From the IMG/VR virus record IMGVR_UViG_3300006736_000006: a DNA stretch of 64,000 bases, one strand, 5' to 3'. Below the pieces are notes generated by a model, which saw only the letters and a program-made list of their open reading frames with translations, did no database searches and was not told the DNA's origin. Both the position numbers and the translations under genes were made by a program. The DNA is from an uncultured virus (IMG/VR IMGVR_UViG_3300006736_000006) (Duplodnaviria; Heunggongvirae; Uroviricota; Caudoviricetes). Positions 1-64,000 of the stretch are shown in pieces (the stretch's first letter is position 1; every line of letters begins with the position of its first letter).

Positions 1-108
1 AAATTGCTTGAGTTGTGCTACATAAGATTCTTTTAAAATATCTTCTTCATTTAAATGAAGAGAATTTCTTATTGTTTCTTTAAGGTCTTTATTCGTAAAA
101 CTTGACAT
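1..108 (-). CDS. Hypothetical protein, 5' part only (runs off the window)
   Basis: Manual translation from ATG at 108: MSSFTNKDLKETIRNSLHLNEEDILKESYVAQLKQF. The start overlaps the TAA of the upstream ORF. Not in the ORF track. Confidence 0.65.
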   Translation of the reverse strand, partial: MSSFTNKDLKETIRNSLHLNEEDILKESYVAQLKQF

Positions 109-374
109 TAATGCCTCTCATAATCTTTAAATTCTTCACTAGGTATAAGTATTCTTTTACCGGGCCTAAAGCACAAAATCTTAAAATTAGATTCACCATC
201 ATTAGATAAAATTGCTATCACTGTATAGACCAATTTAGATTCTTTATGTCTTATCTTAAGGCCAGGCTTTATAATTATTCTTTTTTCATCACCTTTTCCT
301 ATAGAAACATCAAGGTTTTCGTGTTGAATTCCTTCAATAATCTTAATCATATCTTCTGCAGAAAAAACTTTCAT
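108..374 (-). CDS. Hypothetical phage protein
   Basis: 88 aa ORF coupled to both neighbours by TAATG overlaps. Confidence 0.65.
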   Translation of the reverse strand: MKVFSAEDMIKIIEGIQHENLDVSIGKGDEKRIIIKPGLKIRHKESKLVYTVIAILSNDGESNFKILCFRPGKRILIPSEEFKDYERH

Positions 375-1240
375 TATCTGGCCTCAGGAAAGGAGGTAGA
401 CCTATCATATTCAAATAGTTCAAAATCCTTATCATATAAATTAAAAAATCTTTCTTTGATATTTGGAAAGTCTTCCCATGAAGACTCTCTACCTGGAGTA
501 AAATTATGATAATTTTTATTTATTTTGGGCATAGTATCAAGCAGATGAATGATTTTTAGATCCTTTAGGTCAGATATCATTTTCTTTATATCTGTTTCAA
601 GCCTATAGACATTCGTATTATCAGAATTATATAGGTGCATCGGGCATGGAACTGCACCGATTGTTTCAAAGTCGTCACCCACCTCTCTAATCCAGTCTTT
701 CAAATATAAGTCTATCAATTCTGGCCACGATGACATCTCTAACTCTTTATTAAGGTTTTCTTCTAGCCACACATACCCGTAATTTATCTTTGCAATAAGG
801 TTGGAGTCACTCCAGCTAGATGTAAAAATGCTTCCAATCTTATCTAAAACCTGATCCTCTGGCATGTCTCGAATGTCATGAATGCCTATTTTTTCAAAAA
901 AACTAATAAAATCCTCAGGGTCAATTGAAGCACCCAGGCTTAACAATTCTTGAGCAGCTCGATCAAATTGATGAAGAATTGTCATTTGTAAATGTGAAAC
1001 TACTCTAGACATTGGATTTCTAACAATAGAAAATTCAAAATCTACGTTTTTAGTCTCGTCCCACAGACTCCAAAACTTATAAGGTGCGTGACCGTGGCCT
1101 GAAACTCCTGGACAAAACTCCCGAGGCTCATTAATTCTATTCCACCCGTTAGATTCAAGCAGCTTTCTTACAGACATTCCTGCTGTCTTAGGAATATGAA
1201 TGAAGTGAATCTTTTTGTCATCTCTCTGGTATACAGGCAT
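374..1240 (-). CDS. Sulfotransferase family protein (Sulfotransfer_2-like)
   Basis: 5'-PAPS-binding motif FIHIPKTAG, 3'-PB motif IVRNPMSRVVS and C-terminal LYDKDFELFEY. Confidence 0.8.
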   Translation of the reverse strand: MPVYQRDDKKIHFIHIPKTAGMSVRKLLESNGWNRINEPREFCPGVSGHGHAPYKFWSLWDETKNVDFEFSIVRNPMSRVVSHLQMTILHQFDRAAQELLSLGASIDPEDFISFFEKIGIHDIRDMPEDQVLDKIGSIFTSSWSDSNLIAKINYGYVWLEENLNKELEMSSWPELIDLYLKDWIREVGDDFETIGAVPCPMHLYNSDNTNVYRLETDIKKMISDLKDLKIIHLLDTMPKINKNYHNFTPGRESSWEDFPNIKERFFNLYDKDFELFEYDRSTSFPEAR

Positions 1241-1278
1241 AAATCTCTCTATCGTAAATTAAATATGATGTAGATTAA

Positions 1279-1680
1279 CTAATATTTTCTAACAATGACT
1301 TCAGACTCTAAAAGTAGATCTACTCCTGACCTGTCTCTATATTCTTCATTATAGACAACTTCACTAATTCCAGAATTTATAATGGCTTTTGCACACATTC
1401 TACATGGTGAAAGAGTAACATAAAGTATTTTTCTCTTAGGGTTGTTATAGTCCATCTTTAACAGCGCATTAATTTCTGCATGTAGCATTCCAGATTCACC
1501 GGGAACATATGATTCAACCTCATTGGGTCCTCCAGAATGATTTCCATTATATCCTACTGCCAAAATCTGTGTGTTATCACCTGTTACAACAATAGCTCCA
1601 ACTTGGTGACGAGGATCATAAGATCTTCGCGATATTGACTGTGCAAACTGCATCCAGATTTCATCCCATTCAGGCCTCAT
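1279..1680 (-). CDS. dCMP deaminase family protein
   Basis: QVGA, GYNG, HAEINA and SPCRMC zinc-deaminase motifs. Confidence 0.9.
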   Translation of the reverse strand: MRPEWDEIWMQFAQSISRRSYDPRHQVGAIVVTGDNTQILAVGYNGNHSGGPNEVESYVPGESGMLHAEINALLKMDYNNPKRKILYVTLSPCRMCAKAIINSGISEVVYNEEYRDRSGVDLLLESEVIVRKY

Positions 1681-1683
1681 TAT

Positions 1684-2439
1684 TCACATACTCCTAAGCG
1701 GTGAATCTATAAATCTATGTGAAAAGCTCCCATTAATCTCCATCTTTAATTTTGTCTCATACATGTAATTCGCACCTGGTTCACATGTAAGTTTTATAAA
1801 ATTTTTCTGATGTAAGATGCAGAAATCGGCGCCTTTGATTTCCTGATCACCATCGCCAACCAGCATAGAATAGCAAGACCATCTACTGTCTGAATTTTTC
1901 ACAAAATCATCTACTGCACTTCTTACACCTTGTTTTTTTGTATTCTTTCTAGGTGTTGTGTCTGATACATCTGAATAGTGCTCGTACTCGCTATAGTATA
2001 GATCTTTTTTTTCCCACTTTCCAAAATAATCATCACAAATAATTAGAGATGTTGGGTGACATAAGTCTTGAATCATTTCTAATTCTTTGGAGACTGTGTG
2101 ATAATTGTGATCACCATCTACAAGAACTAGATCATATTTTAAATTCTCCTCTATTAGCACTTGTAAAAGGGATAAGCTATTTCCTTTTATCAGATTTACA
2201 TTAGGACTATCTTCCAGCTGATTAACACTTACATTGAGCATTGCTGTAAGAGACTGTATAACAGAGTCTTGAATAACTAGATCAATTCCCTCGTATAGAA
2301 ATCTGTTACACTCTAATGTTAAGTTGTGAATCAAAGGTATTGAAGTTTGACCTTTATCCACACCTATCTCTAGAATTCTGGGATTATCTATTCCTGATAA
2401 AAAAGACATTATTGGCTTTGCAAACGCCTGATACGACAT
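1684..2439 (-). CDS. Class I SAM-dependent methyltransferase (Methyltransf_24-like)
   Basis: ILEIGVDKG, YDLVLVDGDHNY, IICDDY and GVRSAVDDF motifs. Confidence 0.8.
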   Translation of the reverse strand: MSYQAFAKPIMSFLSGIDNPRILEIGVDKGQTSIPLIHNLTLECNRFLYEGIDLVIQDSVIQSLTAMLNVSVNQLEDSPNVNLIKGNSLSLLQVLIEENLKYDLVLVDGDHNYHTVSKELEMIQDLCHPTSLIICDDYFGKWEKKDLYYSEYEHYSDVSDTTPRKNTKKQGVRSAVDDFVKNSDSRWSCYSMLVGDGDQEIKGADFCILHQKNFIKLTCEPGANYMYETKLKMEINGSFSHRFIDSPLRSM

Positions 2440-2460
2440 TAAAAAACTCTCTCATAACAA

Positions 2461-3504
2461 TTAGGATTCTTTATCATCAGCTTGCTGAGTCTCGCTGTCA
2501 TCTGTCTCTTCTTGTCCTTGATCTTCTTTTGTGTCTGTCTCAAGCTCATCTAATATTGCCTCCATCTGATCGACTGCCTCTTCCTTGTCGACATCTCCTT
2601 TTTCTTCTAGGGACTGTCGAATCTCCTTGAGTGCCTCTCTTGCAGGTGTTGTATCAACTATCGGCTCATCAACTACATCAAATAGATCATCAACTATAGT
2701 TTCTCCTGATAGAGAGAATCCTGCAGCCTTTTTATGGCCGCCTCCCCCAAATTCCTTAGCTATTTCACAAACATCAATTGAATCATGAAATGATCTCAGG
2801 CTGACTTTTATATTTCTATTTTCATGATCATAATACCATATCACTGCAAAATCGCAATCTGGAGAAAGTCTAGCTCCAATCTCAGACATCCAGTGAGATG
2901 AGTTAACAACTAAAACATCCATGCCCTTGAACTTTCTAGGCTTCGCCTTTTCACATACTTTTTTAACAACAGTCTTAGAGTATGCCAAAATATATGATCC
3001 CCGCTTGACTGCATCATCAAAAACAGAGTCATCCTCAAACTTTAAAAATTCTTCAAATTCAAATGGGACCATATCAAACGCAGCAGAAAACTCTTTTGAA
3101 TACTCAAGTTCCCACTTCCAAAGATCCCTATCTTCGATATACCGAATAAACTTAGGGGGCTCTTTTCCAGGATGAAAAAATTCCCATGCTAGCATCGCGC
3201 CACTCTTAGTCATATCAAAATGAGTATTAGAAATATCATGAAGCTCAATCATGGCGGACTTATGATGATCAATCACTATCAAGCCATCTGCCTCTTCAGT
3301 CATATTCTTTATCGTAGTATTATCATATGAAAAATCAAGAATTGCAACAGTTTTACCCGTAACGTCTGGTGGTAGAGATCCGTGCTTAGCAGGATAGTAT
3401 TCAGCTTTTTTCCCCAAACACTTCCATGCTGAATATGCAGCTCCAAACCCATCAGAACAATCTGCATGATAAATTATAAGGTCGACACTGGTTGGCTCGA
3501 TCAT
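2461..3504 (-). CDS. DHH/DHHA1 phosphoesterase with acidic C-terminal tail
   Basis: YHADCSDG, ILDFS, IDHH, SLRS and GGGGHKKAAG motifs. Confidence 0.9.
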   Translation of the reverse strand: MIEPTSVDLIIYHADCSDGFGAAYSAWKCLGKKAEYYPAKHGSLPPDVTGKTVAILDFSYDNTTIKNMTEEADGLIVIDHHKSAMIELHDISNTHFDMTKSGAMLAWEFFHPGKEPPKFIRYIEDRDLWKWELEYSKEFSAAFDMVPFEFEEFLKFEDDSVFDDAVKRGSYILAYSKTVVKKVCEKAKPRKFKGMDVLVVNSSHWMSEIGARLSPDCDFAVIWYYDHENRNIKVSLRSFHDSIDVCEIAKEFGGGGHKKAAGFSLSGETIVDDLFDVVDEPIVDTTPAREALKEIRQSLEEKGDVDKEEAVDQMEAILDELETDTKEDQGQEETDDSETQQADDKES

Positions 3505-4083
3505 TTAGCTATCCTCGGACTGATTCATAAAGCTATGATGAAACCAGCATCTCGGTTCATAAAGTTCTGATCCACCAATAGATATTTCATTTAGATCGTC
3601 AAATTTTTTGTGTGTATAAAAGGCATCTAGCCCAGTAACTGTACAGACAGCAGGACAAACTTCAATCTTTGTGGCCCAAGGCATCATGTCACGAACTTCT
3701 TCAAAGACATTACCACTAGCAGATAATTGCAAAGATGATACAAGTATCGTCTTTCCCATTCTAAATAGCTTCAATAGAGCATCTGAAACACCGTCTATCA
3801 TAAAAGCCTCATCTACAGCAACAACATCGACGTCACTGTGAACATTCTCCAATATATCTAATCCAGTTCCAACAACTTTTGCCTCAATTGTTCCACCACT
3901 ATGTGTGCAAATTTCTCCCTTAGAATATCTATCATCTAGTCTTGGCTTGAACGCAGCAACACTTCTATTCTGATATTTGAACCTATCTATGTGAGCAAGT
4001 AGTCGCGTAGTTTTTGATCCAAACATTGGGCCTGTAAAAATTATAAATTCAGGAGCTCTTCTCATCACCTCTTCCATAGTCAT
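3505..4083 (-). CDS. tdk: Thymidine kinase
   Basis: GPMFGSKTT P-loop, KPRLDDRY, VDEAF and GGSELYEPRC. Confidence 0.92.
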   Translation of the reverse strand: MTMEEVMRRAPEFIIFTGPMFGSKTTRLLAHIDRFKYQNRSVAAFKPRLDDRYSKGEICTHSGGTIEAKVVGTGLDILENVHSDVDVVAVDEAFMIDGVSDALLKLFRMGKTILVSSLQLSASGNVFEEVRDMMPWATKIEVCPAVCTVTGLDAFYTHKKFDDLNEISIGGSELYEPRCWFHHSFMNQSEDS

Positions 4084-4468
4084 CCTTTATTCTAAATGGA
4101 ATATCATTTAAAAAATTTCCAATCTCTACTACTCTAGAGTTTTCTATAGCTGATATTCTATATGGGCACCTAGACTGAACATTGAGACTATCACCTACAC
4201 CTAATCTTTCTGTCTTTAATGGGTGAGATTCTGGAAAATCTAGCGATAACTCATCGCCATAAGTTACATCTATACTTCCAGATATCACTATTAAAGATTC
4301 ACATTTCTGTGGATTGAATTTTAAACTTGTTCTGTGTCCCTGTTCGATAAAAAGAAGCTTGCCATGCCCTGCCGTAAATGAAGACCAGCTATGCTCACGG
4401 CCCCACGGCTTTTTATTGATATTCCATCCCCTAGAAACCCATGCTGTCTTGATATCGTCATGCTCCAT
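4049..4468 (-). CDS. Cupin-fold protein (mannose-6-phosphate isomerase C-terminal-like)
   Basis: KPWGRE...SL...K.E...R..DDYGR pattern. The usual metal-binding His residues appear replaced. Start placed at the internal MEHDD. Confidence 0.7.
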   Translation of the reverse strand: MEHDDIKTAWVSRGWNINKKPWGREHSWSSFTAGHGKLLFIEQGHRTSLKFNPQKCESLIVISGSIDVTYGDELSLDFPESHPLKTERLGVGDSLNVQSRCPYRISAIENSRVVEIGNFLNDIPFRIKDDYGRGDEKSS

Positions 4469-5462
4469 CTTCAAGTTCCCACCATTCAATTGTTTTCTCA
4501 ATACCGTCCCAGAATCTAACTAGAGGTTCATATCCGAGCTCCTCTCTCGCTCTTGTAATATCAGCCTTTGTATGCATCACATCACCTGATCTCCACTCTG
4601 CATGCTGTATAACTGTATGTGAAAATTTACTTTTAAAATATTCAAGTATTTCGTTATTTGTTGTTCTATCTCCGCATGCAATATTATAACATCTCCCACC
4701 AAATACACGATCTGATGAAGCGGCAAGAATATTTGCATGAACAACGTTATCAACGTAGCATAAATCACGCGATTGAGTGCCGTCGCCGTCAGATCTAAGC
4801 GGCTTCATGTCTTTTGTTCTATGGCACCATGAAGAAACAGCTGTTGAATATGGTGAGTCTCCGTACTGGCCTGGACCAAAAACATTAAAATATCTTAGAC
4901 ATACAATATCCAAATCATATAAATTATAAAACATTTCTGCAAGATCTTCAATTGAACTTTTTTGCCACGCGTATGGTGACTTTGGATTCTTAGGGCTTGT
5001 TTCAGGAGTAGGGAGAGTATCAGCGCCCCCATAGACAGAAGACGAAGATGCCCAAACAACCCTATCAACACTTGATCTACATGCTTCAAATAATCGAACT
5101 GTCGATGAAATATTCACATCAGTCGTAATAGATGGATTTTCAACAGAATAAGACACACGAGGAACAGCAGCTTGATGAAAGATTACATTGTATCTTTGAT
5201 TAATGATATTGCCTAGCACATTGGGATGAGAAAAATCTCCCTGAATGACGTGAACATCATCAACACTCCTATTTGTCTTTTCATAAAATGCGGGCAATAA
5301 ATCTGCAGGTATAACTCTCAACTTGAGACCTTCTAATAGCTCAAGATGACCATTAGACATGTCATCTACTATATCAACTACCCATCCATCACTAACAAGC
5401 GATTTTGATAGGTTAGAACCAATAAATCCACAACCCCCAGTGACCAAAGCTCTTTTATTCAT
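4458..5462 (-). CDS. NAD-dependent nucleotide-sugar epimerase/dehydratase (extended SDR)
   Basis: VTGGCGFIGS, ASSSSVYG, YAWQK (YxxxK), LRYFNVFGP and GDGTQSRD. Confidence 0.92.
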   Translation of the reverse strand: MNKRALVTGGCGFIGSNLSKSLVSDGWVVDIVDDMSNGHLELLEGLKLRVIPADLLPAFYEKTNRSVDDVHVIQGDFSHPNVLGNIINQRYNVIFHQAAVPRVSYSVENPSITTDVNISSTVRLFEACRSSVDRVVWASSSSVYGGADTLPTPETSPKNPKSPYAWQKSSIEDLAEMFYNLYDLDIVCLRYFNVFGPGQYGDSPYSTAVSSWCHRTKDMKPLRSDGDGTQSRDLCYVDNVVHANILAASSDRVFGGRCYNIACGDRTTNNEILEYFKSKFSHTVIQHAEWRSGDVMHTKADITRAREELGYEPLVRFWDGIEKTIEWWELEDGA

Positions 5463-5483
5463 AAAACACCATCCTCTATCATT

Positions 5484-6389
5484 TTAACCAATAATGTGTG
5501 CAGAGTTTAAATTAAATCTTAATCTACACTTAATACATCCTATTCCAATTACTTTCCAGCATTTTGATGCCAAATAGTATAAAAATTTTAAATCATGTGG
5601 AAATGTCGTTGCAACATCTGTTGATCTTAAAACAACATTAAAGTCCATTATATTATTTCTTACTGCTACCTGTATAAAAGATATACATGATTTATCTGCG
5701 AATACGAACCTTCTGGATTCAAAACCCTCCACTCTATTATACTCATTTTCTCCAGAGAGCTCCATCTCAATTTTATGGATGAGACTATCATGAATCATGA
5801 AATAATATTCTTTTTCTGGCCCATAGGACATAGAAGACTCTGTAGACTCTTCAAACTTTCCATCATCATAAAGTGTGAATGAAAGCGGATAAGACTCATT
5901 AGAGATATTTTTTACAAATTCTGATACTTGATCAGAGACTTCTTTTAGCATGCACCTTTCAACGATATCTAGATATGCAGACAGCTTGCCCGCTATTTCA
6001 CCTGTATCATCACCACCATATCCGGAAATATTTGGAAACTGTGATAAAAAAATATATGCATCTAAAAACTCATCATAGACTCTCTTTATTGATGAAATAT
6101 CTTTGTGAATTTCATCACCCCTTTTTAAAAATCTATCCTTAACAGTTTCAAAATCTGGATATAAAAATACAAACCTATTATTGAGATTTGATATCTCAAG
6201 ATGAAAATCAGACTCTAGGTTATCTAGATTTCTTTGATAAAGATCTGCAAATATTTTTCTTGAGATCTGTGATCTGTCATGAATATGCCGTCTATAGCCC
6301 GTGATATCATGAATCTTCCTAATCAGAGTTGTCTTTCCTGCACAATCTGATCCTTCGATAAATAAATTTTGCGTTGGAAATGTTAGCAT
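5484..6389 (-). CDS. dNMP kinase fused to a truncated thymidylate-synthase-fold domain
   Basis: N-terminus has IEGSDCAGKTT and HDRS (TMP-kinase-like). C-terminus has SRR..SCISFIQ..RSTD...FPHD...SAH, matching TS/dCMP-hydroxymethylase core motifs. Confidence 0.72.
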   Translation of the reverse strand: MLTFPTQNLFIEGSDCAGKTTLIRKIHDITGYRRHIHDRSQISRKIFADLYQRNLDNLESDFHLEISNLNNRFVFLYPDFETVKDRFLKRGDEIHKDISSIKRVYDEFLDAYIFLSQFPNISGYGGDDTGEIAGKLSAYLDIVERCMLKEVSDQVSEFVKNISNESYPLSFTLYDDGKFEESTESSMSYGPEKEYYFMIHDSLIHKIEMELSGENEYNRVEGFESRRFVFADKSCISFIQVAVRNNIMDFNVVLRSTDVATTFPHDLKFLYYLASKCWKVIGIGCIKCRLRFNLNSAHIIG

Positions 6390-9300
6390 TTAAACATCTA
6401 TCTTTTTCATCTTATATGTAGAAGTTGAGTATCCCCATGTTTCATTAGAGGATATCTCTGCCAGCCATATTGTATACAGCTCTGGAATTTGATTAAACTT
6501 ACTCCAGACACGAACCCACTTACTACTAGAATTATCGTCACAAACCCTCAGTCTATAAAATGTCTTTCCGTTCTTGGTCTTTTTTTCTATAATCTCCTCT
6601 ATGCAAAACCAAGCTATTCCTTTTTCATTTCCCTTAAGAGAACTTACAGGTTTGACTTGAGCAGCATTTATCTTTTTCATTATTGATGACGGGAATATTA
6701 TCTCTGAATCTACTCCTGACATCAAGTCAACCCCAAATGATATCTTAGACGATCTTTGCCAGTCAGGTAAATCATAAGACTCCCTTATCTTTTCAGGTAT
6801 GAAGTCTGGAACTGCTCCTGTTTCTTTCATTAGTTTTTTTGCAGCTGTCTTTGTGATTCCATGGCGGCCCTTCTTGAGAAGGTCATAGTTTCCAACTATA
6901 ATTTCGTGAAGCTGTCTGTGATTTTTAATCGTACCATTCGTCATCTCTTCTAAAGATCCAAAAGCCTCTACCTTACATAGAGAATCAAAACAAGTTTTAT
7001 TCATCTTAGATGGCTTCCACTTTCCGTCCTCTGTAAACAGCAGCTGATCGATGTCTTTGAATGGCCTCCGATCTAAAATTTCTTGCACAGCAGCAGATCC
7101 CACACCCTTGATAGCTGTTAACGGCGGAACAAACCCGCCCCTTTCTTCAGAAAATACCCACACATCAGAAGATGTATTAATATCTGCCTGAAGAATTTTA
7201 TACCCAATTGATTTAATTTCAGAAATAATTTTTCCAAATTTTGGAGAGCCGTTCCACGTCTGAAGACAGGTAGCTAGCCACTCCTTTTCATAATGTGTAT
7301 GCATCCATGCAGAATAATAAGAATCTATAGCATACGCTACTGCGTGACTCTTATTGAAACCATACCCAGAAAAAGCCTCAATTGTCTCATAAAGAGATGT
7401 TGCTTTTTCTCTATCCATGTTGCTGACGGTTACTGCTCCATCAATAAAGTCCTTTCTAAGTTTAATGCGCTCCCCTACCTTCTTATCATTCTGGTCAAGA
7501 GACTTCTTAACAAGTGTTTTTCTCATCTTGTCAGAAGCACCCTTGTCGAATCCGGATAGCTTCTGTGCTATAAGCATAAACTGTTCCTGATATATAACAA
7601 ATCCTCTACTTTCTGAAAGAATCTCCTCTAATACTGGATGATCATATTTAATAAGATTAAGATTTTGGCCCGCCTTTACATACTTCCTGTGAACATTAGC
7701 TGTGAGTGGGCCTGGTCTATAAATCGCTGTGATAGCAGACAGATCTTCAATACATCTAGGCTTGGCAGCTATGCAAAACTTTCTAGCGCCGGTGTTGGTA
7801 AATTGAAAAATTTGAACAAATCTACCTGCATGATAGATATACTCCCAGACCTTTTGATCATCTAGCTTGTGATATCTGCTGCTTAAATTCTCATCAAAAA
7901 ATTTATTGATTTGATCAAAATTAGGATTTTCAACTCCCTGACTTCTAAGAATTAGTCTTATTGTGTCCTCAACCATCTTCAGGGTAGCAAGTCCGAGAAA
8001 ATCAAACTTAAGAAATCCATTCTCTTCAAGATGTCTAAAGTTCATGCCCTCTGACCACGGTGTTTGTAGATCACCTCTCACCTTGATGACAGGCATGTTG
8101 TCTTCAAGATTTGGGCACACCAGCACGCCACCTGCATGTCTTCCAATACTTCTAATCTCCATGAATAGATTTTTAACATGCTCCTGTACTTTGGGATATT
8201 TTTTCATAAACTCCCTGTACGATTCACTATATTTTTCACAATCTTCATTTGTCAAAATATATGTCGACTTTTCCTCATGGTCTCCCATTGCGAGAGGCTG
8301 GACCTCTCTTTCAAGAGGATTTGTCATTGCGTTCACCTCATCAAAGGGAATACCATAGAACTTAGAGACATCCTTTATAAGAGACTTTAGTTTCAATGTA
8401 TTAAAGTTTGAAACTGGAATTACAGAATCCTCTCCAAAAAGCTCCCTAGAAACATCAATAAGAACATCTCTATCCGCTACATCGGAATCTATATCTGGCC
8501 ATGCAACCTTATGAAGACCTAAAAATCTCTCAAATAGTAGGCCATATTCAAGGGGATCTATGTGCGTGATACCCAAAATATAATTCACAAGGCTACCGCT
8601 TCCTGATCCTCTTCCAGGGCCCAATAGTGTTCTATTTCCCGCCTTTTCAAACACCTTTGTTAGAGTCAAAAAGTAGTTCTCGAATCCTAGCGCTTTAATC
8701 ACAGAGAGCTCTTCTGTGACTCTACTAATATACTCTTGATTTTCATGCAAGCCGTGCTCAATCATTCTCTTCTTGACAAGCTTTATAAGCTGATTAATTG
8801 CGCTAACGTCTGGTGTGCTGAAATCTGGAAGTTTTGCTGAAGAATCAAACCAGACCTCTTCACACATCTGCCACGCTATGTCATGAGTTCTTTCAATCGC
8901 ATCCTTAACAATCTCTTCACTGTCCTTATAGAAGTCATATTTTTCCCACTGATCCTTGAAGGCATCCCACATTTGGAATGAATTTTTAGGATAGAGTTCA
9001 CATTTTAAATCTTCTTTACTAGGAAGCTCTGGCATGTCATCACCTCTTTGACCCATTCTTCCAAGAAGTCTATATAGCTCTCTAGCCTCCCATAAGTCTG
9101 GATGACAATAATGTGAATCAGCTGTGGCTATGAGCGGAATGCCTGTTTTTTCAGATAGTCGAAGAAGACATCTATTTGTGAGATCCTGCGCGGGAAATCT
9201 ATTAAATTGAATTTCAAGAAAAAAGTTTTCTTTTCCTACAGCATCAATAAATCTGTCTGTGGAATTTTCAAGCTTTCTCATGACGCTGTTTAAAATAACG

Positions 9301-9980
9301 GGATCATCAACGAGCTCTGGAGCTAAATCTTCAAATGACTTATCTGGAAAGTGTTGAAAAATTAATCCCGACATCCTTCCGCCAACACATGCTGTGGATA
9401 CAACAAGCCCTTCACTATGCTCCTTGAGCATCTTAAAATCTATTCTAGGAAATCTGTAAAATCCATATTTAAATGATTTTTTTATGAGCTTGAATAAGTT
9501 TTGAAGGCCAGTAAAGTTTTTAGCTACGACAACCAGATGATACCTTCTCTTCCACTCGGGATAGCTTTTTCCTTTAGATGACTTTGACTCAGACTCATTC
9601 TCAATAATAAGCCCTTCTGTTTCTTCGCCAGAATCATCTGTTTTTAAACTCTTCTTATTTATCTTTTTAAGCCTGACATTTTCTCTATGTTCCTCATAGT
9701 CATCTCTCCACTCGCTTAATGAATCTACGAAGTAGAATTCACATCCATAGATGTGTCGATAGTCTACACCCTTATTTTTTAATTTTTTAGAATATGTGTG
9801 AGCATGAGCAGCTGAATTCATGTTACCATGATTTGTCAACGCAAATGCATTCATACCGTTCTCCAAGATAAAATCGATATGCTGGTTAGGATAACCTAGC
9901 CCATCGTATACACTTGAACCATCATGTGCATGCAATCCAACAAACTGTTTGGGAATAGAAAATTTATTAAAATCTGACAT
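6390..9980 (-). CDS. dnaE: DNA polymerase III alpha subunit (family C)
   Basis: PHP domain (LHAH..S, TNHG, GCEFY), GPGRGSGSGS, PDIDSD catalytic motif, KFDFLGL, YGFNKSHA and a C-terminal OB fold. Confidence 0.96.
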   Translation of the reverse strand: MSDFNKFSIPKQFVGLHAHDGSSVYDGLGYPNQHIDFILENGMNAFALTNHGNMNSAAHAHTYSKKLKNKGVDYRHIYGCEFYFVDSLSEWRDDYEEHRENVRLKKINKKSLKTDDSGEETEGLIIENESESKSSKGKSYPEWKRRYHLVVVAKNFTGLQNLFKLIKKSFKYGFYRFPRIDFKMLKEHSEGLVVSTACVGGRMSGLIFQHFPDKSFEDLAPELVDDPVILNSVMRKLENSTDRFIDAVGKENFFLEIQFNRFPAQDLTNRCLLRLSEKTGIPLIATADSHYCHPDLWEARELYRLLGRMGQRGDDMPELPSKEDLKCELYPKNSFQMWDAFKDQWEKYDFYKDSEEIVKDAIERTHDIAWQMCEEVWFDSSAKLPDFSTPDVSAINQLIKLVKKRMIEHGLHENQEYISRVTEELSVIKALGFENYFLTLTKVFEKAGNRTLLGPGRGSGSGSLVNYILGITHIDPLEYGLLFERFLGLHKVAWPDIDSDVADRDVLIDVSRELFGEDSVIPVSNFNTLKLKSLIKDVSKFYGIPFDEVNAMTNPLEREVQPLAMGDHEEKSTYILTNEDCEKYSESYREFMKKYPKVQEHVKNLFMEIRSIGRHAGGVLVCPNLEDNMPVIKVRGDLQTPWSEGMNFRHLEENGFLKFDFLGLATLKMVEDTIRLILRSQGVENPNFDQINKFFDENLSSRYHKLDDQKVWEYIYHAGRFVQIFQFTNTGARKFCIAAKPRCIEDLSAITAIYRPGPLTANVHRKYVKAGQNLNLIKYDHPVLEEILSESRGFVIYQEQFMLIAQKLSGFDKGASDKMRKTLVKKSLDQNDKKVGERIKLRKDFIDGAVTVSNMDREKATSLYETIEAFSGYGFNKSHAVAYAIDSYYSAWMHTHYEKEWLATCLQTWNGSPKFGKIISEIKSIGYKILQADINTSSDVWVFSEERGGFVPPLTAIKGVGSAAVQEILDRRPFKDIDQLLFTEDGKWKPSKMNKTCFDSLCKVEAFGSLEEMTNGTIKNHRQLHEIIVGNYDLLKKGRHGITKTAAKKLMKETGAVPDFIPEKIRESYDLPDWQRSSKISFGVDLMSGVDSEIIFPSSIMKKINAAQVKPVSSLKGNEKGIAWFCIEEIIEKKTKNGKTFYRLRVCDDNSSSKWVRVWSKFNQIPELYTIWLAEISSNETWGYSTSTYKMKKIDV

Positions 9981-9995
9981 TAATTACCTATTCCT

Positions 9996-10023
9996 AGTGT
10001 ACCACGATTTTGTGATATTTACA
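9996..10023 (-). promoter_or_regulatory. Putative sigma70-like early/middle promoter for dnaE
   Basis: TGTAAA-N16-TACACT. The same geometry occurs at 17436-17463 and 33617-33644. Confidence 0.5.
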
Positions 10024-10051
10024 CGAAATGAGTAATACTAAGAATTTTAAA

Positions 10052-11116
10052 TTAATCTTCTAGACAAACTGTTTCAAGAATAATACGCGTGACATTGTAT
10101 GGGTCACAATTAGAATTGGGACGACGATCTTCAAGGTACCCACATCCATCATTGTTCACATGTCTTGGTATTCTAATACTAGCTGTTCTATCTGAAACAC
10201 CCCATTTAAACTCTTTATACGAGCATGTTTCATGCAATCCTGTAAGCCTTAGCTCTAATCCATCGCCGTATGCATCTAAATGTTTCTGTATATTGTTTCC
10301 AATTTTTTTACATGCCTGCTCTATATATTTTATTCCGCCGGGAGCTCTCATCTTCCCTGTGCTAAAGTTAGTATGACATCCGGCTCCATTCCAGTCGCCC
10401 ATCATTGGCTTTGGATCAAATGTAACTGTTAGTCCATAAGCTTCTGATATCTTTAGCAGGAACCATCTAGAGATCCATAGCTGATCTGATACATCAACAG
10501 GACCCACACCTGGACCTCCTATTTGGTATTCCCACTGACCAGGCATTACTTCAGCATTTGTGCCCGTTATATCCAGTCCTGCCCATAGACACGCATTCAT
10601 ATGATCATCAGATATGTCACGACCAAATGATCTATCCCCGCCAGCACTACAGTAGTAAATTCCTTGAGGTTTTGGGTATCCGCCCTCTGGAAACCCAAGA
10701 GGTCTTCCACTCTTTATAACCGTGTATTCCTGTTCAATTCCAAACCACGATTCTGATTCGTGAGTTTTCCCGTCTATTTTCTCTAAATCACTTCTATTAT
10801 TCGTAATATGGGGACTACCATCTCCATTCAAAACCTCGCACAGTACAACGAATGCTAGGCTATCGCCTCTTACAGCGTCTGGAACCACTCTCACTGGTAA
10901 CAATAAGCAGTCAGAATCAGATCCGCTTGCCTGGCCGGTGGATGATCCATCAAACCCCCACTCAGGAAGCACCTTATGATCAAGATCATTTCTTAATTTT
11001 AAAAAATCAGACTCAGGTAGAGTATGAACCCTTACCTTAGACCTAAGACCCCATGGCTTGAATCCATCTATCCAGACATACTCAAGCTTTAGCTTTACTA
11101 GACCACTTTTTGTCAT
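10052..11116 (-). CDS. glnII: Glutamine synthetase type II
   Basis: EYVWIDG, WGFDGSSTGQA, FGIEQEY, NAEVMPGQWEYQ, DWNGAGCHTNFS and GYLEDRRP. The length of 354 aa is typical of GSII. Confidence 0.95.
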   Translation of the reverse strand: MTKSGLVKLKLEYVWIDGFKPWGLRSKVRVHTLPESDFLKLRNDLDHKVLPEWGFDGSSTGQASGSDSDCLLLPVRVVPDAVRGDSLAFVVLCEVLNGDGSPHITNNRSDLEKIDGKTHESESWFGIEQEYTVIKSGRPLGFPEGGYPKPQGIYYCSAGGDRSFGRDISDDHMNACLWAGLDITGTNAEVMPGQWEYQIGGPGVGPVDVSDQLWISRWFLLKISEAYGLTVTFDPKPMMGDWNGAGCHTNFSTGKMRAPGGIKYIEQACKKIGNNIQKHLDAYGDGLELRLTGLHETCSYKEFKWGVSDRTASIRIPRHVNNDGCGYLEDRRPNSNCDPYNVTRIILETVCLED

Positions 11117-11553
11117 TCAATATTTCCATAATACGGTTCAAATAGAAGCTCACCAGACTCCTTGCACCGTGATAGATAATCATCGAGATCATCAAAAGAT
11201 GTGCAAACCTTGACACCTGACTGTGCCAGCATGAGATTAAACGTAGCTCCTTCAGGCAGGCCTGCACAAAAATACACTAGCGGCGTATTTGAATTGTATG
11301 CGACTCCTGCTTCAAAGATGCTTCCCATATCTTTGTCACGTGTGTTACAGATTACAAAATCATTTCCAAGGATGTGCTTGACATTTCCTTCGAACGTATC
11401 CTTCTGTGTTTGAAGATCAGCTGTTGGGGGACAGACAAAAAAATCTTTTGGTGAAAAATATCCAAATTCATTCTTTGTTAAAGTCTTTTTAATCATTTCA
11501 ACTTCTTCAAATGCGTCAGGTGTGAACCAAGAACTAGCAATATATGCCTTCAT
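11113..11553 (-). CDS. Nucleoside 2-deoxyribosyltransferase / nucleotide N-hydrolase family
   Basis: YIASSWF, FSP, DMGSIFEAGVAY and FNLML motifs. Confidence 0.85.
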   Translation of the reverse strand: MKAYIASSWFTPDAFEEVEMIKKTLTKNEFGYFSPKDFFVCPPTADLQTQKDTFEGNVKHILGNDFVICNTRDKDMGSIFEAGVAYNSNTPLVYFCAGLPEGATFNLMLAQSGVKVCTSFDDLDDYLSRCKESGELLFEPYYGNIE

Positions 11554-11614
11554 TTTTTCTCCGAGCGGGTTAATAAATCAATTATATGCAATAGTATTTC
11601 TATTTTTAAAAATG

Positions 11615-12415
11615 TTATGCATTAAATTTCTTTTGATGAACTTTTTTTCTCATCCAGTCTTTCCACGTATCAAAGATAATATTCTTTTCATAGTCGCTTA
11701 TAAGACCTTTATCCTGATATCTATTTAACAATATATAAATTCTCATATTAAAATCTTTCAAATCTTTAGAATTCTGAATGTACCCTCTTACATGAGATGG
11801 AATCTCTTTTGGTTCTAAAAGATATTTGGCAAAATCTCCCTCCACAGAGCTGGGAGAGTTTATAAAATCATAATAATCATCATCTCTTCCGTGAGCTATA
11901 AACATTTGATCGGATCCCTCACCCTGCGTTATATGCTCTAGCTCATGTCTCACAGTATTTGATACCTCATCTCTTAGCTTAGAGTACTCACTTAAATTCA
12001 AATCTGAAGGAATATCTACTGAGACATATAATCCTATGTCATGGATTCCCGTCACATCCTTGTCAGCCCCGCTCACATTAAAATCTTCTGTGCCCCTATT
12101 AACTTGAACCACTATATAGACAGTTGTATCAACTATATCATCAGATATGTCATGTGAAAAACCTTGTGACTTCCAATCCATGCTTAGTGGAATATTTCCG
12201 GCAACAATTTCAACAAATTCAGATGTCTCGTCGCCACCTACATCATAAGAAAAATCATCTCTAGTTAGGGCAGACGAAGGAAGTCTTGTTTCCTTTCCAT
12301 GAATAACTCTCATAATATCCGATGTTATCATGTTGGTAAATGAATGCAGTCTTTTAGACTGTGTCTTTCGACCTTCGAGTAGCATTTCTCTAATGTATTC
12401 TTTTAATAGCTTCAC
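11615..12415 (-). CDS. Hypothetical protein with HExxH zincin-like motif
   Basis: VRHELEHITQ followed by YLLEPKEIPSH. N-terminus MKLLKEYIREMLLE. Confidence 0.6.
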   Translation of the reverse strand: MKLLKEYIREMLLEGRKTQSKRLHSFTNMITSDIMRVIHGKETRLPSSALTRDDFSYDVGGDETSEFVEIVAGNIPLSMDWKSQGFSHDISDDIVDTTVYIVVQVNRGTEDFNVSGADKDVTGIHDIGLYVSVDIPSDLNLSEYSKLRDEVSNTVRHELEHITQGEGSDQMFIAHGRDDDYYDFINSPSSVEGDFAKYLLEPKEIPSHVRGYIQNSKDLKDFNMRIYILLNRYQDKGLISDYEKNIIFDTWKDWMRKKVHQKKFNA

Positions 12416-12450
12416 TTAGATACATATTATTCACATTCTATGAAAAACAT

Positions 12451-13425
12451 CTATCTTTCATTTTGATATTTAAATCTCATTCTGTGAATGTCATCAAGTA
12501 TTTTTGCCCATAGTGTTTCAAATACTGTATAGCCGCCGGGATTGTTTGTTCCATTGATCTTTTCTCGAGTAGACTGATAAATTGTATCCTCAGGATGATA
12601 ATCAAACTTATCATTTTTAGGCTCGGGCCAATATAGATTTGTTCCCTTGCTAGTCCACTTTCCTCCTTCTTGAACCCTAAAGGTTTTTATATAATGCATA
12701 TCCGGCTTGTTAAAGTCAATAGCTACAGATGCCTCTGGAAGAACCCTGATAAGTTCTCTAGCCATATAGCCTGCAAGAAGATTATCAGCGGCAGGTTGAA
12801 TCTGAACATCCTGCCGTTGCCTTATAAATCCAATCAAATCTTTAAGATTCATTCTCATTAAATAAAATGATGTCATACACTTAGGAAGGATCATTCTTGC
12901 ATCCATCATTGATACACTTTTGCTATCCGTCATGTCTGCATATAGTTGTTTTGATTCCAATACTAGATTTTTCCACCTTTCTAAAAATTCTGGAGAATTT
13001 TCAACAGACTCTGGAATCACAGCAGGATCGTCCCGTAGGTCTCTGTCTCCCGTGCATTGTGCAGCAAATGATCCTGCTCTATGCCTAATGATATGTGTCA
13101 CTTCTTGAAATGATAATCCACTTAATTTAAACGTAAAGCTAAGACATTCCATGGGAGTTGGCAGTGCCCTGAATGATAAAACATCTTCCAGATTTTTGGA
13201 TAGATCTTTTCTAGATGTTCCGACTGGGTTTGTTTCATCATGATGATCAGCCCATGTTGCCTTCACATATTGCCAGGCGACATTAAGAGATTGCTCTCTT
13301 GTAGGATGATCAACTAACTCGACCTTTAAGGCCTTGAGATTATTGTAAAATTCTGTGTTTGTATCTTGACCAAACTTCAAATCCATGGGAAGAATAATTG
13401 GTTCGAGATCATAATTAACTGGCAT
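12451..13425 (-). CDS. thyX: Divergent flavin-dependent thymidylate synthase (ThyX-like)
   Basis: HIIRHRAGSF, DARMILP and MNLKDLIGFIRQR..Q match ThyX. The RHRx7S serine is Cys here. Confidence 0.8.
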   Translation of the reverse strand: MPVNYDLEPIILPMDLKFGQDTNTEFYNNLKALKVELVDHPTREQSLNVAWQYVKATWADHHDETNPVGTSRKDLSKNLEDVLSFRALPTPMECLSFTFKLSGLSFQEVTHIIRHRAGSFAAQCTGDRDLRDDPAVIPESVENSPEFLERWKNLVLESKQLYADMTDSKSVSMMDARMILPKCMTSFYLMRMNLKDLIGFIRQRQDVQIQPAADNLLAGYMARELIRVLPEASVAIDFNKPDMHYIKTFRVQEGGKWTSKGTNLYWPEPKNDKFDYHPEDTIYQSTREKINGTNNPGGYTVFETLWAKILDDIHRMRFKYQNER

Positions 13426-13455
13426 TTTTTCTCCTTATTTCTATATTATACCAAG

Positions 13456-14391
13456 CTATACAAGTGTTTTTATCATATCATTTAAATTTTTAGGATCTTC
13501 ATATACATGAATATTTTCTATATTCCACACTTCTGAATTATAAGAAAGCTTCGGAAGTAAAACAGGAATTCCATGCTTGGCATATTCTCCTGCATGCTTT
13601 GGAGAATCATCAACAGCACATACAACTGATCCAGAATCAAAATATTCAGACTGAGTTAACCACCTATACTTTTCGGCGCTAAAGTCAAGTCTGTGATAAT
13701 TCACTTGCAACTTTTCAAGCCAGAAATATGTATCATACCTACAAATGGGATTTTCATCAGGTCTAGCAGTTAAAATTTGAATCCAAAATCCATCATTTGA
13801 AAGAGAGTTAATTAGCTTTATCATTTCTTTATTAGCTTCAATGTCTCTAAGCCCTCTATGATCAATAAATCTTAAAAATACTTCTTCAGGATTATATCCT
13901 GCATTTTTAACTTCAGTCGTTGTATAATATTCAGATGAATTTTTATCAGCCTTGATACCATATTTTTCATCTAGCCAGTCAATAAAGCCTGATCTAAACT
14001 CTGAAATTACATCATCTAGGTCAAAAATAATAACTGGCTGACCATTCCACTTATTTTGTGTTGATTTATGTCTGGCGTGTAAAAACAAATCCTTATCCTC
14101 GAATGCACTCATAAACGTCTCACTTGAAATATCCCATAAATTCAGAATTGCAAGAAGATACCTGAAGGCGTCAACTGATTCATATGTTATTTTATTTAAG
14201 TCTACTTCCTTTTTAATATTTCTATGATCTTTAAAGTTAATTCCAGAAATAAGATCGCTAACCTCAGAATGCAGGGCCAATGATAAAGATTTTGTTATCT
14301 CTTCTTTTTCTTCTATAGAAAGACTACTATCATAAAATATTTTGTTAAAATCTTGTTGCCTTTCAAATAATCTCTTTAAATCAAAATTCAT
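13456..14391 (-). CDS. All-alpha dUTPase/MazG-like domain fused to a HAD 5'-nucleotidase domain
   Basis: N-terminus has SEVSDL..YESVDAFRY. C-terminus has IFDLDDVI, LTAR and VDDSP HAD motifs. Confidence 0.75.
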   Translation of the reverse strand: MNFDLKRLFERQQDFNKIFYDSSLSIEEKEEITKSLSLALHSEVSDLISGINFKDHRNIKKEVDLNKITYESVDAFRYLLAILNLWDISSETFMSAFEDKDLFLHARHKSTQNKWNGQPVIIFDLDDVISEFRSGFIDWLDEKYGIKADKNSSEYYTTTEVKNAGYNPEEVFLRFIDHRGLRDIEANKEMIKLINSLSNDGFWIQILTARPDENPICRYDTYFWLEKLQVNYHRLDFSAEKYRWLTQSEYFDSGSVVCAVDDSPKHAGEYAKHGIPVLLPKLSYNSEVWNIENIHVYEDPKNLNDMIKTLV

Positions 14392-14657
14392 TATTTATTC
14401 TTATCATGAATAATTGTAACATCACTTTGCTGATTTTTATTATAATTTTTAATTGACTCTATTAATGACGCTGTATCGCAGTTACTGAAAACCATATACC
14501 CAGATGAAATGGATAATCTTATTATTCCGCTATGACTGTCAAAGTTCAAAGACTCTATGATCTCGATTAGCGCTTTAATAGAATCAAATGTAAAAGCTTT
14601 ATCAGATTCCTTATGAAAAAAGGAGCCTGGCTTAATATCCGTTCCTAAGTCTTTCAT
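14391..14657 (-). CDS. Hypothetical protein (start uncertain)
   Basis: Fills the gap between two genes, with a stop/start overlap at 14391. Confidence 0.5.
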   Translation of the reverse strand: MKDLGTDIKPGSFFHKESDKAFTFDSIKALIEIIESLNFDSHSGIIRLSISSGYMVFSNCDTASLIESIKNYNKNQQSDVTIIHDKNK

Positions 14658-15096
14658 GAATAACTTCATCCTTTTTAAGATATGATTCATAAAGATCAGT
14701 TGAATTAAATCCTGCAAGAATTATAAGAGAGAAAAAGTAATTAAATGCATCAACAATTTCTTCTAAAAACTCATCTTTGTCAAATTCAATATTTTCTGTT
14801 GATCTATGGGGTTTCCAGTTTTTAAGATGCTGAAGAGCCTCAAACATCTCTTCAACGCCTCTTAGAGCTATATCTCTGCAATATTGCTGACTATTTTTAT
14901 TTGATAGATCAACCGGCCATTCCAGGTTATCATTCGGATATTTTTCAATAAGCGAATTCATAAATGACTCTCTTAACTCAAACATATGTCTTAGACTGTC
15001 TTCATTATCTTCTTCACTGGAGCCCGAAAAAGATTTATTATCTTCTTCGACAGCACTGTTTTTAATAAATGATTCTCCCTTGACAGCGATTCCCAT
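14632..15096 (-). CDS. Dimeric dUTPase / all-alpha NTP pyrophosphatase
   Basis: EEMFE...KNWKPH...EEIVDAFNY...Y..K......R...GY pattern. Confidence 0.82.
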   Translation of the reverse strand: MGIAVKGESFIKNSAVEEDNKSFSGSSEEDNEDSLRHMFELRESFMNSLIEKYPNDNLEWPVDLSNKNSQQYCRDIALRGVEEMFEALQHLKNWKPHRSTENIEFDKDEFLEEIVDAFNYFFSLIILAGFNSTDLYESYLKKDEVIHERLRNGY

Positions 15097-15097
15097 T

Positions 15098-15322
15098 CTA
15101 TTTTTTTCCTAGATTCTCAGCTTTTTCTAAAAGACCTTGAAGTTGATTTTCTCCAACCTCTCTATACTCGGGTGTCAAAGCTAAGTTTTGACTATTATTT
15201 TCTGACTCTGTTACTCTAATCGTTCTGAGGTTGTCAACGACATCTGTTCCAGTTATTATTGCTAGCTGGACTAGTTTTGCAATTTGAGCAATGACTTCAT
15301 CTGATAGTTTATAAGATTTCAT
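15098..15322 (-). CDS. Hypothetical phage protein
   Basis: 74 aa ORF with a GGAG RBS. Confidence 0.7.
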   Translation of the reverse strand: MKSYKLSDEVIAQIAKLVQLAIITGTDVVDNLRTIRVTESENNSQNLALTPEYREVGENQLQGLLEKAENLGKK

Positions 15323-15440
15323 ATATTCTCCAACATCTACACTTGATTATAAACAATAGATCCTAAGCTGTATTCCTATTATTAAAACCAGGAAAACATC
15401 CTGTCTATATAAAATATAATAATATAGGAAGAAATGTTCA

Positions 15441-16100
15441 ATGAAGAGAGTCATAATATCTGACACGCATATTGGTAGTAAGTTTTATAAATCAAACGAT
15501 CTATTAAAATTTCTAAAATCTGAGTCTTATGATGAGCTCATTTTGGCTGGAGATATTATTGATTTCATAAAAATTCCCGTCTTTACAGAAAGATGTATGG
15601 AGATTATTGATGCAATTGATGTAGATAAGAATATCATCTACGTTGTAGGAAACCATGATGAAAGCCTTGTCGGGCTTGTTGGAAAAAAATTCTTCAATGT
15701 AACGTTTTTAAAAAGATATGATTTTGAAGACGGTGATAGAAAGTTTAGAATCGAACATGGTGATGAATATGATAGAGGTGTTCTTCATAATAGAATATTT
15801 GTTAAAATTCTCTCTGTGATACAGAGCATTCTGGAATTCACATTTAACTTTGATCTCACGACATGGTGGACAGAAAAGCAAATTAAAAAACACCAACTAA
15901 GAAGCATCATCCACATTTTACGACATCACCCTAAGATTGACGTTTTTATTATGGGACACACACACATACCCGAAGCTATTATATGGATCAACGAGGATCA
16001 AGAAATAAAGACATACATCAACGCAGGAGATTGGGTTACACACCAAACGTATGTTACAGTTTCAAACGGCATAGCAAGATTACAAAAATTCGACGGCTAG
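15441..16100 (+). CDS. Calcineurin-like metallophosphoesterase (LpxH/LpxH2-like)
   Basis: ISDTHIG, LAGDIID, VGNHD, EHGD, GHTH and NAGDW. Confidence 0.85.
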   Translation: MKRVIISDTHIGSKFYKSNDLLKFLKSESYDELILAGDIIDFIKIPVFTERCMEIIDAIDVDKNIIYVVGNHDESLVGLVGKKFFNVTFLKRYDFEDGDRKFRIEHGDEYDRGVLHNRIFVKILSVIQSILEFTFNFDLTTWWTEKQIKKHQLRSIIHILRHHPKIDVFIMGHTHIPEAIIWINEDQEIKTYINAGDWVTHQTYVTVSNGIARLQKFDG

Positions 16101-16946
16101 TCATCGCCTGCGTTTTTGCCTAGAGGCAGCCCGTGCATGTTCATCTCTAATATCAATATCAGGATTTTCTCTCAATGTTCTAACAACATGACTCAATAAT
16201 TTCATTAGCATCTTTACATCTGCAAGAGCATTGTGCCACTCATCCGTAGATATTCCATAGGCAGACGATACGACACCCATAGAGGCAGAATAATATTTTC
16301 CCTTTTTAATCTTTTCTAAAAACTCTCTTGCAGACTGATCATCATGCTGATCTTTTAGTGTTCTAAGAAGAGGTATTAAAAATAATTGCATTATTCTCAT
16401 AGTATCTATTACTGGATATCTATCTGGTTGTCTATCCGATCTAACAGCTACAAACTTCATATCGAACGATGCATTTTGTGCCACCAGTACGGGATTTGAA
16501 AATGAATCCACGAAATCTAAGAATCCATCGATCACATCCTGCTCTTCAAAATACTCACGCCCTCTTTCTCCATAGCGAGTCATTGAAAGAATCTCAGGAG
16601 CAGTCATCCTCCCGCGGCGAGCTTTTATCTCTTCAGGAGGCATCTCTTTATGTTTGGATAGTCTTTCAATACTTTTAGGCTCCAGCTTTACCTTCTCATT
16701 AAATGTTCCAAGAATTTTAGGATCAGTATTCCAATTTCCCGGGCTTACAGCAACAGCTCCTATTTCAGTTAATTGTTGATATTTTGGATTAAACCCTAAT
16801 GTCTCTGTATCGAAAAAAATCCACGTATTATCTCTAAACCCTTCTAAAAATGATAGCACGTCTGAAATAGACATTCCAAAATATTTGGATTCTCTCAATA
16901 CAATATCTGATATAAGAGATCTAAGTGCTCTTTTTGTGATAATCAT
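16101..16946 (-). CDS. DEDDh 3'-5' exonuclease (DnaQ/epsilon-like)
   Basis: FFDTETLG, VAQNASFD, IDT and HNALADV. Confidence 0.88.
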   Translation of the reverse strand: MIITKRALRSLISDIVLRESKYFGMSISDVLSFLEGFRDNTWIFFDTETLGFNPKYQQLTEIGAVAVSPGNWNTDPKILGTFNEKVKLEPKSIERLSKHKEMPPEEIKARRGRMTAPEILSMTRYGERGREYFEEQDVIDGFLDFVDSFSNPVLVAQNASFDMKFVAVRSDRQPDRYPVIDTMRIMQLFLIPLLRTLKDQHDDQSAREFLEKIKKGKYYSASMGVVSSAYGISTDEWHNALADVKMLMKLLSHVVRTLRENPDIDIRDEHARAASRQKRRR

Positions 16947-16991
16947 ATGATACTCATCTTATATTTATTAAGAGCTGCACACATTATCAAG

Positions 16992-17417
16992 CTAATAAAA
17001 CACCCGCTTAAGAAATTCGTGATAATCATTAAGTGCATGATCAGACGGCATAACAGATCTCCACTCTCCCAAGCAGAATATCCTATAGGCATCAGATCCA
17101 TACTTTCCGATCCCATAGAGAACATCTGGACTATATCTCCAATCCTTATTGATGTAATCATCAGACATTCTAATAAGAGACTTAGATCGTCTTTCTGATA
17201 GCCCTAACGGCTTTATCATATCTCTTATTTCACTAGGATCTGCACTTGATGCAGATACTGGATCTGGATATTTCTCAAAAAATTTCCACATATACGGTTC
17301 TGCATCTACCCTTCTAGTAAGATTGCAAAATATACACGCGACAAATATTTTCCATGGATCTTGCCATAGATGCTCTTGAATTAAATTAAACGGTGATCTC
17401 GGCGGCGACCATTTCAT
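16992..17417 (-). CDS. HhH-GPD DNA glycosylase, MBD4-like
   Basis: W.PPRSPFNLIQEHLWQDPWK...IFCN, LYGIGKYGSDAYRIF and DHALNDYH closely follow the MBD4 catalytic domain. Confidence 0.85.
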   Translation of the reverse strand: MKWSPPRSPFNLIQEHLWQDPWKIFVACIFCNLTRRVDAEPYMWKFFEKYPDPVSASSADPSEIRDMIKPLGLSERRSKSLIRMSDDYINKDWRYSPDVLYGIGKYGSDAYRIFCLGEWRSVMPSDHALNDYHEFLKRVFY

Positions 17418-17435
17418 CTATCCTCCATTTTAATA

Positions 17436-17463
17436 AGGATACATTGTAAAAATGAAATTTACA
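17436..17463 (-). promoter_or_regulatory. Putative sigma70-like promoter
   Basis: TGTAAA-N16-TATCCT followed by a GGAGG RBS. Confidence 0.45.
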
Positions 17464-17468
17464 TTCGT

Positions 17469-17756
17469 CTATCTTAGGTCTCTAAACCAGAGATCTTCAT
17501 ATTTTTCAACTCCGCAAACACAACTATTTGGTGTGACCTCTCTAACTACACCAAAATCAAGCATTCCATTTTTAATCTCTATAGAAAACAAACACGCAGA
17601 CTGACATGACTCTATGGTTAGTGGATCTATCTTTTTATTAAGAATAACATATGATACGCTATAACAAACAATAGCGACCATTAAGACCTTACATAATGAA
17701 CCTATCAAAAACCGCTGTACACGTTCGCTAGAATGATCATCCGTTACGTCTTTCAT
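17469..17756 (-). CDS. Small membrane-anchored Cys-containing hypothetical protein
   Basis: One hydrophobic helix, plus CQSAC and CVC. Confidence 0.55.
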   Translation of the reverse strand: MKDVTDDHSSERVQRFLIGSLCKVLMVAIVCYSVSYVILNKKIDPLTIESCQSACLFSIEIKNGMLDFGVVREVTPNSCVCGVEKYEDLWFRDLR

Positions 17757-18123
17757 TATTTATATTTTCCTTGATGTACTTGATAAAGTCCGCTATGTCT
17801 CTAGGAACTTTCACGTATGTTTCATCTCTTTTAGAATACATCCACTCGTAACCGATTACTGAATCAATTGCATCGTTCTTTTCTTTTTGTTTATTTTTCT
17901 TAAATTCTTGAAAATTAACAACCCCATCAGGATAAATTTCCTCATACTCTACATCTACAAAATCTACATCTATTGAATTACTCTTAATAATTGACAATTC
18001 TTTTATATCTGTCTTGCTATCTTTGATCGCGCGAGGCTTTTCGATAAATCTTCCCATTGTAAAAAAGATGCACGAAAAAATACATAAAAATGAAATTAAA
18101 AATAGAATGTCCATCTCTATCAT
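17737..18123 (-). CDS. Membrane-anchored hypothetical protein
   Basis: N-terminal TM helix after MIEMD. The longer start in the ORF track overlaps the upstream gene. Confidence 0.55.
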   Translation of the reverse strand: MIEMDILFLISFLCIFSCIFFTMGRFIEKPRAIKDSKTDIKELSIIKSNSIDVDFVDVEYEEIYPDGVVNFQEFKKNKQKEKNDAIDSVIGYEWMYSKRDETYVKVPRDIADFIKYIKENINNERRNG

Positions 18124-18127
18124 ATTA

Positions 18128-18445
18128 CTATCTTCCTTCAATAATAGGTATTTCGCTTTTAAATAAATCAAATCCAATTGACATATGAATAGCAACAACA
18201 CAAAGATAAGCCATAAAGACTGGCAGAACAAAAAGCTTAGCTGTCTTAGCCATTTTAAGTCTCCATATTAAAAGAACGCACAGTGAAACAATCGTTAGCT
18301 TAGCTATGATAAAGAATGAAGACCCCACCCCTAAAAGGCTAGCCATAAGCGGGTTGATCTCACTAGCTATACCAGTCGACACCCAAATTGCTGTTGCTAC
18401 GGCATCTATGAGATTCATTATTAGAATTCCCGATAAAAGATGCAC
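18128..18445 (-). CDS. Small multi-pass membrane protein (DUF5658-like)
   Basis: N..DA..T....G...E.NPLM pattern and three hydrophobic segments. Confidence 0.6.
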   Translation of the reverse strand: MHLLSGILIMNLIDAVATAIWVSTGIASEINPLMASLLGVGSSFFIIAKLTIVSLCVLLIWRLKMAKTAKLFVLPVFMAYLCVVAIHMSIGFDLFKSEIPIIEGR

Positions 18446-18538
18446 GATCTTTATTTTTCTTAGCTGCTGTTTAAATGCCCTAAGTATGCTATAGTCCCCT
18501 TATTATAACTATAATAAGGATTGTAAAATTTCTAAAGA

Positions 18539-19768
18539 TTAAAACTGATCTTCTTCTGTGGATTCGTTTAAAGCTAAAGTAGAAGATTCACCTTCACTAA
18601 TTATCTCTCTAACTGCATCAAAGTATCCTGTTCCAACCTCTCTCTGGTGCTTTGTTGCTGTATACCCAAAGTGCTCAGACATCATCTCATTATCTTGGAG
18701 CTCTACATATGCACTCATCGCATAATCCTTATATTTTCTAGATAATTCAAACATAGAGTGATTAAGGGAATGAAACCCTGCGAGTGTTACAAATTGAAAC
18801 TTATATCCCATCTTATTCAACTCATCTTGAAATATTGATATAGTAACTTCGTCAAGATTCTTTCTCCAGTTAAACGATGGAGAGCAATTATATGCAAGTA
18901 GTTTTCCAGGATATTTTTCATGAATAGCATTAGCAAACTTTCTAGCTTCATCAAGATCTGGTGTGGAAGTTTCACACCAAAGAAGATCAGCATACGGAGC
19001 GTATGCTAGACCTCTAGATATAGCCTGATCTATTCCGCCAGTAATTCTATAGAAACCCTCTCGTGTTCTTTCTCCTGACATAAATTGATGATCATATGGG
19101 TCTATATCAGATGTCATAAGCTTAGCACTATTTGCATCAGTTCTAGCTATAAGCACTGTAGAAACACCCATGACATCAGATGCGAGCCTGGCAGCTTTTA
19201 AAGTTTTAATAAATTGAGATGTCGGAACAAGAACTTTTCCTCCAAGATGGCCGCACTTTTTTTCAGAGCTTAGCTGATCCTCAAAATGAACTCCGGCGGC
19301 ACCTGACTCTATCATTGCTTTCATTAACTCATATGCGTTTAAGTGACCTCCAAATCCAGCCTCTGCGTCAGCTATAATTGGAACCATCCAATCACAGCTT
19401 CTAACTCCTTCAACGCTTTCAATCTGATCAGCCCTTTGAAGAGCCTGATTGATTCTCTTTACCACGCTTGGAACACTATTGGCAGGATATAAACTCTGAT
19501 CTGGATACATATGACCCGACAGATTAGCATCTGCTGCGACCTGCCACCCAGAAAGATAAATAGCCTTAAGCCCAGCTCGAACTTGTTGAACAGCCTGGTT
19601 ACCAGTCAGCGCTCCTAATGCAGAAACACTTTCTTTCGAAAGCAAAAGATCCCATAATTTTTCTGATCCCTCCTTTGCCAAAGAGTACTCTATTCTTACT
19701 CTACCCCTAAGCTTATCGACATCTGACTGACTCCACGTTCTTATTGTGTTTTTCTTATCATTCATCAT
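18539..19768 (-). CDS. aceA: Isocitrate lyase
   Basis: [33 protein letters not shown] active site, [11 protein letters not shown] and [11 protein letters not shown]. Confidence 0.97.
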
Positions 19769-19777
19769 TAAAGTTTC

Positions 19778-21328
19778 TCACCTTATATGTTCATAAGCAT
19801 CTATTGTTAAAAATTTAGGTAATTCATCTAAAAATACCATTTCTCTAAATAAACTCACAGATTCATCAAATTTTCCGCTATTAAATCTATCTGATCCAAC
19901 TTCTCTCTCTATGTTCTCGAGGACTTCTGAAATCTTTCTATTGATCATGTGTACATCTATTATCTCACCAGACTCTACAGAGCAATTATGTTTTCTCCAT
20001 TGCCACACCTGTGTTCTTGAAATCTCTGCTGTAGCTGCATCTTCCATTAAATTATAAAGAGGAACACATCCATTTCCTCTTAGCCAAGATTCAATATATT
20101 GAATCCCAACACTTAGGTTATGATACAAACCTTTCTCAGATATAGATCCTAATGGCACCCTAAGCAGATCTTCCCTAGAGGCCTTGTGTCCTTTTGAATT
20201 ATTTATCTGATTTGAATTTGGCATATACGAATCAAAAATTTCCTTTGCCACCTGTATTAGTCCTGGGTGAGCGACCCATGTTCCATCATGCCCTAAGAGA
20301 ACTTCCCTAAGTTTGTCCTCTCTAACCTTTTTGATAGCTGCACTATTTCCATCTTCATCGTTTTTAATTGGAATCTGCGCAGCCATTCCTCCCATAGCAT
20401 GTGCACCCCTTTTGTGACATGTATGAACTAAAAGCTCAGAATAAGATTTCATACAGTGAGACGTCATGGTGACCTGATCTCTATCAGGAAAGATTCTTTC
20501 GTTATGATTTCTAACTGTTTTTATGAAGCTAAAAATATAATCCCATCTTCCACAGTTAAGACCCGCAGAGTGATCTTTAAGCTCATAAAGAATCTCATCC
20601 ATTTGAAATGCTGCAGGAAGAGTTTCAATTAGAACTGTTGCCTTAATTGATTTTCTAGGAATATTTAGTCTATCCTGTGTCCAGTTAAATACGTCATTCC
20701 ACCACCCAGCTTCAGAATGATGTTCTAGTTTAGGAAGATAGAAAAATGGACCTCTTTTTCTTTCCAAAAGAATTTTAGCATTATGAAACATAAATAGCCC
20801 AAAATCAAAAAGTGAAGCTGGAACTTGATTACCGTCTACAAGAAAGTGAGATTCTTTTAAATGAAGCCCTCTAGGGCGGACAAATAAAACAGCATGATCT
20901 GAATTAAGTCTATATGTTCCCTTTGTTGGATGTTCATAAGATATTGTTTCTCTTACAGCATCCTTCAAATTTAACTGACCATTTATGATATTTTCCCACG
21001 TTGGAGAAAGTGAATCTTCGAAGTCTGCCATAAAAACATTTGCACCAGAATTTAATGCATTTATAACCATTTTTCTATCTGTTGGACCGGTTATCTCAAC
21101 TCTTCTATCAAGTAAGCAACTAGGAATCTCAGATATTTTCCACTTCTCGTCTCTTGTATCTGCTGTATCAGGTGAGAAGTCCGGAAGATATCCTACATCA
21201 TAAAAATTTTGTCTTCCATCCCTGCTGCGTAAAAGGTCACCCAGTTGATCCCTAAATTCTCTTATAAGATCATGTAAAAAAATCTCCGCTTCATCAGTCA
21301 AGACATCTTCAATTATTTCACTTATCAT
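19778..21328 (-). CDS. aceB: Malate synthase A
   Basis: DRRVEITGP, ADFEDS, RPRG, YLPKLE, GLNCGRWDYIFS and LMEDAATAEISR. Confidence 0.97.
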   Translation of the reverse strand: MISEIIEDVLTDEAEIFLHDLIREFRDQLGDLLRSRDGRQNFYDVGYLPDFSPDTADTRDEKWKISEIPSCLLDRRVEITGPTDRKMVINALNSGANVFMADFEDSLSPTWENIINGQLNLKDAVRETISYEHPTKGTYRLNSDHAVLFVRPRGLHLKESHFLVDGNQVPASLFDFGLFMFHNAKILLERKRGPFFYLPKLEHHSEAGWWNDVFNWTQDRLNIPRKSIKATVLIETLPAAFQMDEILYELKDHSAGLNCGRWDYIFSFIKTVRNHNERIFPDRDQVTMTSHCMKSYSELLVHTCHKRGAHAMGGMAAQIPIKNDEDGNSAAIKKVREDKLREVLLGHDGTWVAHPGLIQVAKEIFDSYMPNSNQINNSKGHKASREDLLRVPLGSISEKGLYHNLSVGIQYIESWLRGNGCVPLYNLMEDAATAEISRTQVWQWRKHNCSVESGEIIDVHMINRKISEVLENIEREVGSDRFNSGKFDESVSLFREMVFLDELPKFLTIDAYEHIR

Positions 21329-21333
21329 TTATT

Positions 21334-22293
21334 TTATCTTTCCCTATCTGGGCAATAATTAACCAGTGTTTTTTTCACATCTTCTAACATAGTCTTTAAA
21401 TCTAGCCCGGCGCAATCAATTTTTGTTTTAACAAAATTATAGTGATTAACAAACCCATTATATTTACCCTTTACGCATTGATCGTAAACTGTTGTACACA
21501 GCTCTCCGTCACTATTTAATGGACACACAAGTGGAATTCCAATTCCAGTATGAATTGCCTTCCAAAGAGACCTTAAAGCTTCAAGCTGAACTGGATAAAA
21601 ATCTAAAAATGGTTTGAGTTTTCTTCCATGAACGTGGCCGTTCTCTTGAATAGGTCGTTCACCATGTCCGTGTTTAACATACCAGTCTTGATATTTTGTG
21701 TAATAAGCATTAGAAATCTCTACTCCAATACCTTTTGCATTTCCTCCGACACCGTTGCTAATTCCCGCATGCCATGCCTTGTGCTGAGTATCTAGCATTT
21801 GAAAAATTGTCCCATCGTTATCGATGAGAAAGTGAACAGATATTCCCCGCCTATTTAAGACCTTGGCACAGGAACCTGCGCTTAGACAGACATCCCAGTG
21901 ATTTACAAACATCGTGGGCTTTCTATCAGGCTTTCCTGCGTAATTTGTATAACACCCATCTTTCGATTTATATCCGCCCGACTCATCCCACAAAATAACC
22001 TTATCCCACTCGATAGGGATAAAATGGCCATTATGAACTATATGCTTATCCCCCATCTTGTAACTCTTCTTAAGCGGAAGAGCGTCCATCCAGTCAGTTA
22101 TGTTTGTCTCTCTTTCTGTCCATACCCGGCGATATGTAGCCGGACCAACCAATCCATCAGATTTAAGGCCCATATTTTTTTGCCATTTTTGAACAGCTTT
22201 AACCAAAAGAAAATCAAATTCTTCACAGCCGAACCAGGAAGGATCCCATCCAAGGCTATCTGCACTTGATTTATTATAAAAATCCTTGTCCAT
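21334..22293 (-). CDS. Endolysin-like N-acetylmuramoyl-L-alanine amidase with peptidoglycan-binding domain
   Basis: AVQKWQ..GL..DGLVGPAT PG-binding motif. Amidase_2 motifs SVHFLIDNDG, AWHAG, IGVE and NH...K.DC. Confidence 0.85.
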   Translation of the reverse strand: MDKDFYNKSSADSLGWDPSWFGCEEFDFLLVKAVQKWQKNMGLKSDGLVGPATYRRVWTERETNITDWMDALPLKKSYKMGDKHIVHNGHFIPIEWDKVILWDESGGYKSKDGCYTNYAGKPDRKPTMFVNHWDVCLSAGSCAKVLNRRGISVHFLIDNDGTIFQMLDTQHKAWHAGISNGVGGNAKGIGVEISNAYYTKYQDWYVKHGHGERPIQENGHVHGRKLKPFLDFYPVQLEALRSLWKAIHTGIGIPLVCPLNSDGELCTTVYDQCVKGKYNGFVNHYNFVKTKIDCAGLDLKTMLEDVKKTLVNYCPDRER

Positions 22294-22306
22294 TAATGCT
22301 CTCCAT

Positions 22307-22909
22307 TCATTCGAAGTCTATATCTACTGATATGTTTATATTCAATTTTGGAACCCTAATCTGGTTTGCCAACCCATGCTTTTTACACTCTGTTGCATCT
22401 AAAAACCAGTCAGCATGCCCCTTTTTATGAACTAATTTTAAAAAATAATTGTCTCTTTTTCTACAATTTCTAGCCATCATAGTATAAACTTTTTGATTTA
22501 ATCTCTCTGTTTCTTCAGCTGAGGCTTTTATCTCTTCTACCTTTCCTCGCTCCATAGATGATACATCATGAATCATTACTGTGGAGTCTGGATCCATAAA
22601 TCGAAGACCCTGTTTACCAAAACTAAATAAAATTGCTCCGCAAGACATTGCCTTTCCTTCAACAATTGTGGCGACAGGAATATCAGAATTATTGATTGCG
22701 CTTATCATGGACATAAGTGAATAAACTTGTCCTCCATATGAATCAATAATGACAGGAATTACAGACTGACCCGTATTATGAGCTAGTGCAATGTGCTCTT
22801 GAAATTCCTTTGCAGATTTTTCATCAAATTTATTAACAGTTATGATAACTGGATTCTTTCTTAATTCGACCTCTTTAATAAGAGGAGATATTTTACTAAC
22901 CCACTTCAT
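22307..22909 (-). CDS. clpP: ClpP-like serine protease
   Basis: IDSYGG, GKAMSCGA (catalytic Ser), VMIHD (His) and DWFL.A.E...GL. The likely start is MKWVSK at 22909. Confidence 0.85.
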   Translation of the reverse strand: MKWVSKISPLIKEVELRKNPVIITVNKFDEKSAKEFQEHIALAHNTGQSVIPVIIDSYGGQVYSLMSMISAINNSDIPVATIVEGKAMSCGAILFSFGKQGLRFMDPDSTVMIHDVSSMERGKVEEIKASAEETERLNQKVYTMMARNCRKRDNYFLKLVHKKGHADWFLDATECKKHGLANQIRVPKLNINISVDIDFE

Positions 22910-22917
22910 TATACCAC

Positions 22918-23000
22918 CTAGAAAGCAATAGACTCGCCGCACTCGCACGTTCGTGTCTTGGATTTTCAAAATGATCTAAAACTTTATCTGAGTACACCAT
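22918..23000 (-). pseudogene. iscU'-'iscA deletion remnant
   Basis: AAGGAG RBS, then MVYSDKVLDHFENPR (IscU N-terminus), then TRTCECGESIAF* in another frame (IscA/HesB C-terminus). Confidence 0.8.
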
Positions 23001-23020
23001 TTTATCTCCTTATCTATGTA

Positions 23021-25483
23021 TTATCCACACTTTCCAAAACCACACGCTGTGCATGTTACACAGCCCTCCTGATATCTTAGTGTATCTTCTGCACTACAAT
23101 TTCCACATGACGTCTTTCCAGGGACTGTTCCATCTTTTATGTAATTTTTAAGAACTCTAGCAATCACCTTTGAGAAGGAAAACATATCCATCTCTACATC
23201 TTTTTGAAGCTGTTCAACCACATAGTTGATCCTCGCTCCATGTCGAAGGGCGAGGGATATCGTCCTTGTATAGCCAGCATGATTAGGATTATCAAAGACT
23301 GACACTATGTCCTTGATCAAAATCTCTTCACCATTCTTTCCAATCTGGAGATCATATCTAGAATTCTTGGTCTTGTAATGATGTTTTATGATAGTTCCTT
23401 TCCTATATTTCCTGGGGATCTCTATGTATTTTTGTAAGCCTCCCATCACTTCATAGGGGCTACCATCCATCAATCCTACGAGAATTGTCCACGCCTGACC
23501 TTTAATTGTTGCATGATGGATTTGACATGGCAATTCTCCAGGCCTGACAGGAGCATCATGAGTTTTAAAGGCATTCTTTTCTGATCTGACTAATACTCCG
23601 GTTCTGCTTCCCTCTCTATAGACGGTTACTCCCTTGCATCCTAGCCTCCAGCCTTGCATATAGATGTCCTTAATTGTGTCAATAGATGTCTCAGAAGGAA
23701 CATTTGTTGTATTTGATATTGCGTGGCAGACCCACTTCTGTGCTGCTGCTTGCAGCTTAACCTTAGACACCCAGTCTATATCATCTGTTGTAGACTTCCA
23801 ATAGGGAGAATCTTCTACCTCAGTTTTTCCTGTTGCGTCCATCCATTTTTTAAATCCATGATGATAAACATCATATTCCTGCCACCGGTCTCCAACATCA
23901 TCTATAAAATCTACTCTGCCACCTGCATCACTTTCAGTAAGCTTCTTTCTTCTAGTATACTTCAAGAGATAAGCTGGCTCAATCCCAGACGTTGTTTGCG
24001 TCAATACGGAAACTGACCCTGCCGGTGCTGTTGTCGTGAGAGCTATATTTCTTCTTCCATATTTCTCATTCATATCTAGAAGCTTTGGATTTTCTTCCCA
24101 TATTCTTCTTAAAAATGGATGATATGTTTCCTTTCTAAAATCGTGAACTGGAAATGCTCCCCTCTCTTTTGCAAGAATACAAGAGGACATATATGAATTT
24201 ATACAAAGAGTCTTATAGATCTTTTCAACAATATCAATGGATGCTTTAGATCCGTATCTTACATTAAGTGCGGCAAGCGTATCACCAACTGAGGTCACAC
24301 CCAATCCTGTTCTTCTTCCGCGCCGGGCTCTATCTTTTATCTGTTTCCACATATTTTTTTCATTTAGCTTAACTATGTCAGGCTCAGGATCAGAGTTAAT
24401 TTTTTCAAGAATTTTATCTATCTGCTCTATTTCAAGATCAATCATATCATCCATTAGTCTCTGTGCTTTTTGCACAACCTCAGACATTTTCTTAAAATTA
24501 AATGCTGCACTATCACAAAATTCATCATCAACAAATGAAGAAAGATTTATCAACATCAGCCTACATGAATCATATGGAGATAAAATTATTTCTCCACATG
24601 GATTTGTAGAAACAGACCCAAATCCTTCATTTTCATAAATGTCAGAAGGTGTAAGCTGTTTTGCATTATCCCAGAAGAGAATTCCCGGCTCTGCAGAAGC
24701 ATGAGCTGACTCAATTATATCATTCCACAATTCTTTAGCTTTAGCTCTATCCTTTATCTTAGGTGTCTCTTCATCAACTGGCCATCTTAATTCTACATCT
24801 TCATCATCTACAACAGCATTCATAAACTCATCTGTTATTTTAATGGATATATTAGCACCTGTTACTCTTGTTAGATCTCTCTTAATCTTTATAAAGTCTC
24901 TAATTTGAGGATGGTGAACAGAGATAGTAAGCATAAGTGCTCCGCGACGTCCGCCCTGAGCCACCTCCCTGCAAGAATTTGAAAATCTATCCATAAAAAC
25001 TTCAATTCCATCTGTAGTCCTCGCACAATTTCCTGTTGACTGTCCTTTTGGTCTAATTGTCGATATATCAAATCCAACTCCTCCTCTACGTTTAGCTATT
25101 TGAACAAGCTCTTGATCGGTTTTTAGAATTCCACCATATGAGTCATGCGGAGGCTCTATCACAAAGCAATTAGATAAAGATTGAATTTGAAAATTATTTC
25201 CAATTCCCGCCATGGGACTTCCCTGAGGAACTATGTATTTGAAATCTTTTAGAAGAGAATATATCTCATCTTCGCTCATTGAATTTTCATACTTTCTTTC
25301 AATTCTAGAAAATTCCTTTGCTATTCTCTTGTGCATGTCATCGGGAGTTAATTCATAAAAATTTCCATCTCTATCACAAAGCGCATATTTTGTAGCGAAT
25401 ACATTTGCAGCGAGCTCATCTCCATCAAAATACTTTACGCTTTCATTAAAAACTTCATCGAAATTATACACGCTCGCTCCCAT
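23021..25483 (-). CDS. nrdJ: Adenosylcobalamin-dependent (class II) ribonucleotide reductase
   Basis: SLSNCFV, RRGA, TNPCGE, APAGS and KGVTVYR, with a C-terminal CxxC...EGC..C..CG zinc-ribbon. No beta-subunit gene nearby. Confidence 0.9.
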   Translation of the reverse strand: MGASVYNFDEVFNESVKYFDGDELAANVFATKYALCDRDGNFYELTPDDMHKRIAKEFSRIERKYENSMSEDEIYSLLKDFKYIVPQGSPMAGIGNNFQIQSLSNCFVIEPPHDSYGGILKTDQELVQIAKRRGGVGFDISTIRPKGQSTGNCARTTDGIEVFMDRFSNSCREVAQGGRRGALMLTISVHHPQIRDFIKIKRDLTRVTGANISIKITDEFMNAVVDDEDVELRWPVDEETPKIKDRAKAKELWNDIIESAHASAEPGILFWDNAKQLTPSDIYENEGFGSVSTNPCGEIILSPYDSCRLMLINLSSFVDDEFCDSAAFNFKKMSEVVQKAQRLMDDMIDLEIEQIDKILEKINSDPEPDIVKLNEKNMWKQIKDRARRGRRTGLGVTSVGDTLAALNVRYGSKASIDIVEKIYKTLCINSYMSSCILAKERGAFPVHDFRKETYHPFLRRIWEENPKLLDMNEKYGRRNIALTTTAPAGSVSVLTQTTSGIEPAYLLKYTRRKKLTESDAGGRVDFIDDVGDRWQEYDVYHHGFKKWMDATGKTEVEDSPYWKSTTDDIDWVSKVKLQAAAQKWVCHAISNTTNVPSETSIDTIKDIYMQGWRLGCKGVTVYREGSRTGVLVRSEKNAFKTHDAPVRPGELPCQIHHATIKGQAWTILVGLMDGSPYEVMGGLQKYIEIPRKYRKGTIIKHHYKTKNSRYDLQIGKNGEEILIKDIVSVFDNPNHAGYTRTISLALRHGARINYVVEQLQKDVEMDMFSFSKVIARVLKNYIKDGTVPGKTSCGNCSAEDTLRYQEGCVTCTACGFGKCG

Positions 25484-25499
25484 TCCTTCTAAAAATTTA

Positions 25500-26882
25500 T
25501 CACACGGCTGTGTCGCCGTTAACCTCTTTCCACTTATCTTTCAATAACTGCTTCATTGAGTTACTATCTGTCTCAATAACATCACCTAGCGTCATTTCCT
25601 CTGCATTTTCTACTACAAATAACTTTGATATAGATGTGTCCAGGTGAATAGGAAATAACACGCCATCCCTTCCGGCTCGATTTTTTGCTACAAATAGCCT
25701 ACCGCAACCTGATGCCTTTTCAGTGGGCTTTCTTGAAATAGAAAGGACTATATCTGCTACCATAGCTTTTCCATACGCCTCAGACATATTTTCTAATCCA
25801 ACAATTGAAGAATTAGCTGCATCTCTATTAGCTTGAGATGCGGTCCAGACTGGAACATTTAAACTCATAGCCAAGTTTCTAAGTTCCTCATATATAAGTT
25901 TTAATTCATGTCGCAAAGATTCAAACTTCCTAGTAGCCTTCATGATATCTGCATAATCAATAATTATCAGGCTGGGAACGAAAGACTTGAGTAAAAGCTT
26001 TTCAATGTGACTTTTAATTGTTAAAACGCTAGGATACCCTGTTGGGTATTCCTTAATGATAAGTCGACCTACGTCCATTCCCTCATACATTTTAATGACA
26101 TCTTCTTTTCTTTCTATTACTTCATCACTTGGAATATGACATAGATTGCTATCATATCTTATTCCGACAGCTCTTTCAGATAATTCAAATGTGTAATGCA
26201 CGACATTTTTCCCACGACGTAAAGCTTCACATCCTGCATGAACTAAGAAATGAGACTTTCCTACACCGGTATTTGCTATCATTACCCCAAGCTCTCCTCT
26301 TCCAAGCCCACCATTCAATATTCCTTTTTTATCTATTTGTGGAATTCCTGTAGGGCATGCTGATCTATTAATGATAGAAAATCTTGACTCATAGTCTTCA
26401 AAAAAATCATGACCTAGCGTGTTTGGCATTCCGACAGAAATAGCATCTTTCATAAGTGATACAACAGACTCATAGTCGTCAGAAGCAATGAGTTCAACTG
26501 ATTTCTCTAGCGCATCCTTAAGCGCCTGCTTTCTACAAAACTCTAATGTTTTATCTTTTACATACTGTAAATCTCCAGGATTTGGATTTGTTTTTACTCT
26601 ATGCAAAAATTCAACAATTTGATCTCTTAATATTGCGTCATTTCCCTCTCTTAGGTCATCACGTATGATTGAAACGAGCAAAGATAGGGTGGGAAAAGAC
26701 TTATATTTTTCATAATATTTAAAATATCTTTCTGTCAAGTATTTTAAATATCTTAAATCAAAATATTCAGACGTCATCACGTCCGACATCTGGGTAGACC
26801 ACTGATGATCTATAAGAAAGCACTGAAAAATCTTTTCTTGAAATTGTTTTCCATACTGCCCAAAGTATGATGAGTCAGACAT
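25500..26882 (-). CDS. Replicative helicase (DnaB / T4 gp41-like)
   Basis: ANTGVGKS, IIKEYPT, IIDYAD, WTASQANR and KNRAG. Confidence 0.92.
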   Translation of the reverse strand: MSDSSYFGQYGKQFQEKIFQCFLIDHQWSTQMSDVMTSEYFDLRYLKYLTERYFKYYEKYKSFPTLSLLVSIIRDDLREGNDAILRDQIVEFLHRVKTNPNPGDLQYVKDKTLEFCRKQALKDALEKSVELIASDDYESVVSLMKDAISVGMPNTLGHDFFEDYESRFSIINRSACPTGIPQIDKKGILNGGLGRGELGVMIANTGVGKSHFLVHAGCEALRRGKNVVHYTFELSERAVGIRYDSNLCHIPSDEVIERKEDVIKMYEGMDVGRLIIKEYPTGYPSVLTIKSHIEKLLLKSFVPSLIIIDYADIMKATRKFESLRHELKLIYEELRNLAMSLNVPVWTASQANRDAANSSIVGLENMSEAYGKAMVADIVLSISRKPTEKASGCGRLFVAKNRAGRDGVLFPIHLDTSISKLFVVENAEEMTLGDVIETDSNSMKQLLKDKWKEVNGDTAV

Positions 26883-27852
26883 TCTTTTTACCCATGTGAT
26901 TCATTGACAAAAACATTCTATCCACATTGAAGGTCTGAATACCTTCTTTAATTAAAGTTCTCATCACGTTTATTTTATTTCTTGAATCTGAAAAAGTATC
27001 AACAGAATTAACAATTTTAGATATCTGAAATTCTGATAAATTTGAAGTATCAAGATATATTAACTTCCAGTTTCTTCTTATTAAAGACTCTGACTCAGCT
27101 ATTCTTTCAAATGCTTTTATTTTGCTACCCTCTGATATGTTTTGCTTTGCTACTGCAATGATGTCTGATATCATGATATCTTCATCTGATAGTAATTCTG
27201 GAAATCTTTTAGCTAAAGTCTTGAATCCAACTCCCTTTACACCCGATATATTATCAGACGGGTCTCCGCAAATTGACTTAGCAAGACAAAAATTTCTAGG
27301 AGATATCTTAAACTTCTCCTTTACCTCTTTTTCTGTAACTAGTTTTTTCCAAGTTGGTGAATAAATAATTGTTTTTTTATCAAGAAGCTGATAAAAATCC
27401 TTATCAGAAGAAATTATTAACTTTCTACAATCACGAAGTCTGTACTTATTAAGATATCCTATCACATCATCTGCCTCACAATCTGGTATGTACAGCTGTT
27501 CTATTGGAAGATCCTTTATAATATTAACAAGTGTTGAAATCTGATGATTTCTATTTTCAATAGTATCAGGTATGTCGTCGTCATAATATCTATTAAGTCG
27601 CTCTGGACGTCGTCGAGACTTATAATCTTTAAATAAATTTCTTCTACGGGTGGACCCACCGCCTTCCCATACTACAATCATCTGCGCTGGTCTATACCTC
27701 TCTGCAAGATCTATTACTGCATAAAGAAATCCAACTATTCCACCCACGTGCTCACCATTTGAACTAACAGCTGGGTGTGCTACAAAATGTCTTGTAAAGA
27801 GATTTAGTGCATCAACCAAGATAACAAGATGTCTATCTTTTTCTTCCTGCAC
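26875..27852 (-). CDS. 5'-3' exonuclease / T4 RNase H-like flap endonuclease
   Basis: LVDALN, YKSRR, EADDVIG, SSDKDFYQL and GDPSDNISGVKGVG. Confidence 0.92.
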   Translation of the reverse strand: MQEEKDRHLVILVDALNLFTRHFVAHPAVSSNGEHVGGIVGFLYAVIDLAERYRPAQMIVVWEGGGSTRRRNLFKDYKSRRRPERLNRYYDDDIPDTIENRNHQISTLVNIIKDLPIEQLYIPDCEADDVIGYLNKYRLRDCRKLIISSDKDFYQLLDKKTIIYSPTWKKLVTEKEVKEKFKISPRNFCLAKSICGDPSDNISGVKGVGFKTLAKRFPELLSDEDIMISDIIAVAKQNISEGSKIKAFERIAESESLIRRNWKLIYLDTSNLSEFQISKIVNSVDTFSDSRNKINVMRTLIKEGIQTFNVDRMFLSMNHMGKKNV

Positions 27853-27855
27853 ATT

Positions 27856-29031
27856 CTAGCCTTCTGGATCAATTAATTCATCATCAATAGAATCTACTAA
27901 TGCACTTACCTCAACATATGAATTAACATCTACATCTAAATCATCATTATTCATACTTTTGACCATGACCTTTTCCAAAAGGTCATCTATATAATGGGAA
28001 TACTCTGGATTATTCATTATCTCATTAAACTTAGGTTTATGAAACTTCTTTTCAATTATACACTCACCTGTACCAGCATCTACAACAGACAGAGTCTTCC
28101 ACGATCCTGTTCCAGAAATAGATACCTCATTTCCGTCTACTATCTCTGGACCATGTTTTCTCAAAATATCGAATACTTGTTCATGCTCTTTTATACCGAC
28201 TCCGAAGTGTATCTCAAAGTCAATCTTTCTAAATGGTGCTGCAACCTTGTTCTTAATTGTCTTTGCAGAAACATGAATACCGATTACGTCATCGCCATCT
28301 TTTATCTGTTGCCCTGCACCGAGCTTAATTCTTGTAGAAGCATGAAACGGAATTGCCTTTCCGCCGGGCGTCGTCGTAGGATCACCAAACATGACACCAA
28401 TTTTTGTTCTAGTCTGATTCAAGATCACAAATAAGACGCTCTGATTTGCAATAACCCCCGTGATCTTTCGCATGCCCTTGGAGATCGCTCGGGCCTGCAG
28501 GCCAATTGATTCCTTGTCATAATCACCCAGAAGCTCTGCCTTAGGTGATGAGGCTGCCACAGAATCCCACACAATAGTAACTGGTATATCCTTATCCATT
28601 GCCTTTGCTTTCATAATGGTTGCTTCAGCAATAGACAAAACTTCTTCTGTGCAGTGTGTGTCAACATAGACAAAGCGCCTTGAAACATCAACACCAAGCA
28701 TTCCTAAATTTTCAACAGATGTGGCATTCTCTGTGTCGATATACACAACAATTCCACCCATCTGTTGTGTAGTCCTAGCGATCTGCGTTGCTATATGTGA
28801 CTTTCCAATTGACGGTGGGCCAAAGATCTCTACTATTCTTCCTTCAGGAAGACCTCCACCTCTTCTATTAGAACAGATATAATCAAGTAATCTTGACCCT
28901 GTAGAAATCCATCGCTTTACATGTGTTGGAGATTCATCATATGCAAGATTGTAAGCAATCCTGCTACCGTGTTCCTTGTTGAGTGACTGAATAAGATCAG
29001 ACGTAAAATCTTCTGTTCCTTTTGACGACAT
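27856..29031 (-). CDS. recA: RecA/UvsX recombinase
   Basis: GGLPEGRIVEIFGPPSIGKS, YIDTENA, WDSVAA, IGLQAR and TTPGGKAIPFHAS. Confidence 0.95.
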   Translation of the reverse strand: MSSKGTEDFTSDLIQSLNKEHGSRIAYNLAYDESPTHVKRWISTGSRLLDYICSNRRGGGLPEGRIVEIFGPPSIGKSHIATQIARTTQQMGGIVVYIDTENATSVENLGMLGVDVSRRFVYVDTHCTEEVLSIAEATIMKAKAMDKDIPVTIVWDSVAASSPKAELLGDYDKESIGLQARAISKGMRKITGVIANQSVLFVILNQTRTKIGVMFGDPTTTPGGKAIPFHASTRIKLGAGQQIKDGDDVIGIHVSAKTIKNKVAAPFRKIDFEIHFGVGIKEHEQVFDILRKHGPEIVDGNEVSISGTGSWKTLSVVDAGTGECIIEKKFHKPKFNEIMNNPEYSHYIDDLLEKVMVKSMNNDDLDVDVNSYVEVSALVDSIDDELIDPEG

Positions 29032-29089
29032 TATTTATTACCTAAGCATGTTATATCTTACACCTACGGTAGGACATTGTTCATAACGA

Positions 29090-29116
29090 ATTCCCCGCAC
29101 AATTTGTGCGGGGAAT
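29090..29116 (-). terminator. Hairpin downstream of the SSB gene (possible terminator)
   Basis: ATTCCCCGCACA-3 nt-TGTGCGGGGAAT 12-bp inverted repeat. The U-tract on the minus strand is weak. Confidence 0.6.
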
Positions 29117-29124
29117 CATTTTAA

Positions 29125-29919
29125 TTAACTATCGTCAGACATCAAGTCAGCAAAGGCGTCATCTATGCTGCTATATCCTGATGCAGGTACAGTAGACTCA
29201 GAAGTACTAGTATCTGAATTTGACGAACTGTCGTCCTTGTCACTACTCTCTGTGAGAGCTTCATCATCATTCAGCCAGTCATTTATAATCTTTGTGAGCT
29301 CATCACTAGTCTTGCATTGATACATTTCATCTAGATCTGGAATCTCAGAGACCCAAGTCTTTACCTGATTATTGTCATCTGAAAGCTTTGTTTGCTTTCC
29401 TCTTGGCCTGACCTCTGTCATGGCCCATCGCTTTCCAGGCTGCTTAGAGCAGACGACCTTGATATCTCTCCCATCTACTAGATCTGTGATATCTCCATAG
29501 TCCTCATCAAGCATGAGCCCAAGAAGTGTCTGGTAGACCATCTTTCCAAAACCCCAGATTTGAACACCCTTATCTTCCTCTCCTCGTACAATAACTGGAG
29601 CATATGTCCTCATCTTCGGATATAGCTTCTTAGCCAGCTCATACGACTCTTTTGTACCTTCTTCACGAAGCTTAGTGATAAGATCTTGAATTGGGTCCGG
29701 ATCTCCAAACTGATAGGGAGCTAAAAGTCCCCTGTTAGTTCCAATATTATAATAGAACCACCTTTCCTTAAAGGGTTGTCCATCATTGTTGGGGAATGAA
29801 AGCAAACGAACTGTATGTTCTTCACCCTCAACAGGCCTCCATGTGGATGACCTATTTGTATTATTTCCGCTTAGCCTCTCAAGCTTTTTACGGATAGCAT
29901 CAAAATCAATATTTGCCAT
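29125..29919 (-). CDS. Single-stranded DNA-binding protein (T4 gp32-like)
   Basis: WRP..G..VR, DPI, WGFGK.VY, DITD..DGRD and an acidic tail ending in IDDAFADL. Adjacent to recA. Confidence 0.85.
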   Translation of the reverse strand: MANIDFDAIRKKLERLSGNNTNRSSTWRPVEGEEHTVRLLSFPNNDGQPFKERWFYYNIGTNRGLLAPYQFGDPDPIQDLITKLREEGTKESYELAKKLYPKMRTYAPVIVRGEEDKGVQIWGFGKMVYQTLLGLMLDEDYGDITDLVDGRDIKVVCSKQPGKRWAMTEVRPRGKQTKLSDDNNQVKTWVSEIPDLDEMYQCKTSDELTKIINDWLNDDEALTESSDKDDSSSNSDTSTSESTVPASGYSSIDDAFADLMSDDS

Positions 29920-30001
29920 GTTTAACTCCTTAATGTTTAATATGCAATGTTTGTCAGCAATTCAATAATATAGTTTTTAATAGTAATGTTCAAGTTTTAA
30001 T

Positions 30002-30214
30002 TTATTTCTTTTTCTTCTTTCTTATCTTCTTTAAGCTAGTCGGATCTGCAAGCTTTGCTCCTCCGAATGCGTCTCCTGCAGCCTTCCACGCTGGCCTTCT
30101 TTTTCTTCCAAATGTTGGTGTAGACATTCCAAGTGGCAGATTAGGACCGCCCCCAAGATTTGCAACTACGTTTTGCTCATCTATGTCGTCTTCATGATGA
30201 TCTTTATCATCTAC
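30002..30214 (-). CDS. 70-codon -1 frame extension of the upstream ORF (frameshift product or homopolymer error)
   Basis: VDDKDHHEDDIDEQNVVANLGGGPNLPLG...KKIRKKKKK* opens directly after the A11 run and fills the intergenic gap. Confidence 0.65.
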   Translation of the reverse strand, partial: VDDKDHHEDDIDEQNVVANLGGGPNLPLGMSTPTFGRKRRPAWKAAGDAFGGAKLADPTSLKKIRKKKKK

Positions 30215-31785
30215 TTTTTTTTTTTGCTCTCTAGAATTCTTTCAATTCCCTGACGAATAAGATTTCTTAAAGCCTTCTCTTCTAGAGATCTTGCCTGATA
30301 ATTAACAATTCCACCATCTGCTTTATATGCGACAGAAAAATCATCATAGTCATCTAACCTGTCAAAGACTGATTCAGCCTCTTGCTTCGTAACAATAGTG
30401 GGAACATTTCTTGACTTATACCCAACAGGCTTATCCTCATGATACGAGCTATAGTCAGGATAAATTGACTCTCTAATAAATCTTTTTAATTCTGATAGGG
30501 CAGGTGAGACGCCATTGCTTTGCATCGGGATCGTGTTTAGTGCTGTTATATCAGTTGGAAGACCACCTGCTTCTGCAGATAATAGGTTTAAAAAGCTGTC
30601 CTTATCCATGTCGAGCACACCTTTTTTAACGAGCTGAGTAGGTGCATCTTCTGGTTCTGCATGTAGTGCCCTATAGAACTCTCCCAACCTTCTAAATGAT
30701 CTTACTGGGCTAAAAATTACTCCTGCTAGACCGGGTCCGCCTTCCTCTGCTAACTGTTCTAAACTTTCAGCTGCTTCAGGGCTACTAGTTCTCATTATTT
30801 CGAATACATCCTCAACTACCCCTGCTCCGCTTGCTGCCATGTCAAAAAGAAATCTCTCTACAGGAACTATGTCTGCTACAAAGCCTCCTATACCAGTAAT
30901 AAGATTTGCTAAAGGAACAGTGACAAGTTCCTCAGGAACTGCAGCCTGTGGTCCGAGCATTCCAGCAGCTGTCGTTACGACTGAGTCCATAGACTGAATC
31001 AAGAGTATGAAAAATGACTTGAGTCTATCTAAAAATTGATCAAATACAGCCTTGAGCTGAACTGTGTCAGATCCCTGAATAGAAGCTATTACCTGCTGCC
31101 ACGCACCTTCATCCTGTTCAGATAGCGCCTCAAAAAATGCATTTTCTGGAATATCTAAGAGACTAATCAGCTCATCAGAGTCACTTTTCAACTTCATAAC
31201 AGAATACGTTCCAAGAAGGCCTCCGAGAATAACATCAATATATGGTATAGATAGACCAAGAGACTTAAGTCCCTTTTTGGCACCCTTTACCAGCATTGTG
31301 TCACTAATCCCTTCTTCCATTCTGTGATCTAATAGGCTATATCTACTTTTAAAAACCGGCGTATTTTCATCAAATTCCATTTTCTCTTTTAACCCCTTTT
31401 GCTTAGGACGCATTATCCTAAAGTTATTTGGAAGCTTTCTGCTTCTAATTGGTTCGATATCCCAGGAATAAATATCACCCACTTCCTCTTCTTGCTCAGG
31501 AAACATAGGCATATATTCTACTGCCTTATCATAATCATCATATCCAGTATTTACGCGTGCAAGGTATGATGAGAATGTTGAATCTGCTCCTTGAGTTGGT
31601 CTTCCAGTTCTAAAGTCAGGAAGCTTTCCGCGACCAATCTTTTGCTTATAGTCGTCGCCGCCACCAATGGCACCGGCGACAGGTATCCCGATCCCCCTGC
31701 CAGACCACACACCCTTTTCAGGAATGTTGTCCATAGATGTTGCGTATAGCTTTTTAAACTCTTTAGATGTGAGACGTGGCATCAT
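30211..31785 (-). CDS. Hypothetical, probably virion-associated protein
   Basis: 524 aa ORF preceded by the GATATTTA motif. Contains LSELKRFIRES and ALRNLIRQGIERILE repeats. Confidence 0.65.
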   Translation of the reverse strand: MMPRLTSKEFKKLYATSMDNIPEKGVWSGRGIGIPVAGAIGGGDDYKQKIGRGKLPDFRTGRPTQGADSTFSSYLARVNTGYDDYDKAVEYMPMFPEQEEEVGDIYSWDIEPIRSRKLPNNFRIMRPKQKGLKEKMEFDENTPVFKSRYSLLDHRMEEGISDTMLVKGAKKGLKSLGLSIPYIDVILGGLLGTYSVMKLKSDSDELISLLDIPENAFFEALSEQDEGAWQQVIASIQGSDTVQLKAVFDQFLDRLKSFFILLIQSMDSVVTTAAGMLGPQAAVPEELVTVPLANLITGIGGFVADIVPVERFLFDMAASGAGVVEDVFEIMRTSSPEAAESLEQLAEEGGPGLAGVIFSPVRSFRRLGEFYRALHAEPEDAPTQLVKKGVLDMDKDSFLNLLSAEAGGLPTDITALNTIPMQSNGVSPALSELKRFIRESIYPDYSSYHEDKPVGYKSRNVPTIVTKQEAESVFDRLDDYDDFSVAYKADGGIVNYQARSLEEKALRNLIRQGIERILESKKKK

Positions 31786-31815
31786 TCATAAATATCTCAC
31801 ATAGATAGATAATAT

Positions 31816-32388
31816 CTACTTTTCACTATGAATGACAAATGTTTTTGCTTGCTGGAGAATTATTGCCAAGGTTGGCTCGTGTCCCACATAAAATCTATTT
31901 TCCTCGAAATGAGATCCCTGAGATAGCTGAATAGCTAACCACTCATCAGATGTAAGGACTATTCCAAAGTTTTGTAAAATACATAGCGTCCTGTGAGAAA
32001 CTGACATTCTATTAAGATCCTCATTAAACTTATACAGCTTTCCTAGTTTTTCTCTGTGCCAACTAGAGTCTTCTTCTATAAAATTATCTGTGGTTAGATC
32101 TCCTATTTTTCCAATGTCATGCAATAGACCTGTCTTTAATATAGACGACACAGAAAGGTCCAAGTTATATGCATCATTTAGCTTTCTCATAGTCGCAGTT
32201 ACCTTTAGAGCATGATCAACAAGACCTCCGGGATAGCATCCGTATTGATCAACTCTTATTGATGCAGGGCAGGCTAGAATCCTCTCTCCAAGTTCATCGA
32301 TACAATTATCTAAATTGTCGTCAGAAAGTCTCTTGCAAAGAGATTCAAATTTTCCCCAATTATCTTTTATTTTTTCAAAATTATTCAT
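31816..32388 (-). CDS. HD-domain phosphohydrolase
   Basis: PAS...PGGLVDHAL and LLHDIGKIG. Confidence 0.85.
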   Translation of the reverse strand: MNNFEKIKDNWGKFESLCKRLSDDNLDNCIDELGERILACPASIRVDQYGCYPGGLVDHALKVTATMRKLNDAYNLDLSVSSILKTGLLHDIGKIGDLTTDNFIEEDSSWHREKLGKLYKFNEDLNRMSVSHRTLCILQNFGIVLTSDEWLAIQLSQGSHFEENRFYVGHEPTLAIILQQAKTFVIHSEK

Positions 32389-32406
32389 AAGTCTCTCTCT
32401 ATTATT

Positions 32407-33609
32407 TTAACAAATATTTTCTATTGTTACAGGAAAATTTTTATTTAATTTTGGCACAGGAATACCATCCTTGATAATATCTGCTATTTTATCTACACCT
32501 GACTCAACATCTAAAATTATAGCATCATGTATAACAAATACCGGAATAGCACTTATACCTTCTTCATCAATTCTATTAATTAGCCACTTGAATGACTGGA
32601 GTGAGACATCCACACCTGTCGACTGTAAATAGTGGTTCACAAATGCGTCTCCTGATTTTATCCTTCTTCCATAAAAATTTTCAATAAATCCACTTCTCTT
32701 ATACTGATCTTTAAGTCTAGATTCTAAAAATGGAATGTCGAAATATGCTTTAACATCTGACAGCACATTTTGTGCGTCGATTGTATCAGGTAGTCTTTTA
32801 GATAGTGCCCATGCTGACATACCGTATAGACAGCTAATTGTAGCTATCTTTGCTTGATTTCTTGTTACCTCTCCCATAAGAACGTTGTCTCTAACCCAGC
32901 TATATATGTCATATGGTATCTCACTTTCAGACACAGAGAGAGCTATTCTGGGTTCAAGAGAAACTATATCTATTTGAATTAGTCTTCCCCCGGGATATCT
33001 TGACTTAAAGATACTACGATTGCTTCTCTTTAGCGTAAGAATATTTGGCCCACTTTTTATTGTTAGCCTTCCCGTTATTGATCCAGATTGACAATAGTTT
33101 ACCGTAGGAGAAAATCCGTCATCAGAATAAAATTTTTGAAGTTCAGACTTATTTGAAATTAACTTATCCTTCATTAAATTTTGAATAATATCCTTATCTA
33201 TAGCAGATCGTTTGAGTCTCAATAGAAGCTCTCTGTTGCTTACAAACTCATTCATATAGTAACCATCGATCTCATCTCTAGTGATCATCCAGAGCTGATC
33301 TAGAGCATCTAGCAGATATCTTTTAAACTGATCTGACGGTATCACATCCACCCATGGTATTCCGATCATATCTTCTTTGTTGTTTTTTAATATTTCTCTC
33401 CACACTGATCCATGAGGAGTTTTTAAAAAATCAAATACATCGGCACCAATCGCCTCAGATATAGATCTAAGATCTCTTATAGCCGGAATATCATCAAGAA
33501 TCCATGCATCATCTGGAATATTTGAGACCCACTGAAACCTCTCGCGCTCATCGCTATTAACAAGATGTTTTTGTGTGCCAAGTATTCTAGATGAAATTGC
33601 TATCTTCAC
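32407..33609 (-). CDS. Compact family A DNA polymerase-like protein
   Basis: TGRL...PNI, motif A DIVSLEPRI, motif B RNQAK..ISCLYG, N..LQS and motif C IHDAI. No recognisable exonuclease domain. Confidence 0.82.
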   Translation of the reverse strand: MKIAISSRILGTQKHLVNSDERERFQWVSNIPDDAWILDDIPAIRDLRSISEAIGADVFDFLKTPHGSVWREILKNNKEDMIGIPWVDVIPSDQFKRYLLDALDQLWMITRDEIDGYYMNEFVSNRELLLRLKRSAIDKDIIQNLMKDKLISNKSELQKFYSDDGFSPTVNYCQSGSITGRLTIKSGPNILTLKRSNRSIFKSRYPGGRLIQIDIVSLEPRIALSVSESEIPYDIYSWVRDNVLMGEVTRNQAKIATISCLYGMSAWALSKRLPDTIDAQNVLSDVKAYFDIPFLESRLKDQYKRSGFIENFYGRRIKSGDAFVNHYLQSTGVDVSLQSFKWLINRIDEEGISAIPVFVIHDAIILDVESGVDKIADIIKDGIPVPKLNKNFPVTIENIC

Positions 33610-33616
33610 ATGTTAT

Positions 33617-33644
33617 TTTATACCACACTCTGCTAGATTTTCAA
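33617..33644 (-). promoter_or_regulatory. Putative sigma70-like promoter
   Basis: TTGAAA-N16-TATAAA, with TG just upstream of the -10 element. Confidence 0.5.
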
Positions 33645-36600
33645 CTAAGATGCATCAGATTCATTCTTTATTTCACCTAGCTTTGAAAGGCTGGCTGCAA
33701 GTATTGATCTAAAGCTATTCATAGTTCCATTTGAACAGAAAGCCATACCAATATTTGTTGTAAATCTTCCTGCACTAATTGTGTGAGTTATCTTATTTAC
33801 AGTGTACATATTATCTGCTGTTGTTCCAGTTCCTACATCGACAAAAAATTGCTGACCGTATTCTAGTAACGGGCATCCAAACATTTCAATATTAACTGAA
33901 GCAGGTATGACCTGTACATCCTCAAAAGGCTGCTGTGCTCCCTCTGCGACCTGTGGATCATTACTGTGACCTCTAGCGTTTAATATAAAGACATCAGAAG
34001 CCGGACCCGATGTAGTCGAGCTAAGAGAAAGATTTGTAATTGCAGAAAACTGGCTTCCAAATGTGAAACTTGGAACAGATGACTTTATCATTTTCTTTAT
34101 GTCTGTGCTTGATAAATTTGTAGTTATCACATCCCATTCTGCTGTGCTTGTTGTTGCAGCAGGGGATGCGACATCTGTGTTTGTTGACTCTCCGCCCTCT
34201 GCACCTGTGGGTGCTGGAGCTGCAGGGACGTCTGACTCTGATGTTGAGGATGATGCTGCCTCAGAGTTTGCTGAACTTGATGCATTTTTAAGTGATATGG
34301 CTATATCTCCATCAGACATAGCTGATAACAAAAATAGCTCATGTGTGTGAGGAGTCGCTGCTGCATCAAATACGTGCACCCTAAGAATGACCTTTGATGG
34401 ATCCGCATATACAGAAGGATATGTCGGATTTGTCTCCTCCACGGTCATTGCAGGAAGAGTTTCAAAATAAACTCTCACGTCTGGAAGATCGAACCTGGGC
34501 TGCCCACCACCTGATGCTCCATATGTTGTTCTAAGAAACTCATCTATCTCATCTTGAATAGCTTTTACAGCATTTTGCTTCTCCTTCTTGTCATCAGTTG
34601 TCTCAGCATCTGCGCCCTGAGCAGCAGTTAGCTGTCTATATTTTCCTGCTAGGTCGAATCCAAAATTATAATCAGACGGATTATTTGTGAAATTTTTATT
34701 TATAAAACCAATAAATCCTTGAACTGACATCGCTGGATTAGATTTTATATATTTGTCTAGTAGTAAAAATAATTCATCATGATACACCTCAAAGCTAGCT
34801 ATGGTGGGTAGCGTTCTTGCCTCTGCTGAATTATTATTAAATCTATAAAACATCATCTGAACTTCATCAAACTTTCCTGAGCAAGCTAATGGGTAACCCA
34901 CGAAGCTCAAGAATATATTTCCTAGAGATGTAAAGTTATCAGTCACGACGCCGGCTTTTATTGCCTTTTGTATGCAAAGCGGGTGATTCTCCATTTTAAA
35001 TGGATCTGGTGTGGCAGGATTGCGAAGTCCAGTTAGTTTTGCCCTAACCTCATGTGCAAGCGACTCGTGACTTTCACTCTCCAGACCAGATATACCATCT
35101 TCTCCAACTAGTAGCTTTATCTCTTCTTCTAGCTCTGCAACTCCAGGCTCTGTATCTGTGTGCTTAAGAAGCGCAATAAATCTATCATATACTGATCTTG
35201 GAACAACAGTTGAGTTTCTTGCAACTGTGCTCATAGATACTGGCACCTTTTGAAGAATATCTCTTGACTGATGATCTTTTGCTCTACTTTTCTCTGCTGC
35301 AAGTCTCTTGGCCAGGTATGGAATTATCATACCCTTTAAAGGTGCTAGAGGCATAACATTTCCTATACCAATGGGAATAGTTCTTATATCTTGTGATCCT
35401 CTCGATGCTAGCTTAATAGTAATCTTTACCTGTCCGTCATTTTGAACATTAAAGTTTGTTGCAACTATATTGAATGCAGCTGTGCTTCTCATTGAATTTA
35501 AAAGAGCACCAAATACATTACTATCAGCATCGCTTCCTTGTGGGTGAATCCACCCATATTCAACTATGATAAATGTAGATGAAAATAAATCCATCGATAT
35601 CAATGGTGCTATGTCTGCCATCCTGGATCTGTCATGTAACGTAAATGATAGTGTTCCTGTTTTATTTGCTAGTAGGTGCTGACCAACACCAGCTACATCG
35701 ACCTTTAGTTGATCTAGCGTGGCAAGAGGCACCATTGGGTCCCTAACACGACCTGCTAGCCCACCAAAATCTTCACCTGGTTTATTCATATTGGCATTCA
35801 CCATCATCTGGGGAGATGTAAAAAGCTCCATTCCAGCAGAAGAAACAGAGGTGCCATATGTTGTTCCTGTCTCAGATGTTGCTGTAGTTAGAGCTGATGG
35901 ATCTGAAAGTAGATATCCTTGTATATTTGTGGGAAGAGCATCACTCAATCCTATATTGTCCATGCCTTCCTGATCCATTCCTAAAAACCTTAAGATAGAT
36001 AATTGCTTGGTTCTTTCACCTACAATTGGAGGAACCTCAGATACAAATTTTATATCAATGTGAGGAACACATCTTGACATCTCAAGTGTGGGTATAGAAT
36101 TGCAAAACAAGGCGACGGCATCTGTATTTCTTGTTGGAGGCCCTACCCTAAGATTTGGAAATACAAATGCTGATAATGATGGAGATCCATCTGCTCCTGT
36201 TCTGTCTGGATTTGCAGCTACATTAACCTTAGAATCTAGCAGTGACTGAGTGGGCCTCCACATTCCGTCGCCGTCAGTGCTATATGACCCAGGTCTTGTT
36301 ATTTCATTTATGTCATATGAAGAAAGCAGACCGGCAGACTGTAATTCTCCTGGAGCTGTGTGAGTCCATCCTGAATCCTCATTATATACAGCTGAAGATT
36401 CTCCACTAACGTGGCCCGGTGTATATACCACCCTTACATACTTATCAATTCCGTCATACTGATTTCCTCCTGCATCAACAGAGGTATTAACATCGAACTT
36501 AGACCTTAAGTACTTTGTATTCAGGATGTCTTTTGTAAAAAAAGCTCCCTCTGTGTTATCCATCAATATATACATAAGGTCCTTTATAACCTGCACATCT

Positions 36601-36782
36601 AAATCACCCGTGGGTGATGAATCTCCCCCACCAAGATCTGCAGATGATAAGGACATTAAAGCATCCTCACTTCCCTGTGTTCCCTCTATCATCATAGATA
36701 TCACATCTGATCTACCAAGCATGCTAAAATACTGGCCCAGATTTTTTACAGCAGCTGATAGATTATTTACAGAATTTGACAT
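33645..36782 (-). CDS. Putative baseplate hub protein
   Basis: Follows the LysM-like wedge gene. VEYGW and C-terminal GCP..GQ.F.....Y.V..ITH.I..G.F.T resemble gp27/late-control-D hub proteins. Confidence 0.6.
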   Translation of the reverse strand: MSNSVNNLSAAVKNLGQYFSMLGRSDVISMMIEGTQGSEDALMSLSSADLGGGDSSPTGDLDVQVIKDLMYILMDNTEGAFFTKDILNTKYLRSKFDVNTSVDAGGNQYDGIDKYVRVVYTPGHVSGESSAVYNEDSGWTHTAPGELQSAGLLSSYDINEITRPGSYSTDGDGMWRPTQSLLDSKVNVAANPDRTGADGSPSLSAFVFPNLRVGPPTRNTDAVALFCNSIPTLEMSRCVPHIDIKFVSEVPPIVGERTKQLSILRFLGMDQEGMDNIGLSDALPTNIQGYLLSDPSALTTATSETGTTYGTSVSSAGMELFTSPQMMVNANMNKPGEDFGGLAGRVRDPMVPLATLDQLKVDVAGVGQHLLANKTGTLSFTLHDRSRMADIAPLISMDLFSSTFIIVEYGWIHPQGSDADSNVFGALLNSMRSTAAFNIVATNFNVQNDGQVKITIKLASRGSQDIRTIPIGIGNVMPLAPLKGMIIPYLAKRLAAEKSRAKDHQSRDILQKVPVSMSTVARNSTVVPRSVYDRFIALLKHTDTEPGVAELEEEIKLLVGEDGISGLESESHESLAHEVRAKLTGLRNPATPDPFKMENHPLCIQKAIKAGVVTDNFTSLGNIFLSFVGYPLACSGKFDEVQMMFYRFNNNSAEARTLPTIASFEVYHDELFLLLDKYIKSNPAMSVQGFIGFINKNFTNNPSDYNFGFDLAGKYRQLTAAQGADAETTDDKKEKQNAVKAIQDEIDEFLRTTYGASGGGQPRFDLPDVRVYFETLPAMTVEETNPTYPSVYADPSKVILRVHVFDAAATPHTHELFLLSAMSDGDIAISLKNASSSANSEAASSSTSESDVPAAPAPTGAEGGESTNTDVASPAATTSTAEWDVITTNLSSTDIKKMIKSSVPSFTFGSQFSAITNLSLSSTTSGPASDVFILNARGHSNDPQVAEGAQQPFEDVQVIPASVNIEMFGCPLLEYGQQFFVDVGTGTTADNMYTVNKITHTISAGRFTTNIGMAFCSNGTMNSFRSILAASLSKLGEIKNESDAS

Positions 36783-36784
36783 TT

Positions 36785-37081
36785 TTATCTCACAAGACTA
36801 AAGATTGCACCCATATCACTTGGAATCCTAATTATTGTTCCTGGAGGTACCTGTAGCCCCCATCCTATTCCACTAGCTGCCGCCAGAACCCACCAGAGAG
36901 AGGATGCCCCATATGCACCTCCAGCAATATGATCTAATCTCTGTGACTCCTTTAAGATCATAGTTGTATACGGAATGGATCCATTATTAATTGCATAGTA
37001 TATTCTAGAAGAGACTGATGGCGTTGCCAATGTTGACCTACCCAATATTCTAGGAGTATACTCGTATCTACTAGTTGCCAT
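36785..37081 (-). CDS. Baseplate wedge protein, LysM/tail-X-like
   Basis: RLDHIA...YG..LWWVLA.ASG...PG..IRIP. Confidence 0.78.
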   Translation of the reverse strand: MATSRYEYTPRILGRSTLATPSVSSRIYYAINNGSIPYTTMILKESQRLDHIAGGAYGASSLWWVLAAASGIGWGLQVPPGTIIRIPSDMGAIFSLVR

Positions 37082-37090
37082 TACCTATCC

Positions 37091-40000
37091 TCATTCATCA
37101 TTAACCCATGTCTTAGGATCAGCATACTCATATGGAGATTCAGGATTATTAGATGCTGCGCCTGTGCCTCCGTGTCTCGTGTATGAGTCCTCTGATGCAG
37201 CACCATCGTCTGGGTAGGGATCGCCGGCAACATACCTCATTATCTCACCAACATTGTAGACTGGTGCCCTGTTGTACCCAGAGTGATCGAGGCCTGGGGG
37301 AAGATCGTGTATTGGTGTGAATGCTATGTCAACCTTGACACCCATAGGAGCTCTTGAATTCCAGTCAATTTCCCAGTTAAAAGACTCATCAAGCCAGTCA
37401 AATTCTAGCCTTGTTAGGACACCAGCAAGTCCCCTTCCCGCTGTGCTTGCAAATGCCTTTGTAATCGGATTGTTATTCTCATCCATGAATCTGGCAGAAT
37501 CTGACATCCATATGTTTAGTTGGTCTGTAGGAATACCAGATGCAGTTGCTCCTTCGTCTACTAGGGCTTGTGCGGTTCCCTTCCCTAAAGCCTCACCTGA
37601 TATTGTTGGCATGACTGTTGAATTAAACAAAAGATTAGGATCAGGAAGAAGATCACTGTGATCAACCATAAATAGCTTTGCCATTAAATGAATGGGAGCT
37701 CCAAGATCTATCACAGTTACAGCATACGACGTCTTCTGTGTTGGGTTTCCCCTTCTCTTTGGTCCTTTGAATGTTGGAGATGAATGTGCTGCGCTCTTTC
37801 CTTCTAGTGCCACAGATGATCTAAATATCACCATGGCTTTTAGTGGTCTAGTAACCCTATACTCTGAGCTATTATCTGGATGCTGTACAACATTTCCACC
37901 ATCAAGTGAGGCAACCTTATATAATTTTCCAGTTGTCGCCTTAAGATAGACTATCTCTGAGGGTTTATATCCCGTGAGCCAGTCCAGTGGTAGTCCTGTT
38001 CCAGCTGTACCTGCTGATAATACAGACGTTCCAGTTGCCAATGCACCTGCAACCGTGGGAGATAGCGGAATGATGTTTGTAGACCTATCTGGATCCTGCA
38101 TCCTAGAGACTATTGCACTTATACCTAGCGGATTTGCAAATCCATTAACAAGAAGCTGAGATAGTAATGCCCTAGCAATTCTTGTATTATTGGGTCCGTC
38201 TCCTAGCAATGTCAGCGGCGACGAAAATAATGCACTAAAAGCCTTTGTTCCAAATGGCTCAGCTCGGAGCTTTGACTTAACAGCTATTGCAACTGGAACA
38301 GGGGGTGTCGCGCTTACAGCGGCATCCTCTCCCTGAACTACAGGCATCACATCTTCATCTCCTATACCAAACATCCGCGCTAGGTTAAACTTAGAATAAT
38401 TTCCCTTTATAACATCTCCAACTCTCATGCGTATTACTGGAGACGCTCCAAGAATCTGACTAAACGGCTGGGTGAATACAGATTCCGTAGCATCTGATCC
38501 AACAGTTACCTTAGTTCCCTTTGTCCAGGATGGATACACTAGTGTTGTAAGCTTGTTGATCTTCCACCACATCTCATTAAAGTCATCTTTTGATGTCGCA
38601 ACTACATAAAAAGACAGTGCAATACTTCGAGTTGTATTCTTATATACCTGAACCTCATCCAACCGACCGTATCCTGATGTTCTAACATATGATGGAGTGA
38701 AGCTGTCTGTTAGTCTTGTCAGAAATGCGTGGAATGAGACTATCTCATTTGTTCTAAGATCATGAAAATAGAATGGAACATACTCTGCATCTAGTGTATT
38801 TTCCATCCTCTCTACTATTTCTCCTGGAATTCTAGCATTAGGCCCTTCAGCAGAAGCATCTATGTATGTTTTCTTTATCAAGTTAGATCCCATCATCCCC
38901 TTTAGCGGATTAGTCCCATTAACTAATGTTCCCATATCCTCTGCTGCCCTCATCACATTTCTTGGAATCATGTATAGCGCAGGTGTAGAGCTAGTCCTCC
39001 ATGCTAATGACAAAGATGTAAGACCGTCCTGTGTTCTACTCTTGGATACTCTAGTTCCTGGGCCGTCTGCAAGAGAATCTATATTCCACGGACCGACTGA
39101 ATGATTTGAGTTTATTCCGGGCATTCCGCCATTCATCTTTAGTGATACATCTCCTATTGTTGCTGCAACATTAAGAATATTAAGAATGCCTGACATAGAG
39201 ATTGAATTAAGTATGTTTGATAGTGAACTTGATGATGATGACGTGACACTTCCATTCATTATGTCACTATTTACTGTGGCAAAATATTCAAAGCTTCTTA
39301 AGACACTTCTTGCAACTGCTAGCCAAAATCCTGGTGCCTCCTGCACCTGCTGGTATTTTCCTATCTCGTCTGCCTGAGATGGATCTCCTCCAACAGACCC
39401 GTCGAATAAGACCAAAAATCCCTGATTTACAGCATCTGAATAAGGATACGTTGTGGGTGTTAAAACAGTATTTCTAATTAGCTCAAACTTTGCCTTAGTT
39501 GCTATTATTGTTGACTGACCTGCAAAGTATGGACCGTTTCCTAATCTAGCTCTCTTATTAACCATGTTGCTTATCTGACCAAATGTCTCCTGTGCAACAA
39601 CAAGCATCGCAGCTATAGCAGCTGCTGCCTGTGCTATTAAGATATCTTGATTAAACTCAGATGAAAACTGTGTGTCAGACGTGTTGGTTGTACCAAAAGA
39701 GTATGTATATTTTGTGCTTGATAGATCGTCCTGAGTTAAGAAGCTTCCCTTTCCAGCTCTTGTAGACATTCCAGTCTTTGGAAATTGAGGAGTGTTATAC
39801 GCTGATCTAGCTCTAAATAGCTCTGGGTCTATTTGGCGCATGGGTGTGTTAGGGTTATCTAGATTGTCATCCTTATCAAAATCAAAGGTATCTGGGTTAG
39901 AGCTGTCGCCAGGTGTAACTGAACTGTCCCAGCCTGCCATCTTTAGTAAGAGAGATGAGCCCACATCCTTAAGATTATCATTGATCATCTTAATTGAATT

Positions 40001-40738
40001 TTTATCAAATTTTCCTATCTGTGACTGAGATGTTGACGTTCCTGCGTCATTATTTCCAGCATCAAAGCTAGTCGTATCTGTTGGAACTGGTGCGTATGCC
40101 TTAAAGTCTACATTTGAGGGACTGAATCTATTGTTATTGGTTATAAAGCTTTCAACAGCCTCTTGGGCTAGTGACTCAGGGGTGTATGAAGTTGAATCTA
40201 CCTCTGTGATTCCACTTTGTGGAATGGCATCTTCTCCATCAATGCTGCTTAGAAGGGTATTTCCAGATCGAAGCGGGCCCCCATTAACAACCTCTGTTCC
40301 GTCGTACTGCATCTTGGGACTCACCTTTCCAGTCTTATCAAGAATCTTATCAAGATCTTCACCAAACATACCACTATTTGAGTACGATGACATTACACTC
40401 CCAAGTGTGTCTCCCTGAGTTATAAAAGGCTTTGTTACGCCTGTATTTTCTGCTAGAACAATGCTGTCACCACGATTTCCTGAAGCTGCCTCTTTGTTTC
40501 CTCCTTCTACAGTAAATAAATTATCTGACATATCTACTATGAATTTTGCATAATCGCCTAGCAGCCCTATTGCCTCAACATCAAGATCTACGAGAGGCTG
40601 TCCTGTTCCCGGATCTATTCCTAGATCATCTCCCACCTTTGCAAGACCGTCAAAATCTTCATCCTCAACTGTGTACGTTATCTTATCAGATGTCGCTCCA
40701 ATTGATCTTAAAAAATCTTTTAATTTTTCTCTTGCCAT
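37091..40738 (-). CDS. Large virion structural protein with a tail-tube-initiator-like domain
   Basis: PFYFHDLR...F.AF...D.F......YGR.....Y..T.R.I.LSF segment, located between the tape measure and LysM genes. Confidence 0.6.
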   Translation of the reverse strand: MAREKLKDFLRSIGATSDKITYTVEDEDFDGLAKVGDDLGIDPGTGQPLVDLDVEAIGLLGDYAKFIVDMSDNLFTVEGGNKEAASGNRGDSIVLAENTGVTKPFITQGDTLGSVMSSYSNSGMFGEDLDKILDKTGKVSPKMQYDGTEVVNGGPLRSGNTLLSSIDGEDAIPQSGITEVDSTSYTPESLAQEAVESFITNNNRFSPSNVDFKAYAPVPTDTTSFDAGNNDAGTSTSQSQIGKFDKNSIKMINDNLKDVGSSLLLKMAGWDSSVTPGDSSNPDTFDFDKDDNLDNPNTPMRQIDPELFRARSAYNTPQFPKTGMSTRAGKGSFLTQDDLSSTKYTYSFGTTNTSDTQFSSEFNQDILIAQAAAAIAAMLVVAQETFGQISNMVNKRARLGNGPYFAGQSTIIATKAKFELIRNTVLTPTTYPYSDAVNQGFLVLFDGSVGGDPSQADEIGKYQQVQEAPGFWLAVARSVLRSFEYFATVNSDIMNGSVTSSSSSSLSNILNSISMSGILNILNVAATIGDVSLKMNGGMPGINSNHSVGPWNIDSLADGPGTRVSKSRTQDGLTSLSLAWRTSSTPALYMIPRNVMRAAEDMGTLVNGTNPLKGMMGSNLIKKTYIDASAEGPNARIPGEIVERMENTLDAEYVPFYFHDLRTNEIVSFHAFLTRLTDSFTPSYVRTSGYGRLDEVQVYKNTTRSIALSFYVVATSKDDFNEMWWKINKLTTLVYPSWTKGTKVTVGSDATESVFTQPFSQILGASPVIRMRVGDVIKGNYSKFNLARMFGIGDEDVMPVVQGEDAAVSATPPVPVAIAVKSKLRAEPFGTKAFSALFSSPLTLLGDGPNNTRIARALLSQLLVNGFANPLGISAIVSRMQDPDRSTNIIPLSPTVAGALATGTSVLSAGTAGTGLPLDWLTGYKPSEIVYLKATTGKLYKVASLDGGNVVQHPDNSSEYRVTRPLKAMVIFRSSVALEGKSAAHSSPTFKGPKRRGNPTQKTSYAVTVIDLGAPIHLMAKLFMVDHSDLLPDPNLLFNSTVMPTISGEALGKGTAQALVDEGATASGIPTDQLNIWMSDSARFMDENNNPITKAFASTAGRGLAGVLTRLEFDWLDESFNWEIDWNSRAPMGVKVDIAFTPIHDLPPGLDHSGYNRAPVYNVGEIMRYVAGDPYPDDGAASEDSYTRHGGTGAASNNPESPYEYADPKTWVNDE

Positions 40739-40959
40739 TCTTTTACACCCTCTTCAGACGTTAAGTGGTCAAGATTTTCTACCACGTTTTGAAATCCATC
40801 ATCTGTTGATATTTTTTCACCAAAATCATTGATAAATCTCTCGTATCCCTCTAGTATTTTCATCATGTCATTCTCAAGCTTTTCACGATCTTCGTCGCTT
40901 AGCTTTTCAGCACAGCTTTTATACATTGGATTGTTCCTAACCTTATCTATTAATGACAT
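40720..40959 (-). CDS. Hypothetical protein
   Basis: 79 aa ORF in the tail operon. Confidence 0.6.
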   Translation of the reverse strand: MSLIDKVRNNPMYKSCAEKLSDEDREKLENDMMKILEGYERFINDFGEKISTDDGFQNVVENLDHLTSEEGVKEWQEKN

Positions 40960-40970
40960 AAATATCTCAC

Positions 40971-43553
40971 CTATTCTACATTACCAAATGTGACTATTGT
41001 CTCTCCTGGTGATATTCCCAGGACCTGCTCTAATTTTTCTCTACCTATCTGTATCGTTAGTTGAACAGGCACCTCTGATGTCTGTGCGGCTGTGTTTGCA
41101 TCTGACAATAGCTCTTTTATAGATAGCAGGTAGTTTGCAGACTCTACACTTTGCTCTAATACAGACTCAGCCATCTCCTCGCCTGCTCTCCTTGTTAGTT
41201 CAAGAATGTTTGCTATTGTGCTAGAACTTTCCTGTGCCTGCTCAGAGTTTATAGCAAGGACATTTGCAACCGTTCCACCAGGTTCTTCCTCTATAGTCTC
41301 ATCATCTCCGACAAGAAGTTGGAATATACCCTGATTACTTGTGCGTATTTCCTCGATATGACTGGTTGCTGCTGCGCCTAGCCCGCCAGTAGCGGCTCGT
41401 CTACCCTCACCGGCTGCTGCCTCCGCCTGTGCCGCTGTTGCCTCCTCTGTGGCTTTTCTTTGAGCATCTGCTGAGCTAGCAAGCTGTGACCATGTTGTTG
41501 TACCACCAGAAACAAAATCCCTTATCTCTTCTGAGCTCGCTGGAAGCATCTCTCTAACACTGGATATTGTGTCTTCGGTTATCGCACCCCCTTCTGACTT
41601 TATCTGCTCTAGAAGGGCCTTTGCGGTCTCCTGATCTGCCATGGTCTGTCTCTCTGCAGATGCAGCCTGGCTATTGAATATAAGCTGTAACTCTTCCTCC
41701 CAGTCCTCTCCTAGCTTCATTCTCTCTGCCAGTGATTTTCTCTCTTCCTTAGTTAAGTCTGAGTAGCTTGCTCCTAGACGGCCTATCTGCTTTGCCATCT
41801 CATTGTACATGGTTCCTGACGTTTTGACCTGTTTCTTGAGTTCCTTTGTAGCGATATCTGTCATATTGCTAAATGAATTCTGAGCGCCAGCATCTATCCT
41901 ATCAAACGAGGCATCAAAACCCTCTCTCATCATTCTAGAGACCTCAGACTCAGACTTACCTGCTAGGCCAGAATCTTTCCACAACTCCTTCATTCGTTTG
42001 ATCATGGCATCGAATTTAGACTCGATACGTCCGTAGGCTTCAGTGAATCCGTCCACCATGGTATTAGGAATCTCACCATTGACACCTGCTGCTTCTGCCA
42101 TAGTGGTCGCTGAGGTTGAAGCCATCTCTGTCAATTCGGCGGCTATATGTGATGTGGATTGTTCAACAGACAGTGCAGCATCTTGCATGCCAGACGTGAG
42201 ATCTCTTTCAACCATGGTACGCAGTGCTTCTCCTGATAGGTGAGCAGCATCCCTGATCATGTCTATGTCATCTGTGACCGCTGCGAGTGAGTCCTTTGGA
42301 TCCATATCTTCGGATGCGGCGGCTAGGTCCTCCATACCACTTATTGCAGCCCGTGGATCTAGAAGCCTCTCAACAGACTCAACATCCTTAAGCTGCAGCT
42401 GAGACTGAATAAATCTCTTCTCATAGAGGGTTAGCGTGTCTACAGACTTTCCTGCAGCGAGAAAGCTCTCCCTCATGTCCCTTAGGAACTTGTCCTGATC
42501 AGTGTTTGCAGACTCCATCATGGCCATTGCATCCATCTGAAGACCGAATACAGAGGTTAGATTGCTAACTGTTCCAGCTGCCTGATCAAACCCCTGGAAT
42601 TTTCCAAGCATGCTCCCAAGGTCCTGGTAGTCTATCCCTATCTGCAATAGCGCTGTAGAGATTCTAGCTGCCTCTTGTACATTAACATTTCCAAAGTTTT
42701 GAGTGTCAGCTATTATTCCCTCTATATTCTTTGATATCAGCTTCGATGATATTCCAGTTCGTGCCTCAATCCCCTTTGCTGCAGCAGCGGCTTCCCTGAG
42801 CATGTCAGTTCCAGCCTTTCCTGTGAGGCTTATCTGACGCTGAACGAATGTTCCAATCTGATCCTGAGATAGTCCTAGACCCTTTCCAAAGACAGCCATC
42901 TCCCTGACAGTCTCTTCTGTGGCATCTCGTGTCATTCTTAGTGAGTTTATCGGATCATATGCGACCTTATTAAAGTACGACATATAATCTTCCAGATTAT
43001 TAAATGCCATCTGTATTGGCTGATTCTGGATCCTGAATGCTGTATCCCCGACATTCGTATAATCTTCGTACGTGGCTCTAACAATTTTTCTCATCTGGTT
43101 GGATAATTCGTGTGCACCAACGTTTATATCTTCTCCAAGACCTCCAAACTGTCGCTGTATTTCGCTTACGGCCCTTCTATTCTCATCGTCGACATACGAT
43201 GAGATCGACTTCCCAGCTCCATCCCACGTTTTCTCAATATTTGATAAAAGGCCCTGTGACGCAGCGCCTACCGTGGCCATACCCTCTGCTGCCTCTGATG
43301 CTCCGGCTGCGAAGCCTCCGACTCCATCCTGGAGGTCCTCTGAGCCTGTCCTAAGATTAGAACCAGCCTCTCTATATGCCGCTGATATCTCTGCGTCAAC
43401 TGACGCCATATCTAAAGCAGCACCCTCTGCCTTTTGCTGTATAAGACCGTGTATTCGAACCTGCTCTAAGAGAGATTCATTAGCAAGCTTTATAGATTCA
43501 TTAACTGCATCTACTAGACGTTTTTGCTCTTGTAATTCTCGTGAAGTAGCCAC
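40971..43553 (-). CDS. Tail tape measure protein
   Basis: Ala/Glu/Gln-rich helical 860 aa protein downstream of the tube and chaperone genes. Confidence 0.75.
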   Translation of the reverse strand: MATSRELQEQKRLVDAVNESIKLANESLLEQVRIHGLIQQKAEGAALDMASVDAEISAAYREAGSNLRTGSEDLQDGVGGFAAGASEAAEGMATVGAASQGLLSNIEKTWDGAGKSISSYVDDENRRAVSEIQRQFGGLGEDINVGAHELSNQMRKIVRATYEDYTNVGDTAFRIQNQPIQMAFNNLEDYMSYFNKVAYDPINSLRMTRDATEETVREMAVFGKGLGLSQDQIGTFVQRQISLTGKAGTDMLREAAAAAKGIEARTGISSKLISKNIEGIIADTQNFGNVNVQEAARISTALLQIGIDYQDLGSMLGKFQGFDQAAGTVSNLTSVFGLQMDAMAMMESANTDQDKFLRDMRESFLAAGKSVDTLTLYEKRFIQSQLQLKDVESVERLLDPRAAISGMEDLAAASEDMDPKDSLAAVTDDIDMIRDAAHLSGEALRTMVERDLTSGMQDAALSVEQSTSHIAAELTEMASTSATTMAEAAGVNGEIPNTMVDGFTEAYGRIESKFDAMIKRMKELWKDSGLAGKSESEVSRMMREGFDASFDRIDAGAQNSFSNMTDIATKELKKQVKTSGTMYNEMAKQIGRLGASYSDLTKEERKSLAERMKLGEDWEEELQLIFNSQAASAERQTMADQETAKALLEQIKSEGGAITEDTISSVREMLPASSEEIRDFVSGGTTTWSQLASSADAQRKATEEATAAQAEAAAGEGRRAATGGLGAAATSHIEEIRTSNQGIFQLLVGDDETIEEEPGGTVANVLAINSEQAQESSSTIANILELTRRAGEEMAESVLEQSVESANYLLSIKELLSDANTAAQTSEVPVQLTIQIGREKLEQVLGISPGETIVTFGNVE

Positions 43554-43589
43554 GCAAGCCTCCGGCTATACATATTCAGTAAACGAAGA

Positions 43590-43866
43590 TCACTTAAAGC
43601 TCTTTTCACCAGAAGACTTAATCATATCATCGACACGCTTCATGTTATCCTGCATGCTTGATGGTCTTTCCGTCTCCTGTTGACCCATTTTTTTCTTTCT
43701 TGCGTCTGATCTCTTCTTAAACTCTGTGCTAAGACGATCTATAAACCACCGCCTATATGTCACAGGAAGCCCTCTTACATCAGAGTAACTCATATTGAGG
43801 TGATACTGAAGTAGAAATGCCTCTTCTAGAAAAGACTCTCTCCACTCAGTCCGACGGCCAAAAAAA
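43590..43866 (-). CDS. Second tail-chaperone ORF (possible frameshift extension)
   Basis: EEAFLLQYHLNMSYSDV..LP..YRRWFI.RL. Overlaps the end of the upstream gene at a GGGTTTTTTT run and has no convincing own RBS. Confidence 0.6.
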
Positions 43867-44658
43867 CCCGGCGCCGATCGGAAGAGAGACACGAGATTCC
43901 TGATTGCATTGAGCGCAGTTCATCCATACAGACATATCAATTCCTGGCTCATTATTCTCGATAAATGTTCTTAACTTTCTCGAGTCTAGGGCAGGCATGT
44001 CTTTGACAAATGCGTTTATCTTGTTTCTATCACTTACTCCATCAATTGAAACAATTAGCTGCTCAAGTCTAGAAGTGACAAGACTATCAATTTTTGCGTC
44101 AGGCATCATCTTTCTGCGGCGCTCAGCCGTCAGATTCATCTCTTCCTCATCAGCCCCCCTTAGGAATCTGAAATGGACCTCTTTCCCTGTGACGGGAAGA
44201 GTAAATAAGAATATATTCTCTCCTTCTCTAATGGGATCTAAAGACAACCTTTTTATTTCAAGCCCAGATAGGTCAAAATCTTGGTTGCCTTTCTTTCCAC
44301 ATTCTGGACAGCTAACATCTGCCTTATATGCAGTCCCATACCCGGTGATTCTCACCGAAACCATTAGAGCATTTCTATCTCCAATTAGCATATCTCTAAC
44401 GTCAACATTATCATCAACTAGACAAGACTCTAAAAGTGTAGTTATCACTATTCCCTGCTGAATAAGCGCTCGAGATGAAAGAATATCCTCCTCTCTAGCT
44501 GTCATAGACTTAACATGCAGAATATTTCTATTATGAAGTGCTGATCCCTGTGGATAAACCTTACCCTCAGAGGGAACAGGAACTGCTTCAACAGGCACAT
44601 CCCATCCAAAATCATCCTTCATTACACTGTGTTTTTGAATACTTGGTTGGTCTGACAA
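43846..44658 (-). CDS. Baseplate-hub/tail assembly chaperone (T4 gp26-like)
   Basis: PSEG..Y, MTAREEDIL, GDRNA...R..GYG, two CxxC motifs and C-terminal FFWP. Lies between the tube and tape measure genes. Confidence 0.78.
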   Translation of the reverse strand: MSDQPSIQKHSVMKDDFGWDVPVEAVPVPSEGKVYPQGSALHNRNILHVKSMTAREEDILSSRALIQQGIVITTLLESCLVDDNVDVRDMLIGDRNALMVSVRITGYGTAYKADVSCPECGKKGNQDFDLSGLEIKRLSLDPIREGENIFLFTLPVTGKEVHFRFLRGADEEEMNLTAERRRKMMPDAKIDSLVTSRLEQLIVSIDGVSDRNKINAFVKDMPALDSRKLRTFIENNEPGIDMSVWMNCAQCNQESRVSLPIGAGFFWPSD

Positions 44659-44715
44659 AACTTCCTCTTTCTTTATTCTAAAATAATACTAGGATATGTG
44701 TAAAGGTAAATTAAA

Positions 44716-44746
44716 ATAAAAAGCCCTCCTGATTCAGGAGGGCTTT
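44716..44746 (-). terminator. Rho-independent terminator after tail tube gene
   Basis: AAAGCCCTCCTG-3 nt-CAGGAGGGCTTT followed by a T-rich tract on the minus strand. Confidence 0.88.
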
Positions 44747-44767
44747 AAATAAATAAAATTTTTAAAA

Positions 44768-45259
44768 TCAGTATTGTAATACGGCGTTATCGTACCGTAG
44801 TGTGATGGATATCTCTACAGGGTCTGTGTCATTTTCATATGTAAGGTTATTAAATGTTGCGTCCTGTAAAAACGCTCCCTTTATATCCCAGAGCTCCACC
44901 ACTGTTCCAATGGGATCAAGAAGCTTGAGCTGACAGTCACGCTTATAAAAGTCTGCATACCCAGCACGTCCAGACACAGACTCATAGTGTGTTCTAATCC
45001 ACTCCATGACTTGTTGAGCTCCCGAGGGTGCGATCGGATCATACAGTGTTAGCGCGATCGGATCAAATGTGAGCCTCCCTGATACATAACGCTTCGCGTT
45101 GATCCAGGGAATTTCCTTTTGAGCCAGAGTAAATTTAGGTCTGCTAGTTGTTTTCATCAAAAAGGCATCAATGCCCTCTATCGCAAAAATCCACCTAAAC
45201 TGCCTTTTGGGCTCAAATTTATTAGGTAACATATCGGTGACGGATAACGTCTCAGCCAT
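44768..45259 (-). CDS. Tail tube protein (gp19-like)
   Basis: FEPKRQFRW, YDPIAPSGAQQVMEW, YKRD..L..LDP.G..VE.W and LRYD. Directly after the sheath. Confidence 0.9.
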   Translation of the reverse strand: MAETLSVTDMLPNKFEPKRQFRWIFAIEGIDAFLMKTTSRPKFTLAQKEIPWINAKRYVSGRLTFDPIALTLYDPIAPSGAQQVMEWIRTHYESVSGRAGYADFYKRDCQLKLLDPIGTVVELWDIKGAFLQDATFNNLTYENDTDPVEISITLRYDNAVLQY

Positions 45260-45316
45260 TTTTTCTATCTCCTAAAGAGTTTATCATTCTTAAGTATCTA
45301 CCTTGCAAAATTTATT

Positions 45317-48300
45317 CTATGCATTTTGAAACGCATCTCCTGCATTTGTAACAACAAAGTCAAGTGCTATAAATTCTGCCGTACGTGTAGGCTGCAAGAA
45401 TATCTTACCCCTTAGGGTGTTATTCTCAATATCAGCCTGCGTTGTTGTTGTTGCATCGATTACAACCTTGTATCTATCAACACCACTTCTCTCCTGCACG
45501 CTCTGCAATATTGGCGTAACAAGAGCATTAAACCTATCAAGAGTCTCCTGTCTATTTGGTTCAAATAGCATAGTATTTGCAACAGCTCTAACAGATCTTC
45601 TCACGTTTATGAGAAGCCTTCTAACATTGACCCTGTCTAGTGAAGAGTCTGTTGCAAGAAGAGTCTTTTGACCAAAGACCATCAATCCTGTTCCTGGGAA
45701 TGCTGTGATCGGATTTATATCTGCATCATAGAGTGTATCCATATTTGCCTTGCTAACAGGAACCTTGGCATACAAGGAGTCCTTTAGCGCGCCTCTTGTA
45801 AATCCTGCCGGTGCAAACCATGGGTACCCAATTGAATCGTTTATTGCAAATGCGCCCAATACTGCGACTGAGGGCGGTGCCTGAACATTTGTTTTTGTCG
45901 TGGGATCTGTCATGATAACATCAGGAAAATACGCCGCAGCAAAGGAGGAATTTAATCCTCTATTCTTAAAGGCTGCCACCGTGTAGGCTACACTTGGATT
46001 AGAGACTGATGATGTTACAACTGTATTTATCTCATCTCTCTCCTCTATGTCCATTATATAAAGTGCATCAAATCTATCTTCAATAGCATCTATTGCGTAT
46101 GTTGTAACAGAAGAATGCCTTATTCCAGGTATAACTAAGAGATTTATATCTACGTCTGCCTTTGTTGCCATCATGTCGACGGCCTTTCTATATGCAGCTA
46201 CTGTGGGACCATTTGTTCCCCCTTGATTTGATTCATCATCCATCTCTCTTTTAACTGCTGCATTTGCAAGAGCCACTCTATCCCTATTGAACATGTCCGT
46301 TCCGTCAAATCCTCCCTGAAGGACGAACGTGAACTTTCCAAACCTTCTATTTCCCTGAGTCTTTAGATCCGAGACCTTTAGTGCTCTAGTCTTATTTGAC
46401 TCATTTGCAGTTATGGATCCTTTTCTCACGTAAGATGCGCTAACCCACTCGTTAACATCCGCTATAGTATCTGATCCTGTTCTAACCTTAATTCTCTCAA
46501 GAGAGAATAGATTATTATTAAATCTATCACAGTCTAATACTGTTCCTCCTGAATCTGCTACTCCAGGATTATTTCCAACAGAAAATTTTCTGTTAGAGAC
46601 TGCGAAATCTGGGAAATATTTTACTCTAGATCTCCATGTATTATCTTGAACAGCAGAAAGATTGGGCTTTGAAACTGATACCTTTCTAGAAAGCTGACAT
46701 CCCCAATAGAAAGCTGAATTTGTCTTCTTATTGGGAGATGTTCCTACTGCTACACTTTCTCTAAACTGAACTGGCGGCGTTACAGCTCTTCTATATGAAA
46801 TAGCACCTTGCCCCTGAAAGCGCGGGTTGCTTGTGGCATCACCAACTGTAGACAATATGCTGCTTCCAGATGTGACAAGGTGACTAAGACCTCTAAATCC
46901 TAGCGGAAGCGAGTCCTGTGGAACCTCTCCTGCCTTGAGCCCAGCACTCTGTTCTATCCTAATGTAATTTGACATGACAGGGTGATTTCCCTTGACAACT
47001 AACTTTTGTGATGCTGTTGCTTGATCAAAGTCAAAATACGTATTTTGATCCCCAATGACACGAGCTATAAACTTATCACTAGAAGGATCAAGTGAAAGAC
47101 CTCTATAGGACTCTAGAGGAATCTTCTCTTCATCTGTGTCATCAAACGCTCTTACAACAAGATCAAAGGTTCCATATAGATATGAGTCAACCAATGACGG
47201 CTTTATATTCTCAATTGATATCTTAAAGAGATCATTACTAAATTCTCCATCTGATATTGAGAATATTCTGAATAGACTGTGCCTTGTTCCTGCATAGTCT
47301 TGTGATATTACGGCAGGAGATCGCGGTGCCCTGAATCTATCCTCAAACGACTCATAGTCTGGAACTGATGTATTTCCTGTATCTCTAGCTAATGAGCTAG
47401 TTAGAATAAACGCTATATCTTCCTGTACACCAGCTGATGTATAGCTTTGGAATCCCGGATGTATGATTCCTGATCCTGTTGCCTTGCAGAATGCTGGGTG
47501 GATGTCGTATCTAGCATATAGCAGGTGACCCTTCTTCTCCATCTCAAGCGGATCTGTGTTAAGAACGTTTCCAAAGTAAGCTGGTGACTCTAGGTCAAAT
47601 GACGCTGTAATTATATTTGGACCGTCACCTGAATTCTTGTGACCGTTTATAAGTATTACGAAATTCTGAGTCGCAAGATTCATTGTTCCTGTCATCGCGC
47701 CGCCGTATGCGAAGCTGGCGGGACCTATCATTCCGTTTCCAGCTGATGCTGTAACAGCACCAGTTCCAGGAGTATTGCTGGCCTGACCTGATCCAGACAG
47801 CGACAGTATAACCCCGGACGGAGCCATGAGGACACCGCGAATAATAGGGTGAGCTCCTGTTCCGGCTAAAATTGAAGCGCCTTGTATTCCGGCATCTCTA
47901 AGCAGTGAAGACCCCGCTGAGTCAGAAAGGAAACATCCAAGGAAGTATGTCCTACCCAGGTCACTGTACGGGCTAGTTGCGTAAGAATTTCTTGCTACAA
48001 CACCTCTCTCTGATACCTGCTGTGATCCAACGACAAATCCTGCGCTTGTAACCTTTCCTGTGCTAGTACTTCTCTTCTTACAATCTCCTGCTCCAAGTAC
48101 CCTTATATATGTTAGAGCCTGTGCTGTCTTTAAAAACTGACTAACTGCGAGTGGGCCAAATTTTTCACCGTCTGTGTTTCCAAATAGTTGTGCAAAATTT
48201 CTATAACTGGCTATCGTAACTGGGACAAAAGCAGGTCCCTGATTAGCAGTTCCCACAACACCCGCAGGGGTTCCCACAGGACCTGCAACTGAGGGCGCTG

Positions 48301-48355
48301 AAAGGTCTATTTCAGTTGCTGTAACACCGGCACTGTTAAAAACTGTCTCAGCCAT
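45317..48355 (-). CDS. Tail sheath protein (paralogue 2)
   Basis: N-terminus SAGV...EIDLS..GPAFVP. C-terminus PWFAPAGFTRG, INPI, FGQKT, DRVNVRRLL and PTRTAEFI. Confidence 0.93.
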   Translation of the reverse strand: MAETVFNSAGVTATEIDLSAPSVAGPVGTPAGVVGTANQGPAFVPVTIASYRNFAQLFGNTDGEKFGPLAVSQFLKTAQALTYIRVLGAGDCKKRSTSTGKVTSAGFVVGSQQVSERGVVARNSYATSPYSDLGRTYFLGCFLSDSAGSSLLRDAGIQGASILAGTGAHPIIRGVLMAPSGVILSLSGSGQASNTPGTGAVTASAGNGMIGPASFAYGGAMTGTMNLATQNFVILINGHKNSGDGPNIITASFDLESPAYFGNVLNTDPLEMEKKGHLLYARYDIHPAFCKATGSGIIHPGFQSYTSAGVQEDIAFILTSSLARDTGNTSVPDYESFEDRFRAPRSPAVISQDYAGTRHSLFRIFSISDGEFSNDLFKISIENIKPSLVDSYLYGTFDLVVRAFDDTDEEKIPLESYRGLSLDPSSDKFIARVIGDQNTYFDFDQATASQKLVVKGNHPVMSNYIRIEQSAGLKAGEVPQDSLPLGFRGLSHLVTSGSSILSTVGDATSNPRFQGQGAISYRRAVTPPVQFRESVAVGTSPNKKTNSAFYWGCQLSRKVSVSKPNLSAVQDNTWRSRVKYFPDFAVSNRKFSVGNNPGVADSGGTVLDCDRFNNNLFSLERIKVRTGSDTIADVNEWVSASYVRKGSITANESNKTRALKVSDLKTQGNRRFGKFTFVLQGGFDGTDMFNRDRVALANAAVKREMDDESNQGGTNGPTVAAYRKAVDMMATKADVDINLLVIPGIRHSSVTTYAIDAIEDRFDALYIMDIEERDEINTVVTSSVSNPSVAYTVAAFKNRGLNSSFAAAYFPDVIMTDPTTKTNVQAPPSVAVLGAFAINDSIGYPWFAPAGFTRGALKDSLYAKVPVSKANMDTLYDADINPITAFPGTGLMVFGQKTLLATDSSLDRVNVRRLLINVRRSVRAVANTMLFEPNRQETLDRFNALVTPILQSVQERSGVDRYKVVIDATTTTQADIENNTLRGKIFLQPTRTAEFIALDFVVTNAGDAFQNA

Positions 48356-48390
48356 TTATCTCTCCTAAAGATTCTATCAATATGTATCCG

Positions 48391-51300
48391 TTACTCAAAA
48401 CTTACTCCAGCATTAGTGATGATAAAGTCTATAGCTATAAACTCTACAGCTCTTGTAGGAACGACAACTATCCTTCCATTAAGAATGTTATTTTCCACAT
48501 CCTCTTGAGTATTATTGCTGGAATCCATCACAACCTTGAATTGATCAATTCCCTGCTGACTCTGAACCAGAGATAACAACGGCGTCGCCTGAGAAACGAA
48601 CCTAGCTCTTGTCTCAGGTGTGTTTTGCTCAAAGACTATCTTATTTGCTACATCGACAATTATTCTCTTAACCTCTAGAAGCATCCTTCTCACATTAACC
48701 CTGTCAAGTGATGTTCTTGCCTGCTGTAGTGTCTTCTGTCCGAATATTACAAATCCCGCACGTGGGAATGTGGCAATTGGATTAATTTTAGCGTCATAAA
48801 GTTCATCTCTATCTGCCTGGTTTAGGCGAACCTTTACGTTTGTTACAAAATCAAGTGAACCTCTGTTAAACCCAGCTGGAGCAAACCATGGGTAGGCAAC
48901 ATTATCACTAAACCCTATGGCACCAATAACTGCAACAGATGCTGGTACATCAACTAACTGATTGTTAATTGGATCATTAATGGTAACATCTGGGAAATAT
49001 GCTGCAGCATAATTGTTATCTAGTGCTCTAGATTCAAGATCTTCTAGTGTCTTGCTTACACTTGGGAGCCCGCCTCCCTCAAATACCCTGTTTCCATCAG
49101 AGTTATACCCGGGAATCTCCATTATATAGAATCCTTTTCCATAATCCTCAAGCTGATCGAGAACATAGTCTGTTAGGGCTGAATCTCTGATTCCTGGAAT
49201 TGCTATGATGTTTGCTCGAGATGACATTGGATCTGTAAGAATTTTTGCTGCTGTCCTGTATGATGCTATGATATTGTTTGTCTTTCCTATCCCAAATGCA
49301 TTTTCATTAGTATCTAGACCAATATCAAGCGTTGCTACAGCCTTTCCTCCAGTGTCTCCCGAAGATGCTCTATCATTCATTCTTGCCATATCTTTATCAA
49401 GAATATTAACACCATCAAATCCACCATACATCATGTTTGTAAACTTTGAGTAATCTACAAACTTATTAAAGTATAGCGATGAAGTCATGGCTAGGAGTGT
49501 AGCAAATGTAACTCGCTTTGTTATATACCCATCGTTAATAGCGTATGTTGAAAGATCTGGGAAGCCATCTCTAATATAGGCTGTCTCTAGCATGTGCTCC
49601 TTGACAGTTCCTGTTATTGCATTGTTTGCTGTGGCCCCAAGGTTATCTAGACCAGAAGACTGCTGTACTGCATTTTTAAGAGCAACACGCGCCAACGTAA
49701 ACTTATTACAATTAAATTCATCTGCTCCTGAACCTGTGACGAGTGTGTCTAGCTTCTCTATCCCTAAGAATTTTGAGTAGGATCTAAATAAACTATTTAC
49801 CTCAGTTGAAGCATTTGAGTTTAAAATGGCATTTGATAATGAGCCAGTTCTTGGAATGCTATCAAACTTGCATCCCCAGTAGTATCTTGAATCTGCTATC
49901 TCCTCAGATCCTTGTTGACCTACGAATGCAGGAGAGAGCTTAACATTTCCTCGTGTACACTTAAACCTAAGCGGTACTGGAGGAAGAATTGACATACTTA
50001 AAACAAGAGCTGTTCCGCCCAGTTCAGACGAACCAGGCTTTGAGAAAGTTAATCTTCCAGGACCAAGAGTTCCGTTTGCTGCAGAACCTCTACTAGCGCC
50101 TCCAGGATTAGAGTATGTCCCTCTAATGCTTCCAGAATAATCTGTTAGTGTGTCATTGGTCTTGACGACAGGAAGACCTCTGAATCCAAATGGCATCGCA
50201 TCTTCTGGAACTTTTTTCTGTTCCATTTCTGTGCTTAGTATGACTCTGATCCTAGACGACTTGTTTGGATACTTACCCTTAACGAGCAATCTTCTCTCAG
50301 ACTCTAGCTCTGCATCAAAGTTATAGTATGCCTTAAAATCACCTATTTTTTTCGATATAAAGTTAGGATCATTTGGATTCAGAGTACATATCGGATATCT
50401 CTCAAGAACCTTCGGCGATGTGTCAGAGTCATCAAATCCTCTAACCTCAACAGTAAATGTTCCATACGGATCCTTGGGATTTGTTGGCTTCTTTAGATTT
50501 GATATAGAAATCTTGTACTTCTCATTAGCAACAGATCCATCTGATATAGTCTCAAAGTAAAATAAATTCCACTCTTTCCTTCCATACGGCTGTGATATGA
50601 AGTATGTTGATCTAGGTGTCGTGTACCTGGTGTCAAATCTACCAAATCCATCTCTATATGTTAGGTCAGATACTCCTGATGCAGCGGATCCTGAAGCTGA
50701 TCCAGAACAAATAGCTATTGATCTATTAGATGTGGCAACTGTCATGATCTCATCTGCTACAGGAAAATCAGCATAAAGAAGATGCTGTTCTGATTCAAAC
50801 CTCTCTGGATCAGTATTAAGTACATTTCCAAAATAATTTTCATCTGTTGGATTAAGAGATGCTGTAAATACTTTTACGTTAGAATATCCATCTGCTGACC
50901 AGTTTGCTGCCGTAGATGAGAGGACGAGCTTAAATGTCTTGTAAAGCTTATCTGATGAGGTTGGGTTGACATTTGCCATGTCATCTGATACATTAGTCGG
51001 TGAATAGGTCTGATTATAATCTAGAACCTCAAATCTTGTTCCTGTAGCAGAAAAAAGCATACCGCGAACAATATTAAAGCCCTGATCCAGATCCTGGCCT
51101 TTAAAGCTATTGTTTGAAGAAAATATCGGATATCCAACAGACTCATTAGAAGATGTTACGTGTCTAGCACATAAAAATTGCACACATCCTTTATGGCCTC
51201 CCAGTGTGGCATCTGATGAAACTGCTGTCCCTATTACCTTAAATCCTGCGTGTCTTACTATTCCTGCGACCCTAGTGTTCTCTATGTCAGTTACTGTCTC

Positions 51301-51573
51301 ATTTGCTCCTGCGCCCAATACCCTAACATATGTTGCTGCAGTTCTATTCTTCAAGAACTCCCTTACAGCATATGGGCCGAACATCTTAGAGTTGAGGCTT
51401 CCAAATTTCTTTTCAAAATCTGAATATGATCCAACAGTCACTGGAACGAATGCAGGCCCCATCTCAGATGTCCCTGCAACACCTGCTGGTACTCCAACGA
51501 TCTCAGACACTCTCTGCGAGAGGTCGATTTCGTTTTCAAAGAATCCAGGTGATCTAAACGTTTGTTCAGCCAT
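48391..51573 (-). CDS. Tail sheath protein (paralogue 1)
   Basis: SPGFFENEIDLS, GPAFVP, PWFAPAGFNRG, FGQKT, DRVNVRRML and PTRAVEFI. Start at MAEQ with a GGAG RBS. Confidence 0.93.
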   Translation of the reverse strand: MAEQTFRSPGFFENEIDLSQRVSEIVGVPAGVAGTSEMGPAFVPVTVGSYSDFEKKFGSLNSKMFGPYAVREFLKNRTAATYVRVLGAGANETVTDIENTRVAGIVRHAGFKVIGTAVSSDATLGGHKGCVQFLCARHVTSSNESVGYPIFSSNNSFKGQDLDQGFNIVRGMLFSATGTRFEVLDYNQTYSPTNVSDDMANVNPTSSDKLYKTFKLVLSSTAANWSADGYSNVKVFTASLNPTDENYFGNVLNTDPERFESEQHLLYADFPVADEIMTVATSNRSIAICSGSASGSAASGVSDLTYRDGFGRFDTRYTTPRSTYFISQPYGRKEWNLFYFETISDGSVANEKYKISISNLKKPTNPKDPYGTFTVEVRGFDDSDTSPKVLERYPICTLNPNDPNFISKKIGDFKAYYNFDAELESERRLLVKGKYPNKSSRIRVILSTEMEQKKVPEDAMPFGFRGLPVVKTNDTLTDYSGSIRGTYSNPGGASRGSAANGTLGPGRLTFSKPGSSELGGTALVLSMSILPPVPLRFKCTRGNVKLSPAFVGQQGSEEIADSRYYWGCKFDSIPRTGSLSNAILNSNASTEVNSLFRSYSKFLGIEKLDTLVTGSGADEFNCNKFTLARVALKNAVQQSSGLDNLGATANNAITGTVKEHMLETAYIRDGFPDLSTYAINDGYITKRVTFATLLAMTSSLYFNKFVDYSKFTNMMYGGFDGVNILDKDMARMNDRASSGDTGGKAVATLDIGLDTNENAFGIGKTNNIIASYRTAAKILTDPMSSRANIIAIPGIRDSALTDYVLDQLEDYGKGFYIMEIPGYNSDGNRVFEGGGLPSVSKTLEDLESRALDNNYAAAYFPDVTINDPINNQLVDVPASVAVIGAIGFSDNVAYPWFAPAGFNRGSLDFVTNVKVRLNQADRDELYDAKINPIATFPRAGFVIFGQKTLQQARTSLDRVNVRRMLLEVKRIIVDVANKIVFEQNTPETRARFVSQATPLLSLVQSQQGIDQFKVVMDSSNNTQEDVENNILNGRIVVVPTRAVEFIAIDFIITNAGVSFE

Positions 51574-51623
51574 CAACAAATCTCCTGTGCTTGTCTCTAC
51601 AGTTATAACTATCGCTCAAACGA

Positions 51624-52844
51624 TCAATTGTCCTCATCAAGCACGGTATCAAATTGACTTTCTAGATCAACGACTATTCTTGAACTTGCAACTGTTTCCC
51701 CCGATCTCTGATGACGAGTTTTTATCTTAACCCACCTCTTAGATTTTTCACCTGTAAATGGGTCAATTATCGTATCAAGAAGTCTTTCTGATCCCTGCCC
51801 TCTCATAGAGGGAGTATGCCCTTTGATGTCGATATTTTGAACATCATTCAAGATAAATTTATTTAAGTCTCTGTCTCCATCTGGTGATCCATTAACAGTC
51901 TTCACCTCTGTGCTGACTTGATTATATCCAAATTCTATTTGAGGTGCTGAAATAAACTTTCTGAACGGCTGGGGTAGACCCTCATGCTGCTGTGCAAGAA
52001 TATATGTCGGTACTGTCATATTGAAGGAATATCTAACTATTCTTTCATCAGATGAAAAATCTGTCAGGTTGTCAGCAGACGTCAGTGTAGGTTTAAGAAA
52101 AGCCACATATTGATATCCATCTTTGGACTCTATGAGAAAATCGTGCCCCTGGCCGCTGAAAAATGAGAATAGCATTTCCATCATTTGATTCATATGCTGC
52201 ATATACTGTGTCCAAAATATTATCTCATAGTCTATTGCAACAAATTTTGGGTATGGCACCGTTATTATCTCAAATATATTTTCACCTAAATTATTTTTTA
52301 AAAGGCTTCCATTTGGATCATCTAAGAATGAAAGATTATTATCATTTCTTCTAGATGCCACCTTTCCTACTTTTGAAATATTTCCTGGAAATATATTATT
52401 ACTATCAAAATTAGACCTTGCAGCAACATTTGATTGATTTTTTAATCTTAGTTTATTAATAATTTTTTGATAATCTCTATCTCTAGGATCGAGCCTTTTT
52501 CTAACGACATAGCTCTGTTGATTTCTATATGCTATGGCTGTCTTGTACCCACCTTGGCTAGGGCCATGATCAAGATTTGTTCTTCTAATTGAAATAATAG
52601 GAAGTATGAGAGCATTATTTCTATCACGTATGGGTGACTTTCTTCTTGTAAGTGCAAACCTCTCTCCGGTTGCAAAAACCACGGGAACCATTTTAGTCGT
52701 ATTATCTATCTTAATTTGAAATGGTATCGTTTCGTTAAATAGGTTAAACAATGCCCTATCTGTCTCTTCTATCCCCGATGCAGGAATAAAAAAGTCTTCA
52801 GGAACATTTCCTTCATACCCACCATCTAGTTTTCTATCAGACAT
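51624..52844 (-). CDS. Tail completion / sheath-stabiliser-like protein
   Basis: VPVVFATGER, LPIISIRRT and P.P..V.I.Y.....W. Located between the neck and sheath genes. Confidence 0.62.
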   Translation of the reverse strand: MSDRKLDGGYEGNVPEDFFIPASGIEETDRALFNLFNETIPFQIKIDNTTKMVPVVFATGERFALTRRKSPIRDRNNALILPIISIRRTNLDHGPSQGGYKTAIAYRNQQSYVVRKRLDPRDRDYQKIINKLRLKNQSNVAARSNFDSNNIFPGNISKVGKVASRRNDNNLSFLDDPNGSLLKNNLGENIFEIITVPYPKFVAIDYEIIFWTQYMQHMNQMMEMLFSFFSGQGHDFLIESKDGYQYVAFLKPTLTSADNLTDFSSDERIVRYSFNMTVPTYILAQQHEGLPQPFRKFISAPQIEFGYNQVSTEVKTVNGSPDGDRDLNKFILNDVQNIDIKGHTPSMRGQGSERLLDTIIDPFTGEKSKRWVKIKTRHQRSGETVASSRIVVDLESQFDTVLDEDN

Positions 52845-52850
52845 ATCTAA

Positions 52851-53513
52851 TTAACTCTCATCATAAAATGCAGAACCTGCTCTTCCTGCTCCCTTTGGTG
52901 TTACCTCTCCTGGTCCAGAAATAGGCTTTGTAAGAACATCGTTTTCCTGTAATGCTCTAATGTCTCCTGTCGGGCCTTCCACATTCATAGCAAAACCTCT
53001 CTGCTGCACAAAGGTTTCCTGGACTGCATCTGGATCTGAGTATGCTTCTGATGTTGGTCCAAATATCTTTGATGTAAATTGACCCTTTCTAGACTGCTTG
53101 CCGGTTATAGTCAAAAATCCTTTATGCTCGATCTCTCCATATATTGTATTTGAATCTGGAGCCTGTATAACCTCAAAAAATACAGAGCCATAACTAAAAA
53201 AGTCGCCCTCAAGAATCTGTATTCCCTTATCAAGCAGATCTCTTTCTTGTATATACGCTTCAATTGTATAATATTCCTCACTTCCAAATACATTTGCTCT
53301 AATTTCTTGAGGCTGATATTTTACAAGTGCTCCTATCTCTATGGGATTTTCAAAAACTTTTTCTGGTGCCTCTTCGTATACATCATGCACCTTTGATTTT
53401 ATCTCAGATATAGGAAAATAATATATCTTCTGGCCCACTACATCCTTGACGATCTCTTTTCCAATATCGTTTATAAAATTTATCTCTCTTGGTGTTATAA
53501 AAAGCCTTGACAC
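52851..53513 (-). CDS. Neck/head-closure protein (gp14-like)
   Basis: E....VVGQ.I.Y....VY.E..K.F..P and EGDF..YG..FE pattern, plus synteny. Confidence 0.62.
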   Translation of the reverse strand: MSRLFITPREINFINDIGKEIVKDVVGQKIYYFPISEIKSKVHDVYEEAPEKVFENPIEIGALVKYQPQEIRANVFGSEEYYTIEAYIQERDLLDKGIQILEGDFFSYGSVFFEVIQAPDSNTIYGEIEHKGFLTITGKQSRKGQFTSKIFGPTSEAYSDPDAVQETFVQQRGFAMNVEGPTGDIRALQENDVLTKPISGPGEVTPKGAGRAGSAFYDES

Positions 53514-53516
53514 TGT

Positions 53517-54698
53517 CTATCCCATAAATATTGACCAGCCATTTGGCATTGGAACAAATTTTAATTGTTTATTAATAAACTCTGCTCTAGATGCAGCTGT
53601 TTCGGCTAGCTTATCATATGTCATTGTTTCAAGCATCTCTTTGAGCTTTGTAACAAGTGAATCTCTATCTGCTCTTCCTTGATCCACAAGAGATGTTCCG
53701 TTTAATGTAAGATCAGATCCAGGTATTGGAATTGTGCTAAATTTTGACCTGATTAATCCAAGCTGCTCTCTACTTAAGGCCAATGTGTACTGTCTTATCC
53801 ACTGTCTTCCTATGCTGTTAACGTTGTTATACTCAAGATTTCCAAACGGAATGTCAGATAGATTTGAAACACCTGATATTGTCTCATCAGTGAATGAGGG
53901 ATTAAGGGGATCAGAAAAGAATTTCACTCTTAAGAATAACTTTTTAGGATTGATATTTGTCGGGCATGGATATATTCTTATATTTGTTCCGACCACCTTA
54001 TATGAATAATTTGATCTTCTAACCCTGTTAGATAGATCAAGCTGTCCAGCTCTAAGAATGTCCTCAAAGACCGGCAATACATAAAATATTGTTTCTGGTG
54101 TAAAAGATTCAAATGAAAACTCATTATTCAGATAGTTAATCGCTGATGTTGTATCAAAAAATCTATATGCGGCCTGTGGTGAAAAGTGAAAAACCTCACT
54201 TATTTGAATCTTTGTTCTAGGGCTATTTCTACTTCCTGAAACGATAAGATTTCCACTTGCATCCTTTAGCTCCTTATAGATATCATAGTCTTGTACGTCC
54301 TGTCTCAGCTCTATTGATCCAGACATCATATTATATGCGCCACCGACTCCAGCCTCAGAAGCATACGGCTCGGCAACTCTTGTTAAGAAATCAAGATTTT
54401 CTCTAGGATATTTTCCTTCTGATCCAGACATCACTCCTGATGATCCGGTTATTGGCATTCCTAAAAACTGAATCAGCTGTGACTTTGCCTGATATTGATT
54501 TAAAATTGAGCTAAACTCTAGTGTTGATTCTTCTAAGTTTGCCCATATCTGCTTTTTTGTCAGCTCAACTGATAATATGTCGTCGCCTAACTTTCTTTTA
54601 ACAAAGACTATAACATTATCAGCCTCTGTTTGAAAGTTTGACTCACTATTAAAAAATCCAAACGGAGTTGGATTACTTGTATTAGCAAAAGTAGCCAC
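53517..54698 (-). CDS. Neck/head-tail adaptor protein (gp13-like)
   Basis: KRKLG...SVEL and WIRQYTLAL.RE.LG.IR.KF..IP.PG...LNG. Confidence 0.78.
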   Translation of the reverse strand: MATFANTSNPTPFGFFNSESNFQTEADNVIVFVKRKLGDDILSVELTKKQIWANLEESTLEFSSILNQYQAKSQLIQFLGMPITGSSGVMSGSEGKYPRENLDFLTRVAEPYASEAGVGGAYNMMSGSIELRQDVQDYDIYKELKDASGNLIVSGSRNSPRTKIQISEVFHFSPQAAYRFFDTTSAINYLNNEFSFESFTPETIFYVLPVFEDILRAGQLDLSNRVRRSNYSYKVVGTNIRIYPCPTNINPKKLFLRVKFFSDPLNPSFTDETISGVSNLSDIPFGNLEYNNVNSIGRQWIRQYTLALSREQLGLIRSKFSTIPIPGSDLTLNGTSLVDQGRADRDSLVTKLKEMLETMTYDKLAETAASRAEFINKQLKFVPMPNGWSIFMG

Positions 54699-54850
54699 AT
54701 GACACCTATGATTGAGAACAACTCTACCAATAAGTATCTCTAAGACTTAAATGATTCTATCTTTCTTGTATCTGGTGACACTAAAAATGATATAAAATTA
54801 ATAATAGTTTCTTTATATCTAACTGTAGCAGTGATATTAAAAATTATAAA

Positions 54851-55129
54851 TTACTTTTTAGAAGGTCTTCCTCTTTTTTTTGAAGCTGTAGTGCTATCAC
54901 TTTTTACAGGTTCTGAAATCTGAACAGCACTCTTCTCTAGTGCAGGAGGTGAATGAGCAGGCTGTGTGGTTGTCTGAGAATGTGTTTGCTGCTGATTTTG
55001 TGAAAATGATCTAACTGCTACACTTAAAACCTCAGCCTCCTCAAGTGTGTAAATTCCCTTTCTCTGAGCAACTCTAACACCATTTACTAAAACTGTGAGA
55101 GCATTCAATTGATCCTCATACGTTGCCAT
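54851..55129 (-). CDS. Small hypothetical protein with C-terminal KKRGRP (AT-hook-like) motif
   Basis: Has its own TATAAT promoter-like element and an AGGAG RBS. Confidence 0.65.
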   Translation of the reverse strand: MATYEDQLNALTVLVNGVRVAQRKGIYTLEEAEVLSVAVRSFSQNQQQTHSQTTTQPAHSPPALEKSAVQISEPVKSDSTTASKKRGRPSKK

Positions 55130-55192
55130 TATTTCTCCTAATTCATTTATATGAAATTATAATCACAAAAATCATGTTGTAACACGCACAAT

Positions 55193-55223
55193 AAAAAAAA
55201 GGCGACTTAAAAGTCGCCTTTTT
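55193..55223 (-). terminator. Rho-independent terminator
   Basis: GGCGACTT-AA-AAGTCGCC stem with T8 on the minus strand. Confidence 0.88.
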
Positions 55224-55247
55224 AATTCAAATATTCTAGAAAATATC

Positions 55248-55817
55248 TTAATCTTGTGCGTTACCGATGCAACTAATTGTTGGAGTCGTGGTTGTCGTAA
55301 TAACTTCAACATCAACAAAGTCACCGGCTTGTACACCACTTGAGGCTATAAACTCCACTCCAGTATTGGCGTTATTCGCCTCATCCAGGAAGACAATATC
55401 CGTTGCGGCTGCACCGGCTGCGTCTAGAAGCATTCCCTTGAATGGTGTCGCTGTACCGAGCGCACTAAACCCAGCAGAAGCTGTTAGAAAAATATTATTT
55501 GTTAGAACAGCTGCTTGAGAACCTGTAAGCGTGAACCTTGCCTTCCATCCAGCAACTGCTGGGATATGAACGGTATAGATTGCAGAGTGATCACCTAATA
55601 AAATTGTCTTTCCGCTGTGAGATGCAGATAGCATACAGTCAGCACCGCTGAAACCAGATGTTCCTGGAGATACGACAACTCTCTCCTGTAGCATTCCGCC
55701 GAGAGATTGTCCATTGAGCTTTACACTTTTCTTAAACGTTGTTGTACTTTGAACATCTACACCAGAACCTGCCTCCTGGACAAGTCCCTTACCATCTGTA
55801 ATTGTTACCTTTGGCAT
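55248..55817 (-). CDS. Probable virion protein (beta-rich, possibly a head decoration protein)
   Basis: Start MPKVTITD with an AAGGAG RBS. Flanked by its own late-type motif and terminator. Gly/Ala/Thr-rich. Confidence 0.6.
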   Translation of the reverse strand: MPKVTITDGKGLVQEAGSGVDVQSTTTFKKSVKLNGQSLGGMLQERVVVSPGTSGFSGADCMLSASHSGKTILLGDHSAIYTVHIPAVAGWKARFTLTGSQAAVLTNNIFLTASAGFSALGTATPFKGMLLDAAGAAATDIVFLDEANNANTGVEFIASSGVQAGDFVDVEVITTTTTPTISCIGNAQD

Positions 55818-55938
55818 AATCTTTCTCCTTTGTCCGCATGATTCCAATTCGCCGGCGGGGTCGGTTGATTATATGAACTGGGCCTAATACTACATATCCC
55901 TATGGGGTTAAAATATCATTATAAAGTAATATAATTAT

Positions 55939-57249
55939 CTAAAATCCAGCGATTACAGAAATTGCTATTAGTCCAGGCAACCTTTGCTTGACATACACGC
56001 CTGAAAATAATGTATCTGTCCTTCCCCCTACATAAGAAAAAGCTGCTTCAAGGTTCTTGCTCACACCTGGATTAGATGCCATCTCAGGAGTAACTATTAA
56101 CAGCATCACTCCTGTTGATGCTTTTCCAGCTGGAGCAGGGCATGGAGATGATTTTAAGCATCCCTGATAGAGAATTGATCCCAAATCTTGTCTGTTTACA
56201 TCTCTAGCAACTGTGCTTCCAATGACCATTCTTCCTGTCGTGCTAAGCACTCTCTCAAGATCCTTGGAGTCAAATGATTGTATTGGAGACGTCTCATCTG
56301 CTAGCTTCAAAACTTGCCATAGCAGCTTTGCAAAATTTCTATTCGCTGAGGGATATAGGTCAAGCATTCCGACCTTTCCCCTTAGCAGCTGAAGCTGTTT
56401 CTCATTATCAATCATGATGTGTGGATGAAGAGCAACGTCAGACATTAAAGATTCATAATTTGCTGCTATTGTAGGATTGAGCAATTCCTGAGCAGTCGGT
56501 CTTGTAACAATATATACTACCTGGCCCGCTGCCTCTACTGATCTGAGGTATCTATCAAATGCTCCACCTAGAATATTGGAAGCGCTTCCTGTTCCTCCGC
56601 CGCCGCCGGCAATAACAAAAAGCCAGTCTACCTTTCCTATTCTAGTTCGAATAGCATCTTCAACAAGCGCACTATTATTTTCCAAAACCTTCTTTCCAAG
56701 TGCTATGTCTTTACCGACTCCATCAGCACCAGGCAGCAAAAGAAAATGCTCAGCCGAGACTCCCTCTGGCTGATCCTTTACAGTTGTATTTATGAGAAGA
56801 GTCTTATTAAATCCAAGATCTAGAAATGCCTTGGCGAGTTTTCCTCCCCCACCGCCGATTCCAAGAAATGCACACTTAATTGCAGATGCGGCAGAATTTT
56901 CAGGAAGCATCCTTTCATCTGCGGTAACCGGATCATCATCGTACGCTTCAACGAAATCAAAATCATCAAAATCACCCTCATCTACTACAGGTGATTCATA
57001 TTGAGAATGTTCAGGTTCTTCTTGAACATTATGACCTTCATTTATCTGTGTGTCTGTATCTTGGTTACTCATTTGGGGCTCCTGTATTTCTTGTGGAGGC
57101 TGTCGTTGATCTTTTAACTCATTCGCAACATCCTTTAATGTCTCCTTGGCTGCTTGCTGGTAAAAGCTATCATTTACATCTGACATTATCTTATTATCCT
57201 CTTGTTGTTCATCTGCATAGAAAAAACTCGTCTTTATAGAGCTTGTCAT
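55939..57249 (-). CDS. Tubulin/FtsZ-family GTPase (PhuZ/TubZ-like) with acidic N-terminal extension
   Basis: LGIGGGGGK (T1), INTT..D, GVGKD (T3), GGGGGTGS (T4), IDNE and FDSKDL (T7-like). Start could be at the second Met (57186). Confidence 0.88.
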   Translation of the reverse strand: MTSSIKTSFFYADEQQEDNKIMSDVNDSFYQQAAKETLKDVANELKDQRQPPQEIQEPQMSNQDTDTQINEGHNVQEEPEHSQYESPVVDEGDFDDFDFVEAYDDDPVTADERMLPENSAASAIKCAFLGIGGGGGKLAKAFLDLGFNKTLLINTTVKDQPEGVSAEHFLLLPGADGVGKDIALGKKVLENNSALVEDAIRTRIGKVDWLFVIAGGGGGTGSASNILGGAFDRYLRSVEAAGQVVYIVTRPTAQELLNPTIAANYESLMSDVALHPHIMIDNEKQLQLLRGKVGMLDLYPSANRNFAKLLWQVLKLADETSPIQSFDSKDLERVLSTTGRMVIGSTVARDVNRQDLGSILYQGCLKSSPCPAPAGKASTGVMLLIVTPEMASNPGVSKNLEAAFSYVGGRTDTLFSGVYVKQRLPGLIAISVIAGF

Positions 57250-57311
57250 GACATATATTACTCATTATTCCACATTTATAAATATCTAGCTGACAAACAT
57301 CTATCACAAAT

Positions 57312-57342
57312 AAAAAAGGGGCGCCTCTATGAGGCGCCCCTT
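57312..57342 (-). terminator. Rho-independent terminator after major capsid gene
   Basis: GGGGCGCCTC-3 nt-GAGGCGCCCC followed by T6 on the minus strand. Confidence 0.9.
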
Positions 57343-57365
57343 AGTAGCTCATCTCTAAGGATATC

Positions 57366-59339
57366 TTAGATTATGTTAAGATCAAGAACCGTTACTGTTC
57401 CGTAGAAGTCAGCACGAACCATCTTCTTACCATACCGAGTCATCACGCCCTTGCGAGGTGTGAAGTCTTCGGGGGCGAAGATAGTAGGAGTGACGATCAA
57501 CGGCACGTAAGGTGCGTAGACATATCCTGTCTCAAGGTAGCTTCCACCCTTGTATCCAACTAGGACCTTATTCCGTGGGAAATAGGGATCCTTGTAAACC
57601 GTGAAACGGTTACTTAGGGAACCAATGGGTGTCGCACCAAGCGAGAATGGATTACTTGTCTGACCAGATCCATCAATAGTGATGTTGGGCTTGTAGAGCA
57701 CCGAAGCCTCAAAGATCGTTGCGACCTCCGGGGAGCAAACCACGAAGTTAGCAGAACCTCTAAGGGTCTTACGGTGAATCTCATTAGCAACATCGATGAT
57801 GGTCTCAACAAGAGTCTCATACCACTCACGAACTGTACCAGTGAACTGAGGACCTGAAGCTAATGTGCTGGCCTTTGTTGCCTCAGCTGCAGTCTTCTTG
57901 TTAACGAACTTACCAGGCATACGTGACCAGTAGTAGTTAGCACCTCTCGCCTCTGTGAGAAGATCATTGAGAATCTCACGATCAATCTCTAGTGCGATCT
58001 GCTCGGAAAGGATCTGAGTTAACTCAACCTCAGCGTCAAGGCTGTGGTATGCGTTAAGATCCTGTGCGAGTTCCGGTGACCAACGAGCACGTAGCTTACG
58101 AGTCGCGGCTGTAACTGCGATTGACTCAATCTTGATGTCAATCTCAGGAATGACCGGACTTGGTGTAGCTGCGAAGTTAGACTCAAAGGTCGGAATCGTC
58201 AACACATCACCATCTGTACTATTAACACCAAGGTTAGGTGCCAGTGCATATGATGCAGTGAGGTCGGTAGACCCGTTCGCCGCTGTAGAGGGACCTGCAT
58301 ACGTTCCTGATACGACCATTAACAGTGCCGCATTGGCTGTTGCTGTCGTAACCAATGGTTGGGACGTGAACTGTCCACCCGAGTACGTTCCAAGCTGGTT
58401 GAGACGTCTAAGGTTAAGCACGTTCTTTCCACCCTGCCACTCATCAGACAGAGCTGCAATAGAGTCTGCCAAGTTTGTGGGAGAGCTTTGGTTACTACCA
58501 CCTGTGTTAGTTCTACTTGCTGAGAACAATGTGATGTCCTTTGCATTAGTAAGATCAAGACCAGAAACACCACTAAGATCTGTGAGATCAAAGATTAAGA
58601 ACTGGAATCGACCACTGCCAACACCTGAGGTATCTCCCTCGATCTTCGTAGTGACCTGTGGATCAAACTGAAGGTGACGTCCATCACTTCCTGTTGCAGC
58701 AGCAAGACGACCACTCTGTAACGAGGCATTACCCTGCCACGCACCAGATGCTAGAAGTGTTAGTCTACTATTAGCAGAGGTTCCACTGATTGTCTTGTGA
58801 ACCTTAGAGTAGGTAGCACCAACTAGATCATACTGACCACCGGTTGCGAGTGATCCTGATCGGACACCTTTACCTGTGGGGTTGTTATAGATTGATGTTC
58901 CCTTCTGATAGGTCTCAGCAGCAGCAGTGCCCTCAGTTCCGTCTGTGAGACTTGCATCACCACCGACGTTATCACCGTAGGTGTAATCCAGATAGAAGAG
59001 CAGACCAGAAGGAAGGCTCATTGGCTGAATAGAAACAAGCTCGTTGGATACGAGACCACCGAAGACACGACGAACGATCGGGAATGCGATATTTGTGAAG
59101 CCTCTGACGTCGCCAGAGGAGGCGAGGTTACCGCCACCTGTTGATAGAGAGTTTTGCTCTCTCAGGAGCTGAGCAGCCTGATTTTCAAGAAGTCGAGACA
59201 TGGTCTCCCGACCATGATCATGCAGGCCTCGAAGAAGTCCTGTTCGGGACCACTTTTCGACCAGTCGCATACCTTCAGCACCAATATTTCTATCTCTGAT
59301 GCCTTCAGTAAGCTGATTTAGTGTGAATGACTTTGCCAT
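57366..59339 (-). CDS. Major capsid protein (T4 gp23-like)
   Basis: LLENQA, FPIVRRVF, VSIQPMSLPSGLLFYLD, TRKLRARWSPELAQDLNAYH, EIDREI, YAPYVPL and PRKGVMTRY. Confidence 0.97.
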   Translation of the reverse strand: MAKSFTLNQLTEGIRDRNIGAEGMRLVEKWSRTGLLRGLHDHGRETMSRLLENQAAQLLREQNSLSTGGGNLASSGDVRGFTNIAFPIVRRVFGGLVSNELVSIQPMSLPSGLLFYLDYTYGDNVGGDASLTDGTEGTAAAETYQKGTSIYNNPTGKGVRSGSLATGGQYDLVGATYSKVHKTISGTSANSRLTLLASGAWQGNASLQSGRLAAATGSDGRHLQFDPQVTTKIEGDTSGVGSGRFQFLIFDLTDLSGVSGLDLTNAKDITLFSASRTNTGGSNQSSPTNLADSIAALSDEWQGGKNVLNLRRLNQLGTYSGGQFTSQPLVTTATANAALLMVVSGTYAGPSTAANGSTDLTASYALAPNLGVNSTDGDVLTIPTFESNFAATPSPVIPEIDIKIESIAVTAATRKLRARWSPELAQDLNAYHSLDAEVELTQILSEQIALEIDREILNDLLTEARGANYYWSRMPGKFVNKKTAAEATKASTLASGPQFTGTVREWYETLVETIIDVANEIHRKTLRGSANFVVCSPEVATIFEASVLYKPNITIDGSGQTSNPFSLGATPIGSLSNRFTVYKDPYFPRNKVLVGYKGGSYLETGYVYAPYVPLIVTPTIFAPEDFTPRKGVMTRYGKKMVRADFYGTVTVLDLNII

Positions 59340-59376
59340 TTTTATTTTTCTCCTATAATGCAGTTAATGATAAAAT

Positions 59377-60816
59377 TCACTTGATTCCGGCTAGCGTCGC
59401 CCATCTATTCACCTGATCGTCAGCTGAGTTGGCCGAAGACCGCCCAGTGACCTTAGAAGATGATCCGATAGCTCTGCGAACCGAAGATTCATTCATTGAT
59501 CCTGACTTGCCCTTATCAAAGGATTCCGTCAGGCTCCTGTAAAGTAGCTTTACTTCTCTCAAGCTTCTAGCATTGTCAATGGACTCAACAACCGACTTTC
59601 TCTGAGCCGGTGTTATTTCCTTGCTTTGCAGAAGCTTATTTACATAAAGAAGCTTAGCATTAAACAGGTTTAGATCTGTCAACTGCTCACGAAGTGTTTC
59701 AACAGCACCTCTGTATTCCTTGAGCCTCACCGAGAGAGATCGATTATTACGTCTCTCATTTCTAAGTTGTTCTGAAAGAACATTTAACTTAACTTGTAGA
59801 GGATCCTTTCCAGGTTTTCCTCCTCCGAAATCTGCGCCTCTTGGCATCTTACCACCAGAGCCGCCATAAGAATTCTTTACACCAGACTTTCCAGAGCCTT
59901 TTCCGCCCCAGCTATCTTGCATGTCGCTCTTTATTCCCTTAATCTTTGTGAGATCCTTGGCTTCAGAAAGATGCTGTCTGAGACGAACTAGCTCGCTACG
60001 AAGAATCTTTTCGTCGATCTCAAATACTTCATCAAGACCTTCAAAATCCTCCAGCTCAATATCCACCTCTTCTTCTTCTTCAGGAGCCTCTGCAGCCTCA
60101 AGATCTTCTTCAGACTCCTCTTCCTCTTCTTCGACTACTCGAATAGTAGGCATGAGGTCCTCTGGAATCTCGAGATCACCTAAGTCTATCTCTAGCCTTG
60201 CCTCATCAAGACTATTAAGTCCTAGCATTGACATAATTTCCTTGATTTCTTGTGCCTCTGCTTTATCAATTGCATCCATGTTATCTCCAGATTTGAGCGT
60301 CTCTAGCTCAGAAAGATCAATTTCGTAAAGATTGTCATCATTCTTAGACGACAAATCATTGTTTGGATTATCATCCATATGACTACTTATTCTCTGTGAA
60401 TCAAAAAGATCATCACTTTCACTAAGTTTATCAGCCATTTTTAAAAGTTTTTCTCGACTGTCGCCGTCGAGTTCAGATATTGATTCTTTAATTGCATCCC
60501 TAACTACGTCCTTGTCAGACACGCTCTTGAAATCATCAGCTCCAAAAAGATTCAATAATGCAGACATTGCACTATCATCTAAAATAACTTCACTATTAGA
60601 TTCTGAAAGATCTGATCCAACTATCTCAGAGGCAACGTCCTGTAATACATCTTCATTTGAACCATCATCAGAGGACTCTCCAATTAACTGCTCTTCTATA
60701 AACTCTCTTATCTTTGGAGTAACTGCTTCAATAATAGCATTTTTGGCATTCTTTTCCGCTGTATCTCTTAACAGCTTCGCCTCTGCTATCGCTTCCTCAT
60801 AAAGAGATTTTGACAT
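59377..60816 (-). CDS. Prohead core scaffolding protein (gp22-like)
   Basis: SLYEEAIAEAK..A..NAK, an acidic middle, and LNLFNAKLLY.NKL...RWATLAGI. Directly upstream of the MCP gene. Confidence 0.82.
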   Translation of the reverse strand: MSKSLYEEAIAEAKLLRDTAEKNAKNAIIEAVTPKIREFIEEQLIGESSDDGSNEDVLQDVASEIVGSDLSESNSEVILDDSAMSALLNLFGADDFKSVSDKDVVRDAIKESISELDGDSREKLLKMADKLSESDDLFDSQRISSHMDDNPNNDLSSKNDDNLYEIDLSELETLKSGDNMDAIDKAEAQEIKEIMSMLGLNSLDEARLEIDLGDLEIPEDLMPTIRVVEEEEEESEEDLEAAEAPEEEEEVDIELEDFEGLDEVFEIDEKILRSELVRLRQHLSEAKDLTKIKGIKSDMQDSWGGKGSGKSGVKNSYGGSGGKMPRGADFGGGKPGKDPLQVKLNVLSEQLRNERRNNRSLSVRLKEYRGAVETLREQLTDLNLFNAKLLYVNKLLQSKEITPAQRKSVVESIDNARSLREVKLLYRSLTESFDKGKSGSMNESSVRRAIGSSSKVTGRSSANSADDQVNRWATLAGIK

Positions 60817-60841
60817 TATTGATCCTCTTCTCAATTAAATA

Positions 60842-61525
60842 TTATGTATTTTGTGAATTTGCATGTAGCGTTTCATCAATTTTATTGAAAAGCCTAAGCA
60901 ATCTAATTCTCTGCCTTAAAATAGATCTCTCTGTGGGATCGAGATTAAAAATATCGTCCCATCCCATATTCTCTAAATCTTCATCTTCTAAATAGTCAAT
61001 GGGTGCTCTAGAACTACCATACTGTGTTCCGGCACCGCCCACTTTTCCTGGACCAGTTGTATTAAATGCTTGACCTGCACCTCCAGTTCCAAGCGGAGGA
61101 CCATCAAATCCATTTGGATACAATGTTCTATGAGAAAATGGAGCTATTCCACTCATCACAGCCGGCATATTATCAGACTCAGAAAGGTTTCCTATATCCC
61201 ATCTCTGGAGACCAACCATGCTCCCCCTGTCTGCAGATCCTCTTCTTCCGACCTGCGGGTCTATTGCAAGGCGATCTCTACCAGTAACTGCGCTAACCTT
61301 TGATATTAATTCCATCTCATCTTCATCGATATCCTCAATAAAATCATCCTCATATTCTTCATATGAAGTTGGCATCTTATATATTCCTGTTTCTGCCCAG
61401 CCCATAGATGTCTCTGACCCTAGACCTGTCCCAAAGCTAGGAATTTTTTGTCCCTTTCCATAGCCATGACCTATCCTTTGATCAGAATTTGCAGTTGAAG
61501 GATTATAGTAAAGTCTGGTTGCCAA
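60842..61525 (-). CDS. Hypothetical head-region protein
   Basis: Gly-rich/acidic ORF in the head operon. Confidence 0.6.
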   Translation of the reverse strand: MATRLYYNPSTANSDQRIGHGYGKGQKIPSFGTGLGSETSMGWAETGIYKMPTSYEEYEDDFIEDIDEDEMELISKVSAVTGRDRLAIDPQVGRRGSADRGSMVGLQRWDIGNLSESDNMPAVMSGIAPFSHRTLYPNGFDGPPLGTGGAGQAFNTTGPGKVGGAGTQYGSSRAPIDYLEDEDLENMGWDDIFNLDPTERSILRQRIRLLRLFNKIDETLHANSQNT

Positions 61526-61530
61526 AGAAA

Positions 61531-62022
61531 TTATCCCCTACCGTCAGATCCCTGATACGACCTTCCAGAAATATAATCACCCAACTTTTGGTCTGCTATA
61601 TTTTCTGAAGTCTTAGAGGGAGATACTGTTCCTCCTAGTCCAGACCCGAACTCTGGAGCAGATCCATCCGGTAGTTCTCCTGTATATTCTGGTTGATCAG
61701 CAGGAAATACGCTTCCTGGACCGGGAGATGAAAGATTTGGAACGTATGGAGAGGCAGGCTTTCCTCCGCCTCCTGTTTCAACATCTGATAGATCAGGTGC
61801 ATTAGAAAAATCTCTATTAAATGAATTTAATCCCAGACCTCCCACAACCGTTCCATCTAGTGCTAGTTCTTGAAAAACTTCTTTTCTTTCATCGTCATTT
61901 ACATCACCAGCGTAAATTGGAGATGCTGAAAATGATGCTCGTAAATTTATACCGTTTCTAGATCCGTATGGCTTATCATCAGATGCAGCCGGTTCAACTA
62001 TTGTCTGTGGTTGGTCAGCCAT
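61531..62022 (-). CDS. Hypothetical head-region protein
   Basis: Gly/Pro-rich ORF (GGGGKPASPYVPN). Confidence 0.65.
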   Translation of the reverse strand: MADQPQTIVEPAASDDKPYGSRNGINLRASFSASPIYAGDVNDDERKEVFQELALDGTVVGGLGLNSFNRDFSNAPDLSDVETGGGGKPASPYVPNLSSPGPGSVFPADQPEYTGELPDGSAPEFGSGLGGTVSPSKTSENIADQKLGDYISGRSYQGSDGRG

Positions 62023-62023
62023 T

Positions 62024-62275
62024 CTATAATTCCTTTAAAAGTCTTATTTTGAGAATATTTCTAGCTTTTGTAATTCTGTTTGCTCTTCTACGAAGCGTAG
62101 ATTCTCTTAGGCCAAGAGCTTTAACATAATCAATTTTATTAACTAGGTTGTCACCACCCGCCCACGCATCATCAACAGTGTCAGAGGATAACAATCCCTC
62201 TTTTTCTAATTTCTTCTTTTCTTCGATAACTATTTTTCTAAGAACAGCCGGTGTTAATGTAGTGTGTCTTGACAT
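62024..62275 (-). CDS. Hypothetical head-region protein
   Basis: Start MSRH with a GGAG RBS. Contains LRKIVIEE and WAGGDNLV..IDY.KAL. Confidence 0.65.
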   Translation of the reverse strand: MSRHTTLTPAVLRKIVIEEKKKLEKEGLLSSDTVDDAWAGGDNLVNKIDYVKALGLRESTLRRRANRITKARNILKIRLLKEL

Positions 62276-62338
62276 ATGATCTCTCCACAAAGTGTCTCAA
62301 TCATACATATTATGTAATGAAAGAATTAGCTACTCACA

Positions 62339-62815
62339 TTAAGATCTTTTTGCTGTCGTAGCGAACGCTAAATCTGCCCATTTTTGTGCAGACTCACCGA
62401 ATAATTCCTGCGGGTCTGATTTAGATGCTACCACAGCTGCTACATCTCCGGATGCAGCAGTTGGTAGAGATGATCCCCCGGGTCCTGGCCTCTCAGCTCC
62501 TGCCTGTTCTTGCAGTGTCGTCATTGCAGTATCAGCCAGTATCGACGATAAGACTGGATCGGCTGTCATACTTCTTGTCGTTTCTCTTATATTTTTTTCA
62601 AAATTAGGATTTGGAATTTCATCTTTTTGTGAAGTCTTATTATAAACTATATTATCAAGCCCAGCTCTTCTATTCACGCTCTGGCTTCTAGATTCGGATC
62701 TTACTGATTCTGATATCTGTACCTCTCTATGCTCTCCGATTCCTTCGCTTAATATCTCTATTAGGCATTCCTTTACTATTCCCTTTAATTTACTTCTAGC
62801 AGCTCTAGACATCAA
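62339..62815 (-). CDS. Hypothetical head-region protein
   Basis: LKGIVKECLIEILSEG N-terminus and ILADTA.TT.QEQ. Confidence 0.65.
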   Translation of the reverse strand: MMSRAARSKLKGIVKECLIEILSEGIGEHREVQISESVRSESRSQSVNRRAGLDNIVYNKTSQKDEIPNPNFEKNIRETTRSMTADPVLSSILADTAMTTLQEQAGAERPGPGGSSLPTAASGDVAAVVASKSDPQELFGESAQKWADLAFATTAKRS

Positions 62816-62821
62816 ATTTAC

Positions 62822-63430
62822 CTACCACGACAATATATCATTAAAAATTCTATCTATTTTATCTGTTTTGGTAAAATTTTTATCAACATCACCGGGGTTT
62901 ATAGTCTTTCCTTCACTTATCATAAATGCTCCAGGTGTAGAGGGTTCACTAACCATATCAAAACAAATCAATTGAAAATCTTCCTGGACAACCTGCCTAT
63001 CTCCGTCGTTTCTAGTAGAGCCCACACCTCTAGAAGAAATTCCAAGTGTTACACCAGATTCAACGAGACTTTGAAGTATTTGTCCAGCGGGTGTATTAAG
63101 TAGCTCAACATGCCCAACAACAGAATCACCCTCTATGTGTGCTTCTCGGACTATATGTGAAACATTTTTCAGTTCTACCACCGAGGAATCCGGATGATCA
63201 CATTCACCGAGCGCTCGATTCTCTTTAATAAATTTTTGATAATTTAGCATCTCTCGCTCTAATATAGATCTGGGATAAACCCTTCCATTCTGATTTAAAG
63301 TGTCACATTTTTGTAATACACCTCTTAGAACTATCTTTCCATCGTTTTTTTCACGAGACTCTTTAATCATATTAGATGTATAAGATAGAGGAGTCCACTC
63401 AGTCAAAAGTTTTAATTTAAAATCACTCAT
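62822..63430 (-). CDS. Prohead core protease (T4 gp21-like)
   Basis: NQNGRVYP, ALGECDHP, VSH, TPAG, GISSRGVGS and DMVSEPSTPGA. Confidence 0.95.
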   Translation of the reverse strand: MSDFKLKLLTEWTPLSYTSNMIKESREKNDGKIVLRGVLQKCDTLNQNGRVYPRSILEREMLNYQKFIKENRALGECDHPDSSVVELKNVSHIVREAHIEGDSVVGHVELLNTPAGQILQSLVESGVTLGISSRGVGSTRNDGDRQVVQEDFQLICFDMVSEPSTPGAFMISEGKTINPGDVDKNFTKTDKIDRIFNDILSW

Positions 63431-64000
63431 ATATCGCCTCCCTTAATTCTCTCTTTAGTTGAATTAATGTTAAGAACCTGGCTATAGACTCATCATTCAT
63501 TTCATTTATTGATTCATCATTAATTCTCTGTCTAACTGAATCAATTTTCTCTAATAAGAAGCCATTATCTGTCTTTTTCTCAAATTCATTTAAACTATTA
63601 AGTGTCTGATCTTTAATATTTTGAACTTTTTCTAATATAGATGTTCCACCGTCATGTGACATTGAAAAGACATATGACCGTATAATATCTCTCTGTTCTG
63701 AACAGAAATTATTTTTATACTTTTCATTAATTTTTTCTGTCATTATTTTTACAACAAGCGAATCAACGTCATGATCTATATTCTCTTCTATTGTTTGACA
63801 TTTATCTTTTTCAGATAACATTCTTTCTATAACTTTTGATTCATACTGTACAGTTCTTGAAAGATCTGATCTATCGTTTGATCTCCAGTCATTGAGCAGC
63901 GTCTGGATTGTCGCATAAACTTGGTATTCTGGAACTCTCCTATGATAGAACATCTTGTCGTCTAGAGTGTGATTTATTTCTTTAATAAGAAGAGATTTTT
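63423..64000 (-). CDS. Hypothetical head-region protein, 3' part (starts outside the window)
   Basis: The frame stays open from 63999 (KSLLIKEINHTLDDKMFY...). Confidence 0.7.
   Translation of the reverse strand, partial: KSLLIKEINHTLDDKMFYHRRVPEYQVYATIQTLLNDWRSNDRSDLSRTVQYESKVIERMLSEKDKCQTIEENIDHDVDSLVVKIMTEKINEKYKNNFCSEQRDIIRSYVFSMSHDGGTSILEKVQNIKDQTLNSLNEFEKKTDNGFLLEKIDSVRQRINDESINEMNDESIARFLTLIQLKRELREAIYE

Follow-up and report, generated by a model that had tools for sequence, protein, structure and literature searches.

An adjacent aceB-aceA pair, predicted to encode malate synthase A and isocitrate lyase, in the replication block of a T4-like myophage

The aceB-aceA locus and its predicted products

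The window analyzed in this work, a 64,000-nucleotide stretch of DNA from an uncultured virus (IMGVR_UViG_3300006736_000006), carries on its minus strand two adjacent genes, aceB and aceA, which according to the open reading frame (ORF) list are separated by a spacer of 9 bases. aceB (positions 19778..21328, minus strand) codes for a protein of 516 aa and was assigned using the ORF list, TIGR01344, Pfam and the PDB; aceA (18539..19768, minus strand), coding for 409 aa, was assigned using the ORF list, NCBIfam and PDB comparison. Both products align from end to end with enzymes of known structure, and their family matches are so strong that chance is not an issue. Neither protein matched any PHROGs family at E ≤ 1e-5.

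AceB scored 743.8 bits against TIGR01344, the curated NCBIfam equivalog for malate synthase A (cut-off 594.5), and has a three-domain build composed of PF20656 (MS_N), the PF01274 TIM barrel (profile positions 1-247 of 248) and PF20659 (MS_C), all above cut-off. Comparison with solved structures gave 635.6 bits for PDB 3cux and 571.7 bits for 3cuz, the malate synthase A of E. coli. In the 3cuz alignment, residues R151, E235, D263 and D430 of AceB, which are invariant in 16 viral homologues, occupy the positions of E. coli R166, E250, D278 and D447, a set that we take to comprise the catalytic Arg and Asp and the Mg ligands Glu and Asp. The motifs GRWDY and EDAAT are found at residues 260-264 and 429-433 of the translation. 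NCGRWDY and VRPRG are kept in all 26 viral homologues and MEDAATAEISR in 23 of the 26, two of the others having a single substitution and one lying on a truncated contig. These features point to a malate synthase A (EC 2.3.3.9), predicted to form malate from glyoxylate and acetyl-CoA. The malate synthase G isoform was ruled out, as the models for it gave merely 26-29 bits.

AceA matched the Pfam ICL family (PF00463) and scored 730.8 bits against NF011645, the curated NCBIfam equivalog for isocitrate lyase (cut-off 562). It aligned with PDB 7cmx (632.9 bits; residues 9-409 on 23-423 of a 433-residue chain), with 6lrp (residues 8-409 on 34-435) and with 1igw (555.7 bits), presumably the E. coli isocitrate lyase. 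AceA lacks ~15-30 residues that the bacterial enzymes have at the N terminus, and the alignments to 7cmx and 6lrp reach the final residue, 409, so that the protein is full length including its C-terminal tail, which we take to be the part that closes the neighboring active site. KKCGH (residues 170-174), presumably the catalytic loop with the active-site cysteine, is identical in the solved lyases and kept, like DAEAGFGG, in 24 of 24 viral homologues. The protein is thus predicted to be an isocitrate lyase (EC 4.1.3.1) that cleaves isocitrate to succinate and glyoxylate. A methylisocitrate lyase was also considered and ruled out, as both NCBIfam models for that enzyme remained far under their cut-offs (101.6 versus 354.4 and 86 versus 353).

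Direct reading of the sequence revealed a Shine-Dalgarno-like AAGGTGA (19778..19784, minus strand) that shares bases with the final sense codon and the stop codon of aceB; its end lies 9 bases ahead of the aceA ATG, an arrangement that may couple translation of the two genes. The 93-base spacer after aceA holds a perfect 9-bp AT-rich hairpin with a 4-base loop (18498..18519, minus strand; direct reading); no T-run lies behind it, and it is absent from the list returned by our terminator scan. That scan yielded 9 terminator-like sites in the window (4.6 ± 2.2 expected) and a promoter scan 40 promoter-like sites (34.9 ± 6.0 expected), none of which usefully frames aceB-aceA. No tRNA was found in a search of the window.

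Upstream, aceB starts 5 bases past the stop of a 319-aa ORF (21334..22293, minus strand) coding for an endolysin-like amidase with Amidase_2 and PG_binding_1 domains (Pfam). This is preceded by genes for a ClpP-like protease (22307..22969, minus strand; Pfam CLP_protease, 94.4 bits) and for ribonucleotide reductase (RNR; 23021..25483, minus strand; Pfam), the backbone marker of the lineage. The downstream flank codes for a small membrane-like DUF5658 protein (18128..18445, minus strand; Pfam PF18902, 56.8 bits). Synteny analyses revealed that in relatives the amidase gene lies either ahead of aceB or after aceA and that in most of them the ClpP-like gene is the immediate upstream neighbor of aceB; a DUF5658 homologue follows the amidase region in L207, a relative devoid of aceBA.

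The pair belongs to a co-directional block that reads SSB, RecA/UvsX, exonuclease, DnaB, RNR, ClpP-like protease, amidase, aceB and aceA, and continues with glycosylase, exonuclease, dUTPase-like protein, NT5C, ThyX, deoxyribosyltransferase, type II glutamine synthetase (GSII) and DnaE. On one side of aceBA lie viral hallmark genes (gp23-type capsid, sheath, tube, baseplate and prohead protease) and on the other DnaE polymerase, ThyX and thymidine kinase. The two genes sit among the replication and nucleotide-metabolism genes of a T4-like myophage. Their GC content (0.35-0.39 per kb) is in line with that of their neighbors (0.33-0.41), and the window ORFs scanned included no integrase or transposase family (Pfam) and no IclR-type regulator. 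The original prediction of full-length malate synthase A and isocitrate lyase genes with intact KKCGH, RWDY and EDAAT motifs, 9 bp apart and 5 bp after an endolysin-like gene, sharing strand and AT-rich style with phage genes and flanked by these rather than by mobile-element marks, was therefore borne out. The cultured phages nearest to the window by capsid protein are Flavobacterium phage immuto (47% identity over 58% of the protein), followed by Microcystis phage Mel-JY01 and Rhodothermus phage RM378; we rejected the naming of a host from them, as they are too distant.

Phage residence, distribution and selection

The junctions of the pair with its flanks, which the original prediction had proposed to check, were compared with Logan contigs from public runs unmarked as a possible source of the window. 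At the aceA/downstream junction, contigs X5 and X6 cover positions 18138-18723 with 0 differences and X12 covers 17400-18836 with 48 differences; the amidase/aceB junction is bridged by the same contigs (X5, 21116-21703; X6, 21116-22402; X12, 21116-21694). The 21 runs listed as containing the stretch include no RNA run, which speaks neither for nor against expression. G001, the closest record, shows no difference from the window but begins within the RNR gene, at window position 23946, and is therefore uninformative on aceBA. The extremely improbable reading of the pair as an assembly chimera or host contamination, for which the bacterial type of the genes was the sole ground found, is refuted by these independent contigs and by conserved synteny: two separate assemblies (L002 and L004) have the identical gene order, diverged relatives (aceB 51-64% identical) hold the pair among phage genes, the GC content follows that of the flanks, and no bacterial homologue exceeds 61% identity.

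A search of IMG/VR for contigs carrying both genes, also proposed at the outset, returned 65 loci with a malate synthase relative, 48 of which have a bacterial-type isocitrate lyase gene within 3 kb on the same strand. The pair was adjacent in all 24 loci of the first scan whose contig reached far enough, and both gene orders occur across the 48. GenBank phage records gave a different picture. The four that matched AceB include no real phage genome, and of the nine that matched AceA, Phage C48C1 alone is a phage genome carrying the gene in full length; two contigs labelled as Acinetobacter phages hold a distant partial aceA, and the remainder comprises contigs from bacteria, short fragments with no annotation, and prpB. 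The description of the pair as very rare in phages is thus accurate for GenBank records but not for metagenomic phages, where it is recurrent and already published.

Among close relatives, estimated by CheckV at ~270-340 kb, an RNR-anchored scan detected aceBA in 9 of 26 scorable contigs and its absence from this position in the other 17. All nine carriers fall in one backbone subclade of the RNR tree, and viral-clade aceBA genes occupy other genome positions, in both orders, in more distant phages. In these close relatives aceBA is therefore an optional, dispensable cassette.

Phylogenetic and dN/dS analyses, likewise suggested with the original prediction, placed viral aceA and viral aceB each in clades of their own, apart from every sampled bacterium. 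In three pairs with dS of 0.26-1.19, dN/dS was 0.036-0.073 for aceA and 0.058-0.113 for aceB, 7 of 11 pairs having been left out because dS was above 1.7 or undefined. The near-identical pair L006/L007, with very few changes, gave 0.06 for aceA (dS 0.096) and 0.18 for aceB (dS 0.01). These values indicate strong purifying selection on both genes.

The best 80 of 593 confirmed bacterial loci are 51-61% identical and come from many phyla, and a search of 5.8 billion proteins returned a match at 92% identity (the own cluster), then one at 74%, then a continuum at 57-65%. Because peptide patterns restricted the bacterial sampling, these matches do not allow a donor to be named. The viral aceA clade is sister to a Myxococcota/Planctomycetota group (SH-aLRT 93); we did not accept this group as the donor, as the bacterial aceA rows of the tree are limited to those found beside an aceB match. 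The separate clades, the lack of any cellular homologue above ~61%, carriage by one subclade and the varied positions and orders together suggest, tentatively, that viral aceB and aceA may form an old, virus-adapted enzyme lineage that moves between large marine phages as a single cassette. In that case, the cassette may supply a shunt to hosts without one, or run it free of host IclR and AceK control, and would represent a phage-owned metabolic switch, not a recently borrowed host gene.

Possible roles of the gene pair

Isocitrate lyase and malate synthase catalyze the only steps specific to the glyoxylate shunt. We lean towards the view that aceB-aceA functions as an auxiliary metabolic operon and that the phage carrying it is a large, lytic T4-like myophage from the sea. 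This reading best explains the intact genes, their residence in a phage, their conservation and the purifying selection on them, from which we infer catalytic activity, expression timing and metabolic pay-off. Most likely co-expressed with the surrounding replication and nucleotide-metabolism genes, the phage isocitrate lyase would split host isocitrate into succinate and glyoxylate, and malate synthase A would join the glyoxylate with acetyl-CoA to yield malate. A glyoxylate bypass would thereby be imposed on the infected cell independently of host control, and carbon otherwise lost as CO2 would be retained as C4 acids; oxaloacetate could then lead to aspartate, and phosphoenolpyruvate to sugars, feeding the synthesis of phage nucleotides and protein. 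The lack of tyrosine integrases and of serine recombinases (resolvases) in five related records (0/5 each; ~714 kb in total, all incomplete) fits a lytic lifestyle.

Flux through the shunt normally also needs isocitrate dehydrogenase to be throttled. AceK (PF06315) was found in none of the same five incomplete records, while the E. coli control matched, and neither an AMP-binding acyl/acetyl-CoA synthetase, nor a citrate synthase, nor an acyl-CoA dehydrogenase was detected in any of them (0/5 each); the absences are weak, as all five records are incomplete. The lack of AceK and of a phage-side acetyl-CoA supply in these records weighs against a working operon, as does the dispensability of a cassette that 17 of the 26 scorable close relatives do without. 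The proposal that acetyl-CoA would be drawn from lipids or acetate found no backing in these records, none of which yielded supply genes.

GSII, which the original prediction had joined to aceBA in a carbon-plus-nitrogen module, is indeed present (10052..11116, minus strand), with 379.5 bits against PDB 4bax and 451.6 bits against NCBIfam GlnII, just below the cut-off of 500. The analysis gave no support for the module itself: the gene lies 7.4 kb from aceBA, and a glutamine synthetase gene was found in two of the four aceBA-bearing records searched, all four incomplete.

With the same enzymes at work, the pay-off might instead be redox or stress relief, which we regard as rather unlikely: by skipping the two steps that yield NADH and release CO2, the infected cell would face a smaller respiratory load and less oxidative stress, or would be helped to cope with iron limitation. 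Bacteria use the glyoxylate shunt under both oxidative stress and iron limitation, and intact, conserved genes with no carbon-supply partners alongside them in the five related incomplete records are consistent with this use. The neighbors, however, are nucleotide-synthesis genes and not stress genes, and the sequence holds nothing that separates the redox from the anaplerotic reading.

It is improbable that the pair acts as conversion genes boosting the growth of a lysogenic or pseudolysogenic carrier host, a role that Nishimura et al. 2017 (PMC5332604) put forward for an aceBA-carrying genome. Like many conversion genes, the cassette is present in some relatives and missing from others, yet it lies in the middle of the replication block rather than at a genome end or attachment site, and integrase and resolvase were each missing from the five related records, fragments whose absences are no proof.

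Similarly doubtful is a role in glyoxylate handling, in which glyoxylate arising from glycolate or from the breakdown of purines would be assimilated by malate synthase, and isocitrate lyase would be a source of succinate or glyoxylate, for instance for glycine. Related marine phages with isocitrate lyase but without malate synthase, exemplified by Phage C48C1 with aceA only, imply that the two steps are usable apart; the adjacency of the genes in 48 loci and in both orders nevertheless indicates that the two steps are selected jointly.

Relation to known systems

Whether a cell burns two-carbon units to CO2 or retains them as biomass depends on the glyoxylate shunt, and phages imposing it on infected marine bacteria would shift the carbon-use efficiency of a large share of cells. 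This idea has been in print since 2013, and the aceBA pair in a phage is not new; the window adds one more well-supported case. Hurwitz et al. 2013 (PMC4053976) reported aceA and aceB, the same two genes, in viral-fraction DNA from Pacific Ocean viromes and read them as a viral glyoxylate shunt; this was gene-family detection without genome context, whereas the window places the pair among defined phage neighbors. Nishimura et al. 2017 (PMC5332604) described an aceBA operon in the complete 179-kb marine environmental viral genome TARA_ERS478052_N000008. Compared by description, it resembles the window in that an uncultured marine virus whose structural genes are T4-like has its synthase and lyase genes next to each other. 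Its authors favored a lysogenic, host-benefit role, whereas the pair in the window lies in a replication block.

A recent preprint on huge phages (bioRxiv 10.1101/2025.02.27.640493) counts 98 genes for isocitrate lyase and 22 for malate synthase, adjacent in 20 genomes, the synthase-bearing phages coming from marine, soil and plant-related habitats, and lists glutamine synthetase in 247 huge phages. The gene pair is the same as in the window, whose relatives are of the size given above; the preprint's passages on these genes contain no phylogeny or selection analysis, unlike the present work. To these reports the window adds a clean, independently assembled example, together with evidence that the viral genes form long-lived clades of their own under strong purifying selection and represent an optional cassette marking one subclade of a very large marine phage lineage. 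Close relatives with and without the cassette at the same slot provide a natural contrast for its role.

The arrangement resembles aceBAK of E. coli in that aceB precedes aceA on the same strand with a short gap and that the enzymes belong to the same families. It differs by the lack of aceK in the five related incomplete records and of an IclR-type regulator among the window ORFs scanned, and by its flanks of phage genes. Phage C48C1 (OQ984149.1, labelled Kyanoviridae), a marine-type T4-like phage, shares with the window an intact isocitrate lyase (56% identical), whose gene lies near those for DnaB and endolysin and is annotated merely as hypothetical; unlike the window it has no malate synthase, and its lyase falls outside the viral clade of IMG/VR, on a long branch of its own. 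Both shunt steps are also virus-encoded in giant-virus metagenome-assembled genomes: 10 of the 65 IMG/VR loci, 6 of them named GVMAG, are of a giant-virus type with a malate synthase and a eukaryote-type isocitrate lyase, whose synthases are 39-50% and lyases 26-30% identical to those of the window.

The aceB-aceA pair

The original prediction of a complete glyoxylate shunt pair was borne out at the gene level: aceB (19778-21328, minus strand; 516 residues) and aceA (18539-19768, minus strand; 409 residues) are full-length ORFs with intact motifs, as judged from ORF calls, NCBIfam cut-offs, and structure alignments. AceB scored 743.8 bits on TIGR01344, malate synthase A (cut-off 594.5), and just 26 to 29 bits on the NCBIfam malate synthase G models. 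On NF011645, the isocitrate lyase model (cut-off 562), AceA scored 730.8 bits, whereas it stayed far below what the methylisocitrate lyase models require. Pfam agreed, with all three malate synthase domains present in AceB. Structure alignments gave 635.6 bits for AceB with PDB 3cux, 571.7 bits with E. coli malate synthase A (3cuz), and 632.9 bits for AceA with 7cmx, the latter running to the final residue of AceA.

Counted along the 3cuz alignment, AceB residues R151, E235, D263, and D430 correspond to E. coli R166, E250, D278, and D447, which we take to be catalytic or Mg-binding, and they are invariant across 16 aligned viral homologues. In AceB, NCGRWDY, VRPRG, and FMADFEDS are kept in all 26 viral homologues; in AceA, KKCGH, DAEAGFGG, and ARTDA are kept in 24 of 24, the KKCGH loop occupying residues 170 to 174. 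The two ORFs are separated by 9 bases, and the sequence AAGGTGA spans the last sense codon and stop codon of aceB, ending 9 bases ahead of the aceA start. This overlap has the usual appearance of a translationally coupled operon, and the two genes are probably coupled in this way. The 93-base spacer 3′ of aceA holds an AT-rich hairpin (18498-18519, minus strand) with a perfect 9-bp stem and a loop of 4 bases; a TATAAT-like string lies within its 3′ arm, and no T-run comes after it.

Phage setting and integrity of the locus

The setting of aceBA is that of a phage. The pair lies inside one long co-directional block, which includes genes for a gp32-like SSB, RecA/UvsX, 5′-3′ exonuclease, DnaB, ribonucleotide reductase (RNR), and ClpP-like protease. 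An endolysin-like Amidase_2/PG_binding_1 protein follows (21334-22293, minus strand; 319 residues; its stop lies 5 bases before the aceB start), then aceB, aceA, DUF5658, and HhH-GPD glycosylase, and then RNase T-like exonuclease, metallophosphatase, and dUTPase_2-like proteins. Further along, the block encodes NT5C, ThyX, nucleoside deoxyribosyltransferase, type II glutamine synthetase, DnaE-type polymerase, thymidine kinase, and dCMP deaminase. On one side of the pair are a gp23-type major capsid protein, prohead protease, tail tube, and T4-type baseplate protein, together with two adjoining tail-sheath genes of about 1000 codons each. The GC content of aceBA (0.35-0.39) resembles that of neighboring genes.

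An assembly chimera was ruled out by independent assemblies and by run contigs across both outer junctions. The 69.9-kb IMG/VR contig L002 has the gene order of the window, its RNR and its amidase each differing at a single residue. In contig L004, which belongs to a different IMG/VR dataset, ClpP, the amidase, and AceB residues 1 to 280 are 100% identical, but identity is only 84 to 94% over the part between SSB and RNR. The stretch is present, whole or in part, in 20 public DNA runs that come from 18 studies, 16 of these runs having at least half of the sampled words; four are marked as a possible source. The junctions were checked on contigs of four runs not so marked. Contigs span the aceA/downstream junction, in X5 and X6 over 18138-18723 with no differences and in X12 over 17400-18836 with 48; they likewise bridge the amidase/aceB junction in X5 (21116-21703), X6 (21116-22402), and X12 (21116-21694). 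None of the run pieces listed extends 31 letters past the 9-base aceB/aceA spacer in both directions; support for this junction comes from assembled IMG/VR contigs. The cassette is thus not a chimera, and this concern is settled.

Distribution and evolution of the cassette

The pair had been thought very rare in tailed phages, which holds for GenBank phages but not for IMG/VR. In the GenBank phage collection, AceB matched four records, two Salmonella contigs and two short unannotated fragments, none of them a real phage genome. AceA matched nine, among which the sole phage genome with a full-length gene was Phage C48C1 (56% identity), which shares aceA with the window but lacks aceB; two contigs labeled as Acinetobacter phage carry a distant, partial aceA. 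In the deposited complete C48C1 genome the lyase is labeled merely "hypothetical protein" (OQ984149.1, 44175-45416).

A single-protein scan of IMG/VR with AceB returned 26 loci, and aceA was found at all 24 with a long enough contig, directly downstream in 23 and upstream in one. A profile-based scan returned 65 loci, several rows being identical sequences from different samples. At 48, aceA is of bacterial type, shares at least 61% identity with that of the window, and lies within 3 kb on the same strand, in the order aceB-aceA in 42 and aceA-aceB in 6. Ten loci have a distant synthase with a 26 to 30% identical lyase-like gene downstream (six named GVMAG), two end too early for scoring, and aceA was not seen at five (three GVMAG, L170, and L171). 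Carrier contigs reach 332 kb; CheckV puts three carriers of 69.9, 201.6, and 267 kb at 26, 73, and 78%, implying genomes of roughly 270 to 340 kb.

The viral pair as such is already published. Hurwitz et al. 2013 (PMC4053976) report aceA and aceB in Pacific Ocean viromes, and Nishimura et al. 2017 (PMC5332604) describe an aceBA operon, which they termed the first such case, in a marine viral genome that is complete at 179 kb and has structural genes of T4-like type. A 2023 paper (PMC10721903) mentions isocitrate lyase for viruses whose predicted hosts are Pelagibacter and Woeseiales. A 2025 preprint on huge phages (10.1101/2025.02.27.640493) counts 98 genes for the lyase and 22 for the synthase, the two being neighbors in 20 genomes, and finds glutamine synthetase in 247 huge phages. 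The window contributes a well-documented example, together with viral monophyly, strong purifying selection, and the distribution of an optional cassette that marks a subclade.

In the AceB tree (25 viral and 78 bacterial rows, the latter from the 80 top loci that a pattern-limited scan gave in GTDB species genomes; three short rows left out), every viral row lies to the same side of a branch supported at SH-aLRT 100. In the AceA tree, from which seven rows that were too short, too long, or too distant were left out, the 23 IMG/VR rows form one clade (support 91, not starred), outside which C48C1 has a long branch of its own. No donor can be named, because neither the best 80 loci of the pattern-limited bacterial scan nor a large protein search gave a cellular homologue above 61% identity. 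Nei-Gojobori dN/dS was 0.036 to 0.073 for aceA and 0.058 to 0.113 for aceB in three pairs (dS 0.26-1.19), seven further pairs being saturated and one nearly identical. The viral genes are under strong purifying selection.

The cassette is optional. A scan anchored on the neighboring RNR gene gave 61 loci; among contigs whose RNR shares at least 65% identity and is followed by 3.9 kb of sequence or more, 9 carry aceBA and 17 do not, counts that refer to contigs rather than lineages, with some duplicates, and aceBA may lie elsewhere in the 17. All 11 aceBA-positive rows of the RNR tree fall in one 15-row clade (SH-aLRT 100), which includes one negative row, L196; the label requires two changes. 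Relatives L207 and L208 keep ClpP, amidase, DUF5658, and HhH-GPD in the window order, with a 147-residue ORF in place of aceB-aceA. The position of the amidase varies among relatives: it precedes aceB in the window, L003, L004, and L015, follows aceA directly in L012 and L013, and is found some 1 to 1.5 kb beyond aceA in L005, L007, L016, and L017. The pair stays joined in all these arrangements.

Partner genes and other features of the phage

The glutamine synthetase proposed to form a module with aceBA is real and of type II (10052-11116, minus strand; 379.5 bits with PDB 4bax, 451.6 bits on the GlnII model, whose cut-off is 500). The module itself fared less well: the gene lies 7.4 kb from aceBA, between those for nucleoside deoxyribosyltransferase and DnaE polymerase, and a glutamine synthetase gene was found in only two of the four incomplete aceBA-bearing records searched. 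In the 267-kb relative G004 such a gene is about 95 kb from that record's aceBA.

Nothing in the sequence indicates the predicted draw on acetyl-CoA from lipids or acetate. AceK, AMP-binding acetyl/acyl-CoA synthetase, citrate synthase, and acyl-CoA dehydrogenase were found in none of five related incomplete records, suggesting that the phage supplies only the two shunt-specific steps. A lysogenic reading gained no support, no tyrosine or serine recombinase being found in five related incomplete records.

The capsid protein (57366-59339, minus strand; 657 residues) scores best on Gp23 at residues 378 to 647. Known phage capsids match it in two pieces, which cover 53 to 65% of the protein, so part of it is without detected homology; among cultured phages the closest are Flavobacterium phage immuto (47%), Microcystis phage Mel-JY01, and Rhodothermus phage RM378. 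The sheath paralogues (45317-48355 and 48391-51579, minus strand; 1012 and 1062 residues) match sheath PHROGs chiefly in their C-terminal parts, and in relative L019 both have matches at a single place.

Alongside its T4-like structural genes, the phage uses a Pol III alpha of DnaE type (6390-9980, minus strand; 1196 residues) with PHP, alpha, finger, and HHH domains, only 26 to 30% identical to any GenBank phage polymerase, and also carries a 400-residue family-A polymerase-like ORF (32407-33609, minus strand). The dUTPase_2 profile is divided over two ORFs (13456-14391 and 14632-15096, minus strand): one ORF combines the N-terminal half (profile 1-90) with an NT5C 5′-nucleotidase domain, a separate 154-residue ORF carries the C-terminal half (profile 108-162), and a 108-residue ORF lies between them.
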